The notes under the pieces were generated by a model. The model was given only the letters and a program-made list of their open reading frames with translations, was not told where the DNA came from and did not search any database. DNA of 63,575 nt, counting the filler, from Reclinomonas americana ATCC 50394 (taxonomy: Eukaryota): the NCBI GenBank assembly GCA_048213135.1. It is 22 parts of 22 records of this genome, joined end to end, with 100 filler letters (N's around TTAATTAATTAA, not from the genome) between each part and the next. Parts side by side here need not be neighbours in the genome. Positions count along the whole stretch, not along the records: positions 11,177 to 18,205 come from AFZH01024134.1; 21 more parts are not named here. One strand, 5' to 3'. Below, in pieces: positions 1 to 63,575 of this stretch; positions within the stretch are counted from its first letter, which is position 1; each line of letters starts with the position of its first letter. The position numbers were made by a program, and so were the translations under genes.

Positions 1-1784
1 CCATCATCAGCGCGTTCTCCTCCAGCTTGCCTGTGACGAATGCGGAATACCGTCGAAGGGACCAGGCTGCCCATCAGCTGCAGTCTTGTCTGCATTTGGA
101 AAGAGTCTTGCCAGTTGTGCCGGCAATACCCGCAGCACGACGCCCAAGTCGGTGGAGGGCGTGCTCGAGAGTGTGAGCAGCTTCGTAGAGGTGAGTGTCG
201 ACGTGGTGGTGCAGTGTCCTTCCAATTGTTATGTGCACGGTACCTGACTTGACTTCGACGTGGATGTCACCATCAGAAGAGTGGTCTTCCTGAAGCTGAG
301 CTGGTGGATGCTGTCGAGAAACCGCTGATTGTGATTGACGAACGTGGCTACTCTGAGGCGCGTATGAAATTGTGTGTGCTGATTGATGTGCGTCATTGAC
401 AGCTGGCTCACACTGGATGGTAGGAGTTTGCAAAGTCGCAGAAGCGAGGCGCTCCTAATTTTCTTTTGCCGTTCGTTACCCAGGCCAGGCAGGCTCTGCG
501 CAGCTGTCCAGACCTGCTGGCCACTCTGCTCCGAGATAGATGCCTGTCCGAGGTCGAGATTGCACGCGCCGCCGAGTGGCGCAGTGAAAGAGGTCTGGCT
601 GCTTGGCTTCGTGTGTGGATAATGCATGTGCTCACAAGCAAGTGACCAGTCGTAAGGGAGAGGGAGATGGTGAAGAAAGAGGAGGAGAGGGAGGGTGAGC
701 AGGAAGAAGATGATGACAGCGAGAATGAGGACGATGACGCGAGGGGAAAGAAGGTACGCCCGACGCTCTCTTCAGTGAGATGCGAGAGGCACATCTTAAT
801 ACTGCGTGGCTTGTGTTGCACAGCGCAGAAAGATTAATCCTGCAAAGTTGAACATCAACGAGCAATTGATGCTGGCGACATTGTTTGTTGCGTGTTTCTC
901 TGCATGCCGCCACTGATGCTGTCATAACGTGCTCCCATTTACCCATGATCCCTGGGAGCAGAGGTGTAACAAGAAGAGGATACTGGTGAAGGCATTCGGC
1001 CTCATGGCGCCCGTGGTGCTGCCATCCACAGTCCTCCATCATCAGCGCGTTCTCTTCAGTCTTGCTTGTGACGAATGCGGCATGCTGTCGAAGGGACCGG
1101 GCTGCCCTTCAGCCGCAATCTTGTCTGCATTTGGAAAGAGTCTTGCCAGCGGTGCCTGCAATACACGCAACATGACATCCAAGTCAGTAGAGGGCGTGCT
1201 CGAGAGTGTGAGCAGCTTCATAGAGGTGAGTGTCGGTGTGTTATATGAGTATCCTTCCGATTGTAATGTGCGTGGTCCCTGACTCGACTTCGACGTGGAT
1301 GTCGCCATCAGAAAAGCGAACTTCGAGGAGCTGAGCTGGTGGATGCTGTCGAGAGACCACTGATTGTGATTGATGAGCGTGGTTACTCTGAGGCATGCGG
1401 ACCGTGTTTTTTTTGTTGTCGTGTATCAATGACTCTTGACTAACTTTCTCGTTTATCGGGTGACAGGAGTCAGCAAGGCTGACGCACAAAAGTGGCACTG
1501 CGAATGTTCTTCTGCCATTTGTCACACAGGCCATGCATATGCTCCGCACCTGTCCTGGCCTGCTGACCACTCTGCTTCGAAATGGTTGCCTTTCGAAGGA
1601 GGAGATTGAGCGTGCCGGTGAGTGCTCTAAATGCAACAATCTTGTTGCTCGTCGTGCCAGCATCGTAACTGACGTGCATGATGCAGTGCTGGGTGACGAG
1701 AAGCCGGTGAAGATGGAGGTGGTGAAGGAAATGGAGGAGGAGGAGGAGGAGGATGAACAGGAAGACGAGGACGAGGGCATGTAG
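1..1784 (+). CDS. Spliced eukaryotic gene (5'-partial): tandem Cys/His-containing repeat-domain protein with acidic linkers, paralog/allele 1
   Basis: Exons RCN.KR.LVKAFG..AP...HHQR....ACxECG...GKSL...KSVEGVL.S.S.F.E | ...L.DA.ERPLIV.DERG.SE | ...QA...L..CP.L...L.R..CLS..EI.RA recur twice with the same intron positions; likely stop TAG 1782-1784. Confidence 0.7.
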
Positions 1785-3199
1785 AGCAAGAAATTCAGAG
1801 TGGTGGTGATGGAGAAGGAGCTTGAAGTGGAGAGCAAGACATTGCTTAGGATGGACTGTGACATACCTGCATCGGTGCGTGCTGAGAGAGTGGGAATGAG
1901 GGGCAGCCGGACGGATGAGTGAGAGAGGGAGAAAGGTTTCACTGGGCAGGCAACACATGCATGTTGTTTGTGAGATTGGTGGATCTTGTCGGGGAAGAAG
2001 AAAACAAAAGCAGAATCACAGTGCACCAAGAGGGACACTGCTTAGTTAAGAAGTTGCCTTGTGTTGTGCGGGATAGACTCTGCATGAGAGTCTTGCCTTC
2101 ATGCTGCTGACTGCTGTTGTTGTTGTGGCAGGAGGGGCAGCTAGACGAATGAAGAATGATGAAAACTGGGGCCATCATGGTATTGTGGGTGCAGCCGCCC
2201 AGGGGCATCCATTTGTATGCGTGCGTGTTGCTCACTCTCAGCGACAACAAACACGAGAATGGCTGTCTTGTTGACCATGTCCAGCCAGATTGGTAACCAA
2301 CGACACGTGCTTCTTCTGTGTTCATGGCAGCGGCAGTGCAGCACATTGCAGGTGCATGATGGCCCACCAGCAGCTGCGGGGACGGGAGAATCCATTGCGA
2401 AATTGTGCAGATGACTCGTGCACGTGTGCATGTGGTTCGATTTTGAAGGAGAAGGAGCTGCTGCTTTCCGGATACTCCTGCACCAGCACTTGACACCATC
2501 TCAACGGGCGCGGTTGGAATGCAGACACGATGACGAGCAGGATTGTGGTGTTCAGCTGCATCGCCGAGATCGAGACCTTCTTATTGTGTCTGTCTGAGGC
2601 TCTTCCTCGGTGTCCATCGAGGTGATGCTGCCCTGATACAGCTGCTCACGTGCGCTGTTGTACCCTGTGTGGAGTTGTCGTCCATCATCATCTCAGCTCC
2701 AGCTTCCCCTGATCCATGTTCTCTCCATGAGAGAAAGATCCAAACAAAGAGACATGCATGTGTTGCTCATGGAGAACAATCGCAGTTGACGATGCACCCA
2801 AGGTTGCCCTGTTCTCTGACACTCCTCTTCTTCCCCACCACACTCCTCCTCCCTCCACATCACGACTTGTCACCTTTTCATCTCGCTGTTCGGATCAACG
2901 AATCTTCATTGCCTCTTTTCTCTCTCTTCGTTTCTTACATCACGCAGCGCGCGTGTGTGCGCGAAACAACAACAAAGACACACACAAATGGCCTCTCGCT
3001 CTCCTCCTCCTCCTCCTCCACGCTCTCGCTCAACAACAACAACAACTCCTTCTCTGCCAATGTCTGCCTCTGCTCCGTGCGACGATGAGAAAGCAGACAT
3101 GATGCTCATCGACAGCAAGCAGCATGGACGATGATGATGCATTCCCCGTCTCCCTCCATCAACGATGAGGATGAGATGAAGAAGAAGAGTGCATTGGGG

Positions 3200-3299
3200 N
3201 NNNNNNNNNNNNNNNNNNNNNNNNNNNNNNNNNNNNNNNNNNNTTAATTAATTAANNNNNNNNNNNNNNNNNNNNNNNNNNNNNNNNNNNNNNNNNNNN
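3200..3299. other. Artificial contig linker N44-TTAATTAATTAA-N44 (first of 21; others start at 8232, 11077, 18206, 20743, 24064, 28331, 30503, 33279, 35295, 40273, 42487, 49264, 50897, 52396, 53776, 55393, 56724, 57897, 59185, 60442)
   Basis: Identical 100-nt cassette with a six-frame stop 12-mer; base composition often changes abruptly across it. Confidence 0.99.
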
Positions 3300-3336
3300 A
3301 CGACGTACGTACGTACGTACGACGTCGTCGGTCGTC

Positions 3337-3395
<59 letters not shown>

Positions 3396-3457
3396 TCTTG
3401 CTGCCTTTGGTGTTCTCGTGTTACGTAATGTCTCACCTGGGCGGTGCATGCACGCAG

Positions 3458-6400
3458 CTGCTCACCAGGAGCGCGTGGAACACACGGCGATGGAAGGCAT
3501 CGTCGAGGTACAGTGACTGTGTGTCATTCCGAGATGAGCGTGTCTCTCAGCAATCTCTCTCTCTGTCTTGGCTTGGTTGCACAGCAACGTGCGAGGGGAC
3601 AGCGAGTCGTCTCGTCTCAGGTGGATCACGATGAGGACTCGCCTGCACGTGACTCAGTTGAGACATCATCCCGCAAGCGTTCTCTGGAGGTGAGCTTCGA
3701 TGAGGCACGCGTCTCACTTCGTCTCTTTCTCGTGCATCGCAGTTGACACCGGATGTTCTATCTTCGTTTTCAGCAGGTGGATGCATCCGGTGATGACGAG
3801 CTTGCACCACCAAAGAAGAAGAAGGTGTGGATTATGTCATTGTCATGGTTCTGCTTATTCATCGATCTGCACGTGGGCTTTTGTGTCATCTGCATGTTGT
3901 GGATTCACAGCGTGGCAAGACTCGGGCGGCGGAAGAGCCAGAAAAATTGAGCGCAGACGAGAAGCTGTTGTTGGACAAGCTGCTCGTTGAGTGTGCATTC
4001 TGTCTGTCGTCGTTGCAACCTTGCGTACTCCTCATTCTCCTCATCTCTTCATGTGTCTCTCGCAGCGGTGCAATCGAAAGAGAGTGCTGGTGAAGGCATT
4101 CGGCCTGGTGGCACCCATCGTTCAGGAATCCACAGTCATCTACCATCACGGTATTCTCTTCGAGGTTGCCTGCGACGACTGCGGAATTCCATTGTCGGAA
4201 CCAAGTCGCACGTCGTCTGCTGTCAAGTGTGCAGTTGGCAAGAGACTTGGCGAGACTGCCAAGGACTCACGCAGCAGAACACCCAAGTCAGTGGAGGGCG
4301 TGCTTCAGAGCGTGAGCCACTACATCGATGTGAGCACGCATGTTCCTGCTGAACGACCGTGGCATCTTGAACCAACATGCAAATGATTGCAATCTACAGA
4401 TGAGCCTACTCAGTGGCGCGGCTCTGGTGGATGCTGTTGAGAGACCGCTGATTGTGGTTGATGAGCGTGGGTATTCGGAGGTGCATTCGTCTTGGCATGA
4501 TCATCGCGTCAGTAGGCCACGCTCACTCGGCTTGCTTGTGACACGAATCGTGGCAGAGATTGCGGCAACTCAGCAAAGCTCAGATAGACCAACTGCAGCC
4601 GTTTGTCATGCAAGCCATGGATGCGTTGCGCGAGTGTGATGGACTCATGGCCGCTCTGCTTCGAGACTGCCACCTCTCCGAGTCCGAGATGTCACGTGCT
4701 GTCGCTTGGTGTCATTCGAAAGGTCTGCAATTTTGTGCGGCTGTTGCTGTTGCTTGCACTGGTATTGACTAGTTCCACGCAGAATCTGGCGATGTGAAAT
4801 TGCTGGTGAAGGAGGAGAAGGATGTGGAAGAAGAGAAGGATGCCGTCAAGCTTGAAGACTATGGCATCAAGGTACGCAGCAAAAGTGCATGAGTTAGAGA
4901 GGCTTGGTGCGAATATGTGAGTCTTCATCGACTCGGTCAAGCGTTGATGCCTTGTGTGTCCGCAGGTGGATGCAGGCGGTGACAGTGACGAAGAATCGAA
5001 GCCGAGAAAGGTATACCGAGACAATGTCTGTGTATGGTTGGTGAGGCAGATATGTTGATTGTGCCGTGGCGTGCGCATTTGCAGCGCGTCAAGTGCGGTC
5101 GCCATGCGTTCGATGCGGATCTGAGCAAGGACGAGCGAATGCTGTTGGACAGACTGCTTGTTGCGTGTGCATGTCCACAACACCACAGCAGGAGAGATTG
5201 ATTGCACCCTGTCATGTACTCGCCTGCCATCACACCTGATGTATGCTTTGTGTGCGAACAGCGATGCAACAAGAGGAAGATACTGGTGATGGCATTCGGC
5301 ATCATGGCACCAATTCTGAAACGAAATGCAGTCTGGCATCATCAGCGAGTTCTTCTTCAACTCGCCTGTAAGGAGTGCGGTATCTCATCATCGGGAGCTG
5401 GCAGTCCGCCGCCCGCAGTCATGGACTCATTCGGCAAGAGTCTTAGCGATTTCGTCAATACTGCACGCACCAAGACATCCAAGTCAGTTGCAGGAGTGCT
5501 GCAGAGCATGAGCAAGTTCATCGAGGTGAGTATCTGTCTGTGCTGTCCGTCTCACACATAACTGCAAAGAGAGCCAACAACGATGCGTGTGCAACTCTTG
5601 CAGAAGAGTGAACTGCGCGGCGCCGCACTGGCGGATGCCATTGAGAGACCACTGATTGTGGTGGATGAACGTGGCCATTCTGAGGTGCGCCAACTTTCTT
5701 TGTGCGCTTTTTGTACTTCTTCTTTGAGTTTTTGACTTACATGCTTCTTCTACGATGTCGGTCGTGCTGTAGGAGTCATGGAAGACGGTGGCGAGAAAAG
5801 GGAGGAGCACGGACCGTCTTTTGCTGCTCGTCTCCCAAGCCGCGCAGGCCCTGCATGAGTGTCCTGGCTTGCAAGTGTCGCTGATTCGAGATGGCTGTCT
5901 CTCCGAGGCGGAGATCGCACGGGCCGTCGAGTGGTGCGCCGAAAGAGGTCTGATGGCATGAGTACGTCTTACCGTGCTTGGGGTCAGAACTGACGAGCGA
6001 GTTGCAGCTCTGCTGGAGGCGAAGGTGCTGAAGAAAGAAGAGATGAAGGAGGAGGAGGAGGAACGGGAGGATGATTCCAGGGAGGAAAAGGACGACGATG
6101 AGGGCGACGACGTGGGCGACGGTGACATGAGCAAGGTACGACCATGGATGGTGAGGCGGTTGCACACTATGACAGCATCTGATGATGTGTATCCACAGCG
6201 GCGAGGGAGAGGTTCTGCAGCAATGAGCAAGGATGAACAGCTGTTGCTGGCAAGGCTACTTGTTGAGTGTGTTTGCATTGATGGCCTTCTCTGGCAGTCG
6301 TCTGGCTGATTGAGTGCTCATCACACCACTGTTTCATGGGAGAGCAGTGCTGCAACAGGAAAGAGATACTGGTGAAGGCGTTTGGCATCATGGCACCGAT

Positions 6401-8231
6401 GGTTAAGGGTTCTACAGTCCGCCATCATCAGCGCCTGCTTGTTGACCTTGCATGCAAGGAGTGTGGCATCCCTTTATCGAAAGCAGGCTGCCTTTCGGCG
6501 GCAGTTGTGAGCTCATTCGGGAAGAGTTTGTCGGTGTCGTCCAACATGCACGCACCAAGATGCCCAAGTCAGTTGAGGGAATGCTGCAGAGCATGAGCTA
6601 CTTTGTCGAGGTGAGCAGCTTTCATCTCGCCGACCGTATCGGAGACAAGCCCTCACGCATGTGCCATTATGCAGAAGAGTGAACTGCGTGGCGCTGCTCT
6701 AGCTGACGCCATTGAGAGACCTCTGGCTGTGGTGGATGAACGTGGCCATTCTGAGGTATGCCCGCCTTGCGCTCTGTGTACGTGAATGGTGTTTCTCAAA
6801 TTCTGTGCTCTGGAATTCGGTTGTCAGGAGTCATCACAACTGCCAGGGATGAAGCGCAGCAAGCAGAATCCCTTTCTGCCATATGTCACACAGGCCGTGG
6901 ATGCCTTCCACGACTGCCCAAGCCTGCTGGCTGGTCTGCTCCGAGACGGCTGTCTGTCCGAGTCGGAGATCACACGTGCTGTCGAGTGGTGCAGTGAACA
7001 AGGTTTGACTGTGAGGATTCTTTGCTGCACCTTGTGCGCATGTGCTCACCAACGACTGAACAGCTCTGAGGGAGATGGAGATGGTGAAGAAAGAGGAGAA
7101 GCGGGAGGAAGAGCAGGAGGATGAGGACGATGACAAGGTACGCCCGTCGCTCAATTCTGTTAGATGCGAGATAGGTGCGTGTCCTAACTCTGTCGTGATT
7201 GTCCTTCACAGCGCCGCAGAAGTGGTCGTGCGAAGCTGAGCATCAACGAGCAACTGATGCTGACGAGACTGTTTGTTGCGTGTTGCTGTTATCTCTATGC
7301 ATGTCGTCGACAATGCTGTCACTCTCATCAGCTCACCTCGTCTCGGAGCAGGGTTGCAACAGGAAGAGGATGCTGGTGAAGGCATTCGGCCTCATGGCAC
7401 CTGTGGTGATGGGATCCACAGTCCTCCATCATCAGCGTGCTCTCTTCCAGCTTGCCTGTGACGATTGCGGAATACCGTCGACGGGACCAGGTTGCCCTTC
7501 AGCCGCAGTTATGTCTGCATTCGGCAAGAGTCTTGCCCGCAGTGCCAAGACTGCACGCAGTACGACGCCCAAGTCAGTGAAGGGTGTTCTCGAGAGTGTG
7601 AGCAACTTCATCGAGGTGAGTGTCAGTTTGCTTTCTTTGTGTCACATCCGTTTGTGGTGTGCCTGGCAATTGATCTGCCTTCCATCTGCGCTTGTCATCA
7701 TCAGAAAAGCCGACTTCGAGGAGCTGCGCTGGTGGATGCTGTCGAGAGACCACTGATTGTGATTGATGAGTGTGGCTACTCTGAGGTATGCCGGCGATGT
7801 GTGGTTCTGTGGAGCTTCGGTGATTGGTGACTAAGCTTTCTCGTTTCTCGAGTGACAGAAATCAGCAGAGTTGGCGAAGAATAATCATCCAAACGTGATT
7901 CTTCCACTCGTCACGCAGGCCATGCATGTGCTCCGCACCTACCCTGGCCTGCTGGCCACTCTACTTCGAAACGGTTGCCTTTCGACAGCGGAGATTGAGC
8001 GTGCTGGTGAGTGCTCCGAATGCAACAATCTGAGAGCAACTGGTGTTGCTGCATGTCGTGCCAGCATCGTAACTGACGTGCATGATGCAGTGCTGGGTGA
8101 CGAGAAGCCGGTGAAGATGGAGGTGGCGAAGAAAGAAGAGGAGGAAGCGGAGGAGGAGGAGGAGGAGGAGGAGGAGGAGGAGGAGGAGGAGGAGGAGGAG
8201 GAGGAGGAGGAGGAGGAGGAGGAGGAGGAGG
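3458..8231 (+). CDS. Spliced eukaryotic gene (partial at both ends): 4 tandem copies of the same domain, SV40-like NLS, poly-Glu tail; paralog/allele 2
   Basis: Four ~1.0-1.2-kb genomic units with conserved exon/intron structure; spliced PPKKKK|R at ~3807-3824; GAG run 8151-8231. Confidence 0.72.
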
Positions 8232-8331
8232 NNNNNNNNNNNNNNNNNNNNNNNNNNNNNNNNNNNNNNNNNNNNTTAATTAATTAANNNNNNNNNNNNN
8301 NNNNNNNNNNNNNNNNNNNNNNNNNNNNNNN

Positions 8332-9296
8332 AGAATCGACGGATTGACCTGCGATGCACCAGTGCCGGTCGTCTTCCATCCGCGCAAGAACGCGGCGGTA
8401 TGGAAATCAGTCTGTTTCAACCCGCGGGTTGACTGACGGCTGATGAGGGTGACCACCACCGGCGCGTTTCCCACCAGCGTGCTCTCTGCAACATGACGGT
8501 GATCCATGTCAGTAATCGTGCACAACTGCCGGTAAATCTTCGCAGACAAACTCACCGCCCGACACCATCACGTAGCCACTGGAATTGTCACGCGGCACCA
8601 GCCGCGATCCCACCAGCATGGAACGCAGCTCCAACGCCTGCACGCGACTATCGCCGCGCACCGTCATCAACACCTGCGAGGTGGCCGCGGCCGCCTCACC
8701 GACAGCCACCTCAAAGTTGTCGCTGCGTGCCGTGCCACTCGGATCGAGTCGAATGGACCGCATACCCGTCAGCGCCAGCGCAATCGAGGGGATTTCATCA
8801 AACCCAAACGCATGGGCATTCACCACTTCCTGCTCACACAGCCGCGTGGTCGCGACAAATGAGTTCAGGGACCATGCACAGGTCTGCTTGCATCAACAAA
8901 CCGTGGTGAAATTCTTGTCGGTGGCCAGGCTCAGCCACTCATTGGCAGCTTTCTGACGCGGCAACTCGTTGTCGTGTGTGTACGTCGCGGCAGGGTCCGC
9001 GTACATGGCGATAAAATCTGCGACGTAGGTCGTGAGTTTCATGCAAGTGTGCATGAGAACTAAATCGATCTCACGAAACTGGTAATGAGCGAGTCGAACT
9101 GCGCAGTGCCGAGTGCCGAGCACTGCACCGTCAGCATAAACTTGGTGACCGACGGCCTCGCGCAGCGAATGTCAGTGTCGCCCTCAATCGTATTGGAGAG
9201 AGCGGAGATGCCAAAGAGCACAGTGGGAATCGCCGGGAACGATTGCACAAAGCGGTGTGTGATCTCCACGGAGCGAGTGCCAGTGCCAGTGCTCAT
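8332..9296 (-). CDS. Internal exons of secreted H-type-lectin-like protein, copy A (5' exons fall in the gap at 11077-11176)
   Basis: Reverse complement is highly similar to 41364-42330; exon MSTGTGTRSVEITHRFVQSFPAIPTVLFGISAL. Confidence 0.6.
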
Positions 9297-12200
9297 CTGT
9301 CGCACAACCAGGAAGCAAACGTCAGCATGCAAGACGTGGACACCATGTGATTGAGAATGTCATGATATCCAACCCGCTCCTCCGTCACTCCTCTCTGTTT
9401 CACACATAAACTCTCTGACTCACTCACTTGCTGTTGTTTCTCTCATCAACAGCACCTCAACATTTCCCTTCTGTCCCCCACCTCCTCTCCTCGCACGCAC
9501 AGTTGACCTTCAATCCTCTATGCCACTCATCTACTGAATCCCCAAGCACACACTCCCAAAAGTCTCAGCCATTCCCCTCCTCAATCCTTCCACTCCTGTC
9601 ACCCACAACCCGTCCCCTCATGCGGTGCATTCACATCACACATGGGAACAACTAAAGATTACCTTTCTTCTCCCCAGTCGGTCTCTCACTCTCGTAAGAC
9701 AACAACAATCTCCACTGATGCCCTTCTCCTATCTCACTCTCTCCTTCTTACCGTCGTCACACAATACCACAAATATTGACAAACTGTCCTTCCTCTCTTC
9801 TCCCTCCAACCTTTCTCTCGCATACAGAATCAACCTCCATTGACATCGCTCGCTTTGTAACCCTCTCAATGGCATCCAATCCACACACTACCACAACCTA
9901 TTCTATCCCTTTCCCCCTCTGCCTTGCCACACACACAGCCTCCACGGCACACTTCTTACTGTTACTATCTCTCCGATGCATTCTCATCCACACAGCCACA
10001 AGGTATCATTTCCCTGCCCACGTCTGATGATCCTGCCTTGTCACACACAAGCAGCCTCCGCAAACATTCTCCTCTTTGTTTCTCTCTCCAATGCATTCCC
10101 ATGTGTACACCCTCAACCGCAAACAATCCGTTCCATCCCTCCTCTGTCGATTCTCTCTGTCACACACACATATTTACACAGACATTCTTCTCCTCGCCCT
10201 TGCATTCATCTACAAGGTATCTACCACAACAAATCCTTTCCCTCCCACCTCTGCATCTCTTCGCATGCCACACGCAATCTCCTCGAGTACACTTCTCTTT
10301 GATTCTCTCTTCCTTGCATCCATCCACACTATCTACCATGACCAATCCTTTCCATCCCCTCTCTGACGATCTTCTCTTGCCACCCAATCTCCACCGACAC
10401 ACTTCTCTCTGTTTCTCTCTCCTTCACATCCACATCTCCACACACATTGCCACAACCACTCCGTCTCCTTTTCTCCTCCTTCTCCTTTCCATTCTTGGCA
10501 CTCTCATTCTCTCAATCGTTTGCATCCACATCTACACAATACCACAACCTATTCATCTCCTGACGGTCCTCTCTTGCGCCACCAACACTCCACGGACACA
10601 CTTCTCTTTGTTACTCTCCGCAACGCGTTCCCATCCACACACTTCCAAAGCTAATCTATTCCCTTTCTCCCTCCTGCCTTTCCCTCTCTTGTAATACACA
10701 CAAATTCAACAGACATTATTCAGTCTGCTTCTCTCTCCCTTGCTTTCCCATCAACACACTTCCACCCTGTCTCCTCCATGCAAAATGCCTTCAAAACTCC
10801 CCTTCTCCTTGACTCACTTCCCTCCTCCTCTTCCCAACTAACATCTCTTCTCCTCGTCTCACATCCTTCCACATAGCCCATTATCTCCCTCCCTTCTCCT
10901 GGTCGAAACTCCCTCCTCAAACTTCCCTCTTACCTCCTTCCCTCTTTACCCCCTTCCCTCTCAACCCCCCTTCCCTCTTTACCCTCTTCACTCTTTCTCC
11001 CCTTCCCTCTTCACCTCCTTCCCTCTTTAGCCCCCTTCCCTCTTTACCCCCCTTCCCTCTTTACCCCCCTTCCCTCNNNNNNNNNNNNNNNNNNNNNNNN
11101 NNNNNNNNNNNNNNNNNNNNTTAATTAATTAANNNNNNNNNNNNNNNNNNNNNNNNNNNNNNNNNNNNNNNNNNNNTCTCCACTCGTACTCACAGACGGT
11201 AAGTTGGCCACCGGTGACGGCAGTGAACGATCCGACGCCACCAAATTGAATGCTGTAATACATAGTGTGAGTGAATGGAATACATTCACACTGACTCAAG
11301 CTCGCTTCTCGCAGAGAGTAAGGGAAAGGATAATGAGCTTCTTACGCAAAGAAACCACTGCCGACGACCAGGAACGCTCAGTTGATGCAAGAATGTCTCC
11401 AGTCTACAAAGTCCATCCACTATCCTCTGCAATGCGGGCTCCATTCCAACGTAATCTCGTGCACCACGCTCAACATGCATGCTTTCATCCGCAGTGTCTC
11501 TCTGGCCACATGGCGCATGTTACAACTCACTCATTCTTTTCGCCATTGCTTCCCCATTCCTCCTCGCTTCACCTCCTTTTCATCCCTGCCAGCTGATCTC
11601 TCTCACTCTCTCGCCCTCGCTCACTAGCTCACATATACACACAGTCACACTGGACAAGCTCTCGCACAAGGAAGCAACCGCACATTCTCATTGGTCCCAG
11701 TTTCAATTCACTCCATCTCACCTCTTCTTTCCGTTCTTCCCCTCTCCTTTCTCTTACATTCCTTTATCTCCTCTCATCCTCTCATCCCCTCTCTCATACA
11801 TTCTCCTCTATTCCTCTCTTCCCTTCTCCTCATTCTCTTCTCCTTCCTTCCCTTCCTCTTCTCTTCCCTTCTCCTCTCTTCCCTTCTCCTCCTTCTCTTA
11901 TTCTCTCTTTCCCCCTTCTCCTCTCCTCTCTTCCCTTCTCCTCTCTTCCCTTCTCCTCCTTCTCTTCTTCTCACTCTTCCTCCCTTCTCCTCTCCTCCCG
12001 TCTCTTCCCGTCTCATCCCCTCCCGTCTCCTTCTTGTCCTCTCCTCTCTTCCCCTTCACCCATTTCTCCTCCCTTCCCGTCTCCTCCTTCTCTTCTCCTC
12101 CCGTCTCCATACCCTTATCCTCCCCGGGCCCTCCCGTCTCCTCCTTCTCCACTTATCCCTTCCTTTCCCCCCTCCCTTCCCTTTTCCCATGTACACACCA

Positions 12201-12702
12201 GACGTAGCTGAAGAAGATGGGCATGGAGAGCAAGCAGGTGCGCCGAGTGGTGGACAGGTGCTGAATGGAGATGCTGCGAGCGGAATATGAGATCTTCGCT
12301 ATCCACTGCGCAGGTGAACTCGTTAGAATACATCGTCATCTCTTGCATCGAATACACATGTCTCACCAGCCAACTAACTCGACGAGTGTACTCTCGACGA
12401 ATATCTCAGGTAATTGAGGGCATCTCTTCGCCATGAAGAATACGACACGAAGCCCTTGACCGGGGTGCAGCTGGACCAAAGATCATCTGCATCAGAAATC
12501 GGTGCAGCCAGCGGCGACGACAAACAACCTGTACTGTGATTCGTCCGATCGCTGAGGTCATTTTGCACATTGTTAACGCCGAGTACACAGTTCGGCTTGG
12601 CGCATATTGCATGCACGACAGGACAAGGGTCCACGCGTGCCTGCACAATCCGTCAAGTCGGCGGACATTTAAGGGTTGCTACACGAGCTCCCGTTTGTCT
12701 TG

Positions 12703-15700
12703 TCACAAAATCACGCCGGTGAAATCAGGAAGGAAGGAGCCGATTATGCGCTCAAGCATTATTCCACGATTGTGAGTATCGCTCCCACTCGAAACAACAT
12801 CTGCCACCTCAGTTTCCGAACCCGCATGCCCTTCCAGTCGGCGCATCTGCTCGCCACCACCCGACACTGACCACACACGCAAAGTCTCGTCAAGACTGCC
12901 ACACATAATGTGCAGTCCATCGGGTGTCACAGCCACCGCGTACGCCTTCTCCATGTAGCCTTCCAGGCGACGCACCTCCGCGCCACTAGCCAGCGACCAC
13001 ACCCGCACAGTCTTGTCCCAACTGCCGCTCACAATATACCGACCATCCGGTGTCACTGTCGCTGCAGTCACCGCACTCGTGTGGCCCTCCAGTCGGCGCA
13101 CCTCCTCACCACTTGCCACCGACCACACCCGTACAGTCTTGTCATCACTGCCACTCACAATGTGTTGGCCATCGGGTGTCGCTGCCACTGCAGATACTGC
13201 ATCTGTGTGACCTTCCAGTCGTCGCTCCTCATTGCCACTTACCAACGACCACACTCGTACAGTGTTGTCCGCACTGCCACTCAGAATGTGATGACTATCG
13301 AATGTCACTGTCACTGAAAACACATAACTCGTGTGGCCTTCCAGTCGACACACCTCCTCGCCACTCGCCATCGACCACACCCGTACAGTACGGTCAAAAC
13401 TGCCACTCACAATGAACTTGCCATCAGGTGTCACCGCCACAGCATACACAGGATCCGCGTGGCCTTCCAGTCGGCGCACCTCCTCGCCACTTGCCACCGA
13501 CCACACCCGTACAGTCTTGTCTATACTGCCACTAACAATCTGCTGGCCATCGGGTGTTACCGTCACTGCCCGCACCGCTTCGGTGTGTCCTTCCAGTCGG
13601 CGCACCTCCTCGCCACTTGCCATTGACCACACTCGTACAGTCTTGTCTCGACTGCCACTCACAGCGTGCTGACAATCGGGAGTCACAACCACTGCCCGTA
13701 CACAATCAGTGTGGCCCTCCCGTCGTCGCACGTCCTCGCCACTTGCCATCGACCACACCCGTACAGTATTGTCTGCACTACCACTCACAATGTGCTGGAG
13801 GTCGGGTGTCACTGCCACTGCAAGCACCAAACTCGTATGGCCTTCCAGTCGGTGCACCTCTTCGCCAGTTGCCATGGACCACACCCGCACAGTCATGTCC
13901 TCACTGCCACTCACAATGTGCTGGCCGTCGGGTGTCACTGCCACGGCAAACACCGAGCCAGTGTGGCCTTCTAGTCGGCGCACCTCCTCGCCAGTCGCCG
14001 TAGACCACACGCGTACAGTCTTATCATGACTGCCACTCACAATGTGCTGGCCATCAGGTGTTACTGCCACGGCAAATACCGAGCCAGTGTGCCCTTCCAA
14101 TTGGCGCACCTCCTCTTCACTTGTCAGTGACCACATTCTTACAGTTTTGTCCTCACTTCCGCTCAAAATGTGCTGGCCATCAGGTGTCACTGCCACTGAA
14201 CGCACCCAATCTGTGTGGCCTTCCAGTCGGCGCACCTCCTCACCACTTGCCAGCGACCACACCCGTACAGTGTTGTCTCGACTGCCACTCACGATGTTTT
14301 GGCTATCGAGCGTTACTGCCATTGCACACATCCCACTCATGTGGCCTTCCAGTCGGCGCACCTCCTCGCCACTTGCCAACGACCACATACGTACAGTTTT
14401 GTCCTTGCTGCCACTCACAATGTGCTGTCCATCGGGTGTTACTGACACTTCATGCACCTCATCGACGTGACCTTCCAGTTGGCGCACCTCCTTGCCACTT
14501 GACACTGACCACACACGTACAGATTTGTCCGCACTGCCGCTCACAATGTGCCGGCCGTCGGGTGTGACAGCAACGGAGAACACCACTCCAGTGTGTCCAA
14601 ACATTGGCTTCCTCGGCCACTTCATACCCGTCTTGTCCGCCCCCCTGAAATCTGCCTCCCTCCCGAAGGCCAGACACGCATTCACCCCTCGCATATCCGC
14701 TCCCCTCCACACCGTCCGGTGCATCACTGCATCTCTCAAATCCGCACCTGGGATTCGCACACCCGACATATCGCGCCCACTGAACGACACCTCCGCGAGA
14801 CACAATGCACTCGCCGCACTCGACGACACTGAAGCGACTCTCTCCTCCGTGCGTGAAAGAGCAATCGCCTTCCACAGTACGCCATGAAGAGACGAATCTG
14901 GCCGCACTTGCTCGGCGACGAACGACAGGATGGAATTAAGTCCCTGCATCCAGCGAAGAAGGGGTGAGCGCATGTCGTGAGAGTGAATGATGGAAAGGAT
15001 GCACTCACTTCATCCGATGTGAGGAGTGTCCGCTGGCCACTGAAGCTGGCGCACAGTCTGTCGAGCCGATCCTGCACCGAGGTAGGTTGACAATCATGCA
15101 GGATGAATGATCAGAGAAGCACGACGATGCTCACCTCCAACTCCACCTCCTCATCGGCCAACAACCGCACATCAGCCAGCCACGACTGAGCGGCAAAGTA
15201 CTCCAGCACCGATTTGTGCATGAACTCCACACGCTGCTGCGATGCTCCAAGTCGACTCCACTTCAACAATGCCTGTGTAGTATCTCGAATGAGAATGCAG
15301 GGAATGCACCGCCATGAGAGAGGGAATATTATGACGACGCAACAGCACGAGCGAGGGAGTTCTGCAGCGGATCATCACGATCAAACCACTTGTTCCACAC
15401 ATGCTGCTCTGCGACAGCTTGTTGAGTGTGCTGTGATGAATGAAGGAGAGTGAGCTAAGAAACGCAGATGGAACAGGAATTGTAGAACCAGTCTCATGTT
15501 GAACGGCAAACCTCGAGCTTTCCCTGCCGCACAGACACCAACGAGTGTTGCATCATCTCTCCAGCAAGCTCCGAGCAAAAGTCCCACACTCGCAGACAGA
15601 AATCCTCTTCCGATTCTTCGTCGCCATACAACTGTGCAAGAATGATTTGTGTGAGAAGGCATGTATTCCACACTGTTATCCACAACCGCCAACGGCACAC

Positions 15701-17638
15701 CTGACGAATGTGCACTCGGTGATGCTCAAACTCCCAGCGCAGTTTGTATTTGGCAAACGCCTCATACAACCGTGCACGAGTCACGCGATTTGCGGAGAGT
15801 GCAGTACCACCGCCAGCGCCGTCATGGCGGTGCTGCATCCGTTCCAGATCTTCCATTACCAGAACAATCATATTCAACATCAGGGGCTGTTATGGAAATG
15901 GGGGAAAATGAGGAAAGTGAGTACCACCGCCGCGCGCCACTGCATGTACATGTGAAATTCTTTTGTTGTGCTGTCACTTTTCTTGTCGCTCTCGTACAAC
16001 ACTCTTCGCGTCGACATCATTGCGCACTCTGTCTCTTTCCATCACCAACGACTCACCGACGAAGCCAGGCCATCCAATCCCGGCGTGCGTTCGATCTGTT
16101 GCTTGTACTGCTTCCATGAGCGAGGGTGATCCGCTCGTGACTCCACAAACCTGCTCACACAAAAGTGAATGTGTAACCCAAGTGAACAAGCAGGGCAGAG
16201 CAGCGATGGCACTCAACTTGTGCAGAAAGAGATCAATGTCATCCTTGGAGAACAGACGCAGCATACATCGTACAAGAGTACGCTCCGACTGACGAAGCCG
16301 CTCGGCGCGCGACAGCTTCGGGTCCACAGGCACAAAGTGCTCTTCAGCCCAGAAGTTGCCGAGGCGGCTGATGAACTCGCGTCGCACCGACACCACCAGC
16401 AGCACATTGGGCCAACTCTACGCAATTGAGTGGGTAGAGTCACTCCACTGCATGCGTGCATATCACGCCACTTGGCACGACAACGTAACATCCAGGTCAT
16501 GGTTGACAAACAAGTTACCGGGTGTCTCACTGCACTCGTCATATCCGTCGAGCACCAGCACAACGGTGCCGATGTGTCGAAGCTGTGTGGTGTGACAAAT
16601 GTGAGGCAAGTAGGAACATCGCGTGCATAGAAACCATCAACGTGAAGAGATACACGCTGCAGAAATAGTGAGACAGCGAGTGGTGGTGGAGAGGGAGAGA
16701 CGCGCCATAAGAGAGAAAAAACGGAGAGAGAGAGACTGAGAAAGAGTAACGGAGAGAGAGAGAAAGTGGGAGAAAGACTGGAAGAGAGTGACGGAGAGAG
16801 AGAGGGAAGAAAGACTGAGAGAGAATGAGAGAGAATGAGAGAGAGAGAGAGACTGGAAGAGAGTGACGGAGAGAGAGAGGGAAGAAAGAGTGAGAGAGAG
16901 ACTGAGACAGAGACTGAGACAGAGACTGAGACAGAGACTGAGAGAGAGAGAGAGAGATGCTTGCAAGAACGATAGAGGAGCGCATTGGGGAAGGAAGACT
17001 GAGTGAGAGAAAGTGTATTCTCAACAAAGGAGGAGAGAAAGGACACAACGTCCAGCAACCTTGACCTTTAGGAGAGATACATCGTGAAAGAGAACGAAAC
17101 CGAGCAACCTAAAGCGAGACAAAGTGAAGATGGAGAGAGCGGGGGGAGCATGCACAATCACAAGAGAAAAACAATGTGTAAAAGTGACAGTATCTGGCAA
17201 AGAGCAAGGTAGATGACTCCACATGGAGAGATAAGGAGCAAAAGAGACTGGATGTCGAGTGAGCAAAGTAGGAAGTGAAATGCGTGAGTAGACTGAGAGA
17301 GAAAGATGTATGTGCAGGGACACATGCAAGCAAACTTCTCGAGACTCAACATCATGCTCCCAGCTCCACACAAACCACCACGAATCTGAATGCCAATCAA
17401 ACACAAACATACTCACCTCATCCTCTGTCACCTGCATCTTCGTGTCATCCACGGCCTCGTTGGCCTCGTGCAGGAGGTAAGGCAGCAGCGCTCCTGGCTT
17501 GCGCAGCACTTCCTCACGAGGAATGGCGGGAAGACGAGCCGACAACACCAGCGTGTCGTTGCGCGCATGCAGGCGAGCGGTGAGCTGGCGCAGCAGCACG
17601 GACTTGCCACCGCCGGACCATCCAGCGACCACCAGAAC
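12703..17638 (-). CDS. STAND/NACHT NTPase + pentapeptide repeats + 14 WD40 repeats (HET-E-like NLR architecture), copy A; N-terminus not resolved
   Basis: Spliced exons give Walker A GWSGGGKS (~17600-17623), Walker B VVLVLDGYDE (~16536-16565), SPLML, winged-helix EFMHKSVLEYFAA, FSGRDMSGVRIPGADLRDA pentapeptide segment, then 42-aa GH...SGS.D.TVRVW repeats in the long last exon (12703-14943). Confidence 0.9.
12830..14600 (-). repeat. 126-bp coding tandem repeat (14 WD40 units plus a degenerate 15th)
   Basis: ccttccagtcggcgcacctcctcgccacttgcca..gaccacacccgtacagt recurs every 126 nt. Confidence 0.95.
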
Positions 17639-18422
17639 CTGATCGCAAACGCATTCCGTAAGGCAGTGATTCAGCGAAGCACACAATGGCCAGCGCGCAC
17701 AAGAGAATGATGCAGTGTCGCACGAGGATGCAAACATTAAACATGCCCACAACTTGGAGAGGAAGGTCACAGACAGCATAGGTGTTGACTGGAAGAGAGC
17801 CCACTTGTTAACTGAAGCGCAGTACATGAGAAGGACGCAGCGAGATCAGCGACAGACATGTGCAATCGAAGACAGCGAAACAAGGCACAAGCAGGCGGTG
17901 AGGAAACGACCAACGGCAAAGAGAGACAGAGATGTGGGTGAAGGGAGAAGGGAAAGGCGGAGCAAATATCAGAGACAGAGAGAAGGAGATAGAGAGAGAG
18001 AGAGACAAGGGAGACAAGGGAGAGACAAGGGAGAGCGAAGGGAGAGAAAAGGGAGAGAGAGAAAAAGTGAGACAGAAGGGGAGAGAGAAAAGGGATAGAG
18101 AAGGGAGAGAAAGGGAGAGAGAACAGGGAGAGAGAACAGGGAGAGAGAAGGGAGAGAAAAGGGAGAGAGAAGGGAGAGAAAGGAGAGAGAAAGGAGAGAG
18201 GAGAGNNNNNNNNNNNNNNNNNNNNNNNNNNNNNNNNNNNNNNNNNNNNTTAATTAATTAANNNNNNNNNNNNNNNNNNNNNNNNNNNNNNNNNNNNNNN
18301 NNNNNGCGTATCTCCCTCTCGCTCGCTCGCTTTTCCGTGTGCATTTAGTTATGGTTGAGAGAGAGATAGATAGTGTGGTCGCAGAGCAGTGGCAGCAGTA
18401 GCAGCATTAGTTAGTGTTGTAT

Positions 18423-19173
18423 TCATTGATGACGGGGCCATGGTGGTGGCGGAGGAGGTGGTGGTGGTGGTGGTGGTGGTGGTACAGGGTGGTGTTGTTG
18501 TTGCTGAGCTTGCCGTCGGCTTCTTCGCTCCACATGCCGCACAAACACCAACTCTGCTCCATTGTGCACACCAAGTGCACGCAGCGACGGTTGCAAGTGT
18601 AGCTCATCGCCGGTCAGCGGCGGCAACAGCAGCCCACCGCCGACACTCAATCGCTGTCGCTTCCACACGTATCGCCTGCATGACACAAAAACGAGACGAG
18701 ACATTTGATACTCTCTCCCTTTCGCCACCAGGCGCGCACAGCACACACACACACACAAACCAGCTGATACGACGCGGTTGAATGAGTGGCTCCTCGCGCA
18801 CACGAATGGCGAGCTCGATGGCGCGTCGGAGCTCCACGAGACCCTCATCGGGACGCACCACAATCGCTGCCAAGAAACAACAAGTCAGAGCGCGCCTGCA
18901 GACGGAAGACACAAACTCACACGCACGCAACGAATCCTCTCGCCACCGTCCTTGCACAGCGTCAGCGTCCACGCAGAGCCCATCTCCGCCGCCAACAAAC
19001 GCTGCACATCGTCAACTCGACACTCTGCGTGTGCGGCAAAAAAATCAGTCAGACAAGACACGACGCACAACAGCTTGCGTTCAGTGGCGCGCACCTGCAG
19101 GCACATCCTGCAGCAACGGGTGCTCAAGAAGCCGCGCAATCTCCGCCTCCACGTCGCCCTCTTCTCCAAGCAT
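18423..19173 (-). CDS. SNRNP25: U11/U12 snRNP 25-kDa protein (ubiquitin-like fold), 4 exons
   Basis: Spliced MLGEE...HPLLQDVPA|ECRVDDVQRLLAAEMGSAWTLTLCKDGGERIP|IVVRPD..LVELRRAI...RRISW|RYVWKR...LRALGVHNGAELVFVR matches the family pattern DPLLxDLP...AxExGxA...ISWxYVW...LxxxGIxNxxExxF. Confidence 0.85.
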
Positions 19174-19224
19174 GCATGCGAAACACAACATGGAAATTTC
19201 CCTTCGTATGTTTCTCTCGTCACA

Positions 19225-22200
19225 ATGAACCCTGTGCGTCGTCGTCGCACACTCCCTCGCCCACTCACTCGCCCACTCACCGCCACTCTCACAGGACGAC
19301 ATTGAGTACAAGTTAGAAGTGCAGCGATCCGTGCGCGCGCACAAGAACATGGTGAAGAAGCAGCGCGAGGACGAGGAACGACGCAAGCGCGAGGCCGAGG
19401 ACGCCGCCGCACAAGAGCTGCAGACGTTTGTGCAGGCATTCGTGGCGACGCCGACGCCAGCCCGAAAAAGCGCGTCGGCACCACTGGCGTCGCCGTTTGT
19501 GCGCGGAGGTGTGCTGGACCCCGGCAAGAACGTGATCACTGCAAGCAGTGAGTCGACCGCTGCGACTGTGGCCACTGCGCACTCGTCTCCTCCGCGAGTG
19601 CCGTCTGCATTGCCGCTGCCGGCCGCGGGAGATGCGGTGCTGGCGATGGATGAGGCGGAGCAGCGATGGTTGCGCGAGGAGAAGGAGCGTGAGAAGAAGG
19701 AGCGTGCAAAGCGCAGGTTTCAGGCGGAGTTGGGCGTGTCGTCGTCGACGGCGGCGACGAGCAGTGCGGCGAGTGGGAGGCAGCGCGAGCTCGATGCGTA
19801 CCTGTTGGAGATGAAAAAGTTGCGGTGTTTTTTTTGCAGCAAAGAAGCATGCTTGTCGTTGTCTCTCTCTCATAGGGTGCACGCAGAGCGCGAGAGGAGC
19901 GAGAGATGGCGGCCAAGAGGAGGGAGGAGACAGGCGCGTCGCCGGCTATTGTGTCGTCGTCTTGTTGCGTTGCGGTGCCTTGCATGCACCGTTTTCTTTT
20001 CTGCGAGTTGTGACGCGATGCATGCAGCATCCGGGAGCCACCACGATTCCACCGAGCCCGACTCCACGAATCTGTACGTCGGCAACCTGAGTCCGTCGGT
20101 GACCGAGGAGGACTTGCTGAGGGAGTTTGGAAAGTACGTGTGCAATCGCGTTGAGGTCATCTCTTGCAAATGTATGGCTCATTCGGCTTGCAGGTACGGC
20201 GCAGTCGGCAGCGTCAAGATCATGTGGCCGCGTACAGCCGAGGAGCGCGATCGGAAGCGAACCAACTCGGGATTCGTGGCGTTCATGAAGCGTGAAGAAG
20301 CCGGGCGTGCCTTGTCGGCGCTGTCGGGTTTGTTGTTCCTGCATGTGATGGCACGTGACGACGAGTGTTACTGATTAATGGCCGCAGGTGTCATGCTGCA
20401 AGGGTGTGAACTGCGTGTGGGATGGGGCAAGAAGGTCCCGCTGCCCCCACGGCCAATCACTTGTGCGTCTGCTCGTTTCTGTGTGATGATCGGGGTGGAG
20501 TCTCACGCATTTCCTTTTTTTGTCGTGCAGCAATTGGGTCGTCGCAGGGTGATGCACCGGTGAGCGTATTCTGTGACATCCACTCTTCATATATCTCTCT
20601 GCTGACAATCTCTGCCACAGGCTGCTGCCAGTGTGGGTGTGGTTCCGAATGGTGCGCTCACGCGGCGAGTTTGCTTCTCAGTGCCCGTGATGCTCATTTT
20701 CTTGTGTGCAGCATACGGCGTGCGCTCCACGGGTCAGATTCANNNNNNNNNNNNNNNNNNNNNNNNNNNNNNNNNNNNNNNNNNNNTTAATTAATTAANN
20801 NNNNNNNNNNNNNNNNNNNNNNNNNNNNNNNNNNNNNNNNNNAAAAGGAGCACGGCAATCTCGATTTCTCGTTCCTCTTCTTCAACGGGACTCCCGACAA
20901 TGTGTACTATCGCTGGCGGATATTCTCGCTGGCTCAGGTGTGCCGTCAGGGCGTTGTTTATTTTGTGTGGAATGCTCTTCATTCACCTATTGCAACAGGG
21001 TGACACGCTCCGCGTGTGGCGGACAACGCCCTTTCAAATGTTTGCTGGCAACACCCTGTGGGTTCCGCCACCTTGCAAGGATGCCCCAGTTGCGCACAAT
21101 TCTCTCTATCTCTTTCTCGTTCCGCGTCCCTCGGATTACTCACAGAGCACGCTGTTCAGCCTCCCGACGCTCGAGCCTCAGCCGTTGACGCGGAGTCGGG
21201 ATCGACGTTGCTCGGCGTGCCGACGCGGAAACGCGTTCGTATCCTCAGCGACAGGCGACGGAAAGAGTTTTCGGTAAGCCTCTCTCATTATTGGTGCATT
21301 CCGGCGTGCACACTCACCGCCAATTGTTGATGTATGCAGGATTTGTTGGACAAGTTGACGGTGGAGAAAGATCGCGTGCGCGACGCCATGATGTTTGCGT
21401 TGGATTTTGCCGACGCTTCGGAAGAGGTTTGTGTGCGCTTCTACCAAGTTCATACTCACCTCGATGCTAAATTCCGTTGACGCTACTGCATAGGTCATTG
21501 ACATGATCGCGGATTCGATGGCCAAGGAGGATGCGGAGCCGGCACGACGCTTTGCGTTGCTGTTCTTGGTCTCCGACATTCTGTTCAACACCGGGTCGTC
21601 GAAAGTCAATGCCGGCCAGTATCGTTCCGGGTTTGTTGTCTGTCCTCTTCTCCTCTTCGTCCGCTGCCGCAGCGTCCTGACGAATCTGCGTGCGCTGTAG
21701 TTTCCAAGCTGTTCTGGTCGACATGTTTTCCGCGTTGAATGACATGTACCGTCGCGCTGGTGGTCGTTTCACTGCCGAGCTGATCAAGGAGAACGTGGTG
21801 CGCGTGCTGCGCGTGTGGGAGCGCTGGTCGCTGTACCCGCCACTCTTCATCCAGCGACTCGAAGCCACCCTGATTCGCGACAAGAACGCCGAAGCCAAGG
21901 CGGAAGAGCGCTCTGCGGCATCGTCGACAACCACACCAATGTCAACGTCGGCGCATTCAACTAGCGCGAGTGCCGTCAAGGACACTCCTCGGAGACGTGC
22001 AGAAGTGAGTGTCTTTCCGTTGTGTGATGTCGCTCAGTAGATTACTGACGCTGATGCCAGGCTCTCGCCGAGGCGCCGTACGATCCCGCGAATCCACCAA
22101 TCTTGCCGGTGGAGCACATTTCGTTTGCACTTACCGAAGCCATTGGCTCTGCCGATCCTCCTCCACCACCACCGCCCCCACCGCCACCATCTTCTTCGTC

Positions 22201-23318
22201 AGCAACAGCCCCGCCCAAGCCTCCATCCCAGGCAGGAGGTGGAAGGACGCCTGCAGCTGAGGAGTCGCGCTTGATGTATGCCTACGAACCGGAACCGGAA
22301 CCGCCCGAGGAAGTTGCGCGTGCTGCTGAGGATGCTGATTGCACCATGACACTCACGTGATACTCTATCAGGTCGCTCCAAGTCATCCGCTTGGCTTGTT
22401 TGGTGCGCCGATTCCAGCCGGTCGGCAACGAGGTCTGTGATGGTCGGCGGGTGGTGATTTCCTTTGCGTGTGTGTCACACTGGTTGCAGTGCCGTCGGTT
22501 TCGAGTCCCACTGCTGTGGCTTCATTACCAACGGCCATTCGCGCAAGCGATGACGGACCGGACACGCCGCCACCCGAAGACGTCGACAGTGAGGAGGATG
22601 TGGATCCGCGTGAAGCGCTGCGGCAACGACAGCACCAGCACTCTGCCTCGTCTCACTCGCATCAGTCGCAAAGTCAGCGTGCCCACGATGGTGCTTGTTG
22701 CCCGTGCCCTTCTTGTATTCCTCCACTGCGTGACCAACTTGTGCTTCCTCAATGGCGCAGCTCGTGCTAATGACACGGTGGAAGACGAAGAGACGAGGAA
22801 GCGACTGCGACAAGTGGAAGTTGCGTCGTCACCGACTACACTTAAGAGACGCCGTGTTACTAATGATCCGGCAGGTGGAGATTCTGAAGCTGCGCGATGC
22901 GCTGGAGAGCCAGGGCCTGCCGCCCAGCGCCGTGGAGGAGCGGTGCAGAGCGCGACGAGCGGAGATGATTGCCAATGTGCATCGCTCGCCCACCATCGCA
23001 GCAGCCGACAACAGCAGCCGGCATCCATCCTCATCGTCGTCGTCGTCGTCGTCATCCAATCGTCGACGAGAGCCATCACCGGAGCGACACCGCGACCGCC
23101 GCGACCGCGAGCACGACCGAGACAGCCGAGATTATCGGGACCGAGACAGAGATCGCGACCGAGACCGTGATCGGGATCGCGATCGCGATCGTGACAGAGA
23201 CCGAGATCGCGATTACCACAGGCGACCACCACCGCCGCCGCCGCCACCACCATCAGGCAAGCGCGGTTCCAGTCGCAGTCCGTCAGGGTCGCCGCCACGC
23301 AATCGGCAGCGGCGTTGA
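19225..23318 (+). CDS. U2SURP: U2 snRNP-associated SURP-domain protein (SR140): RRM, SURP, CID, cwf21, RD/RS tail; spans linker 20743-20842
   Basis: STNLYVGNLSP...SVKIMWPRTAEERDR...GFVAFM...LRVGWGK.VP.PP, YYRWRIFSLAQ|GD...W...PFQMF, LFLVSDILFN, VLRVWERWSLYP, RLRQVE|VEILKLRD; short GT-AG introns. Confidence 0.93.
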
Positions 23319-23611
23319 CGACACGTCAGTTAATGAATGGGAACAATGTGTGAATTCGCGACAGCAACAATGTGGCAGGTCGATTCCACGGCCACCGTAG
23401 CAGTTGTCAGCTGATTCAGTCCATCGCGTAATGCAGCAACAGTCTCCACTGCGATGCAGGGGAACCGCAGCCACTTTGCACCACTGCTATTGTCCGCAGT
23501 CCATTGCGTTGCGAGGCTGCTGCGGGCATCAACGCAAAATGTGCATCCGGCACTGCAATGCACACACAAACAGAAGGAATGAGGGGCTCGTGTGTGTGAT
23601 ATGCACGTGGA

Positions 23612-26600
23612 TTATGGAATATGACTGGCAAACCGTTCCAGCAACAGCAGAGACTCCACGACACTGTCGACGGTGATGCCGGAGAGCGCCCACAGATGCG
23701 GACACAGCTCCACCAACGCACGGTGCACGGTCAACAATGCGTCGCTGACTATAGCACGCAGCACGTACGGCTCGAGTCCCGGCACCGAGATCAGCAGCAG
23801 ATCAATGTCGGTGTGATTACCGCGATGCACGAAGCTCGGTGACACAGGGCCGACGGTGGCAGCATGCTGCATGGGGATACGATGAGCAGACTTGAATCGT
23901 GCACTGCCGGAAGCAAACATGAATCCTCACCGACAAGTGCTCGGGGCTGACCACGAACAGACAGCCGATGCAGTCACGCAGCTGCGTCGGTCGGAATCGC
24001 ACGTCACTCTCCGTCGTCAGCACTCCGTGACGGATGACTACCTGTCGCGAGAAAAGGATGAGANNNNNNNNNNNNNNNNNNNNNNNNNNNNNNNNNNNNN
24101 NNNNNNNTTAATTAATTAANNNNNNNNNNNNNNNNNNNNNNNNNNNNNNNNNNNNNNNNNNNNGGGGGAGGAAGGCGAATGTGCAAGCGAATGAAACACC
24201 AAACCTTGTCAATCGCGGCTCCGTTCATCACTGCAATGCGCTGCATGTGCAGCAGACTCTCGGCGAGTGGATCCACAGCAAACACCGCTGCCGCATTGTG
24301 CGCTGCTGCTACCATGGCAAAGTAGCCGTAGTTGGAGCCTGTGAGAAACAAAAGTCAGTCAACTGAAACACTGGCAAGGGTCTCTCTCTCTCCCGCACAC
24401 AAACACACCAATGTCAACAATGGTGGTTGCAGGCTGCTGCCGACAAATGCCAGCGATGGTCAGTTCCACGTCGAGATCTGTGCGCAGTAAACCCGTCAAC
24501 CGCGGTCGTTGTCGCGTTGCCAGCCTGCCAGTGCCGTGTGGAAGAGTGGCGATGGTGGGTCTGTCGCAGATGTTTCGCGACGCGTGAGCAATCGATGAGA
24601 CGCGGAACAAGAGATACTCTCTCTCTCCCTCACCCAGTGCGTCGAGTCATCACCACTTCGCCTCCCTCTTGCGCTCGCCGGTGCACTCGGAATTGAGAAT
24701 CGATGAAGAATGTGGTGTCGTCGAGGCTCCTCATCTGCCGACCCGAGTCGGTGAGCGCTGCGGAGTGAGGGTCGGTGGATCAGTCACAACGCTGGAGCGA
24801 AGAAGCAAGCACGCATCCATATTGTACACAACTCCACATGCGCGCAATGAGCGGACCAAACTTGGCCATGGTGGTGCGCCTCGAGTGGTTGACATGGTAC
24901 ACTCGACTGACGGCGGTGACATTGATGATCGCCCAGCGCTCGCGCTGCAGCAGACGATACAAGACCCACGGGTCCCAGTGATTCATGCCGGCGTAGAAAT
25001 CGAGAAGAGGAGGAATGGCGCCTTTTGCATGCACGCTCATGAGTCGCTGCGCGTGTGCGCGAGGAGATGGCGAGAGAGAGACTGATAACAAACCGGGAGT
25101 GTGTACGAAATAATCGATGCCAGTCGGTCCGTGTGGCTTGGCCGCGCGCACCTGTGGCATGCTCGAAAACCTGGCCTCCCAGTTGGAATCCTGCAGCGGG
25201 TCGCCGGGCACGCCATCCATGTCCCACCGCTCACCCACGAGCACGAAATCGGGAAATGTGGCGACGGCTGTCTCCAGTGCCTGCCGAGCAACAGTGAGAG
25301 GCGGCCACGGGCCGAGAAGGGTTGGTGCGCACGTGACGCAACTCGACGCAGGGAAGATGCATGCACAACGATATCGCTGTTAATAAACATGTGCACCGGC
25401 GTGTCGTCGCCACACAGCTGGTGACCAGCGTCAAACACGCGACGCAGCAGCGGAATGTCGAACTCGCCACGACGGATGCCAAGCGACTGTCGCGCCAACG
25501 TGAGTGGGAGCTGGAGACATAGGGGAGAGAGAGTGTGTGTGAAAGTTTGACGCACCTCCATGCCACAGTGGCTGATGATGCCGACAGGAAAGCGTTGCAG
25601 CAACCACTCGCAGTCGTCGGAGAAGAGCACGAGACGAGCAAGTTTGAGACGCGTCCAGGAGGCAATCGCAGCATAGACGGCTGGCAGAGCAAGATAAGCA
25701 GGTGCAGTGCACTGAGCAGCAGTTGGCGAGACGCACCCAGTTGACTGCTCACTTCCTGCAGCGACTTGACCAGCGAGTACACACAGATCGCGCCGGTATC
25801 CCTGCACCAATGACAGTCAGCGAGGCGCATGAGTGAGTGCTTTGGTGCACCATCAAAAGCTCACCATTGGGGCATGGTGCGCGCCAATCGGGTCGGGTCG
25901 AATCGGAGACGCGGCGGCACGGGTGTCGGCTGAATCCCGGTGCTTCGGAACCACCAGAGCGGCTGCCGTGCGGCGGGCACGGGAGCTGCCACAGTGTTGG
26001 ACGAGCTCCAAGCGGCTGCCGACACGGCCCAGTAGTCGGAGCGGAAAACGATCTGTGCACGCACACCAGTGAGACAAAATGAGATGCACGAGTTGGGATA
26101 TCCACGAAGGACGAAACCACTGGCGGACGTGCGACACTCCGCACGAGACGACAGGCGATGGGTAGGAGGACGCCGAGCGGCACATCCATCCCGCGCGTCT
26201 TGTAGACGTGGAGAAGGAGGTCGTGCACAAGGGGCAACTGCAGCAGCGACCGCGCAATCATCTGCATGCACCCCGTAAGCGACAGCGTGTGTGGCGAGAG
26301 GGGGCGGTAAAGGACCGGCAACGCACCAGATTGTGCGAGTCCCACTCATCGTACACCTCGGCGAGTGGCATCACGGCGTGCTCCTCGTCAGCGCGACCCA
26401 CATGCTGCAGGAACTCGCGAACGACTGCACGCAGGCGACGCGGCAATGCAGTCTCGTGTCGAATCGAACGCCACACCACGACATCGACGCCAGAGGTCAG
26501 CAAGAAGCGCGGGCAGAACGGCAACGGCGAGCCTGCAGGCGTGCACACACATCGTGTGAGAAGCAGCTTCGTTACATTCCCCGCCTCACCAAATACGCAC

Positions 26601-27262
26601 CGAGAAAGAACTGCGAGTCCACCAGCCACACACTCGCCTCGTCCGCCTCCGCCTCGTCGAGAGCCACCTCCCACCACGGCTGCTTGGTGACGACACTTCG
26701 CGGTCGCGCCTCACGTGTACGTGCAGCAGCGTCGCGCAGCACTGCCTCCACCATGCCGTTCACCTCCGTCGTCGTCGACACCACCACATGCACAGCATAC
26801 GAGCCGGCCGCCGCAAAGTCCATCACGAAGCGATCCAGCATCGCCAGTGCCAGAGACGCCGACCAGTGGCGATGAACTGGTGGTGCGTCTGCGAATGCAG
26901 TGAGCAGAGGACGGAGCAAAAAGGGTGAGCAGCGGACAACTCGCGCAACTCATGCTCAACACAATGCGCATTCTCGGAGTCGCCAGTCGCTCATTGCATT
27001 GCGTATGTGTATCGATGAGCGGTGGTGCAGTTGGCTGCGGTCGTGGCGGGAACGGGAACCAGTCGTCGTCGTCGTCGCGCCGGTTGTGGCGGCTGCGCAA
27101 CTCGGAACGCACATCAAAGTCGAAAGCATCGCTCGTGCTGCGGCCGGGGCCGTCGGAGTTGCGCAGAACGAGAATGAACAGGAGGAGGAGAGAGGTGAGT
27201 GTGGCGACAACGAGGGTTATGGTGAGGAGAAGGAGCCGAGAGGAGCAGCAGCGGAGTGGCAT
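23612..27262 (-). CDS. Type II membrane (Golgi-like) protein: glycosyltransferase-like domain fused to C-terminal FkbM-family methyltransferase; spans linker 24064-24163
   Basis: N-terminal hydrophobic anchor LLLLTITLVVATLTSLLLLFILVL; AIASW..MFINSDI..LVGERWD..GIDYF..WDPW..HVNH motifs; VDIG|SNYGYF...VFAVDP and IDLLLISVPGLEPYVL FkbM-like motifs; 3' end uncertain. Confidence 0.6.
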
Positions 27263-27482
27263 GTTGCGCGCGGCATTGAGGATTTAATTGATCGGAGTGG
27301 ACAATGGAAGGATGACTCATGACCATGTGAGATGGGTGTGCAGAGTGATGATGCACGCACAGCTGGCAAGCGAGCGAGTGGGGGAGGGAGAGAGGAAGTG
27401 GAGAGGGAAAGGAGGGGGTTTGCCATGACATGCAGCGTGGGGCAAGGTACGCGAGCGTGGGGAATGTGAGTAGGACAGCTGA

Positions 27483-27554
27483 GCCTGCGTAGCATAGTGG
27501 TATTGCGTCGCACTCGTAATGCGAAGGTCGGGTGTTCAATTCACCCCGCAGGCA
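27483..27554 (+). tRNA. tRNA-Thr(CGU), eukaryotic type
   Basis: Acceptor stem GCCTGCG/CGCAGGC, D-arm with AGTGGT, anticodon arm TCGCA-CTCGTAA-TGCGA, T-arm GGGTG-TTCAATT-CACCC; no encoded CCA; T-run Pol III terminator at ~27561. Confidence 0.96.
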
Positions 27555-27712
27555 TCGTTCTTTTTTGATTTTTTCTTTTTTTTTCCTAAACAATCGATGC
27601 TGCTGCTGTTCTCCTGCTTGGTTAAAGGTGGTGTGTGTGCATCGAAAGTATGGCGTACTCGAACATTCCAAAATCCCTTTACACAAAAACTCCCATTCGT
27701 ATCCACTTCCAC

Positions 27713-29684
27713 TCAGCGCTTGGTGGGATTGGTGGCCAGCTGCACAGCGTGTGTTGTCGTCAGTCACCCCATCCTCCACAACAACAACAACAACAACAAG
27801 AGACAACAACCGCAGCGCACCTTTTCGCCAAACTGTGTGATATCGCACGTCACGCGCGGCTTGTAGCCCAGCTCGGTGCGCTCCGCCAGTGGCTCCGTGT
27901 CCCAGCCGTACTCGTGCGAAGCCACCTGCGGTCGCGTGTTCTTCTCACGCGGCAGCTTGTGCAACCGGCGCAGTGATTGCGTGAACTCGGCTGCAGCAAC
28001 GAGAGGGAAAGAGAGAGAGAAAGAGAGAGAGAGAACGAAACAGTCAGCGGAAAAAAGGGAAGGGAAAGAGGAAGGAGTCTGGCGGACCGGCTGTTGTTCC
28101 TTCCCTGTCTCTGTCTATCTATCCGTCGCTGACGCCTAGTGCGTTGAGACTTCTTCCTCATGTTCTTCTTCTTCTTCTTCTTCTTCTTCTTCTTCTTCTT
28201 CTTCTTCTTCTTCTTCTTCTTCTTCTTCTTCTTCTTCTTCTTTCCTTCCTCTTCTCTCTCTCCTCTTCTCGTTCTCTCTCGTCTCGTCTACGTCCTCCTC
28301 TCCTTCCTACTACTACTTACTACGTACTACNNNNNNNNNNNNNNNNNNNNNNNNNNNNNNNNNNNNNNNNNNNNTTAATTAATTAANNNNNNNNNNNNNN
28401 NNNNNNNNNNNNNNNNNNNNNNNNNNNNNNTCTATCTCTCTCTCTTTCTTTTGTCTCTCTCTCTTCTTCTTCTTCTTCTTCTCCCCCTCCTTCTTCTGTC
28501 CTTGCTTCTCGTCCCCTCGCGTGGATCAGCCTCTGTCCCTGCCTCCTTTATCTCCTTCATTCTCTTTCTCTCTCCTCAGACGAAAAGTGCTGTACGCCAC
28601 GAGAACCGCCAGTGCATCGCCACCAACTTGCTCGAGAATGAGAGGAAGAGCACACACAGGGAGACAAGGAGTGGAGGAGTCGGTCATGGCATTGCGAGAG
28701 AGGAGAGAGGAGGGGAGAGATCAAGCGGCCGGACTCGCTCAGCTTCAGTTCTTTCTTCCCTTTTTCCACCCAGCCCAGGCGCACAAGACACTCAGTGCAC
28801 TGAGAGGAAAAGCAGGCTCTGCTCCCCTCCCTTCGCCCTCTCCTCAGACACACAGTGCTTCGTGAGATCAAGCCTCGGCCTCTATCTCTGCCTCTTTCTC
28901 TTCAGTACTCCTTCGCCCTCTCCTCAGAAGAGCAGCAGGCGGAGAGGTGGAGCACAGTGACAACCTCCGGCTCTGCGTTTCTCCCAGTGATGTCTCGCTC
29001 AGCTTGCTTTCTCTCCTTCCTCCCCTCCCTTCACCCTCTCAGCAAACACACAGTGCTTCGAGATCCTGTCACTTTCTCTTCTGTACCTCTTCGCCCTCTC
29101 CTCAGAAGAGCAGCGTTCCTCCCTGCCTCCCTGCTCTCTTCCTCCCTGCTCTCTTCCTCCCTGCTCCCTTCCTCCCTCCTCCCCTCCCCCCTTTCCCTTC
29201 TCCCCCCTTTCTCCCTCCACCCTTCCCTCTCCCACCACGACACGCAACGATCAATCTCCTCTGCACTCCGCGTGGCCTGCAGACCACCACGACTGCCACC
29301 GAGCGATCCGGCTGTTCGCGTGGCCGTGGTCGCCGTCGCCGTCGCCGCCGCCGTCGCATTCTGTCGCCTCGCAGCACGCTCCTGCTGCTTCCGCTCAATC
29401 GACTCGAGCAGATACGCCTCCTTATCCAGGAAATGCGTCGGCCGCTTCGTCGGCTTCTCCGCAATGTCAGCCACTGATCACAGAGTGTGTGAGACGGAAA
29501 AACTCAGCGTGAAAAGCGCGCAGTGTGTGTGTGCCTCTCCGTTGTCATGCACGCAACATCGACGAGGATCAACAGAGAAGGTGGGCGGTGCACCGCCCGA
29601 GAGCACGTGCTTCTCCTTGTTCACATGCTCCACCCAGATCGAGTTCTTGCACACCTCGTCGATCTTTTCCGTCTTCCAGTTCAT
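27713..29684 (-). CDS. CFAP144: FAM183/CFAP144-family ciliary microtubule-associated protein, 4 exons; long intron spans linker 28331-28430
   Basis: DEVCKNSIWVEHVNKE...FSVDPRR|LADIAEKP...EEID|PEFTQSL...PREK...SHEYGWDTEPL...RVTCDITQF parallels the family motifs DEVHQNQILRE...NPLRK...KP...P.KKYP...EVGWDSEPL...RVYSDIT. Confidence 0.8.
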
Positions 29685-29879
29685 CTTGTTTGCGGTGTTG
29701 TTTCCCAAAGAGCACGCACGGTGAGCGTTTTCGGGAGAGGCGAAGAGAGAGCGTGCTTGCAGAGGAGTGAGTCACGCCGAAAACGGACGCGAGCGGAATT
29801 GTCGACCGTTGAACATTTTACCGCGCGCGCGTGATCTCGCACACACTGCTGCCTCAACGCCACACCAAACGAACAAGCC

Positions 29880-30407
29880 ATGTCGTACCAGGTAATGTCT
29901 CACACACGCACACACACGCGCACAGTGAGAGAGAGAGAGACAGAGTGCGTGTGTGCGCGTGGAAATGTCGTCGCTCACTGGCGAGAGTCCCAACAGTCAC
30001 CCGATTCACGAAAGGAGCAGTTCCGCAAGTACCTCGAGAGCACAGGTGTGATTGATGTGTTCACCAAGGTGCTCGTGGCATTGTACGAGGAGCCTGAGCG
30101 ACCGTCGAATCCGATCGAGTTGCGTCCCCTCTCTCTGTTGTTGATGATTGTCGATGCACACCACTCGCTCACTCTTCTTGTCTGTGCGACGCAGGTACAT
30201 CAAGCAGTATCTGGGCGCACCCTCCTCCGACGAGCACCAGCGTGAGCAAGAGGAGCTCGCCGCACTGCGTGCAAAGAACGAGGAGTTGCAGCGACGGATT
30301 CAAGAACTCGAGTCGGTGCGTGTCTCTTTCTCTGCTGCTCCTGTCTCCTCCTCATGAGCGTGATGACTGAATGGTGTGATGTGGCTGGCACACAGGGTGG
30401 TCAGTAA
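29880..30407 (+). CDS. MYCBP: c-Myc-binding protein / AMY-1 (FAP174-like), 4 exons
   Basis: Spliced MSYQ|SPDSRKEQFRKYLESTGVIDVFTKVLVALYEEPERPSNPIE|YIKQYLG...LRAKNEELQRRIQELES|GGQ*. Confidence 0.92.
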
Positions 30408-30602
30408 AGGTTGTCTGTTGGTGGGCGCAATGGGCCGTGGATGGTTGCCGGCATGTTTCTGTGAGGGTCGGTGAAGTGTACAGATGTACTGTCTTTTTTT
30501 TTNNNNNNNNNNNNNNNNNNNNNNNNNNNNNNNNNNNNNNNNNNNNTTAATTAATTAANNNNNNNNNNNNNNNNNNNNNNNNNNNNNNNNNNNNNNNNNN
30601 NN

Positions 30603-30995
30603 GTCGCGATAGGGGCCATCGGCGCCGAAGCCGGTGATCGAGCAGGCGACGATGCCCGGCCGGATCAGCTGCAGACGCTCCTCGCCGAAGCCGAGTCTGG
30701 CCATCACGCCGGGCCGGAAATTGTCGATCACGGCATCGGCCGTGGCGAGCAGCTGCTCCAGGCCGCGCTTGCCGTCCTCGGTCTTCAGGTCGAGCACGAC
30801 CGAGCGCTTGTTGCGGTTGAAGGAGGCGTAATACCAGCTCAGCCCGTCGCGGCCGGATCCTTGCGTGCGGAGCGGATCGCCCTCGGGCGGCTCGACCTTG
30901 ATCACGTCGGCGCCCAGATCCGCCAGCAGCATCGTGCAGAACGGGCCGGAGATGACGCGCGTGAGATCGACGATTCTTAGGCCGGTCAACGGCAT
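30603..30995 (-). CDS. CaiB/BaiF family III CoA-transferase (3'-truncated), bacterial
   Basis: PLTGLRIVDLTRVISGPFCTMLLADLGADVIKVEPP.GD..R...NRNKRS...DNFRPG. Confidence 0.95.
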
Positions 30996-31013
30996 TATGC
31001 AGCCTCTTGCGGA

Positions 31014-32288
31014 TCAGAAGGAATTCGGCAGCCAGGTGACGATGCCGGGGAAAACGGAGATCAGCACCAGCACCAGCAAGGACCAGCCGAGGAAGGGCAG
31101 GAGCTGGACGGCGATGGGCCAGAGCGGGACGCGGCCGACCGCGCCGGTGACGAAGAGCAGCAGGCCGATCGGCGGATGCAGCATGCCGATCATCAGGTTC
31201 AGCACGACGATCATAGCGAACTGGATCGGGTCGAGGCCGAGCTGCGCCTGGATCGGCAGCAGGGTCGGCACGAACATGACCAGCGCCGGCAGCGGCTCCA
31301 GGATCATCCCGACCACGAACAGCATGAGGTTGACGATCAGCAGGATCACCAGGGGATCGCTCGAGAGCGACAGGATGCCCTGCGAGATGCGCGTGGCGAT
31401 GTGCGATTCGTTGAGCAGCCAGGAGAAGGGGCCGGCCGCCGCCAGCAGGAACAGGATGACCGCCGAGGTCTTGCCCGCGGCGAGGAAGACCTCGCCCAGG
31501 CTGCGGATCTTCAGGTCGCGATAGATCGCGAGCCCGACGATCAGCGCGTAGACGCAGATCACTCCGGCGGCTTCGGTTTCCGTGATGAAGCCCGAGCGGA
31601 TGCCGAGGATGATCAGCACCGGCACCAGCAGGGCCCAGATCGAACCGCGCGTGGCGACGGCGCGCTCCCTCCAGGTCGCGGCCTCCTTGGCGGCATAGCC
31701 CTCCCGCCGCGCGACCCAGGCGCAGATCGCCATATAGCCGAAGAAGAGCAGCAGCCCGGGCACGACGCCGGCCAGGAACAGCTTGCCGATCGAGAGATTG
31801 GCCATGATCGCGTAGATGATCAGCGGGATCGACGGCGGCAGGATCGGCCCGAGCATGGCGCCGGCGGCGATGACGGCAGCGGCGTAGCCGGGCTTGTAGC
31901 CCTCCTTCTTCATCGCCGGGATCAGGATGCCGCCGGTCGCCGTGGCGTCCGCGACGGCCGAGCCCGAGATGCCGGCCATGATCAGGTTGGTCATCAGCGC
32001 GACCTGCGAGAGGCTGCCGCGCAGGTGGCCGACCATGGCGGTCGACCATTCGATCAGGCGGCGCGTGACGCCGCCGCGGTTCATGATCTCGCCGGCCAGG
32101 ACGAAGAGCGGCACGGTGATCAGCGCGGCGCTGTCGACCCCGGAGACCACCGTGAGCGGGGCCATGACCAGGTCGATGCCGCCATGCATGAGCATGCCGA
32201 TCATCGCGGCCAGGATCATGGCGAAGCCGACGTCGAGCCCGGCGACAAGCAGGCCGAAGAAGACGAGCGTGCTAATGATGATCAGCAT
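31014..32288 (-). CDS. dctM: TRAP transporter large permease
   Basis: 424-aa polytopic membrane protein with PLFVLAGEIMNRGG, GISGSAVADA, PPSIPLIIY, HPPIGLLLF. Confidence 0.95.
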   Translation of the reverse strand: MLIIISTLVFFGLLVAGLDVGFAMILAAMIGMLMHGGIDLVMAPLTVVSGVDSAALITVPLFVLAGEIMNRGGVTRRLIEWSTAMVGHLRGSLSQVALMTNLIMAGISGSAVADATATGGILIPAMKKEGYKPGYAAAVIAAGAMLGPILPPSIPLIIYAIMANLSIGKLFLAGVVPGLLLFFGYMAICAWVARREGYAAKEAATWRERAVATRGSIWALLVPVLIILGIRSGFITETEAAGVICVYALIVGLAIYRDLKIRSLGEVFLAAGKTSAVILFLLAAAGPFSWLLNESHIATRISQGILSLSSDPLVILLIVNLMLFVVGMILEPLPALVMFVPTLLPIQAQLGLDPIQFAMIVVLNLMIGMLHPPIGLLLFVTGAVGRVPLWPIAVQLLPFLGWSLLVLVLISVFPGIVTWLPNSF

Positions 32289-32847
32289 GGTCGCTCACCG
32301 TGTCGACGCCGAGCCGGCCGCCCAGCAGCGTGTCCGCCATGCGCAGCAGGAGAAAGATCACCAGCAGGACGAGCCCGGCGAGCAGCGCCCCGTACATGAC
32401 GTCGTAGTAGAAGGGCGTGCCCATGATCGCCTGGAACGAGCCCACCTCCAGCAGCTGCCAACCATTGACCAGCAAGGCGAGCGCGACGAGCAGCATCACC
32501 CCGTCCAGGAAGACGCCGGCGACACGCCGGGCCCTCTCCGGCAGGAAATGCTGGATCACCTCGATCCTGATGTTCATGCGGTCGCGGACGCCAAGCGCGA
32601 AGCCGAGGAAGGCCATCCAGACCATGCCGATGCGGGCGATCTGGTCATGCGCGTCGAACTGCGTCTTCAGCACGTAGCGGTCCGCCACCTGGCCGACGGT
32701 GAAGGTCAGCACCACGACGAGCGCCAGCACGACCAGAACCTTGACCAGCGTCTCTAGGATACGGACGGGCACGACCAGCATGCGTACCCCCTCCCCGCGG
32801 ACGGGCGCAGCGATCCGCCCTCCTGCCCCGGCGTCCGAGACAGCCAT
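32272..32847 (-). CDS. dctQ: TRAP transporter small permease
   Basis: 4-TM protein between dctP and dctM; start overlaps dctP stop (TGATG). Confidence 0.88.
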   Translation of the reverse strand: MAVSDAGAGGRIAAPVRGEGVRMLVVPVRILETLVKVLVVLALVVVLTFTVGQVADRYVLKTQFDAHDQIARIGMVWMAFLGFALGVRDRMNIRIEVIQHFLPERARRVAGVFLDGVMLLVALALLVNGWQLLEVGSFQAIMGTPFYYDVMYGALLAGLVLLVIFLLLRMADTLLGGRLGVDTVSDHADHH

Positions 32848-33278
32848 CAGGCGCCCTGCAGCGTGCGCAGACGGGCGACCATGCCCTTGGGCCACATCTT
32901 GCCGTCGAGCTCGTCCTCGACGCCGGCGACCGCCTTGCGGAAAGCGTCGCGATCAGGGACGACATAGGTACAGCCGGCCTTCTTCAGGATGTCGATCGCC
33001 TCGGTATCGAGCTCCTTGGTCAGTTGGGTGGTGACCTCGCCGGCGGCCTTCGAGGCCTTGCGGAAGATTTGGCGGTCGGTCTCGTTCAGCCCCTTCCAGA
33101 GACGCTCGGAAGCGAAGAAGCCGACGAGCTCGTTGACGTGGTCGGTCGCCGACCAGAACTTGGCTGCCTCGTGGAAGCGCGGCGGGATCGAGAGATCGAA
33201 GCCGTTGTCCTGACCGTCGACCGCGCCGCGCGAGAGCGCGCTGTAGATCTCCAGCATGCCCATCGGCGTGGACTGGGC
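32847..33278 (-). CDS. dctP: TRAP substrate-binding protein (5'-truncated)
   Basis: TPMGMLEIYSALSRGAVDGQDN...FHEAAKF...T.H. Confidence 0.9.
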   Translation of the reverse strand, partial: AQSTPMGMLEIYSALSRGAVDGQDNGFDLSIPPRFHEAAKFWSATDHVNELVGFFASERLWKGLNETDRQIFRKASKAAGEVTTQLTKELDTEAIDILKKAGCTYVVPDRDAFRKAVAGVEDELDGKMWPKGMVARLRTLQGA

Positions 33279-33378
33279 NNNNNNNNNNNNNNNNNNNNNN
33301 NNNNNNNNNNNNNNNNNNNNNNTTAATTAATTAANNNNNNNNNNNNNNNNNNNNNNNNNNNNNNNNNNNNNNNNNNNN

Positions 33379-35551
33379 CGCCGAGCGGCTTCATCAGTCG
33401 GAGCGTACGCTTGTACGATGTATGCTGCGTCTGTTCTCCAAGGATGACATTGATCTCTTTTTGCACAAGTTGAGTGCCATCTCTGCTCTGCCGTGCTTGT
33501 TCACGTGAGTGCCACATTCATTTTTGTGTGAGCAGGTTTGTGGAGTCACGAGCGGATCACCCTCGCTCATGGGAGCAGTACAAGCAGCAGATCGAGCGCA
33601 CGCCGGGATTGGATGGACTGGCTTCGTCGGTGAGTCGTTGGTGATGGAAAGAGACAGAGTGCGCAATGATGTCGACGCGAAGAGTGTTGTACGAGAGCGA
33701 CAAGAAAAGTGACAGCACAACAAAAGAATTTCACATGTACATGCAGTGGCGGCGGTGGTACTCACTTTCCTCCTTTCCCCCATTTCCATAACAGCCCCTG
33801 ATGTTGAATATGATTGTTCTGGTAATGGAAGATCTGGAACGGTTGCAGCACCGCCATGACGGCGCTGGCGGTGGTACTGCACTCTCCACGAATCGTGTAA
33901 CTCGTGCACGGTTGTATGAGGCGTTTGCCAAACACAAACTGCGCTGGGAGTTTGAGCATCACCGAGTGCACATTCGTAAGGTGTGCCGTTGGCGGTTGTG
34001 GACCACAGTGTGGATCCGGAGGAATACATGCCTTCTCACACAAATCATTCTTGCACAGTTGTATGGCGACGAAGAATCAGAAGAGGATTTCTGTCTGCGA
34101 GTGTGGGACTTTTGCTCGGAGCTTGCTGGAGAGATGATGCAACACTCTTTGGTGTCTGTGCGGCAGGGAAAGCTCGAGGTTTGCCGTTCAACATGTGACT
34201 GGTTCTACAATTCTTGTTCCGTCTGCGTTTCGTAACTCACTATCCTTCATCCATCACAGCGCACTCAACAAGCTGTCGCAGAGCAGCATGTGTGGAACAA
34301 GTGGTTTGATCGTGATGATCCGCTGCAGAACTCCCTTGTTCGCGCTGTTGCGTCGTCCCTCTCTCATGGCGATGCATTCCCTGCGTTCTCATTCGAGATG
34401 CTACACAGGCATTGTTGAAGTGGAGTCGACTCGGAGCATCGCAACAGCGTGTGGAGTTCATGCACAAATCGGTGCTGGAGTACTTTGCCGCTCAGTCGTG
34501 GCTGGCTGATGTGCGGTTGTTGGCCGATGAGGAGGTGGAGTTGGAGGTGAGCATTGTCATGCTTCTCTGATCATTCATCCTGCATGATTGTCAACCTACC
34601 TCGGTGCAGGATCGGCTCGACAGACTGTGCTCCAGCTTCACTGGCCAGCGGACACTGCTCACATCGGATGAAGTGAGTGCTTCCTTTCCATCATTCACTC
34701 TCGCGACATGCGCTCACCCCTTCTTCGCTGGTTGCAGGGTCTTAATTCCATCCTGTCGTTCGTCGCCGAGCAAGTGCAGGCTGATCCCTCTCTCCATGAC
34801 GTACTGTGGAAGGCGATTGCTCTTTCACGCACGGAGGAAAGAGTCGCTTCCGCGTCGTCGAGTGCGGCAAGTGCACTGTGTCTCGCGGAGGTGTCGTTCA
34901 GTGGGCGCGATATGTCGGGTGTGCGAATACCGGGGGCGGATTTAAGAGATGCAGTGATGCACAGGACGGTGTGGAGGGGAGCGGATATGCGAGGGGTGAA
35001 TGTGTGCATGGCATTTGCGAGAGAGGCGGATTTCACGGGGGCGTATATGACGGGTATGAAGTGGCCGAGAAAACCAATTGAAGGCCATACGAGTGTGGTG
35101 AGCGCAGTGGCAGTGACACCCGATGGCCAGCACATTGTGAGTGGCAGTGCTGACGGTACTGTACATGTGTGGTCAGTGGCAACTGGCGAGGAAGTGCGCC
35201 GACTGGAAGGGCACACGAAAGCGGTGAGGGCTGTGGCAGTGACACCAGATGGCCAGCACATTGTGAGTGGCAGTCGGGACAAGACTGTACGTGTNNNNNN
35301 NNNNNNNNNNNNNNNNNNNNNNNNNNNNNNNNNNNNNNTTAATTAATTAANNNNNNNNNNNNNNNNNNNNNNNNNNNNNNNNNNNNNNNNNNNNCCGATT
35401 GGAAGACCACACGGATGGGATGTGTACAGAGGTTGATGGACAGCGTGTTCTTCCAAGATGGAAGGATTCACCACTTGCACACCACGATGGAGAGCTACTC
35501 CTGCGCATTGTCGGCTCCTTCCTGCCTGATTTCACCGGCGTGATTTTGTAA
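33379..35551 (+). CDS. NACHT-pentapeptide-WD40 gene, copy B (5'-truncated; most WD repeats fall in the gap 35295-35394)
   Basis: Collinear with reverse complement of 12703-16310; ends ...GSFLPDFTGVIL* at 35551. Confidence 0.88.
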
Positions 35552-37267
35552 CAAGACAAACGGGAGCTCGTGTAGCAACCCTTTAATGTCTGCCGACTTA
35601 CGGATTATGTAGGCACGCGTGGACCCCTAGCTTGTCGTGCTTGCAATATGCGCCAAGCCGAACTATGTGCTCGGCGTTAACAATGTGCAAAATGACCTCA
35701 GCGATCTGACGAATCACAATACAGGTTGTTTGTCGTCGTCGCTGGCTGCATCTATTTCTGATGCAGATGATCTTTGGTCCAGCTGCACCTTGGTCAAGGG
35801 TTTCGTGTCGTATTCTTCATGGCGAAGAGATGCCCTCAATTACTTGACATATTCGTCGAGAGTACACTCGTCGAGTTAGTTGGCTGGTGAGACATGTGTA
35901 TTCGATGCAAGAGATGTCGCTGTATACTAACGAGTTCACCTGCGCAGCGGATAGCGAAGATCACATATTCCGCCCACAGCATCTCCATACAGCACCTGTC
36001 CACCACTCGGCGCAGCTGGTTTCTCTCCATGCCCATCTTCTTCAGCGACGTCCGGTGTGTACATGGGAAAAGGGAAGGGATAAGTGGAGAAGGAGGAGAC
36101 GGGAGGGGAGGAAAAGGGAATGGAGACGGGAGGAGAAGAGAAGCGAGGGGAAGGGAAGGGAGGAGAGGAGAAGGGAAATGGGTGAAGGGGAAGAGAGGAG
36201 AGGACATGGAGGAGACGGGAGGAGAAGAGAGAAGAAGAGAAGGAGGAGAAGGGAAGAGAGCGGAATGGAAGAGAGGAAAGGAGAAGGGAAATGGGTGATG
36301 GGAAGAGAGAAGAGGAAAGAGAGGAGAGGAGACGAGAAGAGGCTGGAGGAGAAGAGAGAAGAAGAGAAGGAGGAGAAGGGAAGAGAGCGGAATGGAAGAG
36401 AGGAGAGGAGAAGGGAAGTGGACGAAGGAAAGGGAGGAGAGGAGAAAGATGGGAGGAGAAAGGAAGAGAAGAAGAAGGGAAGAGAGGAGAAGGGAAGGGA
36501 GGAGAGGAGCAGGAGAAGGCAAGAGAGGAAATGAAGAAAATGTGTGAGAGGGGGATGAGAGAAAAGGAGAGAGGAAGAGAGGAAAGGAGAGGGGAAGAAG
36601 AGAGAGAGAAAAGAGGAGGTGAGAGGTGAGATGGAGTGAATAGAAACTGGGACCGATGAGAATGTGCGGTTGTTTCCGTGTGCGATTGCTTGTCCAGTGT
36701 GACTGTGTGTGTATATGTGAGTTAGTGAGCGAGGACGAGAGAGTGAGACCAGCTCAGCCGGCAGGGATGAAAAGGAGGTGAAGGGAGGAGGAAAAGGGAA
36801 GCAACGGTGAACAGAATGAGTGAGCTGTAAGATGCGTTACGTGGCCAGAGAGACACTTAGAATGAAAGCGTGTATGCTGAGCGAGATGCACGAGATTACG
36901 TTGGAATGGAGCCCCGTATTGCAGAGGATAGTGGATGGACTTTGAAGACTTGAGACATTTGCATTCACTGAATGAGCATTTCTGGTCGTCTTTGGCGGGT
37001 TCTTTGCTTAAAAAAGCTCGTTTTCCTTTCTCTTACTCTCTGCGAGAAGCGAGTTTGAGTCATTCACTCACACTGTTTTACAGCATTCGATTTGGTGGCG
37101 TCGGATCGTTTACTGCCGTCGCCGGTGGCCAACTTACCGTCTGTGAGTACGAGTGGAGAGTGCGAAGAGTGCATCATGTGCTTGTGTTTTCGGCAGTGCC
37201 GTTGCCAACATTTTCATTCCCAACCGTCGCGTCGTCATACACGGTGACAATCGGCAACACAACCACT

Positions 37268-40200
37268 ATGGGTACGGTCACCCAGCATGTCATGCTCACA
37301 TCCATCATGCTTCTCATTCTCCTGCATCTGTCTGCAGTCACTGGCGCAACAACATCGAGCACAATCGGTCTTCGCGTCGGTTTGTCCGGACAAGTGGTGG
37401 TGTTGACGGTGCCAGCGGCCTCGTTCCCCTTTGCCACACCGTCATTAACACTGTTCAAGAACGCCGACTGCCGCGGAAATGTGGCCACCACCATCAGCGG
37501 CTTCAACAGCGCGTCTGATGGCACGACCTACACCATCACATGGACATTCGACACGACTGGAGAGCCAACACCAACGAAGCAGCAGTTGTGCCTGTCGTCC
37601 ACTGACCTGGCAGGCTACTTTAGCCTGGCGTCTGTATCCATTTGTTGCGTTCCTGCTGGAGATATTCTGATGTCAAGTTTACTTCCTTTTCTTCTAACGA
37701 GGCGACCATGCAGATCGTGTCGAGAGCACTTCCGCGCCGTCCATATCCCAGGGCATCAAGTCGCAAACTGTTGTCTTGTCGGGTGGTGACTTCCCGTTGC
37801 TGGCTACAAGCGCTGCCAATGGCAGTAATCCAGTCACACCTGGCGGCACGCTACTGGCATTCTTCCTCTCACTCGCCACCGACTGTTCGTCGATGGACTT
37901 GCGGTCGGCTGCCTTTGTGGTCACCGCGGTGTCGCCGACGCGTATTACGGCCACGGTTTCCACTATTTCTGCGGTCTCTCTCGCCTCACGCTGGATCCGC
38001 CTGGCACGTATCAAAATGTGGTCGGTGTGTTTCGAAGGGAAAGAGGGAGGGGAGGTGAAGTGGGAAAGGAAGGGGAGGGGGAAGGGAGAGGGAGGAGGGG
38101 AAGGAAAGGGAGGAACGATGGTGAAAGAAGAGAGACAGGGGAGAGAGCAGTATCGTTGAGAGAGATATGGGTGAGGGGAGATGGTGATAGAGAAAGGGCG
38201 TGAGAGTGTATGGTGTGGGGCAGAAAGAACAAAGCAGTGGGTGCCGGGAGGAGAGATGAAGGAAAGCGGAAGAGGCAGGTGAGCCACGAAGTAGACCGTC
38301 TGTATGTGCGAGAGACATGGGAGGATTTGAATGAGAGGGCAGTTGCGAGAGGCAATAGGGCTGATGAGCAATAGGAAAAATGAGTGAGAGACTGCAGGTG
38401 AGCCACGTATGTGCGAGAGATGCTCGAGGATGTGAATGAGAGGGCAGTTGCGAGCGTCAAGAGGACTGAGGAGCAGTAGGATAAATGAGTGAGAGGCTGC
38501 AGGTGGGCCACGTATGTACGAGAGATATGCGAGGATGTGAATAAGAGGGCGGCTGCGAGAGGCAAGAGGGCTGAGGAACAGTAGGAAAATGGGCGTGTGA
38601 GACTGCAGGTGGGCCACGTATGTGCGAGAGATGCGCGAGGATGTGAATGAGAGGGCGGCTGTGAGAGGCAAGAGGGCTGAGGAACAGTAGGAAAATGGGC
38701 GTGTGAGACTGCAGGTGGGCCACGTATGTGCGAGAGATACGCGGTGATGTGAATGAGAGGGCGGCTGTGAGAGGCAAGAGATCTGAGGAGCAGTAGGAAA
38801 AATGATTGAAAGACTGAATGCGCGAATGAGTGAGACTTTTTGTCATTCTCTTTCATGTTCAACGAGAAAAGTGGAAGGATGAGAGAGAATGCGACGGAGT
38901 GGACTATTCCACTGACGACATTTCTCCGCACAGCTTCCAAGACGGCTCGTATATGCCTCTCGGTGTGACATTGACCATCACGGCCGTCACCGATCCCGAT
39001 GTCGGCTTCATTTCTCCGACCTCGTTGCCTCTCGGTGTGCCAACTACGCTGGTGTTGCATTCGCCATCGCGCACGCTGTCGAATTGTACTCGTTTCAAGG
39101 TCGTCGACGCTGGATCCGACTGCAATGATCCGGCTTCGGGTGAGTGCTGTGAATGATAAGATTTTGCGCGGGTGGTGGGTGGAGGAGATCTTTTCTCACG
39201 GTTCACCCTCTTTGCATGTCTCTTTCTCTCGTCAGCGGCCCTTGCGCTCACGGCCTTCCAAGACGGCGTCTTTGATGCATCGTCATGCTTCTATGGATCT
39301 GTTGCTGGCGGCTGTGGACAGTTCAAGGTGCAGCTCACGAGCTCCAAGTCGGTGTATGCCACATTCTGTGTGGCAACCACTCCAGGGGCGACATACAAGG
39401 CGGTGTCGAACAGCGACATTCGTGTTACCTCGGGTATGCTGGTGCAGACGTCGTCGGTGGTGGCCAACCAGGCGGGGACAATCGTTGCGTGGTGAAGAGG
39501 GAAGGCGGGTGAAGAGGAAAGGCGGGTGAAGAGGAAAGGCGGGTGAAAAGGAAAGGGGGGAAGAGGGAAGGGAGGAAAGAGGGAAGGGGGGAAAGAGGGA
39601 CGGGAGGTAAAGAGGGAAGGATGTAAAGAGGGAAGGGAGGTAAAGAGGGAATTGGGGAAAAGAGGGAATAGGAGGAGGGAGTTAAGAGGGAAGTTGGAGG
39701 AGGGAGTTTCGACAAGGAGAAGGGAGGGAGACAATGGGCGATGTGGAAGGATGTGAGACGAGGAGAAGAGAGGTAAGGTGGGAAGAGGAAGAGGGAAGTG
39801 AGTCGAGGAGAAGGGGGGTTTTGAAGGCATTTTGCAAGGAAGAGACAGGGCGGAAGTGATTTGATGAGAAAGCATGGGAGAGAGAAACAGACTGAAGAAA
39901 GTATGTTGAATTTGTGTGTATTACAAGAGAGGGAAAGGCAGGAGGGAGAAAGGGAACATATTTGCTTTGGAAGTGTGTGGATGGGAACGCGTCGGGGAGA
40001 GTAACAAAGAGAAGTGTGTCCGTGGAGTGTTTGTGGCGCAAGAGAGGACCGTCAGGGGATGAATAGGTTGTGGTATTGTGTAGATGTGGATGCAAACGAT
40101 TAAAGGAGAACGAGGGAAAGGAGACGGATTGGTTTCGGCAGTGAGTGCGTTGATGGAGATGTGAAGGATAGAGAAACAGAGAGAAGTGTGTCGGTGGAGA

Positions 40201-42486
40201 TTGGATGGCAAGAGAGGATCGTCAGAGGGAGGATGGAACGGATTGGTTATCATAGATAGCGTGTGGATGGATNNNNNNNNNNNNNNNNNNNNNNNNNNNN
40301 NNNNNNNNNNNNNNNNTTAATTAATTAANNNNNNNNNNNNNNNNNNNNNNNNNNNNNNNNNNNNNNNNNNNNTATATGCGTGTGACAGAGAGAATCGACA
40401 GAGGAGGGATGGAACGGATTGGTTGCAGTAGTTGGTGTACACATGGGAATGCATTGAAGAGAGAAACAAAGAGGAGAATGTCTGCGGAGGCTGCTTGTGT
40501 GTGTGGCAAGGCAGGATCATCAGACGTGGGAAGGGAAATGATACCTTCTTGTGGCAGTGTGGATGAGAATGCATTGGAGAAATAGTAAGAATGAGACGTG
40601 TGCCGTGGAGGCAGTGCGTGTGGTAAGAGAGGATCGTCAGAGGTGGGAAGGGAATTGATACTTTGTGGCAGTATGGATGAGAATGCATTGGCGAGATAGT
40701 AACAGTAAGAAGTGTGCCGTGGAGGCTATGTGTGTGGCAAGTCAGAGGGGGAAAGGGATAGAATAGGTTGTGGTAGTGTGTGGATTGGATGCCATTGAGA
40801 GGGTTACAAAGCGAGCGCTGTCAATGGAGGTTTATGCGAGAGAAAGGTTGGAGGGAGAAGAGAGGAAGACAGTTTGTCAACATTTGTGGTACTGTGTGAC
40901 GACGGTAAGAAGGAGAGAGTGAGATAGGAGGAGGGCATCAGTGGAGATTGTTCTTGTCTTACGAGAGTGACAGACCGACAGGGGAGAGGAAAGGTAATCA
41001 TTGGTTGTTCCGATGTGTGATGTGAATGCACCGCATGAGGGGGCGGGTTGTGGGTGACGGGAGTGGAAGACTTGAGGAGGGGGAAGTGGCTGAGACTTTT
41101 GGGAGTGTGCGCTTGGGGATTCAACAGATGAGTGGCATAGAGGAGGTCGACTTTGAAGGTCAACTGTGCGTGCGAGGAGAGGAGGTGAGGGACAGAAGGG
41201 AAATGTTGAGGTGCTGTTGATGAGATAATCAACTACAAGTGAGTGAGTCAGAGAGTTTATGTGTGAACCAGAGAGGAGTGACAGAGGAGCGGGTTGGGTA
41301 GCATGTCATTCTCATGGTGTCCACGGCTTGCATTCTGACGTTTGCTTCTTGATTGTGCGACAGATGAGCACTGGCATTGGCACTCGCTCCGTGGAGATCA
41401 CGCACCGCTTTGTGCAATCGTTCCCGGCGATTCCCACTGTGCTCTTTGGCATCTCCGCTCTCTCCAATACGATTGAGGGCGACACTGACATTCGCTGCGC
41501 GAGGCCGTCGGTCACCAATTTTATGCTGACGGTACAGTGCTCGGCACTCGGCACTGCGCAGTTCGACTCGCTCATTACCAGTTTCGTGAGATCGATTTAG
41601 TTCTCATGCACACTTGCATGAAACTCACGACGCTACGTCGCAGATTTCATTGCCATGTACGCGGACCCTGCCGCGACGTACACACACGACAACGAGTTGC
41701 CGCGTCAGAAAGCTGCCAATGAGTGGCTGAGCCTGGCCACCGACAAGAATTTCACTACGGTTTGTTGATGCATGCGGACTTGTACATGGTCCCTGAACTC
41801 ATTTGTCGCGACCACGCGGCTGTGTGAGCAGGAAGTGGTGAATGCCCATGCGTTCGGATTCCAGACAATCCCCTCGATTGCGCTGGCGCTGACGGGTGTG
41901 CGGTCCATTCGACTCGATCCGAGTGGCACGGCGCGCAGCGACAACTTTGAGGTGGTCGGTGAGGCGGCCGCTGCCACCTCGCAGGTGTTGATGACGGTGC
42001 GCGGCGATAGTCGCGTGCAGGCGTTGGAGCTGCGTTCCATGCTGGTGGGATCGCGGCTGGTGCCGCGTGACAATTCCAGTGGCTACGTGATGGTGTCGGG
42101 CGGTGAGTTTGACTGCGAAGATTTGCCGGCAGTTGTTCACGATTACTGACATGGATCACCGTCATGTTGCACAGAGAGCACGCTGGTGGGCAACACGCCG
42201 GTGGTGGTCACCCTCATCAGCCGTCAGTCAACCCGCGGATTGAAACAGACTGATTTCCATACCGCCGGGTTCTTGCGTGGATGGAAGACGACCGGCACTG
42301 GTGGTGCATCGCAGGTCAATCCGTCGATTCTGCCGACAGATGTGGTTCCGTCGCAAGGCAGCGCGTCGAGTGGAGCGTACGGGCAGCTGACGGTGACGGC
42401 GAGCAGTGGGACGAGAGAGGAGAAGGGAGGGTAAGGAGGAAGGGAGGGAGGGCAAGGAGGAAAGGAGGGAGGGCAAGGGAGAGAGG
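37268..42486 (+). CDS. Secreted multi-domain beta-rich protein with H-type-lectin-like domain(s), copy B (3'-truncated; spans linker 40273-40372)
   Basis: Signal-peptide-like MGTVTQHVMLTSIMLLILLHLSAVTGA; exon at 41364 GIGTRSVEITHRFVQSFPAIPTVLFGISAL...DIR fits the H_lectin pattern R...I.F...F...P.V..G...L; similar segment at ~41830-42060. Confidence 0.6.
38275..38800 (+). repeat. Intronic minisatellite, 5 units of ~106 bp
   Basis: gcaggtg(a/g)gccacg at 38275, 38394, 38499, 38605, 38711. Confidence 0.9.
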
Positions 42487-42586
42487 NNNNNNNNNNNNNN
42501 NNNNNNNNNNNNNNNNNNNNNNNNNNNNNNTTAATTAATTAANNNNNNNNNNNNNNNNNNNNNNNNNNNNNNNNNNNNNNNNNNNN

Positions 42587-42768
42587 ACGAAGACATCGAG
42601 CGAGCGCGGCGCATCGCGCAGCACGATCGGGTGGCGCTCTCGGACGTCGACGGGAACACCGGAGGTCGAGATGTCGCCCTTGGCGCAGGCCCCGAGCAGG
42701 AGCGCAGCGCCGAGCGCGGCCGGCAGCGCGGCCCGGAGCGGCTTTCTGGTCACGATCATGATCGCCAT
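42587..42768 (-). CDS. cpaD: Tad pilus lipoprotein CpaD (3'-truncated)
   Basis: Lipobox LLGAC, D.RERHPIVL motif, immediately downstream of cpaC. Confidence 0.85.
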
Positions 42769-42787
42769 CCTCGTCGCGGCCCCGTGT

Positions 42788-44299
42788 TCAATCGGCGATG
42801 AAACCGACGCGGCCCTTGTAGGCCTGCGGAATCGGCCCGCCGCTCGTCGATCCGTACATCTTGTTCAACCGCCCCATCAGGATCGTCTGGGCGTCGTGCG
42901 CCTCGACGAAGCCGTCGTCCGGGCGCTGCAGCCCGTTGGGGCCGACCGGCTTCACGATATAGGGCGTCACCGCGATCATCAGCTCGGTCTCCTCGCGCTG
43001 ATAGTCGCGCGAGCGGAACATCGCGCCGATGATCGGAATGTTCATCAGGGCCGGCAGCCCGTTGATCGCCTGGCGCGAGACGCGCTGAATCAGGCCGGCG
43101 GTGGCGAGGGTTCCGCCAGAGGGCAATTCCACGGTCGTGTCCGACTTGCGTGTCCGGAAGCCCGGCGCATTGACCGAGCCGGTCTGGGTGGTGTCGGCCA
43201 GACGCAACTGGTTCTCGGCGTCGATCTCCGTGACTTCGGTCGCGACACGCATCGAGATCCTGCCCTCGGACATCACCACCGGCGTGAAGTTCAGGGAGAC
43301 GCCGATCGGCTTGTAGACGATGCTGAGATTGCAGCGCCCGGTGATGTCGCAACTGTAGCCGTTCGGCACCGGAATCTCGCCGCCGGCGACGAATTTGGCG
43401 CTTTCGCCGGAGATGGCCGTCACGGTCGGCTCTGCCAGCACGCGCGACAGGCCAGCGCGCTCGAGCGCACGCATCGTGAAGTTCGAGGCCCTCGCGGAGC
43501 CGTCGGCGTTGACGAGCGAGCCGATCTTGCCGGCGATCGCGGTCGCCGCGAGCTGCTGCGGCTGCACCGAGAACGGATTGTCGATCGTCGGCGTGAGGCT
43601 GAAATTACCGATCTTCCATTCGCCGTTCGAATTGATGCCGAGCTGCTTGATCGCCTTGCGGGCAACCTCGGAGACGACGACCTTGACCATGACCTGGTCG
43701 CGGCCGCGGATCGTCAACGAATTGATCACCGCGCCTTTCGTCGCGCTGGCCCCCTCGCCCGAGGTGCCGACGAAGGCGTTGGCGATGTCCATGGCCTGCG
43801 TCGCCTCGGAGGCGTTCGCGACATTGCCGACGAGCAGGATCGAGTTCCCGGCCGGCTTGACCTGGATCTCTGCGCCCGGCATCGCTGCGCGCAGCGTCTG
43901 GCGCAGCACGTTCAGGTCGCGGCCGACCTCGATCTCCAGCGCCGTGATCTGCCGGCCCTCGGCGTCCATCACGAACATCGAGGTCGCGCCGTCGGCCATG
44001 CCGATGATGAAGAGCTTGCGGGCCGAGCGCACCACGGCGTTCGCAACCTTGGGATTGGCGACGAAGACCTCCTTGGCGTCGCGCGGCAGCTCGACGATCA
44101 ACGAGCGGCCGATCGAGAGGTCGAGGCGGCGCGAGATCGCATGCTCGCTGGCGCCGACATTCAGCACCGGCGCGGCGCCCTTGCTCTGGGCCAGGACCGG
44201 CATGCCGCAGATCGGCATGGCCAGCGACAGGACAGTCAGAGACAGCGCCAGGCTGCGCTTGCGGGCATGGCCGCGATCTGGGTTGGGCATCGGGGTCAT
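42788..44299 (-). CDS. cpaC: Tad pilus secretin CpaC/RcpA
   Basis: VFVANPKVA, BON-like segment, QVMVKVVVSEV, LAEPTVTAISGESAKFVAGGEIP, IPIIGAMFRS...ETEL.I.VTP. Confidence 0.96.
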   Translation of the reverse strand: MTPMPNPDRGHARKRSLALSLTVLSLAMPICGMPVLAQSKGAAPVLNVGASEHAISRRLDLSIGRSLIVELPRDAKEVFVANPKVANAVVRSARKLFIIGMADGATSMFVMDAEGRQITALEIEVGRDLNVLRQTLRAAMPGAEIQVKPAGNSILLVGNVANASEATQAMDIANAFVGTSGEGASATKGAVINSLTIRGRDQVMVKVVVSEVARKAIKQLGINSNGEWKIGNFSLTPTIDNPFSVQPQQLAATAIAGKIGSLVNADGSARASNFTMRALERAGLSRVLAEPTVTAISGESAKFVAGGEIPVPNGYSCDITGRCNLSIVYKPIGVSLNFTPVVMSEGRISMRVATEVTEIDAENQLRLADTTQTGSVNAPGFRTRKSDTTVELPSGGTLATAGLIQRVSRQAINGLPALMNIPIIGAMFRSRDYQREETELMIAVTPYIVKPVGPNGLQRPDDGFVEAHDAQTILMGRLNKMYGSTSGGPIPQAYKGRVGFIAD

Positions 44300-45072
44300 G
44301 GCTTCACCGCCTTGGTGACGACGCCGTAGCGCACGAGGGTCAGCCCCCCATCCTCGCTGGGCGGGCTCTTGTCGCCGGCGTCCTGGAGACTGCGCAGCGA
44401 CAGCGACAGGCTGCTGGTCTTCTGGGCCAGGGTGACGGCCTCGACCTGCTTGGGATCGAGCTCGAGCGTCGCGGTCTCGCCGACGACGACCTTCTCGCCA
44501 TTCTTCTCCTGGATGTTCTGGCCGATCGCCAGCACGCGCACATTGGCGATCAGGGTCTCGCTGACCGGCGCCGAGCCGTCCCTGGAGTTGCTGTCGTCAC
44601 GGGTCGTGCGGATCACGTCGACGCGGTCATTGGGGAGGACGAAGCCGCCGGCGGTGTTGGCGCCGCGGTTGTCGGTGGTGATGGCGACGGCGCGCTTGCC
44701 CGGCGGCAGGATCGCCGAGAGGAAGCCGGAATCGGCCTTGAGCAGCTTCTCGCGACGTATCGGCTCCGAGCCATAGAGCGGCGCACGGGCGATCTGACCG
44801 ACGAATTCAGCCTCGCCCCCGGGAAGATCCTGGCGGCGGATCACCTCGGCCGGCAGGCTCGCCAGCGGCCAAGCCAGCCATTTGAGATCGCCGGCCGCGA
44901 GCCTGTTGCCGATCGGAACATCGGCGGCAGCCACCAGCACCTCGACGGTAGGCGCCGGCTCGTATTTCGTCTCGGACGGCGTGGTGACCTTCGGGGGCCG
45001 GCTGATCAACAGCGCTGCCCCAAGGCCGGCGACGACCGCTATGGCGAGAATGATGATGCGGGCGGGACTCAT
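44296..45072 (-). CDS. cpaB: Flp pilus assembly protein CpaB/RcpC
   Basis: SAF domain VLVAAADVPIG, GKRAVAI, AGGFVLPNDRVDV, NVRVLAIGQ, LSLSLRS. Confidence 0.96.
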   Translation of the reverse strand: MSPARIIILAIAVVAGLGAALLISRPPKVTTPSETKYEPAPTVEVLVAAADVPIGNRLAAGDLKWLAWPLASLPAEVIRRQDLPGGEAEFVGQIARAPLYGSEPIRREKLLKADSGFLSAILPPGKRAVAITTDNRGANTAGGFVLPNDRVDVIRTTRDDSNSRDGSAPVSETLIANVRVLAIGQNIQEKNGEKVVVGETATLELDPKQVEAVTLAQKTSSLSLSLRSLQDAGDKSPPSEDGGLTLVRYGVVTKAVKP

Positions 45073-45130
45073 GGCACACGATCCTTGGTCGGCATGCGCC
45101 GACCCTCAGCCGGATCGTGGCCTTGGAATC

Positions 45131-45146
45131 GTCAACTTATGGTTAA
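45131..45146 (-). promoter_or_regulatory. Probable CtrA site upstream of cpaB
   Basis: Minus strand TTAA-CCATAAG-TTGAC (TTAA-N7-TTAAC with one mismatch); adjacent GANTC site at 45126. Confidence 0.6.
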
Positions 45147-45197
45147 CCGGAGGTATCTTTTTGTGCGGATCGACCGTTCCGGAGCGGGACCGCCCCA

Positions 45198-45719
45198 TCA
45201 AGAACCGATCGCGGCACGCCAGATCGCCGTCTCCGGCAGAACGACGAGCGCGGCGAAGGCGAGAGCGATGCCGTAGGGCACGCCTTCGTCCTTGTCATGC
45301 AGGCGCTGCGCCCAGCCCCAGCCCAATGCCGGCCGAGGCAGCGGCAGCTTCCTCAGGCTGAGCAGCGCGAGGGTGAGGGCTCCCCCGGCGACCGCCGAGA
45401 TGAAGACATAAGGCAGCAACTGGTCGAAACCGAACCAGAGCGCCGTCACCGCGGCGAGCTTGGCATCGCCGCCGCCGATCCAGCCCGCCGCGAAGAAGCC
45501 GAATGTGACGCTGAGGACGAGGAAGCCGGCAGCCAGATGCCAGCCCAGTTGCGTCCAGCTCAGGCCGACGCTGGCCGCGCAGAGCGCGAAGCCGGCGACG
45601 AGAACCAGGCAGAGCCGGTTGGAGATCGTCATCGACACCATGTCGCTGGCCGCGGCGTAAGCCATGGCCGCGGGAAAGACGACGATGATCAGGAACAGCG
45701 AAACCGACATGACAGCCAT
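45198..45719 (-). CDS. cpaA: Prepilin peptidase A24 (CpaA/TadV)
   Basis: AAASD...TISN, IGGGDAKL, VPYGIAL. Confidence 0.95.
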   Translation of the reverse strand: MAVMSVSLFLIIVVFPAAMAYAAASDMVSMTISNRLCLVLVAGFALCAASVGLSWTQLGWHLAAGFLVLSVTFGFFAAGWIGGGDAKLAAVTALWFGFDQLLPYVFISAVAGGALTLALLSLRKLPLPRPALGWGWAQRLHDKDEGVPYGIALAFAALVVLPETAIWRAAIGS

Positions 45720-45801
45720 CCGATGAGCAGGGGCGACATTACCGCTTCGACCTCACCAAAGACTTACCGGCACAAGGCGAGGTGGAATTCACCCCCCAAA
45801 C

Positions 45802-45836
45802 GGGAAGCGCCCTGGATAGGCTCCAAGGCGCTTCCT
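45802..45836 (-). terminator. Stem-loop between the pilin genes and cpaA
   Basis: ggaagcgcc-N-ggcgcttcc inverted repeat ~30 nt downstream of the last pilin stop. Confidence 0.6.
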
Positions 45837-45865
45837 GCCGTTCGATGATGATCGCCCTGGCGAGT

Positions 45866-46030
45866 TTACTTCAGCTTGTCGCTGACCGTCGTGAACTGGC
45901 CGACCAGGCCGGTGCCGACGGTGCCCCAGACGCCGATGCAGACGACCGAGATCAAAGCGGCGATCAGGCCGTACTCGATGGCGGTGGCACCCGACTCGTC
46001 CTTGGCAAACCGCTTGAACAGGTTCTTCAT
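45866..46030 (-). CDS. pilA: Flp family type IVb pilin, copy 3 (54 aa)
   Basis: MKNLFKRFAKDESGATAIEYGLIAALISVVCIGVWGTVGTGLVGQFTTVSDKLK; below the ORF-track length cutoff. Confidence 0.96.
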   Translation of the reverse strand: MKNLFKRFAKDESGATAIEYGLIAALISVVCIGVWGTVGTGLVGQFTTVSDKLK

Positions 46031-46058
46031 GGTCTTCCCCCCGCTTGCCGGACGACGC

Positions 46059-46223
46059 TTACTTCAGCTTGTCGCTGACCGTGGTGAACTTGCCGACCAG
46101 GCCGGTGCCGACAGTGCCCCAGACGCCGATGCAGACGACCGAGATCAGCGCTGCGATCAGGCCGTATTCGATGGCGGTCGCGCCGGACTCATCCTTGGCG
46201 AAGCGCGCAAACAGGTTCTTCAT
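46059..46223 (-). CDS. pilA: Flp family type IVb pilin, copy 2 (54 aa)
   Basis: MKNLFARFAKDESGATAIEYGLIAALISVVCIGVWGTVGTGLVGKFTTVSDKLK. Confidence 0.96.
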   Translation of the reverse strand: MKNLFARFAKDESGATAIEYGLIAALISVVCIGVWGTVGTGLVGKFTTVSDKLK

Positions 46224-46250
46224 GGTCTTTCTCCGCTTGCCGGATGAAAC

Positions 46251-46415
46251 TTACTTCAGCTTGTCGCTGATCGTCGTGAACTTGCCGACCAGGCCGGTTC
46301 CGACGGTGCCCCAGACGCCGATGCAGACGACCGAGATCAGGGCGGCGATCAAGCCGTATTCGATGGCGGTGGCGCCCGACTCGTCCTTGGCGAAGCGCGC
46401 AAACAGGTTCTTCAT
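46251..46415 (-). CDS. pilA: Flp family type IVb pilin, copy 1 (54 aa)
   Basis: MKNLFARFAKDESGATAIEYGLIAALISVVCIGVWGTVGTGLVGKFTTISDKLK; AAGGAG RBS upstream. Confidence 0.96.
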   Translation of the reverse strand: MKNLFARFAKDESGATAIEYGLIAALISVVCIGVWGTVGTGLVGKFTTISDKLK

Positions 46416-46510
46416 GGGTAGCTCCTTTGCACCACGTTTGACTGCTGCCTTCGCTCTAGGTGGCTTCGGTCAGCGACAGGAGTGACACTAGGACGCCCGC
46501 CTTGCCGATC

Positions 46511-46604
46511 GGTTAAAGCGACCCAATAATTCGCCGAATTTTACAGGTCTTCGCTCAATGGTTAACGCGCTTTTAGCGCGCTCTGTCAGTTAACGAGAGG
46601 TATA
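46511..46604 (-). promoter_or_regulatory. Cluster of CtrA-like sites in the pilin promoter
   Basis: Minus strand CTAA-N7-TTAAC (46561-46576), TATA-N7-TTAAC (46589-46604), plus a TTAAC half site at ~46512. Confidence 0.6.
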
Positions 46605-46840
46605 ATCTTTCCGATACTTCAAATATAACTCGGCAGACGAATCAGAAATGCGCCGCATAACGTTTCGTCAGTGCGAGCGACCCGACATCGCCATGCGCTT
46701 TTCATTGGCGACGATCAGGCTTCCAGGGCCGGTGAGAAAGCCGGATTGGCTGCGGAAATCGCGATCTTAGCAATCCATTCATCATTTTCGGCTTACCTCG
46801 TCCCGTTCGAAACCTTGAGGCGCGCGCGAGGTCCATTGCG

Positions 46841-47377
46841 ATGCCGGGATCGCGGCTCTCCAAATCCTTTCCAAGGCTGGTCCTTGCCGGGCTCGCGGCG
46901 GCTGCCGGCTTGAGCCTGTCGGCCGATATCGTACGCGCTCAAGCTCGGCTCATTCCCGCGCCAGCCCCGGAATCCCGTGGCGATGTCGGCGAAGCGGTCC
47001 AGGTCGTGGTCGACCATGCCAAGGTGCTGCGCCTGCCCGAGAAGGCGCAGACGGTGATCGTCGGCAATCCGGCGATCGCGGACGTGACGGTCCAGCGCAA
47101 CGGCGTGATGATCGTCACCGGCAAGAGCTACGGCGTCACCAACCTGATCGCGCTCGACGCGACCGGCGCCCTGCTGGCGGAATCCTCGGTTCGCGTCGGC
47201 GCCGCCACCGATTCGATCCTGACTGTGCAGCGCGGCCTCGAGCGCGAGAGCTATTCCTGCACGCCCAATTGCCAGCCGAGCGCCCAGCTCGGCGATTCCA
47301 AGGCGTTCTTCGATGGCACGAGCGGCCAAAGCGGCGCCCGCAACGCCGCTGCGACGGGCAGCGGGGAGAAGAAGTAG
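46841..47377 (+). CDS. Pilus assembly protein with T2SS/T3SS pilus N-terminal domain
   Basis: VDHAKVLRLPEKAQTVIVGNPAIADV...GKSYGVTNLIALD...YSCTPNC; divergent from the pilins as in Cpa loci. Confidence 0.88.
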   Translation: MPGSRLSKSFPRLVLAGLAAAAGLSLSADIVRAQARLIPAPAPESRGDVGEAVQVVVDHAKVLRLPEKAQTVIVGNPAIADVTVQRNGVMIVTGKSYGVTNLIALDATGALLAESSVRVGAATDSILTVQRGLERESYSCTPNCQPSAQLGDSKAFFDGTSGQSGARNAAATGSGEKK

Positions 47378-47404
47378 CTCTCCCCGCCCTGCCCGCGAGA
47401 CCGA

Positions 47405-48904
47405 TCAGATCGTCTGATTGTAAGCGCCGACTTCCGGATTCTCGCGCAGAACCCCGTCGATCGCCTTGAACATCTCGCGCATGCGCGCTTCCGAGACCGG
47501 GCTTTCGCAGACCACGACCAGCTCGGGCTTGTTCGAGGACGCCCGGATCAGGCCCCAGGTGCCATCCGCGTTGACGACACGCACGCCGTTGACGGTGATG
47601 ACGTCGACGATTGCCTGGCCGGCGATCTTTTCGCCCGCTGCCTGCATCGCCTGAATCCGCTTGGTGATCTTGTCGCTGACGCCGTATTTCACCTCGTCGG
47701 CGCATTTGGCCGCCATGGTCGGCGTGCCCCAGGTCTTCGGCACGGCGGCATAGAGCTCGGCCATCGACTTATCCGGGTTGCGGTCGAGCATGTCGATCAC
47801 GGCGATGGCGGTGACGACGCCGTCGTCATAGCCCCGGCCGACCGGCGCGTTGAAGAAGAAGTGGCCGGACTTCTCGAAGCCGGCGAGGGCATTGAGGTCG
47901 CGGACCCGGCGCTTGATATAGGAATGGCCGGTCTTCCAGTAATCGGTCTTGACGCCGAGCCGCTGCAGTTCCGGATCGGTCGAGAACAGGCCGGTCGACT
48001 TGACGTCGACGACGAACTGCGCGCCCGGATTGAGCTTGCCGAGGTCGCGGGCGAGCATCACGCCGATCTTGTCGGCGAAGATCTCCTCGCCATGGTTGTC
48101 GACGACGCCGCAGCGGTCGCCGTCACCGTCGAAGCCGAGCGCGACATCGGCGCCGTGCTGCTTCACGGCATCGGCCATGGCGTGCAGCATCTTCATGTCT
48201 TCGGGGTTCGGATTGTAGCGCGGGAAGGTGTGGTCGAGCTCGGCATCCATCGGGATGACCTCGCAGCCGAGCGCTTCCAGAATCCGGGGCGCGAAGGCGC
48301 CAGCCGTGCCGTTGCCGCAGGCGGCGATGACCTTGAGCTTGCGCGTGATCTTCGGGCGGTTGGTCAGGTCGGCGATGTAGCGCGCCGGGAAATCGGGCAC
48401 GAACTGGTAGGAGCCGCCGCCGGGAAGGTCGAAATCGCCGGCGAGCACGATGTCGCGCAGCTGCCCCATCTCGTCGGGGCCGAAGGTGACGGGACGCTGC
48501 GCCCCCATCTTGATGCCGGTCCAGCCATTGTCGTTGTGCGAGGCGGTTACCATGGCGACGCAAGGCACGTCGAGCTCGAACTGGGCGAAATAGGCCATGG
48601 GCGACATGGCGAGGCCGATGTCGTGGACCTTGCAGCCGGCCGCCATCAGGCCGGTGACCAGCGCCATCTTGATCGAGGAGGAATAGCTGCGGAAGTCATG
48701 GGCGGTGACGATCTCGGGCTTGACGCCCATGCGCCTGATCAGCGTGCCGAGGCCCATGCCGACGGCCTGGACGCCCATCAGGTTGAGCTCCTTCCCGAAG
48801 AACCAGCGCGCATCGTATTCGCGGAAGCCGGTCGGCTTCACCATCGGCAGCGATTCGTACTCGAACGTGTTGGGGAAGAGCTCGGGCAGGGGCTTCGGGA
48901 ACAT
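47405..48904 (-). CDS. Phosphomannomutase/phosphoglucomutase (AlgC-like), 499 aa; real start MFPKP
   Basis: FREYDAR, MVTASHN phosphoserine loop, FDGDGDR metal loop, GFEKSGH, RASSNKP. Confidence 0.95.
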   Translation of the reverse strand: MFPKPLPELFPNTFEYESLPMVKPTGFREYDARWFFGKELNLMGVQAVGMGLGTLIRRMGVKPEIVTAHDFRSYSSSIKMALVTGLMAAGCKVHDIGLAMSPMAYFAQFELDVPCVAMVTASHNDNGWTGIKMGAQRPVTFGPDEMGQLRDIVLAGDFDLPGGGSYQFVPDFPARYIADLTNRPKITRKLKVIAACGNGTAGAFAPRILEALGCEVIPMDAELDHTFPRYNPNPEDMKMLHAMADAVKQHGADVALGFDGDGDRCGVVDNHGEEIFADKIGVMLARDLGKLNPGAQFVVDVKSTGLFSTDPELQRLGVKTDYWKTGHSYIKRRVRDLNALAGFEKSGHFFFNAPVGRGYDDGVVTAIAVIDMLDRNPDKSMAELYAAVPKTWGTPTMAAKCADEVKYGVSDKITKRIQAMQAAGEKIAGQAIVDVITVNGVRVVNADGTWGLIRASSNKPELVVVCESPVSEARMREMFKAIDGVLRENPEVGAYNQTI

Positions 48905-49079
48905 CGGGCCATCCATCTTCGAGGAGCACGGGCGATGAGGCCCGCGCGGAAACCATGCAGCTGACGCGTGCGGTACGGACAGGCCACAGGCTACATGAAT
49001 GCAGCCTGAGCATGACAGGGCAAGGACGCAAGGCGGGCATAGCTCATCCGTATGAGCTTGCAAACAAACGGCCCGATCC

Positions 49080-49263
49080 TCAACCGCGCAGGACCATGCG
49101 GCCGCCCTGGACCTCGTAGCCGCGTAGCCGGCGCAGGAAGGAGGTGCCGAGCAGGCTGATCGAGAGGGCGCCGGCAGGCAGCACCACGGCCTCGACATCG
49201 CGCACCGAGATGTCGCCGAGCCGCACCTCGCGCAGCATCGTCTTCGCCCCCCGCACCACGCCG
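49080..49263 (-). CDS. C-terminus of clan AA aspartic protease (TIGR02281-like), 5'-truncated
   Basis: LREVRLGDISVRDVEAVVLPAGALSISLLGTSFLRRL....QGGRMVLRG*. Confidence 0.8.
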
Positions 49264-49399
49264 NNNNNNNNNNNNNNNNNNNNNNNNNNNNNNNNNNNNN
49301 NNNNNNNTTAATTAATTAANNNNNNNNNNNNNNNNNNNNNNNNNNNNNNNNNNNNNNNNNNNNCCTTACATGATGAGTTTGGAGTCAATGTCCCCTATT

Positions 49400-49640
49400 G
49401 CGTTTGTTCTCAGCCCTTTGAACTGGGCGGCATCCAGGTGAGCCCGATCACGAATACCAGCGAGCGGAGCCTCGCCTGTACCACCTTACATCCGGTCGGC
49501 GCTCGTGGCGGCCGTACCATAATCCCACATTCGGGGAGGGCTCAGGAGAACGGGACCCTTCTTGAGGCCGGCTGGCAAGCCATGGTTTGTACCGGTCCGT
49601 TCACCTGGATCCGCCAGGGTCGAGCAGGCCCTGGCGATTG
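49400..49640 (-). ncRNA. Candidate bridge/seek RNA in the IS110 downstream NCR
   Basis: Nested stems (ATCCAGGTGA 49432-49441 / TCACCTGGAT 49601-49610; hairpin 49612-49636) and an internal 8-nt copy of the element end (CCTTACAT at 49364 and 49484); boundaries approximate. Confidence 0.65.
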
Positions 49641-49656
49641 GGTTGGTCGTAGGAAG

Positions 49657-50811
49657 TCAAGCTTTGGCCAGGATGGCCCCTTCGATCACGATGCCACTCG
49701 TTGCATATTTCCAGAGCGCGACGAGTAGCTTGCGCGCCAAGGCGACGATCGCGATCTTCTTGCCGCGCCCACCGTTGTGAGCGATCCGCTCATGGAACCA
49801 GCGAGCCAGGGCCGAGGCCGGCTGATAGCGCACCCAAAGCCACGCAACCTGGATCATCGTCGTGCGCAGCCGGGGGTTGCCCGCCTTCGAGACACCCTGC
49901 TCGCGATCGATCGAGCCGCTTCGCCATGGCGACGGCGCAAGGCCGGCATAGGCCGCGACCTGACGACGGTTGTCGAAGTGTCGGGATAGTCCCTCGCCGA
50001 CCAGAATGTTCGCGAACTCCGGGCCGATGCCCTTGAGCGCGCTGAGCACCGTCAAGGGGGAGGTCTCATTTGCATCGGCGCATAGGTTATCGCGCTCGGC
50101 TTCAACGGCCTTGATCTGTTCGTTGAGCAGCTCGAGCCGGTCGAGTTCACGGCCGATCCGTGCCTTGAGATAGGCAGGCAGCGCTCGGCCATCACCCGTG
50201 TATAGCGCCTCCAGACGCGCACGCCGGTCTCGGCGGATTGGCTTGTAATCCCGCACACCGACGCTGAACAGCAGACCCTTGATACGGTTGACGTGCATCG
50301 TGCGTTCCCGAACGAGAGTCTTGCGCTCCCGACCGAGCCGACGCCGATCCTCGTCCTCCACCGGCGGCACGCGCACCATCGAACAGACCCGTGGCTCCCC
50401 CCGGATCCACGCCATCAGCGTGCGGACCAGCGTCTCGCCGTCGATGCGGTCGGTCTTCGCCCGGCGATGCCTGCGCGACACCGCGATCGAGGCGGCGTCC
50501 ACGACATGGCTCGTGATCCATGCCTCCGCTACCAGCGCACGGTGGATCCAGAAACCATCGAGCCCGGCCTCCTGGATGACAATCACCGGATAGAGCCGAC
50601 CTTCCCGCGCCTGCACTTTCGTGCGGACTGCATTCAGCGAGTCGAGCAGCGCCGGCATATCACCGCCAGGCACGGAATAACGCGACATCTTCTCGCTGCC
50701 CGGCGACAGCAAGGTCACCAGCCATGTCGACTTCGACAGTTCCAGAGAAACGAAAATCGAGCCGAGGTCGGTGCGGATAGCGGCGGGTGTCGAGACAGGG
50801 GTAGCTGGCAT
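49657..50811 (-). CDS. IS110-family transposase/recombinase (RuvC-like N-domain + Tnp20 C-domain), 384 aa
   Basis: SLELSK, QEAG..GFW, RAKTDRID, GIGP, AYAGLAPSPWRSG, SKAGNPRLR, IVALARKL. Confidence 0.96.
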   Translation of the reverse strand: MPATPVSTPAAIRTDLGSIFVSLELSKSTWLVTLLSPGSEKMSRYSVPGGDMPALLDSLNAVRTKVQAREGRLYPVIVIQEAGLDGFWIHRALVAEAWITSHVVDAASIAVSRRHRRAKTDRIDGETLVRTLMAWIRGEPRVCSMVRVPPVEDEDRRRLGRERKTLVRERTMHVNRIKGLLFSVGVRDYKPIRRDRRARLEALYTGDGRALPAYLKARIGRELDRLELLNEQIKAVEAERDNLCADANETSPLTVLSALKGIGPEFANILVGEGLSRHFDNRRQVAAYAGLAPSPWRSGSIDREQGVSKAGNPRLRTTMIQVAWLWVRYQPASALARWFHERIAHNGGRGKKIAIVALARKLLVALWKYATSGIVIEGAILAKA

Positions 50812-53579
50812 CGCGTGGTCGTCCTTCAGAGTGGGCTCGGTAAACTGACTCTGCCCTCACGCAGTCCGCCGTCCACCACTCGTCATAGGATCTTGANNNN
50901 NNNNNNNNNNNNNNNNNNNNNNNNNNNNNNNNNNNNNNNNTTAATTAATTAANNNNNNNNNNNNNNNNNNNNNNNNNNNNNNNNNNNNNNNNNNNNCGCG
51001 CACAAGGTACATAAAATGCAACCTTACCTAAGGACCGGAACCATGTGAAAAAAACGTTTCGGTTTTCGCGCCCATACTTTCAGACAAAAGTGGTCGTCCA
51101 TTGTTTTCATTGCCCGTCCGGTGCGGCGCACTCTGGCGAGCAGAATGGTATGCGTTGAGTGGAGCAGAGGTCACGGGAACATTTTTGTTTTCGCGGTGCC
51201 ATGTGCGTTCGATCGGCGTAACGGTCGTGTCCGACAAGTGGCCACTCTGCGCAAAGTGCACGAAGGACTCGAGTGGTGAGGGAGCGGCGCAGTGCATTGT
51301 GTAGACCGCACTTTGGCGTGCACGGAGCACCTTTCGGTGCGGCAAGAACATGTGTGGATAACGAGTGGCGGCTGAGATGGCAGGAGACTTTCGCGCGTGG
51401 TTTTCGGAGGGGCATCTGGGCGTGCTGCATACCACAGTGGAGAGCAGCCTCTCCCGAACACAATGGTGCTAACCTCATAGGCAGGAGATGTACAGAAGAT
51501 GGTGAAGTCAAGGCGTTCCGATTCCGAACACCGGCACCCCCCAGAAAAAACAGTCTGCATTGTGGTGGGTGAAGTACTTTTATGGGCTCGCCTTGTAGCC
51601 CGCTGTCTCACGGTCATGGTGAACCCGCGGGAGCTTTGTTGGTCAAGTTGCAAGGGCATGGAAAATCGAATATACTGTGTCAGATTGACTGTCGTTGTCC
51701 TCGCAGGTTTTTGTTCATGTGAGTGAGTCGGTGAGCAAGAGTGAGAGTGAGTGAGTGAGAGAGAGAGAGAGCGCGCAGAGAGAGAGAGAGAGCGCAGAGA
51801 GCGCAGAGAGAGAGAGAGAGTGCAAGAGAGCGCACAGAGAGAGAGAGGAGTCGGCGAGTGCGCGCGAGTTGACATTGGTGCACGTGAGTGAGTGGGAGCA
51901 TGAGTGAGAGCGCGTGTGAAACAGTGGGATTGTTTGGGTGTGAGAGGGTGAGAGATACACGTGCCCTCAACCCTCAAAGACACGCAGAATGCAATTGCAA
52001 GAGAGTGAAAGAGAGTGAGAGTGAGAATGAGAGTGCGTGTGATGGAGAGAGAGTGTGTGTGTGTGTGTGTGAGTTGCTGCAGTTCTCTCAACAGTAGGAT
52101 GATAGTGTTGGGCATTTCAGCTGCAGTTGTTGTGCGAAGACATGGTAGCGCTGGTTATGGTGTTTGCGTGGTCGCCTGTGCGTCCACGTGGTGCATGTAC
52201 TTCTAAGTGTCGCGCGATTCGGGGTGTCATGCATATGGTTGATGTGTGCCGTTGCTTTGTTTGTGTGAAGAGAGAGAGAACGAGAAAGGGAGAGAGAGAA
52301 AGAGAGACAGGGAGAGAGAGAGGGAGAGACAGGGAGAGAGAGAGAAAGAGAGAGGGAGAGACGAGGGAGAGAGGAGAGAGAGAGAGAGGAGGAGANNNNN
52401 NNNNNNNNNNNNNNNNNNNNNNNNNNNNNNNNNNNNNNNTTAATTAATTAANNNNNNNNNNNNNNNNNNNNNNNNNNNNNNNNNNNNNNNNNNNNACACA
52501 CTCTCTCTCTGTCCTCCCTCCCTCCCTCTCTGTCTCCTTCCCCCACAATCTCTCTCCGCTCTCTCGCTCGCTCTACCTTTATTGTTTGTGCGTCTTCTTT
52601 GTCTCAGCAGGCCACCATGGCCACTATGATTTGCTGGTTTGAGAGAAAGCGAGCGAGAGAAAGAGAGATGCCGAGGTCAACATGACGCGTCGACGTGACT
52701 GTCGACATGTCAGAGCACAGCAATGTCGTTGCTGGTGGCAGCGGTGCTGGCTTTGCGTGCACGCATCTCGCCGTAACGGCAACCGATGTGGCCTTGTGCG
52801 GTCGGTCAGCTGATGCTTGCGACACTCGTGTCGGAGCCTCGTGTGTAACATCAGCAAGAGCGTGACGCACCGAGATGCAGTTCTAGAATTCTTTTTGAAT
52901 GCGAGACGAAGCTGATGTGCTGACGAGTGCAGTCTCAAGAACCACCGCGATACGCGACGGTGACCGCGGGAGCATCCAATGAACCTCACAGTGAGAATGA
53001 ATGAAGAACGCTTTATTACTCGCACACACAGTCGCATCCATGATCTCTCTCACATGCGTCAAAGGCGACACACTGGGTGGGGGGGGACACAGCCGGAATA
53101 CGACAGCGAGTAGTACATCTCGTCTCGTCTACTAACCCACGCAGTGCGGAACAATCTCTTTCTCCCAATCTCTCCCTCCCTCTCTCCCCCTCAGTCGACA
53201 CGGTGGCAGAGCGGATGCGCAACAGAACAAAGAAACCGGTGATGGCCAACCGCAGATGTGCGAAAATGCACAGAACACTGCAGGGGCGTGACACTGGCAC
53301 GGAACACGAACGCAGAGAGACACGAGGAAGACGGAAACCAGCTGCATCTTGCCGGTGGGGAGGGAGAGAAAGAGAGCAAGGGACTAGTCGACTGGATGGG
53401 GAGGAAGAGCTCGAGGAAGAGTCAAGGAGAGAACGCGGAGGCGTTTTCTCACATACTGTTAGACAGACAGACAGCGGGAAGAAAAACGACGTGAGATTGC
53501 TGGAGTGAAAGGAGAACGGCGAGCGGATGAGTGACGGAGGAGAGAGAGAGAGACAGAGTGAGAGAGAGAGCGACGGGGA

Positions 53580-53775
<196 letters not shown>

Positions 53776-53880
53776 NNNNNNNNNNNNNNNNNNNNNNNNN
53801 NNNNNNNNNNNNNNNNNNNTTAATTAATTAANNNNNNNNNNNNNNNNNNNNNNNNNNNNNNNNNNNNNNNNNNNNACGTC

Positions 53881-53929
<49 letters not shown>

Positions 53930-53986
53930 ATCTCCGCGCTCATTTCACTTCACAAAAGATCGACGCAGGACACCAGCGCGCGCGCG

Positions 53987-55392
53987 CACTTCCGCCGCCC
54001 CCTGGAACACCGCCTCCACCGAGAAAGGGCAAGTGGTTTAATGAGCGCATGTTGGAGGCCGTCGTCTTGCCATCAGGAAGAACCCATGTGAGCCACATAG
54101 GTCAAGGCGTAACACGATCGCGCATCGACCACAAGATGACAGAGTGGGTGCTCTCGCCACTGACGCACACAGCGTGCACTCCAGAGTCCGAGCAAGGTGT
54201 TGGTGGAGAGCAGAGCAAGCACTGTGTATGCGTGTGTGCAGTGGTGAGTGTGGTGAACACCAGAGGCGGCGCAATCAAGTGGCTCTCGATCAGGTCACTG
54301 CCGCCGCCCTCTGGAACACCGTCTGCATTTTGTTGGGGCAAGTGGTTTTATGGGCGCATGTTGGAGGCCGTCGTCTTGCCATCAGGAAGAACCCATGTGA
54401 GCCACATAGGTCAAGGCGTAACACGATCGCACATCGACCGCAAGGTGACAGAGTGGGTGCTGACGCCACTGACGCACACAGCGTGCACTCCAGAGTCCGA
54501 GCAAGGTGTTGGTGGAGAGCAGAGTGTGCACTGTGCACTGGTGTATGCAGTGGCGAGTGTGGTGAACACCAGAGGCGGCGCAATCAAGAGCTCGAGTCTA
54601 TCGATCAGGACACTTCCGCCACCCACTGGAACACCATCTGCATTTTGTTGGGGCAAGTGGTTCTATGGGCGCATGTTGGAGGCCGTCGTCTTGCCATCAG
54701 GAAGAGCCCACGTGAGCCACGCAGGTCAAGGCGTAACACGATCGCGCATCGACCACAAGATGACAGAGTGGGTGCTGACGCCACTGACGCACACAGTGTG
54801 CACTCCAGAGACCGAGCAAGGTGTTGGTGGAGAGCAGAGCAAGCACTGTGCACTGGTGTGTGCAGTGGCGAGTGTGGTGAACACCAGAGGCGGCGCAATC
54901 GATCAGTACACTTCCGCCGCCCTCTGGAACACCATCTGCATTTTGTTGGGGCAAGTGGTTTAATGAGCGCATGTTGGAGGCCGTCGTTTTGCCATCAGGA
55001 AGAACCCACGCAAGCCACGTAGGTCAAGGCGAAACACGATCACACATCGACCGCAAGGTGACAGAGTGGGTGCTGACGCCACTGACGCGCACAGCGTGCA
55101 CTCCAGAGTCCGAGCAAGGTGTTGGTGGAGAGCAGAGTGTGCACTGTGTATGCGTGTGTGCAGTGGTGAGTGTGGTGAACACCAGAGGCGGCGCAATCAA
55201 GTGTCTCACTTCCGCCGCCCACTGGAACACCATCTGCATTCTGTTGGGGCAAGTGGTTGTATGGGCGCATGTTGGAGGCCGTCGTCTCGCCATCAGGGAG
55301 AACCCATGTGAGCCACGTAGGTCAAGGCGAAACACGATCGCGCATCGACCACAAGGTGACAGAGTGGGTGCTGACGCCACTGACGCACACAG
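53987..55392 (+). repeat. ~300-bp tandem satellite, array start (about 4.5 units)
   Basis: atgttggaggccgtcgt at 54049, 54358, 54673, 54971, 55269 (periods 309, 315, 298, 298). Confidence 0.95.
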
Positions 55393-55492
55393 NNNNNNNN
55401 NNNNNNNNNNNNNNNNNNNNNNNNNNNNNNNNNNNNTTAATTAATTAANNNNNNNNNNNNNNNNNNNNNNNNNNNNNNNNNNNNNNNNNNNN

Positions 55493-56723
55493 CACGATCG
55501 CGCATCGACCACAAGATGACAGAGTGGGTGCTGACGCCACTGACGCACACAGCGTGCACTCCAGAGTCCGAGCAAGGTGTTGGTGGAGAGCAGAGCAAGC
55601 ACTGTGCACTGGTGTGTGCAGTGGCGAGTGTGGTGAACACCAGAGGCGGCGCAATCAAGAGCTCGAGTCTATCGATCTGGACACTTCCGCCACCCACTGG
55701 AACACCATCTGCATTTTGTTGGGGCAAGTGGTTGTATGGGCGCATGTTGGAGGCCGTCGTCTCGTTATCAGGGAGAGCCCACGCAAGCCACGCAGGTCAA
55801 GGCGTAACACGATCACACATCAATCACAAGATGACAGAGTGGGTGCTGACGCCACTGACGCACACAGTGTGCACTCCAGAGACCGAGCAAGGTGTTGGTG
55901 GAGAGCAGAGCAAGCACTGTGCACTGGTGTGTGCAGTGGCGAGTGTGGTGAACACCAGAGGAGGAGCAATCAAGTGTCTCACTTCCGCCGCCCTCTGGAA
56001 CACCACCTCCACCTAGAAAGGGCAAGTGGTTGTATGGGCGCATGTTGGAGGCCGTCGTCTTGCCATCAGGGAGAGCCCACGCAAGCCACGTAGGTCAAGG
56101 CGAAACACGATCACACATCGACCGCAAGGTGACAGAGTGGGTGCTGACGCCACTGACGCGCACAGCGTGCACTCCAGAGTCCGAGCAAGGTGTTGGTGGA
56201 GAGCAGAGTGTGCACTGTGTATGCGTGTGTGCAGTGGTGAGTGTGGTGAACACCAGAGGCGGCGCAATCAAGAGTCTCACGATCTGGACACTTCCGCCGC
56301 CCACTGGAACACCGTCTGCATTTTGTTGGGGCAAGTGGCTGTATGGGCGCATGTTGGAGGCCGTCGTCTCGCCATCAGGGAGAGCCCACGCAAGCCACGC
56401 AGGTCAAGGCGTAACACGATCACACATCGACCGCAAGGTGACAGAGTGGGTGCTGACGCCACTGACGCACACAGTGTGCACTCCAGAGTCCGAGCAAGGT
56501 GTTGGTGGAGAGCAGAGTGTGCACTGTGCACTGGTGTGTGCAGTGGTGAGTGTGGTGAACACCAGAGGTGGTGCAATCAAGTGTCTATCGATCTGGACAC
56601 TTCCGCCGCCCTCTGGAACACCGTCTGCATTTTGTTGGGGCAAGTGGTTGTATGGGCGCATGTTGGAGGCCGTCGTCTCGCCATCAGGAAGAGCCCATGT
56701 GAGCCACGTAGGTCAAGGCGAAA
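55493..56723 (+). repeat. Same ~300-bp satellite, continued (about 4 units)
   Basis: Same anchor at 55744, 56042, 56351, 56660 (periods 298, 309, 309). Confidence 0.95.
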
Positions 56724-57062
56724 NNNNNNNNNNNNNNNNNNNNNNNNNNNNNNNNNNNNNNNNNNNNTTAATTAATTAANNNNNNNNNNNNNNNNNNNNN
56801 NNNNNNNNNNNNNNNNNNNNNNNTAAATAGAATAAAAAACCTGAGTGTTTTCGGAGGGCCAAGGGGTATGCTGGGTATCCTCTTGTAGAGCGCAGGCTGC
56901 GCTCTCGAGTCCACCTACGCCTGACCCCCTTGCAAGGGTCCTTCATGGTCAAAGATCGCGGGCAAGTTTTCCAATTCCCGGACATTCCGAACCGGACAGC
57001 GTCACCACTGACATCGAGATAGAGTGCAGAGAGCGTCTCGCGCTGCATCGCAAACGAGTTGT

Positions 57063-57385
57063 GATACATTCTTGTGTGAGAGCGTCGAAGAAAGCAAGCA
57101 AAAAGCGACACTGTTGCCCGCTTTCCGACCCTTGCCCTTCCACCCCGTTTTCCTAATTCGAGGCACACTCCGGGCGGGCAAGGGTCTGTTACGAAGGAGG
57201 AGTGTGTGTGAGTAAAGGAGTGGGTGAGTGATGCACTCTTGTGAGAGAGCGTCGAAGAAAGCAAGCGAAAAGCGACACTGTTGCTCCCTTCCCGACCCTT
57301 GCACTTCCACCCCGTTTTCCTTTTTCGAGGCACATTCCGGACGGGCAAAGCCCATATTAGGAGGAGTGTGTGGGTAAAGGCAGTT
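57063..57385 (+). repeat. Two-copy direct repeat of ~167 bp
   Basis: cttgtg.gagagcgtcgaagaaagcaagc.aaaagcgacactgttgc at 57071 and 57238. Confidence 0.85.

Positions 57386-63575: not shown

What the first reader, a model, noticed from the sequence alone, without database searches (positions are those of the whole stretch)
12703..17638. HET-E-like NLR with homogenised, position-specific hypervariable WD40 array in a protist
Seen: NACHT motifs, a pentapeptide-repeat segment, then 14 near-identical 126-bp WD40 units in one intronless exon, whereas the NACHT half is split by many introns. Scaffold residues are nearly constant. Variation concentrates in GH-x-[xx]-V-[xx]-V (GVVFS, DEVHE, SGMCA, DWVRS, GSVFA, SLVLA, DCVRA, EAVRA, DPVYA, SYVFS, DAVSA, SAVTA) and SGS-[x]-D (A,K,R,E,H,E,A,R,I,F,A,D,W,L). 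Copy B differs at these sites (SVVSA, KAVRA) and in its C-terminal tail. Established: Podospora HET-D/HET-E NLRs diversify ligand specificity by concerted evolution and shuffling of WD40 repeats with selected surface residues. Inference: a repeat-shuffling non-self recognition system in this lineage. The effector domain lies beyond the contig end.
Basis: partly seen in the sequence, partly recalled or inferred. Interest (0 to 1): 0.7.

Follow-up and report, generated by a model that had tools for sequence, protein, structure and literature searches.

The report
Protist NLR family with shuffled WD40s
This is a real immune-receptor-type gene from a large family in a protist; its binding repeats are reshuffled and selected at the same spots as in fungal self/non-self receptors, and its front end seems to carry a hidden membrane-anchor tag instead of a killing domain.

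Summary
Largely confirmed. The gene is intact: 10 exons, 1,153 aa visible, NACHT-pentapeptide-14xWD40, repeats in one exon. 'Near-identical' is overstated: mean 75% nucleotide identity. It belongs to a family with at least 123 matches in this non-opisthokont genome. Repeat positions 5, 7, 23 show omega about 6-8 (13 of 15 chosen paralogs agree); these are the top-face hotspots, and match the Podospora HET-E sites by my alignment. Paralogs 92-95% identical on both sides of the array share no repeat order, and two NACHT clades swap tails, so shuffling is well supported. The principle is known (PMC1805685, PMC13449251). They carry a conserved R-x-x-L-x-G-G|G-C-x-x-S leader: 33 genome hits versus 0 control, and all 31 inspected sit on NACHT/STAND-type genes. 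I read it as a cut site exposing a myristoyl/palmitoyl signal; untested. This scan earlier noted the HEPN-headed sister clade and stand-alone arrays on other DNA, called this motif chance twice (contradicted here), and noted a similar motif in another genome. Ligand and function are unshown.

The parts
17417..17638 (-). Gene A exon 1 of the visible part: NACHT Walker A exon
   Evidence: weak nSTAND/AAA hits; the 5' exons lie off the contig, which ends in a CT-rich intron at 18205
16472..16582 (-). Exon 2: Walker B (LDGYDE)
   Evidence: donor site differs in 3 of 8 paralogs checked
16218..16417 (-). Exon 3 (NACHT core)
16057..16150 (-). Exon 4
15701..15886 (-). Exon 5 (helical domain after NACHT core)
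15512..15631 (-). Exon 6
15344..15430 (-). Exon 7
15135..15272 (-). Exon 8 (winged-helix-type FxHxS motif; name of motif recalled)
15009..15071 (-). Exon 9
12703..14943 (-). Exon 10 (2,241 nt): helical linker, pentapeptide segment, 14 WD40 repeats, tail, stop
14620..14787 (-). Pentapeptide-repeat segment, shared by both NACHT clades (79-93% DNA identity across clades in the part compared)
   Evidence: (copy B); low confidence in the model
12835..14598 (-). 14 WD40 repeats of 42 aa, two propellers; positions 5, 7, 23 under diversifying selection
12703..12834 (-). C-terminal tail ending in the family's conserved GSFLPDF-type motif
33379..35294 (+). Copy B, 5' piece: 94.9% identical to A upstream of the array, 79% and 76% in repeats 1 and 2
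35396..35551 (+). Copy B tail on the next contig, beyond an assembly gap; tail type shared with L011, L012, L075
8332..12700 (-). 3' flank of A, homologous to B's flank 35554-42331 (81-93%); includes a weak H-type lectin ORF at 9063-9359

Best explanation
Gene A is one member of a large family of NLR-type (STAND) sensors. Shown by sequence: a NACHT ATPase, a pentapeptide spacer and a double WD40 propeller whose top-face residues are diversified by selection, while recombination between 126-bp repeats of many loci rewrites the arrays and swaps N-terminal halves between two NACHT clades. Inferred: each gene binds a different protein ligand on the propeller face, most likely from parasites, endosymbionts or viruses; binding releases autoinhibition and the NACHT oligomerises. 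Gene A's clade carries no recognisable effector; it probably has a short leader cut after Gly-Gly to expose Gly-Cys-x-x-Ser for myristoylation and palmitoylation, placing the sensor on a membrane, with output supplied by partners such as the HEPN-headed sister clade. The confidence given is for the diversifying sensor family; the leader mechanism is about 0.4 and the partnering about 0.2.
For: Intact gene model. At least 123 exact pattern hits, 0 control. 693 repeat units from 75 genes give 527 different residue triples at positions 5, 7, 23. Codon tests: 2dL 31.3 (tree) and 45.7 (star) for A, omega 6-8 at 5, 7, 23; 13 of 15 paralogs significant, recombination null maximum 7.6 in 22 runs. Model pLDDT 82, sites in the d-a loop, start of strand a and b-c turn, which I assign to R1-2, R1, D-1 of PMC3419727 (passages). 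A/L011/L012: upstream 92-94%, 3' flank 92-95%, same-position repeats 78-82%, no better than shuffled order, p 0.38-0.49; pS 0.29-0.34 against 0.12-0.21 upstream. Two 3'-flank types are each shared by clade I and clade II heads. 11 of A's 14 repeats have their nearest neighbour in clade II, about the pool share of 79%. Leader: 9 of 9 independent clade I leaders readable carry G-G-G-C-x-x-S-R amid flanks of 10-20% identity with saturated third positions; 33 hits versus 0 control; 31 of 31 inspected are on NACHT/STAND-type genes of five lineages.
Against: No ligand, expression, protein or phenotype data. Gene A's repeats are less alike (75%) than Podospora's 80-100%. Whole repeats are almost never identical between genes: 1 of 1,891 array pairs shares 126 nt or more, 43 share 60 or more, so exchange is old or sub-repeat in scale. 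Linkage among silent sites is near zero at all distances, which fits recombination or recurrent mutation equally. The codon test is my own code with fixed relative branch lengths, mildly anti-conservative (4 of 22 null runs above 5.99), and does not model multi-nucleotide changes; two low-identity arrays were not significant. Head/tail chimeras could be short-read mis-joins. About 10 of 64 gap-free genes are truncated. The leader is not on A's contig; 3 of 9 leaders depart from LRGG (LCGG, LHGG, VLGG); no ubiquitin fold was detected upstream; 0 of 151 outside relatives carry it.
Confidence: 0.7

Rival explanations
1. A selfish or neutrally expanding repeat-gene family: duplication and ectopic recombination make the arrays, and surface positions drift under relaxed constraint; no recognition role.
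For: Many copies, tandem clusters, about 10 of 64 truncated; pooled uncorrected pN at the variable sites is only 1.1-1.2 times pS; recombination inflates the test somewhat.
Against: omega 3-9 at the same three or four codons in 14 genes, far above the null; repeat numbers cluster at 13-15 (38 of 46) and 7 (4 of 46), i.e. whole propellers; scaffold pN is about 0.08-0.10 against pS 0.3.
Confidence: 0.1
2. Conspecific allorecognition as in Podospora het-e/het-d: the propellers read polymorphic self proteins during cell contact or fusion and trigger death.
For: Same variable positions and exchange pattern as the NWD family (PMC1805685 passages); B may be A's allele, since 94.9% lies in the 94-97% range of likely haplotype pairs.
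Against: Over 100 copies against 10 in Podospora; no HET domain; nothing known here of fusion or aggregation; no polymorphic partner identified.
Confidence: 0.15
3. The leader is an organelle-targeting presequence (mitochondrial type) removed on import, not a lipidation switch.
For: The 20 residues before the motif are basic and nearly acid-free: 64 R/K/H and 3 D/E in 180; several leaders are 10-12 residues from a Met; an Arg three residues before a cut is a recalled presequence pattern.
Against: Invariant Gly-Cys-x-x-Ser after the site is the recalled N-myristoylation/palmitoylation pattern and has no role in import; in A's subgroup an upstream exon appears to precede the basic stretch.
Confidence: 0.15
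4. The Gly-Gly leader is a tripwire: a pathogen's deubiquitinase-like protease cuts it and thereby activates the NLR.
For: The motif is confined to NACHT/STAND genes; tolerated changes at the Arg fit LxGG-type proteases (recalled); protease-tripwire NLRs such as NLRP1 are known (recalled).
Against: A tripwire should diversify, but this site is invariant; the WD40 face already looks like the sensor; no protease identified.
Confidence: 0.1

Closest known systems
Podospora anserina NWD/HNWD family (HET-E, HET-D): PMC1805685, passages read; PMC13449251, passages and section 12 read
   Same: NACHT plus conserved WD40 repeats; selection at pairs of codons around a conserved Val and Asp (their 7, 9, 25, 27 correspond to my 5, 7, 23, 25 by a two-residue offset that I infer); repeats pooled across different NACHT clades; truncated members.
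   Different: No HET domain; a pentapeptide spacer; at least 123 matches (haplotypes may be counted twice) against 10 genes; lower repeat identity in gene A; position 25 not significant in A and position 4 often significant in paralogs; non-opisthokont host; no function shown.
NACHT-pentapeptide-WD40 proteins of Mortierellaceae and bacteria
   Same: Best profile hits are from Modicella reniformis and Linnemannia elongata and unnamed metagenome proteins; 16 of 151 fetched relatives also have WD40 units over 55% alike. NACHT-WD40 NLRs shared by Mucoromycota and Mycoavidus are mentioned in 10.1101/2022.03.16.484565 (passages; it does not mention pentapeptide repeats).
   Different: Different N-termini; none of 151 has the LRGG-GC leader; intron-rich NACHT in clade I.
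[quoted passage not shown]
   Same: Non-opisthokont repeat receptors with shuffling and diversifying selection.
   Different: There each repeat is its own exon; here all repeats sit in one exon and are WD40.
Nostoc-type highly repetitive WD40 double propeller, PDB 2YMU (organism recalled)
   Same: Top sequence and fold match, about 40% identity.
   Different: Structural analogue only.
HEPN-NACHT NLRs (clade II of this genome; animal DZIP3-type named in earlier scan notes)
   Same: Clade II shares the pentapeptide-WD40 module and has a head with sub-threshold HEPN_Swt1 hits in 15 of 22 members and Atlas leads of 0.78-0.80.
   Different: Gene A's clade lacks this head.

Membership tests
Podospora HNWD/NWD NLRs | NACHT NTPase | tested here: met
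   Spliced A scores 182 bits against the clade II profile, whose members pass PF05729; the spliced A protein itself was not scanned against Pfam
Podospora HNWD/NWD NLRs | WD40 repeats 80-100% identical | tested here: not met
   Gene A mean 75% nt; 16 of 62 arrays reach 80-85%. The paper's Psim 0.7 score was not computed
Podospora HNWD/NWD NLRs | Diversifying selection at top-face codons | tested here: met
   Positions 5, 7, 23 in A; 25 only in 3 of 15 paralogs
Podospora HNWD/NWD NLRs | Concerted evolution of repeats between loci and NACHT clades | tested here: met
   assembly mis-joins not excluded
Podospora HNWD/NWD NLRs | N-terminal HET effector domain (HNWD) | tested here: not met
   Judged from close paralogs, as A's 5' end is missing
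Podospora HNWD/NWD NLRs | Allorecognition, cell death, allele polymorphism among isolates | not testable with these tools
   One assembly only
NACHT-pentapeptide-WD40 STAND proteins (Mortierellaceae/bacterial type) | NACHT, helical region, pentapeptide, WD40 order with homologous NACHT | tested here: met
   486 representatives at E 1e-30 or better; A's N-half hits 150 of 152 fetched proteins, best 7e-35
HEPN-NLRs | N-terminal HEPN with R-x4-H | tested here: not met
   Absent in clade I; only sub-threshold in clade II
Ubiquitin-fusion precursors cut after LRGG | LRGG at the junction | tested here: inconclusive
   6 of 9 independent clade I leaders have LRGG; 9 of 9 have GG
Ubiquitin-fusion precursors cut after LRGG | Ubiquitin fold directly upstream | tested here: not met
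   No Pfam hit for 4 upstream exons at E 10 beyond one DUF; Atlas weak; several leaders are only 10-12 residues
N-myristoylated/palmitoylated proteins | G-C-x-x-S at a real N-terminus, acylated | not testable with these tools
   Pattern (recalled consensus) present in 9 of 9; no Met or AG precedes the Gly; cleavage and acylation need the bench

The most novel reading that the evidence does not exclude
A protist runs a combinatorial NLR repertoire of over 100 genes drawing on one recombining WD40 pool, split into effector-less, membrane-anchored sensors and HEPN-RNase executors; the anchor is switched on by a protease that cuts a ubiquitin-tail-like leader and unmasks a myristoyl/palmitoyl signal, a processing route found only on NLR-type genes in this genome.
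Probability: 0.25. Interest if true: 0.82.

Novelty: new variant of a known kind. Interest (0 to 1): 0.55.

Why it matters
Repeat-shuffling NLRs were worked out in fungi and are reported in animals, plants, bacteria and archaea (PMC13449251 section 12); the text I read names no protist case. This genome gives a large, testable example outside opisthokonts with the same selected codons, bearing on whether unicellular eukaryotes have diversifying immune receptors. The conserved Gly-Gly|Gly-Cys leader, if processed as inferred, would be a way of localising or activating NLRs that my searches did not find described.

Tried and rejected
Sequencing runs: none was listed, so no reads were laid. Word-based homologue search with a clade II N-half gave one distant hit. 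Pattern for LRGG-G-x-C gave 10 hits against 7 control, uninformative. Linkage decay among silent sites: no slope. Which small leader contig is A's missing 5' end: six candidates end in the same CT-rich intron, none assignable. Ubiquitin-like call for the upstream exon: unsupported. A and B as the only two alleles: rejected as the whole story, since 8 copies are 91-100% alike; B being A's allele stays open. Splicing or a start codon directly before the leader Gly: no AG or ATG there. Chance origin of the leader motif: rejected. Literature: searches returned 0 papers, one unrelated review (listing only), listings with nothing on this motif among those shown (25 of 69 and 30 of 229 listed); the library lacks most subscription journals and bioRxiv supplements were not seen. 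No NACHT tree was built, so a bacterial origin is not claimed.
Full report
Setting. The window is a string of small contigs joined by N spacers. Gene A fills G000:C8667 (window 11177-18205, minus strand). The assembly is 108 Mb and includes bacterial-type contigs. Its EF-1alpha lacks the 12-residue insertion present in the three animal sequences aligned; I recall this insertion as an opisthokont mark, so 'protist' is reasonable. Earlier scan notes say jakobid-like; I did not test that.

Observation. The array has period 126 and 13.8 copies and 14 Pfam WD40 stretches. Ten exons joined at nine GT-AG introns give 1,153 residues without a stop, with Walker A and B, and align along a clade II NACHT profile at 182 bits. 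Repeats average 75% nucleotide and 68% amino-acid identity, so 'near-identical' is too strong. Copy B is 94.9% identical upstream and 76-79% in its two visible repeats; it is cut by a gap, and its long 3' flank matches A's.

Family. A tight pentapeptide pattern matches 123 places against 0 for the reversed control; this is a lower bound on matches, but likely haplotype pairs at 94-97% mean loci may be counted twice. From 80 fetched stretches plus A, I parsed 82 gene starts: 19 clade I (A-like, intron-rich NACHT), 62 clade II (NACHT to WD40 in one exon), 1 unassigned. The clades are 55-66% alike in the helical region but 79-93% in the pentapeptide part. I extracted 693 gap-free 42-residue units from 75 genes; units with N, indels or broken anchors were dropped. 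Of 46 genes that my filter scored as reaching the tail, 38 have 13-15 blades by length and 4 have 7. The filter flagged 18 of 64 as broken; 8 of these end in tail variants, leaving about 10.

Selection. Counting from the Gly of GH, positions 4, 5, 7, 23 and 25 are the most variable in the pool. My GY94 site models on 13 repeats of A (repeat 14 left out for an insertion) give 2dL 31.3 for M1a/M2a and 30.1 for M8a/M8, omega 6-7, at 5, 7, 23; a star tree gives the same. Of 15 paralogs that I chose, mostly with well-conserved arrays, 13 were significant and two low-identity arrays were not; 22 neutral simulations with block recombination reached at most 7.6, four exceeding the nominal cut-off. An alignment-based model (pLDDT 82; best match 2YMU) puts 5 in the d-a loop, 7 at the start of strand a and 23 in the b-c turn, which I equate with the top-face hotspots R1-2, R1 and D-1 (PMC3419727 passages). 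Podospora's selected codons 7, 9, 25, 27 flank conserved codons 8 and 26 (PMC1805685 passages); matching these to my Val6 and Asp24 gives the same sites.

Shuffling. A, L011 and L012 are 92-94% identical before and 92-95% after the array, yet same-position repeats are 78-82% identical and no better than permuted order (p 0.38-0.49); silent divergence is 0.29-0.34 in repeats and 0.12-0.21 upstream. All six pairs among A, L011, L012, L013 behave so. By contrast L043/L089 align at 90% after a one-repeat shift and the divergent arrays at L107/L110 keep their order, so the test can see inheritance. Among 45 genes with readable flanks, one flank type joins three clade I and two clade II heads, another two clade I and one clade II; L075 (clade II) keeps positional likeness to L012 (clade I), p 0.002. 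Identical tracts between genes are mostly about 60-66 nt and span the constant stretch between variable sites; only 1 of 1,891 pairs shares a whole repeat. Mis-assembly cannot be excluded without long reads.

N-terminus. A's 5' end is off the contig. Its nearest paralogs have, upstream of the NACHT, two small exons of the pre-NACHT region, a Pro/Ala linker of about 50 residues, and a basic stretch ending R-L-A-L-R-G-G followed by G-C-G-A-S-R. Further up is a degenerate exon resembling clade II's second exon; a ubiquitin fold for it is unsupported. No effector domain was seen, though more distant exons cannot be ruled out without RNA. In nine clade I sublineages found through their NACHT/WD40, all nine readable leaders keep R and G-G-G-C-x-x-S-R while flanks fall to 10-20% identity and third positions are near saturation; three alter LRGG; a tenth locus was masked. 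A degenerate pattern finds 33 sites against 0 control; of 31 inspected, 23 are clade I, 2 clade II and 6 belong to three other P-loop lineages, two with Pfam NACHT and pentapeptide hits and one with only a weak P-loop hit. Two more clade II genes carry a G-x-C-x-S form. The pattern was built from family members, so it says nothing of other Gly-Gly leaders. This contradicts two earlier notes that called the motif chance; a third note reports a like motif in another protist's NACHT protein, unchecked here. Clade II instead has a 230-residue head with weak HEPN signals, noted many times by the scan.

Mechanism. Shown: architecture, selection at the binding face, loss of repeat order, head/tail reassortment, conserved leader. 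Inferred from STAND biology (recalled): ligand binding, oligomerisation, defence role. Inferred and untested: cleavage after Gly-Gly, acylation, membrane targeting, pairing with HEPN-bearing partners. Rivals are neutral expansion, allorecognition, an organelle presequence and a protease tripwire.

Comparison. It works like the Podospora NWD family but fails membership on the HET domain and repeat identity. Its chassis belongs with NACHT-pentapeptide-WD40 proteins of Mortierellaceae and unnamed relatives, several of which also have conserved repeats. Conserved-repeat NLRs are reported across domains of life (PMC13449251 section 12; figures and supplements not seen), and brown algae have shuffled receptors (PMC3341825 abstract). 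Verdict: a new variant of a known kind, well supported at sequence level; the leader is the part worth bench work. Interest 0.55.

Noticed in passing
window 9063-9359 (-) and 41247-41597 (+): Weak H-type lectin hits (E about 5e-4, below cut-off) in the shared 3' flank of A and B.
   Followed up: partly
window 42587-50896, 30603-33278, 60542-63575: High-GC contigs that look bacterial: secretin/pilus gene, phosphoglucomutase, IS110 transposase and a 192-bp triple repeat at 45866-46417; probably contamination or a symbiont.
   Followed up: no
window 53876-56723: Two contigs made of 298-bp and 309-bp tandem repeats at about 88% identity; nature unknown.
   Followed up: no
window 19229-20371 (+): RRM exon of an unrelated gene on the next contig.
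   Followed up: no
L029-L106 clade II heads: The HEPN-like heads look mosaic, with alternative blocks around the R-x4-H motif recurring in different combinations; may reflect shuffling of the effector too.
   Followed up: partly
L049: A clade II gene with about 21 repeats, i.e. three propellers.
   Followed up: no
L013 about 7120-7150: A short stretch resembling a tRNA T-arm by eye upstream of the leader exon; not scanned.
   Followed up: no
P0021, P0077, P0108 and others: Outside relatives with conserved WD40 units that appear to vary at the same positions.
   Followed up: partly

Follow-up and report, generated by a model that had tools for sequence, protein, structure and literature searches.

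A complete IS1111-type insertion sequence with a predicted bridge RNA in its 3' non-coding region, found as a single contig of a Reclinomonas americana assembly

The element, its transposase gene and its ends

The window analysed here, a stretch of 63,575 nucleotides from the Reclinomonas americana ATCC 50394 assembly (GCA_048213135.1), is a string of small contigs with N/TTAATTAATTAA spacers between them. The contig at 49364-50896 (AFZH01024146.1) has a length of 1,533 bp and 63% G+C, and because N/TTAATTAATTAA spacers bound it on both sides, its ends are assembly ends. It carries a single long ORF on the minus strand, which is flanked on the coding strand by about 80-85 nt of non-coding DNA upstream and, in agreement with the earlier note on this DNA, by 293 nt of non-coding DNA (49364-49656) after the transposase stop. 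A 96-aa ORF (49438-49728, plus strand) overlaps this 3' non-coding region.

The encoded protein matches the NCBIfam model NF033542 (IS110 family RNA-guided transposase) over its full length, with residues 20-373 on model positions 1-341 of 343 and a score of 217 bits against a cutoff of 140. Pfam PF02371 is matched with 4e-17, and PF01548 reaches 24.2 bits, which is under its cutoff of 29. PDB matches of the C-terminal domain are the ISCro4 and IS621 transposases (E = 9e-11 for IS621), with an alignment that includes an ...AGL.P....SGS stretch and covers S298. A scan of one genome per species gave 80 loci encoding relatives of the transposase, mostly in Alphaproteobacteria and 61-80% identical over the best aligned segment; among 75 relatives, E24, E81, D121, D124 and S298-G299 each show a conservation of at least 97%. 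The first acid of this DEDD-like set is apparently Glu (E24) and not Asp, at a position outside the structure alignment, which covers the C-terminal domain only. IS1111 elements are characterized by sub-terminal inverted repeats of 7-17 bp, a longer downstream non-coding region, the motif GL-P----S(T)G and transposases of 330-350 aa (PMC11187229), and the motif is present in our ORF as GLAPSPWRSG. Judged by its sequence, the contig is one complete IS110-family, IS1111-type insertion sequence, and this identity would account for a stand-alone 1.5-kb contig in the source genome as an ordinary mobile element.

The ends were placed by aligning the element termini across relatives, which together with the contig gave the following features:

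49657-50811, minus strand: transposase gene, single long ORF of 384 aa from the first ATG
50894-50896, minus strand: left target flank TCA, three bases at the contig end; the identical copy in contig L081 (see below) reads ...CACCTCA-AG-ATCC
50892-50893, minus strand: core dinucleotide AG at the left junction, kept in relatives with A, G, C or T before it
50878-50891, minus strand: left end, with ATCCT as 5-nt extension and then the sub-terminal inverted repeat ATGACGAGT; family consensus ATCC(C/T)ATG...
49383-49388, minus strand: outward-facing -35-like TTGACT, with its putative role based on the conserved position
49367-49378, minus strand: right end, the sub-terminal inverted repeat ACTCATCAT followed by a 3-nt extension GTA, from the end alignments
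49365-49366, minus strand: core AG at the right junction, from the right ends of relatives and L081
49364, minus strand: right target flank G, one base at the contig end; the right flank in L081 starts GTTTGT

In the family, the left end reads flank-N-AG-ATCC(C/T)ATG... and then the inverted repeat, and the right end reads TTGAC, a fixed spacer, the inverted repeat and ...CAT(G/A)T(G/A)-AG-flank. The two inverted repeats (50878-50886 and 49370-49378) are complementary at 8 of 9 positions by eye and are set 5 and 3 nt inward from the core, and in relatives such as L020 the complementarity is 10/10. The earlier note had proposed AAG as the core shared by both ends. Since the base before the left-junction AG varies among the relatives, we assign the shared core to AG and drop the leading A.

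DNA similarity among the relatives reaches well into the 3' non-coding region, and in a plasmid collection 280 records had a match, with a best DNA identity of 77%. Of 59 relatives, 56 have the TTGAC, at a distance of 17 nt before the core AG in 42, 18 nt in 6 and 12 nt in 8, and three lack it. This placement fits the circle-junction promoter proposed in PMC11187229, and the earlier suggestion that TTGACT acts as a -35 element thus holds with respect to coordinates and conserved position; a promoter role here is putative. What did not emerge is a convincing -10 element across the junction: the candidates 16-18 nt after TTGACT, identified by eye, are AGATCC, GATCCT and ATCCTA (GATCCC in most relatives), and it is in the 12-nt-spacing subgroup only that a TATGAG would come into -10 place. 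The linear contig contains no full sigma-70 consensus promoter and no terminator.

A conserved fold in the 3' non-coding region

Within the 3' non-coding region, the earlier note had described a 5' hairpin, a long-range stem and two sub-domain stems on the coding strand. The single-sequence fold of the 293 nt has an MFE z of -0.52, which is no better than shuffles, and Rfam gave zero families for the non-coding region up to E = 10; three weak Rfam matches elsewhere in the contig are all under their gathering scores. Features of the single sequence are within chance, and significance therefore comes from the comparison with relatives only. For this comparison we used an alignment (A2) of 67 distinct sequences of the conserved part of the non-coding region, leaving out L003, L010, L045, L057, L033 and L037, in which the region is truncated or unalignable, and a structure of 55 pairs in 10 helices that includes all four elements of the earlier note.

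With this structure 88.9% of the cells in A2 are paired, compared to 25.4-46.6% when the partners are slid by 1-3 columns. Compensatory changes occur at 32 of the 55 pairs (15-27 when slid) and in 227 cells (36-76 when slid), and on none of five structure measures was the observed value attained in 500 shuffles. RNAalifold, run independently on A2, gave 33 pairs, of which 19 are compensatory. One local pairing from this prediction, GGATCC.AGG with a nearby CCTG, was rejected in favour of the long-range stem, a perfect 10-mer with 88.8% pairing in the family.

The conserved RNA would span about 205 nt (49432-49636, minus strand) and is laid out as a 5' hairpin, the long-range stem, a target domain with stem, internal loop and a small hairpin as cap, and a donor domain:

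49612-49636, minus strand: 5' stem-loop SL1 (helix 1), with 7/7 pairs compensatory
49604-49610, minus strand: 5' half of the long-range stem (helix 2), ATCCAGG, which encloses both loop domains and pairs with 49432-49438
49432-49438, minus strand: 3' half of the long-range stem, CCTGGAT, from helix 2 and the perfect inverted repeat
49594-49602, minus strand: 5' half of the target-domain stem (helix 3), GAACGGACC, pairing with 49548-49557; 93.8% paired, 6/9 pairs compensatory
49548-49557, minus strand: 3' half of the target-domain stem, GGTCCCGTTC
49569-49582, minus strand: hairpin capping the target loop (helix 4), TGGC...GCCG; 98.1% paired and nearly invariant
49439-49545, minus strand: donor-binding multiloop domain with three hairpins, closed by CTGAGCC (49539-49545) and GGCTCA (49439-49444)

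All four elements are borne out in the family. The long-range stem (49601-49610 with 49432-49441) is 100% complementary over 10 nt, its family value referring to the 7-bp core, and the GGTACAGGCGAG/CTCGCTGGTATT hairpin (helix 10) is 78.5% paired with 6 of 9 pairs compensatory. The closing helix of the donor domain (helix 5) is 93.2% paired with four compensatory pairs, and helices 6-10 lie inside it; the counts for the hairpin at 49524-49536 (helix 6) are blurred, as it aligns in two registers between subfamilies. The covariation analysis that had been proposed as a check on the guide-RNA reading hence supports it.

Guide stretches and the insertion site

The guides were sought by comparing each variable RNA column with each position of the flanks and ends in those relatives whose ends could be placed. 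L012, L058, L063 and L042, whose right ends had been mis-called by the search pattern, were left out of the counts, as were loci with a flank that runs off the contig or contains N. The stretches assigned in this way are:

49585-49592, minus strand: right-target guide GTACAAAC, antisense to right flank +8 to +1
49561-49567, minus strand: left-target guide (CCTCA) together with the core AG; reads in the same sense as the core and left flank positions -5 to -1
49485-49491, minus strand: left-donor guide ATGTA plus core AG, the same as the terminal 7-mer of the right end
49484, minus strand: handshake-like base G just after donor guide and core, matching right flank +1
49446-49453, minus strand: 3' strand of the donor loop, TCGTGATC, with GATC at 49446-49449 as candidate left-end guide

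In counts that are not all independent events, as many relatives are mutually related, right flank positions +1 to +7 are antisense to RNA 49585-49591 in 26-39 of 49 cases (13-16 expected) and left flank positions -5 to -1 have the same sense as RNA 49563-49567 in 43-53 of 57 cases (14-23 expected). The C at 49584, next after the right-target guide, is placed opposite the core G, and the A at 49560, directly after left-target guide and core, is invariant. Along the RNA, the match to the top strand comes first (5') and that to the bottom strand second. The earlier proposal that the loop around GGTACAAACC specifies the target is thus sustained, with GGTACAAACC on the 5' strand being antisense to right flank +1 to +7, and our comparison supports a target loop that would read both flanks of the insertion point, 5 bases on the left and 7 on the right. 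The 3' strand of this loop, with CCTCA-AG corresponding to left flank and core, had not been mentioned before.

From the two loop strands, the target GCCTCA-AG-GTTTGTAC (...CCTCA-AG-GTTTGTA...) was noted in advance of any knowledge of the flanks. Metagenome contigs were afterwards searched for exact matches to the 24 terminal bases, which gave one contig, L081, whose element copy is identical in 1533/1533 bases and whose flanks read ...CACCTCA-AG on the left and AG-GTTTGTTC (GTTTGTT...) on the right. These agree with the prediction at 5/5 left and 6/7 right covarying positions, and in addition at position +8. The flank bases of the window contig itself, three on the left and one on the right, also agree with the predicted target; its TCA corresponds to the last three of the five left-guide bases CCTCA. 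The check on flanks and empty sites that had been proposed earlier therefore came out in favour of the guides as far as the flanks are concerned and gave no result for the empty site: none was recovered for the L081 insertion, since the Ancylobacter relative (91% identical) is too divergent near the junction. On its left side, L081 has a tnpA of the Tn3 family; on the right it continues into an IS21 istB, and the first 141 nt of this right flank are unmatched in the plasmid collection. A stop codon is seen by eye in the tnpA frame. The two flanks are not parts of one gene, and the L081 contig may be rearranged or chimeric. In the window, the predicted target has a sole match with up to three mismatches (46806-46821), which we attribute to chance, as 28 of 100 shuffles contain at least one such match.

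These data bear on the idea that the 3' region is not an RNA gene at all and instead represents a cis-acting DNA element (transposase sites or a remnant duplication of end and target) or a small gene, with the matches arising from the way the ends were defined or from target-site duplication. The unremarkable fold energy, the lack of Rfam matches and the 96-aa ORF on the opposite strand would suit this idea. However, pairs that stay paired through two-sided changes (32 of 55) indicate selection for an RNA or single-strand fold. Moreover, a duplication would not account for matches of opposite sense, antisense for the right flank and sense for the left, that both adjoin the core in register, and the flanks vary between relatives with the loops varying along with them. 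We regard a DNA element or small gene as hardly credible and consider a guide RNA with a target-reading loop to be the far better description of the region.

The donor side is represented by ATGTAAGG, which has exactly two copies in the window, both of them minus-strand (49364-49371 and 49484-49491). Of 100 shuffled versions of the window, 9 contain this 8-mer at least twice. The earlier note had taken the inner copy as the donor guide and as an exact copy of the last 8 nt of the element. The copy is indeed exact, but because the contig carries one right-flank base (G), these 8 nt include one base of the target. For the remaining ATGTAAG, the assignment as donor guide stands: the donor-loop 7-mer is the same as the right-end terminal 7-mer in 51 of 54 distinct relatives, with five haplotypes (ATGTGAG in 33, ATATAAG in 9, ATATGAG in 6, ATGTAAG in 2 and ATACAAG in 1), and the three mismatches have AA instead of AG in the DNA core and are otherwise the same. 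Right-end positions -3 and -1 have the same sense as the donor-loop RNA in 53/53 cases each, compared to 30 and 34 expected.

The terminal G does not belong to this guide and tracks target position +1. In 51 of 52 relatives (28.6 expected), base 49484 is compatible with a pair to the bottom strand at right flank +1, and within the RNAs it covaries with the target loop in 55 of 67 sequences (33 expected; 0/5000 permutations). This suggests that the final G of ATGTAAGG would pair with the first base of the target and not with the donor, in a handshake-like manner. The left end is nearly invariant across relatives, and no covariation of the 3' strand of the donor loop with it (right-donor guide) was found; inspection by eye and column statistics likewise gave no signal above that from relatedness. 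The GAUC at 49446-49449 could serve as a short candidate guide pairing with the G-ATC of AG-ATCC.

A second alternative concerns the donor loop in particular and holds that the seekRNA reads the target only, with ATGTAAG acting as a processing or transposase-binding signal or in excision or regulation, and with the ends being read by the protein. An 82-nt short seekRNA suffices for the transposition of ISEc11, for which the function of the long RNA was left open (PMC11187229); besides, the missing covariation signal at the left end and the clear sub-terminal inverted repeats, which a protein could read, point in the same direction. Yet a binding or processing signal needs no letter-for-letter identity, and five haplotypes match their own right end. 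In addition, the base after the donor guide follows the first base of the target as the strand-exchange handshake of IS621 predicts (PMC11208158). A seekRNA restricted to the target is thus quite improbable in our view, and we favour an RNA that also reads the right end.

Whether the element still works in its source genome is a separate matter, and the stand-alone contig in a mixed assembly could be taken to indicate a decayed or inactive copy whose RNA features are relics without present function. In line with this, no circle junction was seen in contigs from four public runs. On the other hand, the ORF has full length and conserved catalytic residues, and both ends and all guides are intact. 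The exact element is found in public runs of 14 studies, 15 runs contain at least half of the sampled words, and contigs from four runs have the same 1,533 bases without any difference and extend past its ends. One RNA-seq run contains the stretch in the form of assembled contigs, which are uninformative on transcription. As the L081 flanks also fit the element's own guides, a relic is unlikely, and the element appears to be intact.

Based on these comparisons, we conclude with a probability of roughly 0.88 that the contig represents a complete IS1111-type insertion sequence with a predicted bridge RNA (seekRNA) of about 205 nt in its 3' non-coding region, which would read both the target and the right end of the element.

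Proposed mode of action and comparison with known systems

By analogy with IS621 and ISEc11, excision of the element would give a circle with right end, AG and left end joined, and transposase gene and RNA would be co-transcribed. With the DEDD/Ser transposase bound to it, the RNA would hold circle junction and target side by side. In the target domain, GTACAAAC on the 5' strand of the loop, being antisense to the right flank, would pair with the top strand, and CCTCA-AG on the 3' strand, having the same sense as left flank and core, would do so with the bottom strand. In the donor multiloop, the pairing partner of ATGTA-AG would be the bottom strand of the right end, and the one base that follows donor guide and core would match the first target base after the core. 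The left end might be recognized by the short GAUC match, by protein contacts with the sub-terminal inverted repeats or by both. Strand exchange at the AG core would then lead to insertion in one orientation at ...CCTCA-AG-GTTTGTA....

Such RNA-guided IS110/IS1111 recombinases are under development as programmable tools for the insertion of large DNA, and the range of available scaffolds grows with every natural family whose guide code can be read. In the present case, family comparison directly yields the guide positions, the core and the handshake-like position, and identical copies of the element occur across many public samples. For specialists this is confirmation rather than surprise, since right-end bridge RNAs have already been predicted computationally in 93% of the IS1111 elements catalogued in ISfinder (Durrant 2024, PMC11208160).

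It is conceivable, and to us rather doubtful, that the clade with transposases of ~365-384 aa has a mirrored form of bridge recombination with a naturally readable guide code, defined by i) target guides of 5 nt on the left and 7 nt on the right around AG, ii) a donor guide for the right end only, iii) a single handshake base after the left-donor guide and iv) Glu in place of the first Asp. In addition, the clade would have retargeted itself repeatedly, onto conserved stretches of IS5-, IS630-, IS256-, IS3-, IS91- and IS6-like and of Tn3 transposase genes, and would then live as a hyperparasite of mobile DNA. These features may be undescribed for IS1111-type elements. A limited literature search on IS110-type elements aimed at other transposase genes gave nothing relevant, and the idea may already have been published.

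The seekRNAs of ISEc11, ISPa11, ISKpn4 and ISPst6 (PMC11187229) are among the closest known systems, sharing with our element the downstream non-coding region, the sub-terminal inverted repeats, the GL-P----SG motif and the guide order, as IS1111 seekRNAs also have the top-strand match 5' of the bottom-strand match (Siddiquee 2024, PMC11187229). Relatives within IS1111 have been naturally redirected through changes in the target-matching stretches of the seekRNA (PMC11187229). The sequences themselves differ from these four systems, with no close match and the above-mentioned best identity among plasmids, and the transposase is longer with its 384 aa than the 330-350 aa given for IS1111 (PMC11187229), although this range is descriptive rather than strict and the family model starts at residue 20. 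Since ISEc11 transposes with a short seekRNA comprising the target matches only, and what the long RNA does there is unsettled, donor-guide function in IS1111 is, according to the cited sections of PMC11187229, not yet experimentally established. The covarying right-end match and the handshake-like base in the longer RNA, which we describe from sequence alone, are not assigned in those sections.

The bridge RNA of IS621 (Durrant 2024, PMC11208160; Hiraizumi 2024, PMC11208158) has target- and donor-binding loops on one RNA, as predicted here, and its DEDD and Ser recombinase aligns in the C-terminal domain with our transposase. Each IS621 loop reads both sides of the core, whereas here both sides are matched in the target loop and the right-end side in the donor loop, a right-donor guide being not evident. 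After strand exchange, the handshake bases of IS621 are paired with non-cognate DNA (PMC11208158), and base 49484 resembles them, but it follows the left-donor guide and not the right-donor guide as in IS621. Further differences are the location of the RNA (left end and upstream of the gene in IS621, right end here), the core (CT in IS621, AG here), the order of the target guides, which is the reverse of that in IS621, the placement of the donor bases in a multiloop instead of a simple internal loop, and the apparent Glu as first catalytic acid.

Several of these traits recur in the computational predictions of Durrant 2024 (PMC11208160), in which many IS1111 bridge RNAs have the donor-binding bases in a multiloop. 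Of ISPpu10, ISAar29, ISHne5, ISCARN28, ISAzs32 and ISPa11 (Fig. 6 and Extended Data Fig. 10 of that paper), three are predicted as IS1111-group. Compared by text and legends, these IS1111-group predictions belong to the same class as our RNA, being encoded at the right end and often having the donor bases in a multiloop. Going by the predicted features, the element described here is a new example of a known RNA-guided transposon type.

Insertion sites of the family

In the flanks of L001-L080, the loci encoding relatives of the element's transposase, 31 of the 94 stop-free frames touching a junction gave a Pfam match at E<=1e-5. By our own count, 23 of these matched frames, distributed over 20 loci, carry transposase domains of other IS families, namely IS5-like (DUF4096/DDE_Tnp_1), IS630-like (DDE_3/HTH_32), IS256-like, IS3-like (rve), IS91-like, IS6-like, IS66 and DUF772. 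Transposase genes of other mobile elements host many of the relatives' insertions. The identical copy of the window's element on the metagenome contig L081 lies in a Tn3-family tnpA (L081 1-494), and two further ORFs are found to its right:

L081 2161-2991, + strand: IS21-type istB-like ORF, directly right of the copy
L081 3015-3989, - strand: second, different IS110-family-like transposase ORF, 324 aa

With the istB-like ORF and the second IS110-family-like ORF beside the copy, this site is a nest of mobile elements. The element's own family seems to be retargeted onto other mobile DNA. Three relatives (L018, L023, L048) have AA where the right-junction DNA would be expected to show the core AG, whereas the RNA of all three still carries AG; these may be decayed copies or cases in which a core mismatch is tolerated.

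Contig ends and source of the element

The element's own contig ends 1 base past the right core (49364) and 3 bases past the left core (50894-50896), as against the 7 and 5 flank bases, respectively, that the predicted RNA guides specify. A break so close to the cores possibly reflects trimming, or the presence of more than one copy, the flanks differing in part between them. The window combines G+C-rich bacterial contigs of about 65-67% G+C (e.g., 42587-49263, 30603-33278 and 60542-63575) with contigs of lower G+C and non-bacterial appearance, which open with simple-repeat tracts (CT, GT or GA, for example). Together with the recovery of the unchanged element in runs from 14 studies of widely differing sample types, this mixture suggests that the bacterium behind it is widespread, and either associated or contaminating. 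The ORF listing of the window also includes:

45866-46415, - strand: three tandem 54-aa ORFs of near-identical sequence (MKNLF.RFAKDESGATAIEYGLIAALISV...), which look like Flp-type pilin genes

Presumed first catalytic acid of the transposase

At the presumed position of the first catalytic acid, the window's transposase (ORF 49657-50811, - strand) has a glutamate, E24, within the motif VSLELSK (codon 50740-50742); of 75 proteins of the family, at least 97% share this residue. Read from the motif rather than from a structural alignment, E24 would be the equivalent of D11 in IS621. IS110 transposases usually have an aspartate as first catalytic acid, in contrast to the glutamate at the motif-equivalent position here.
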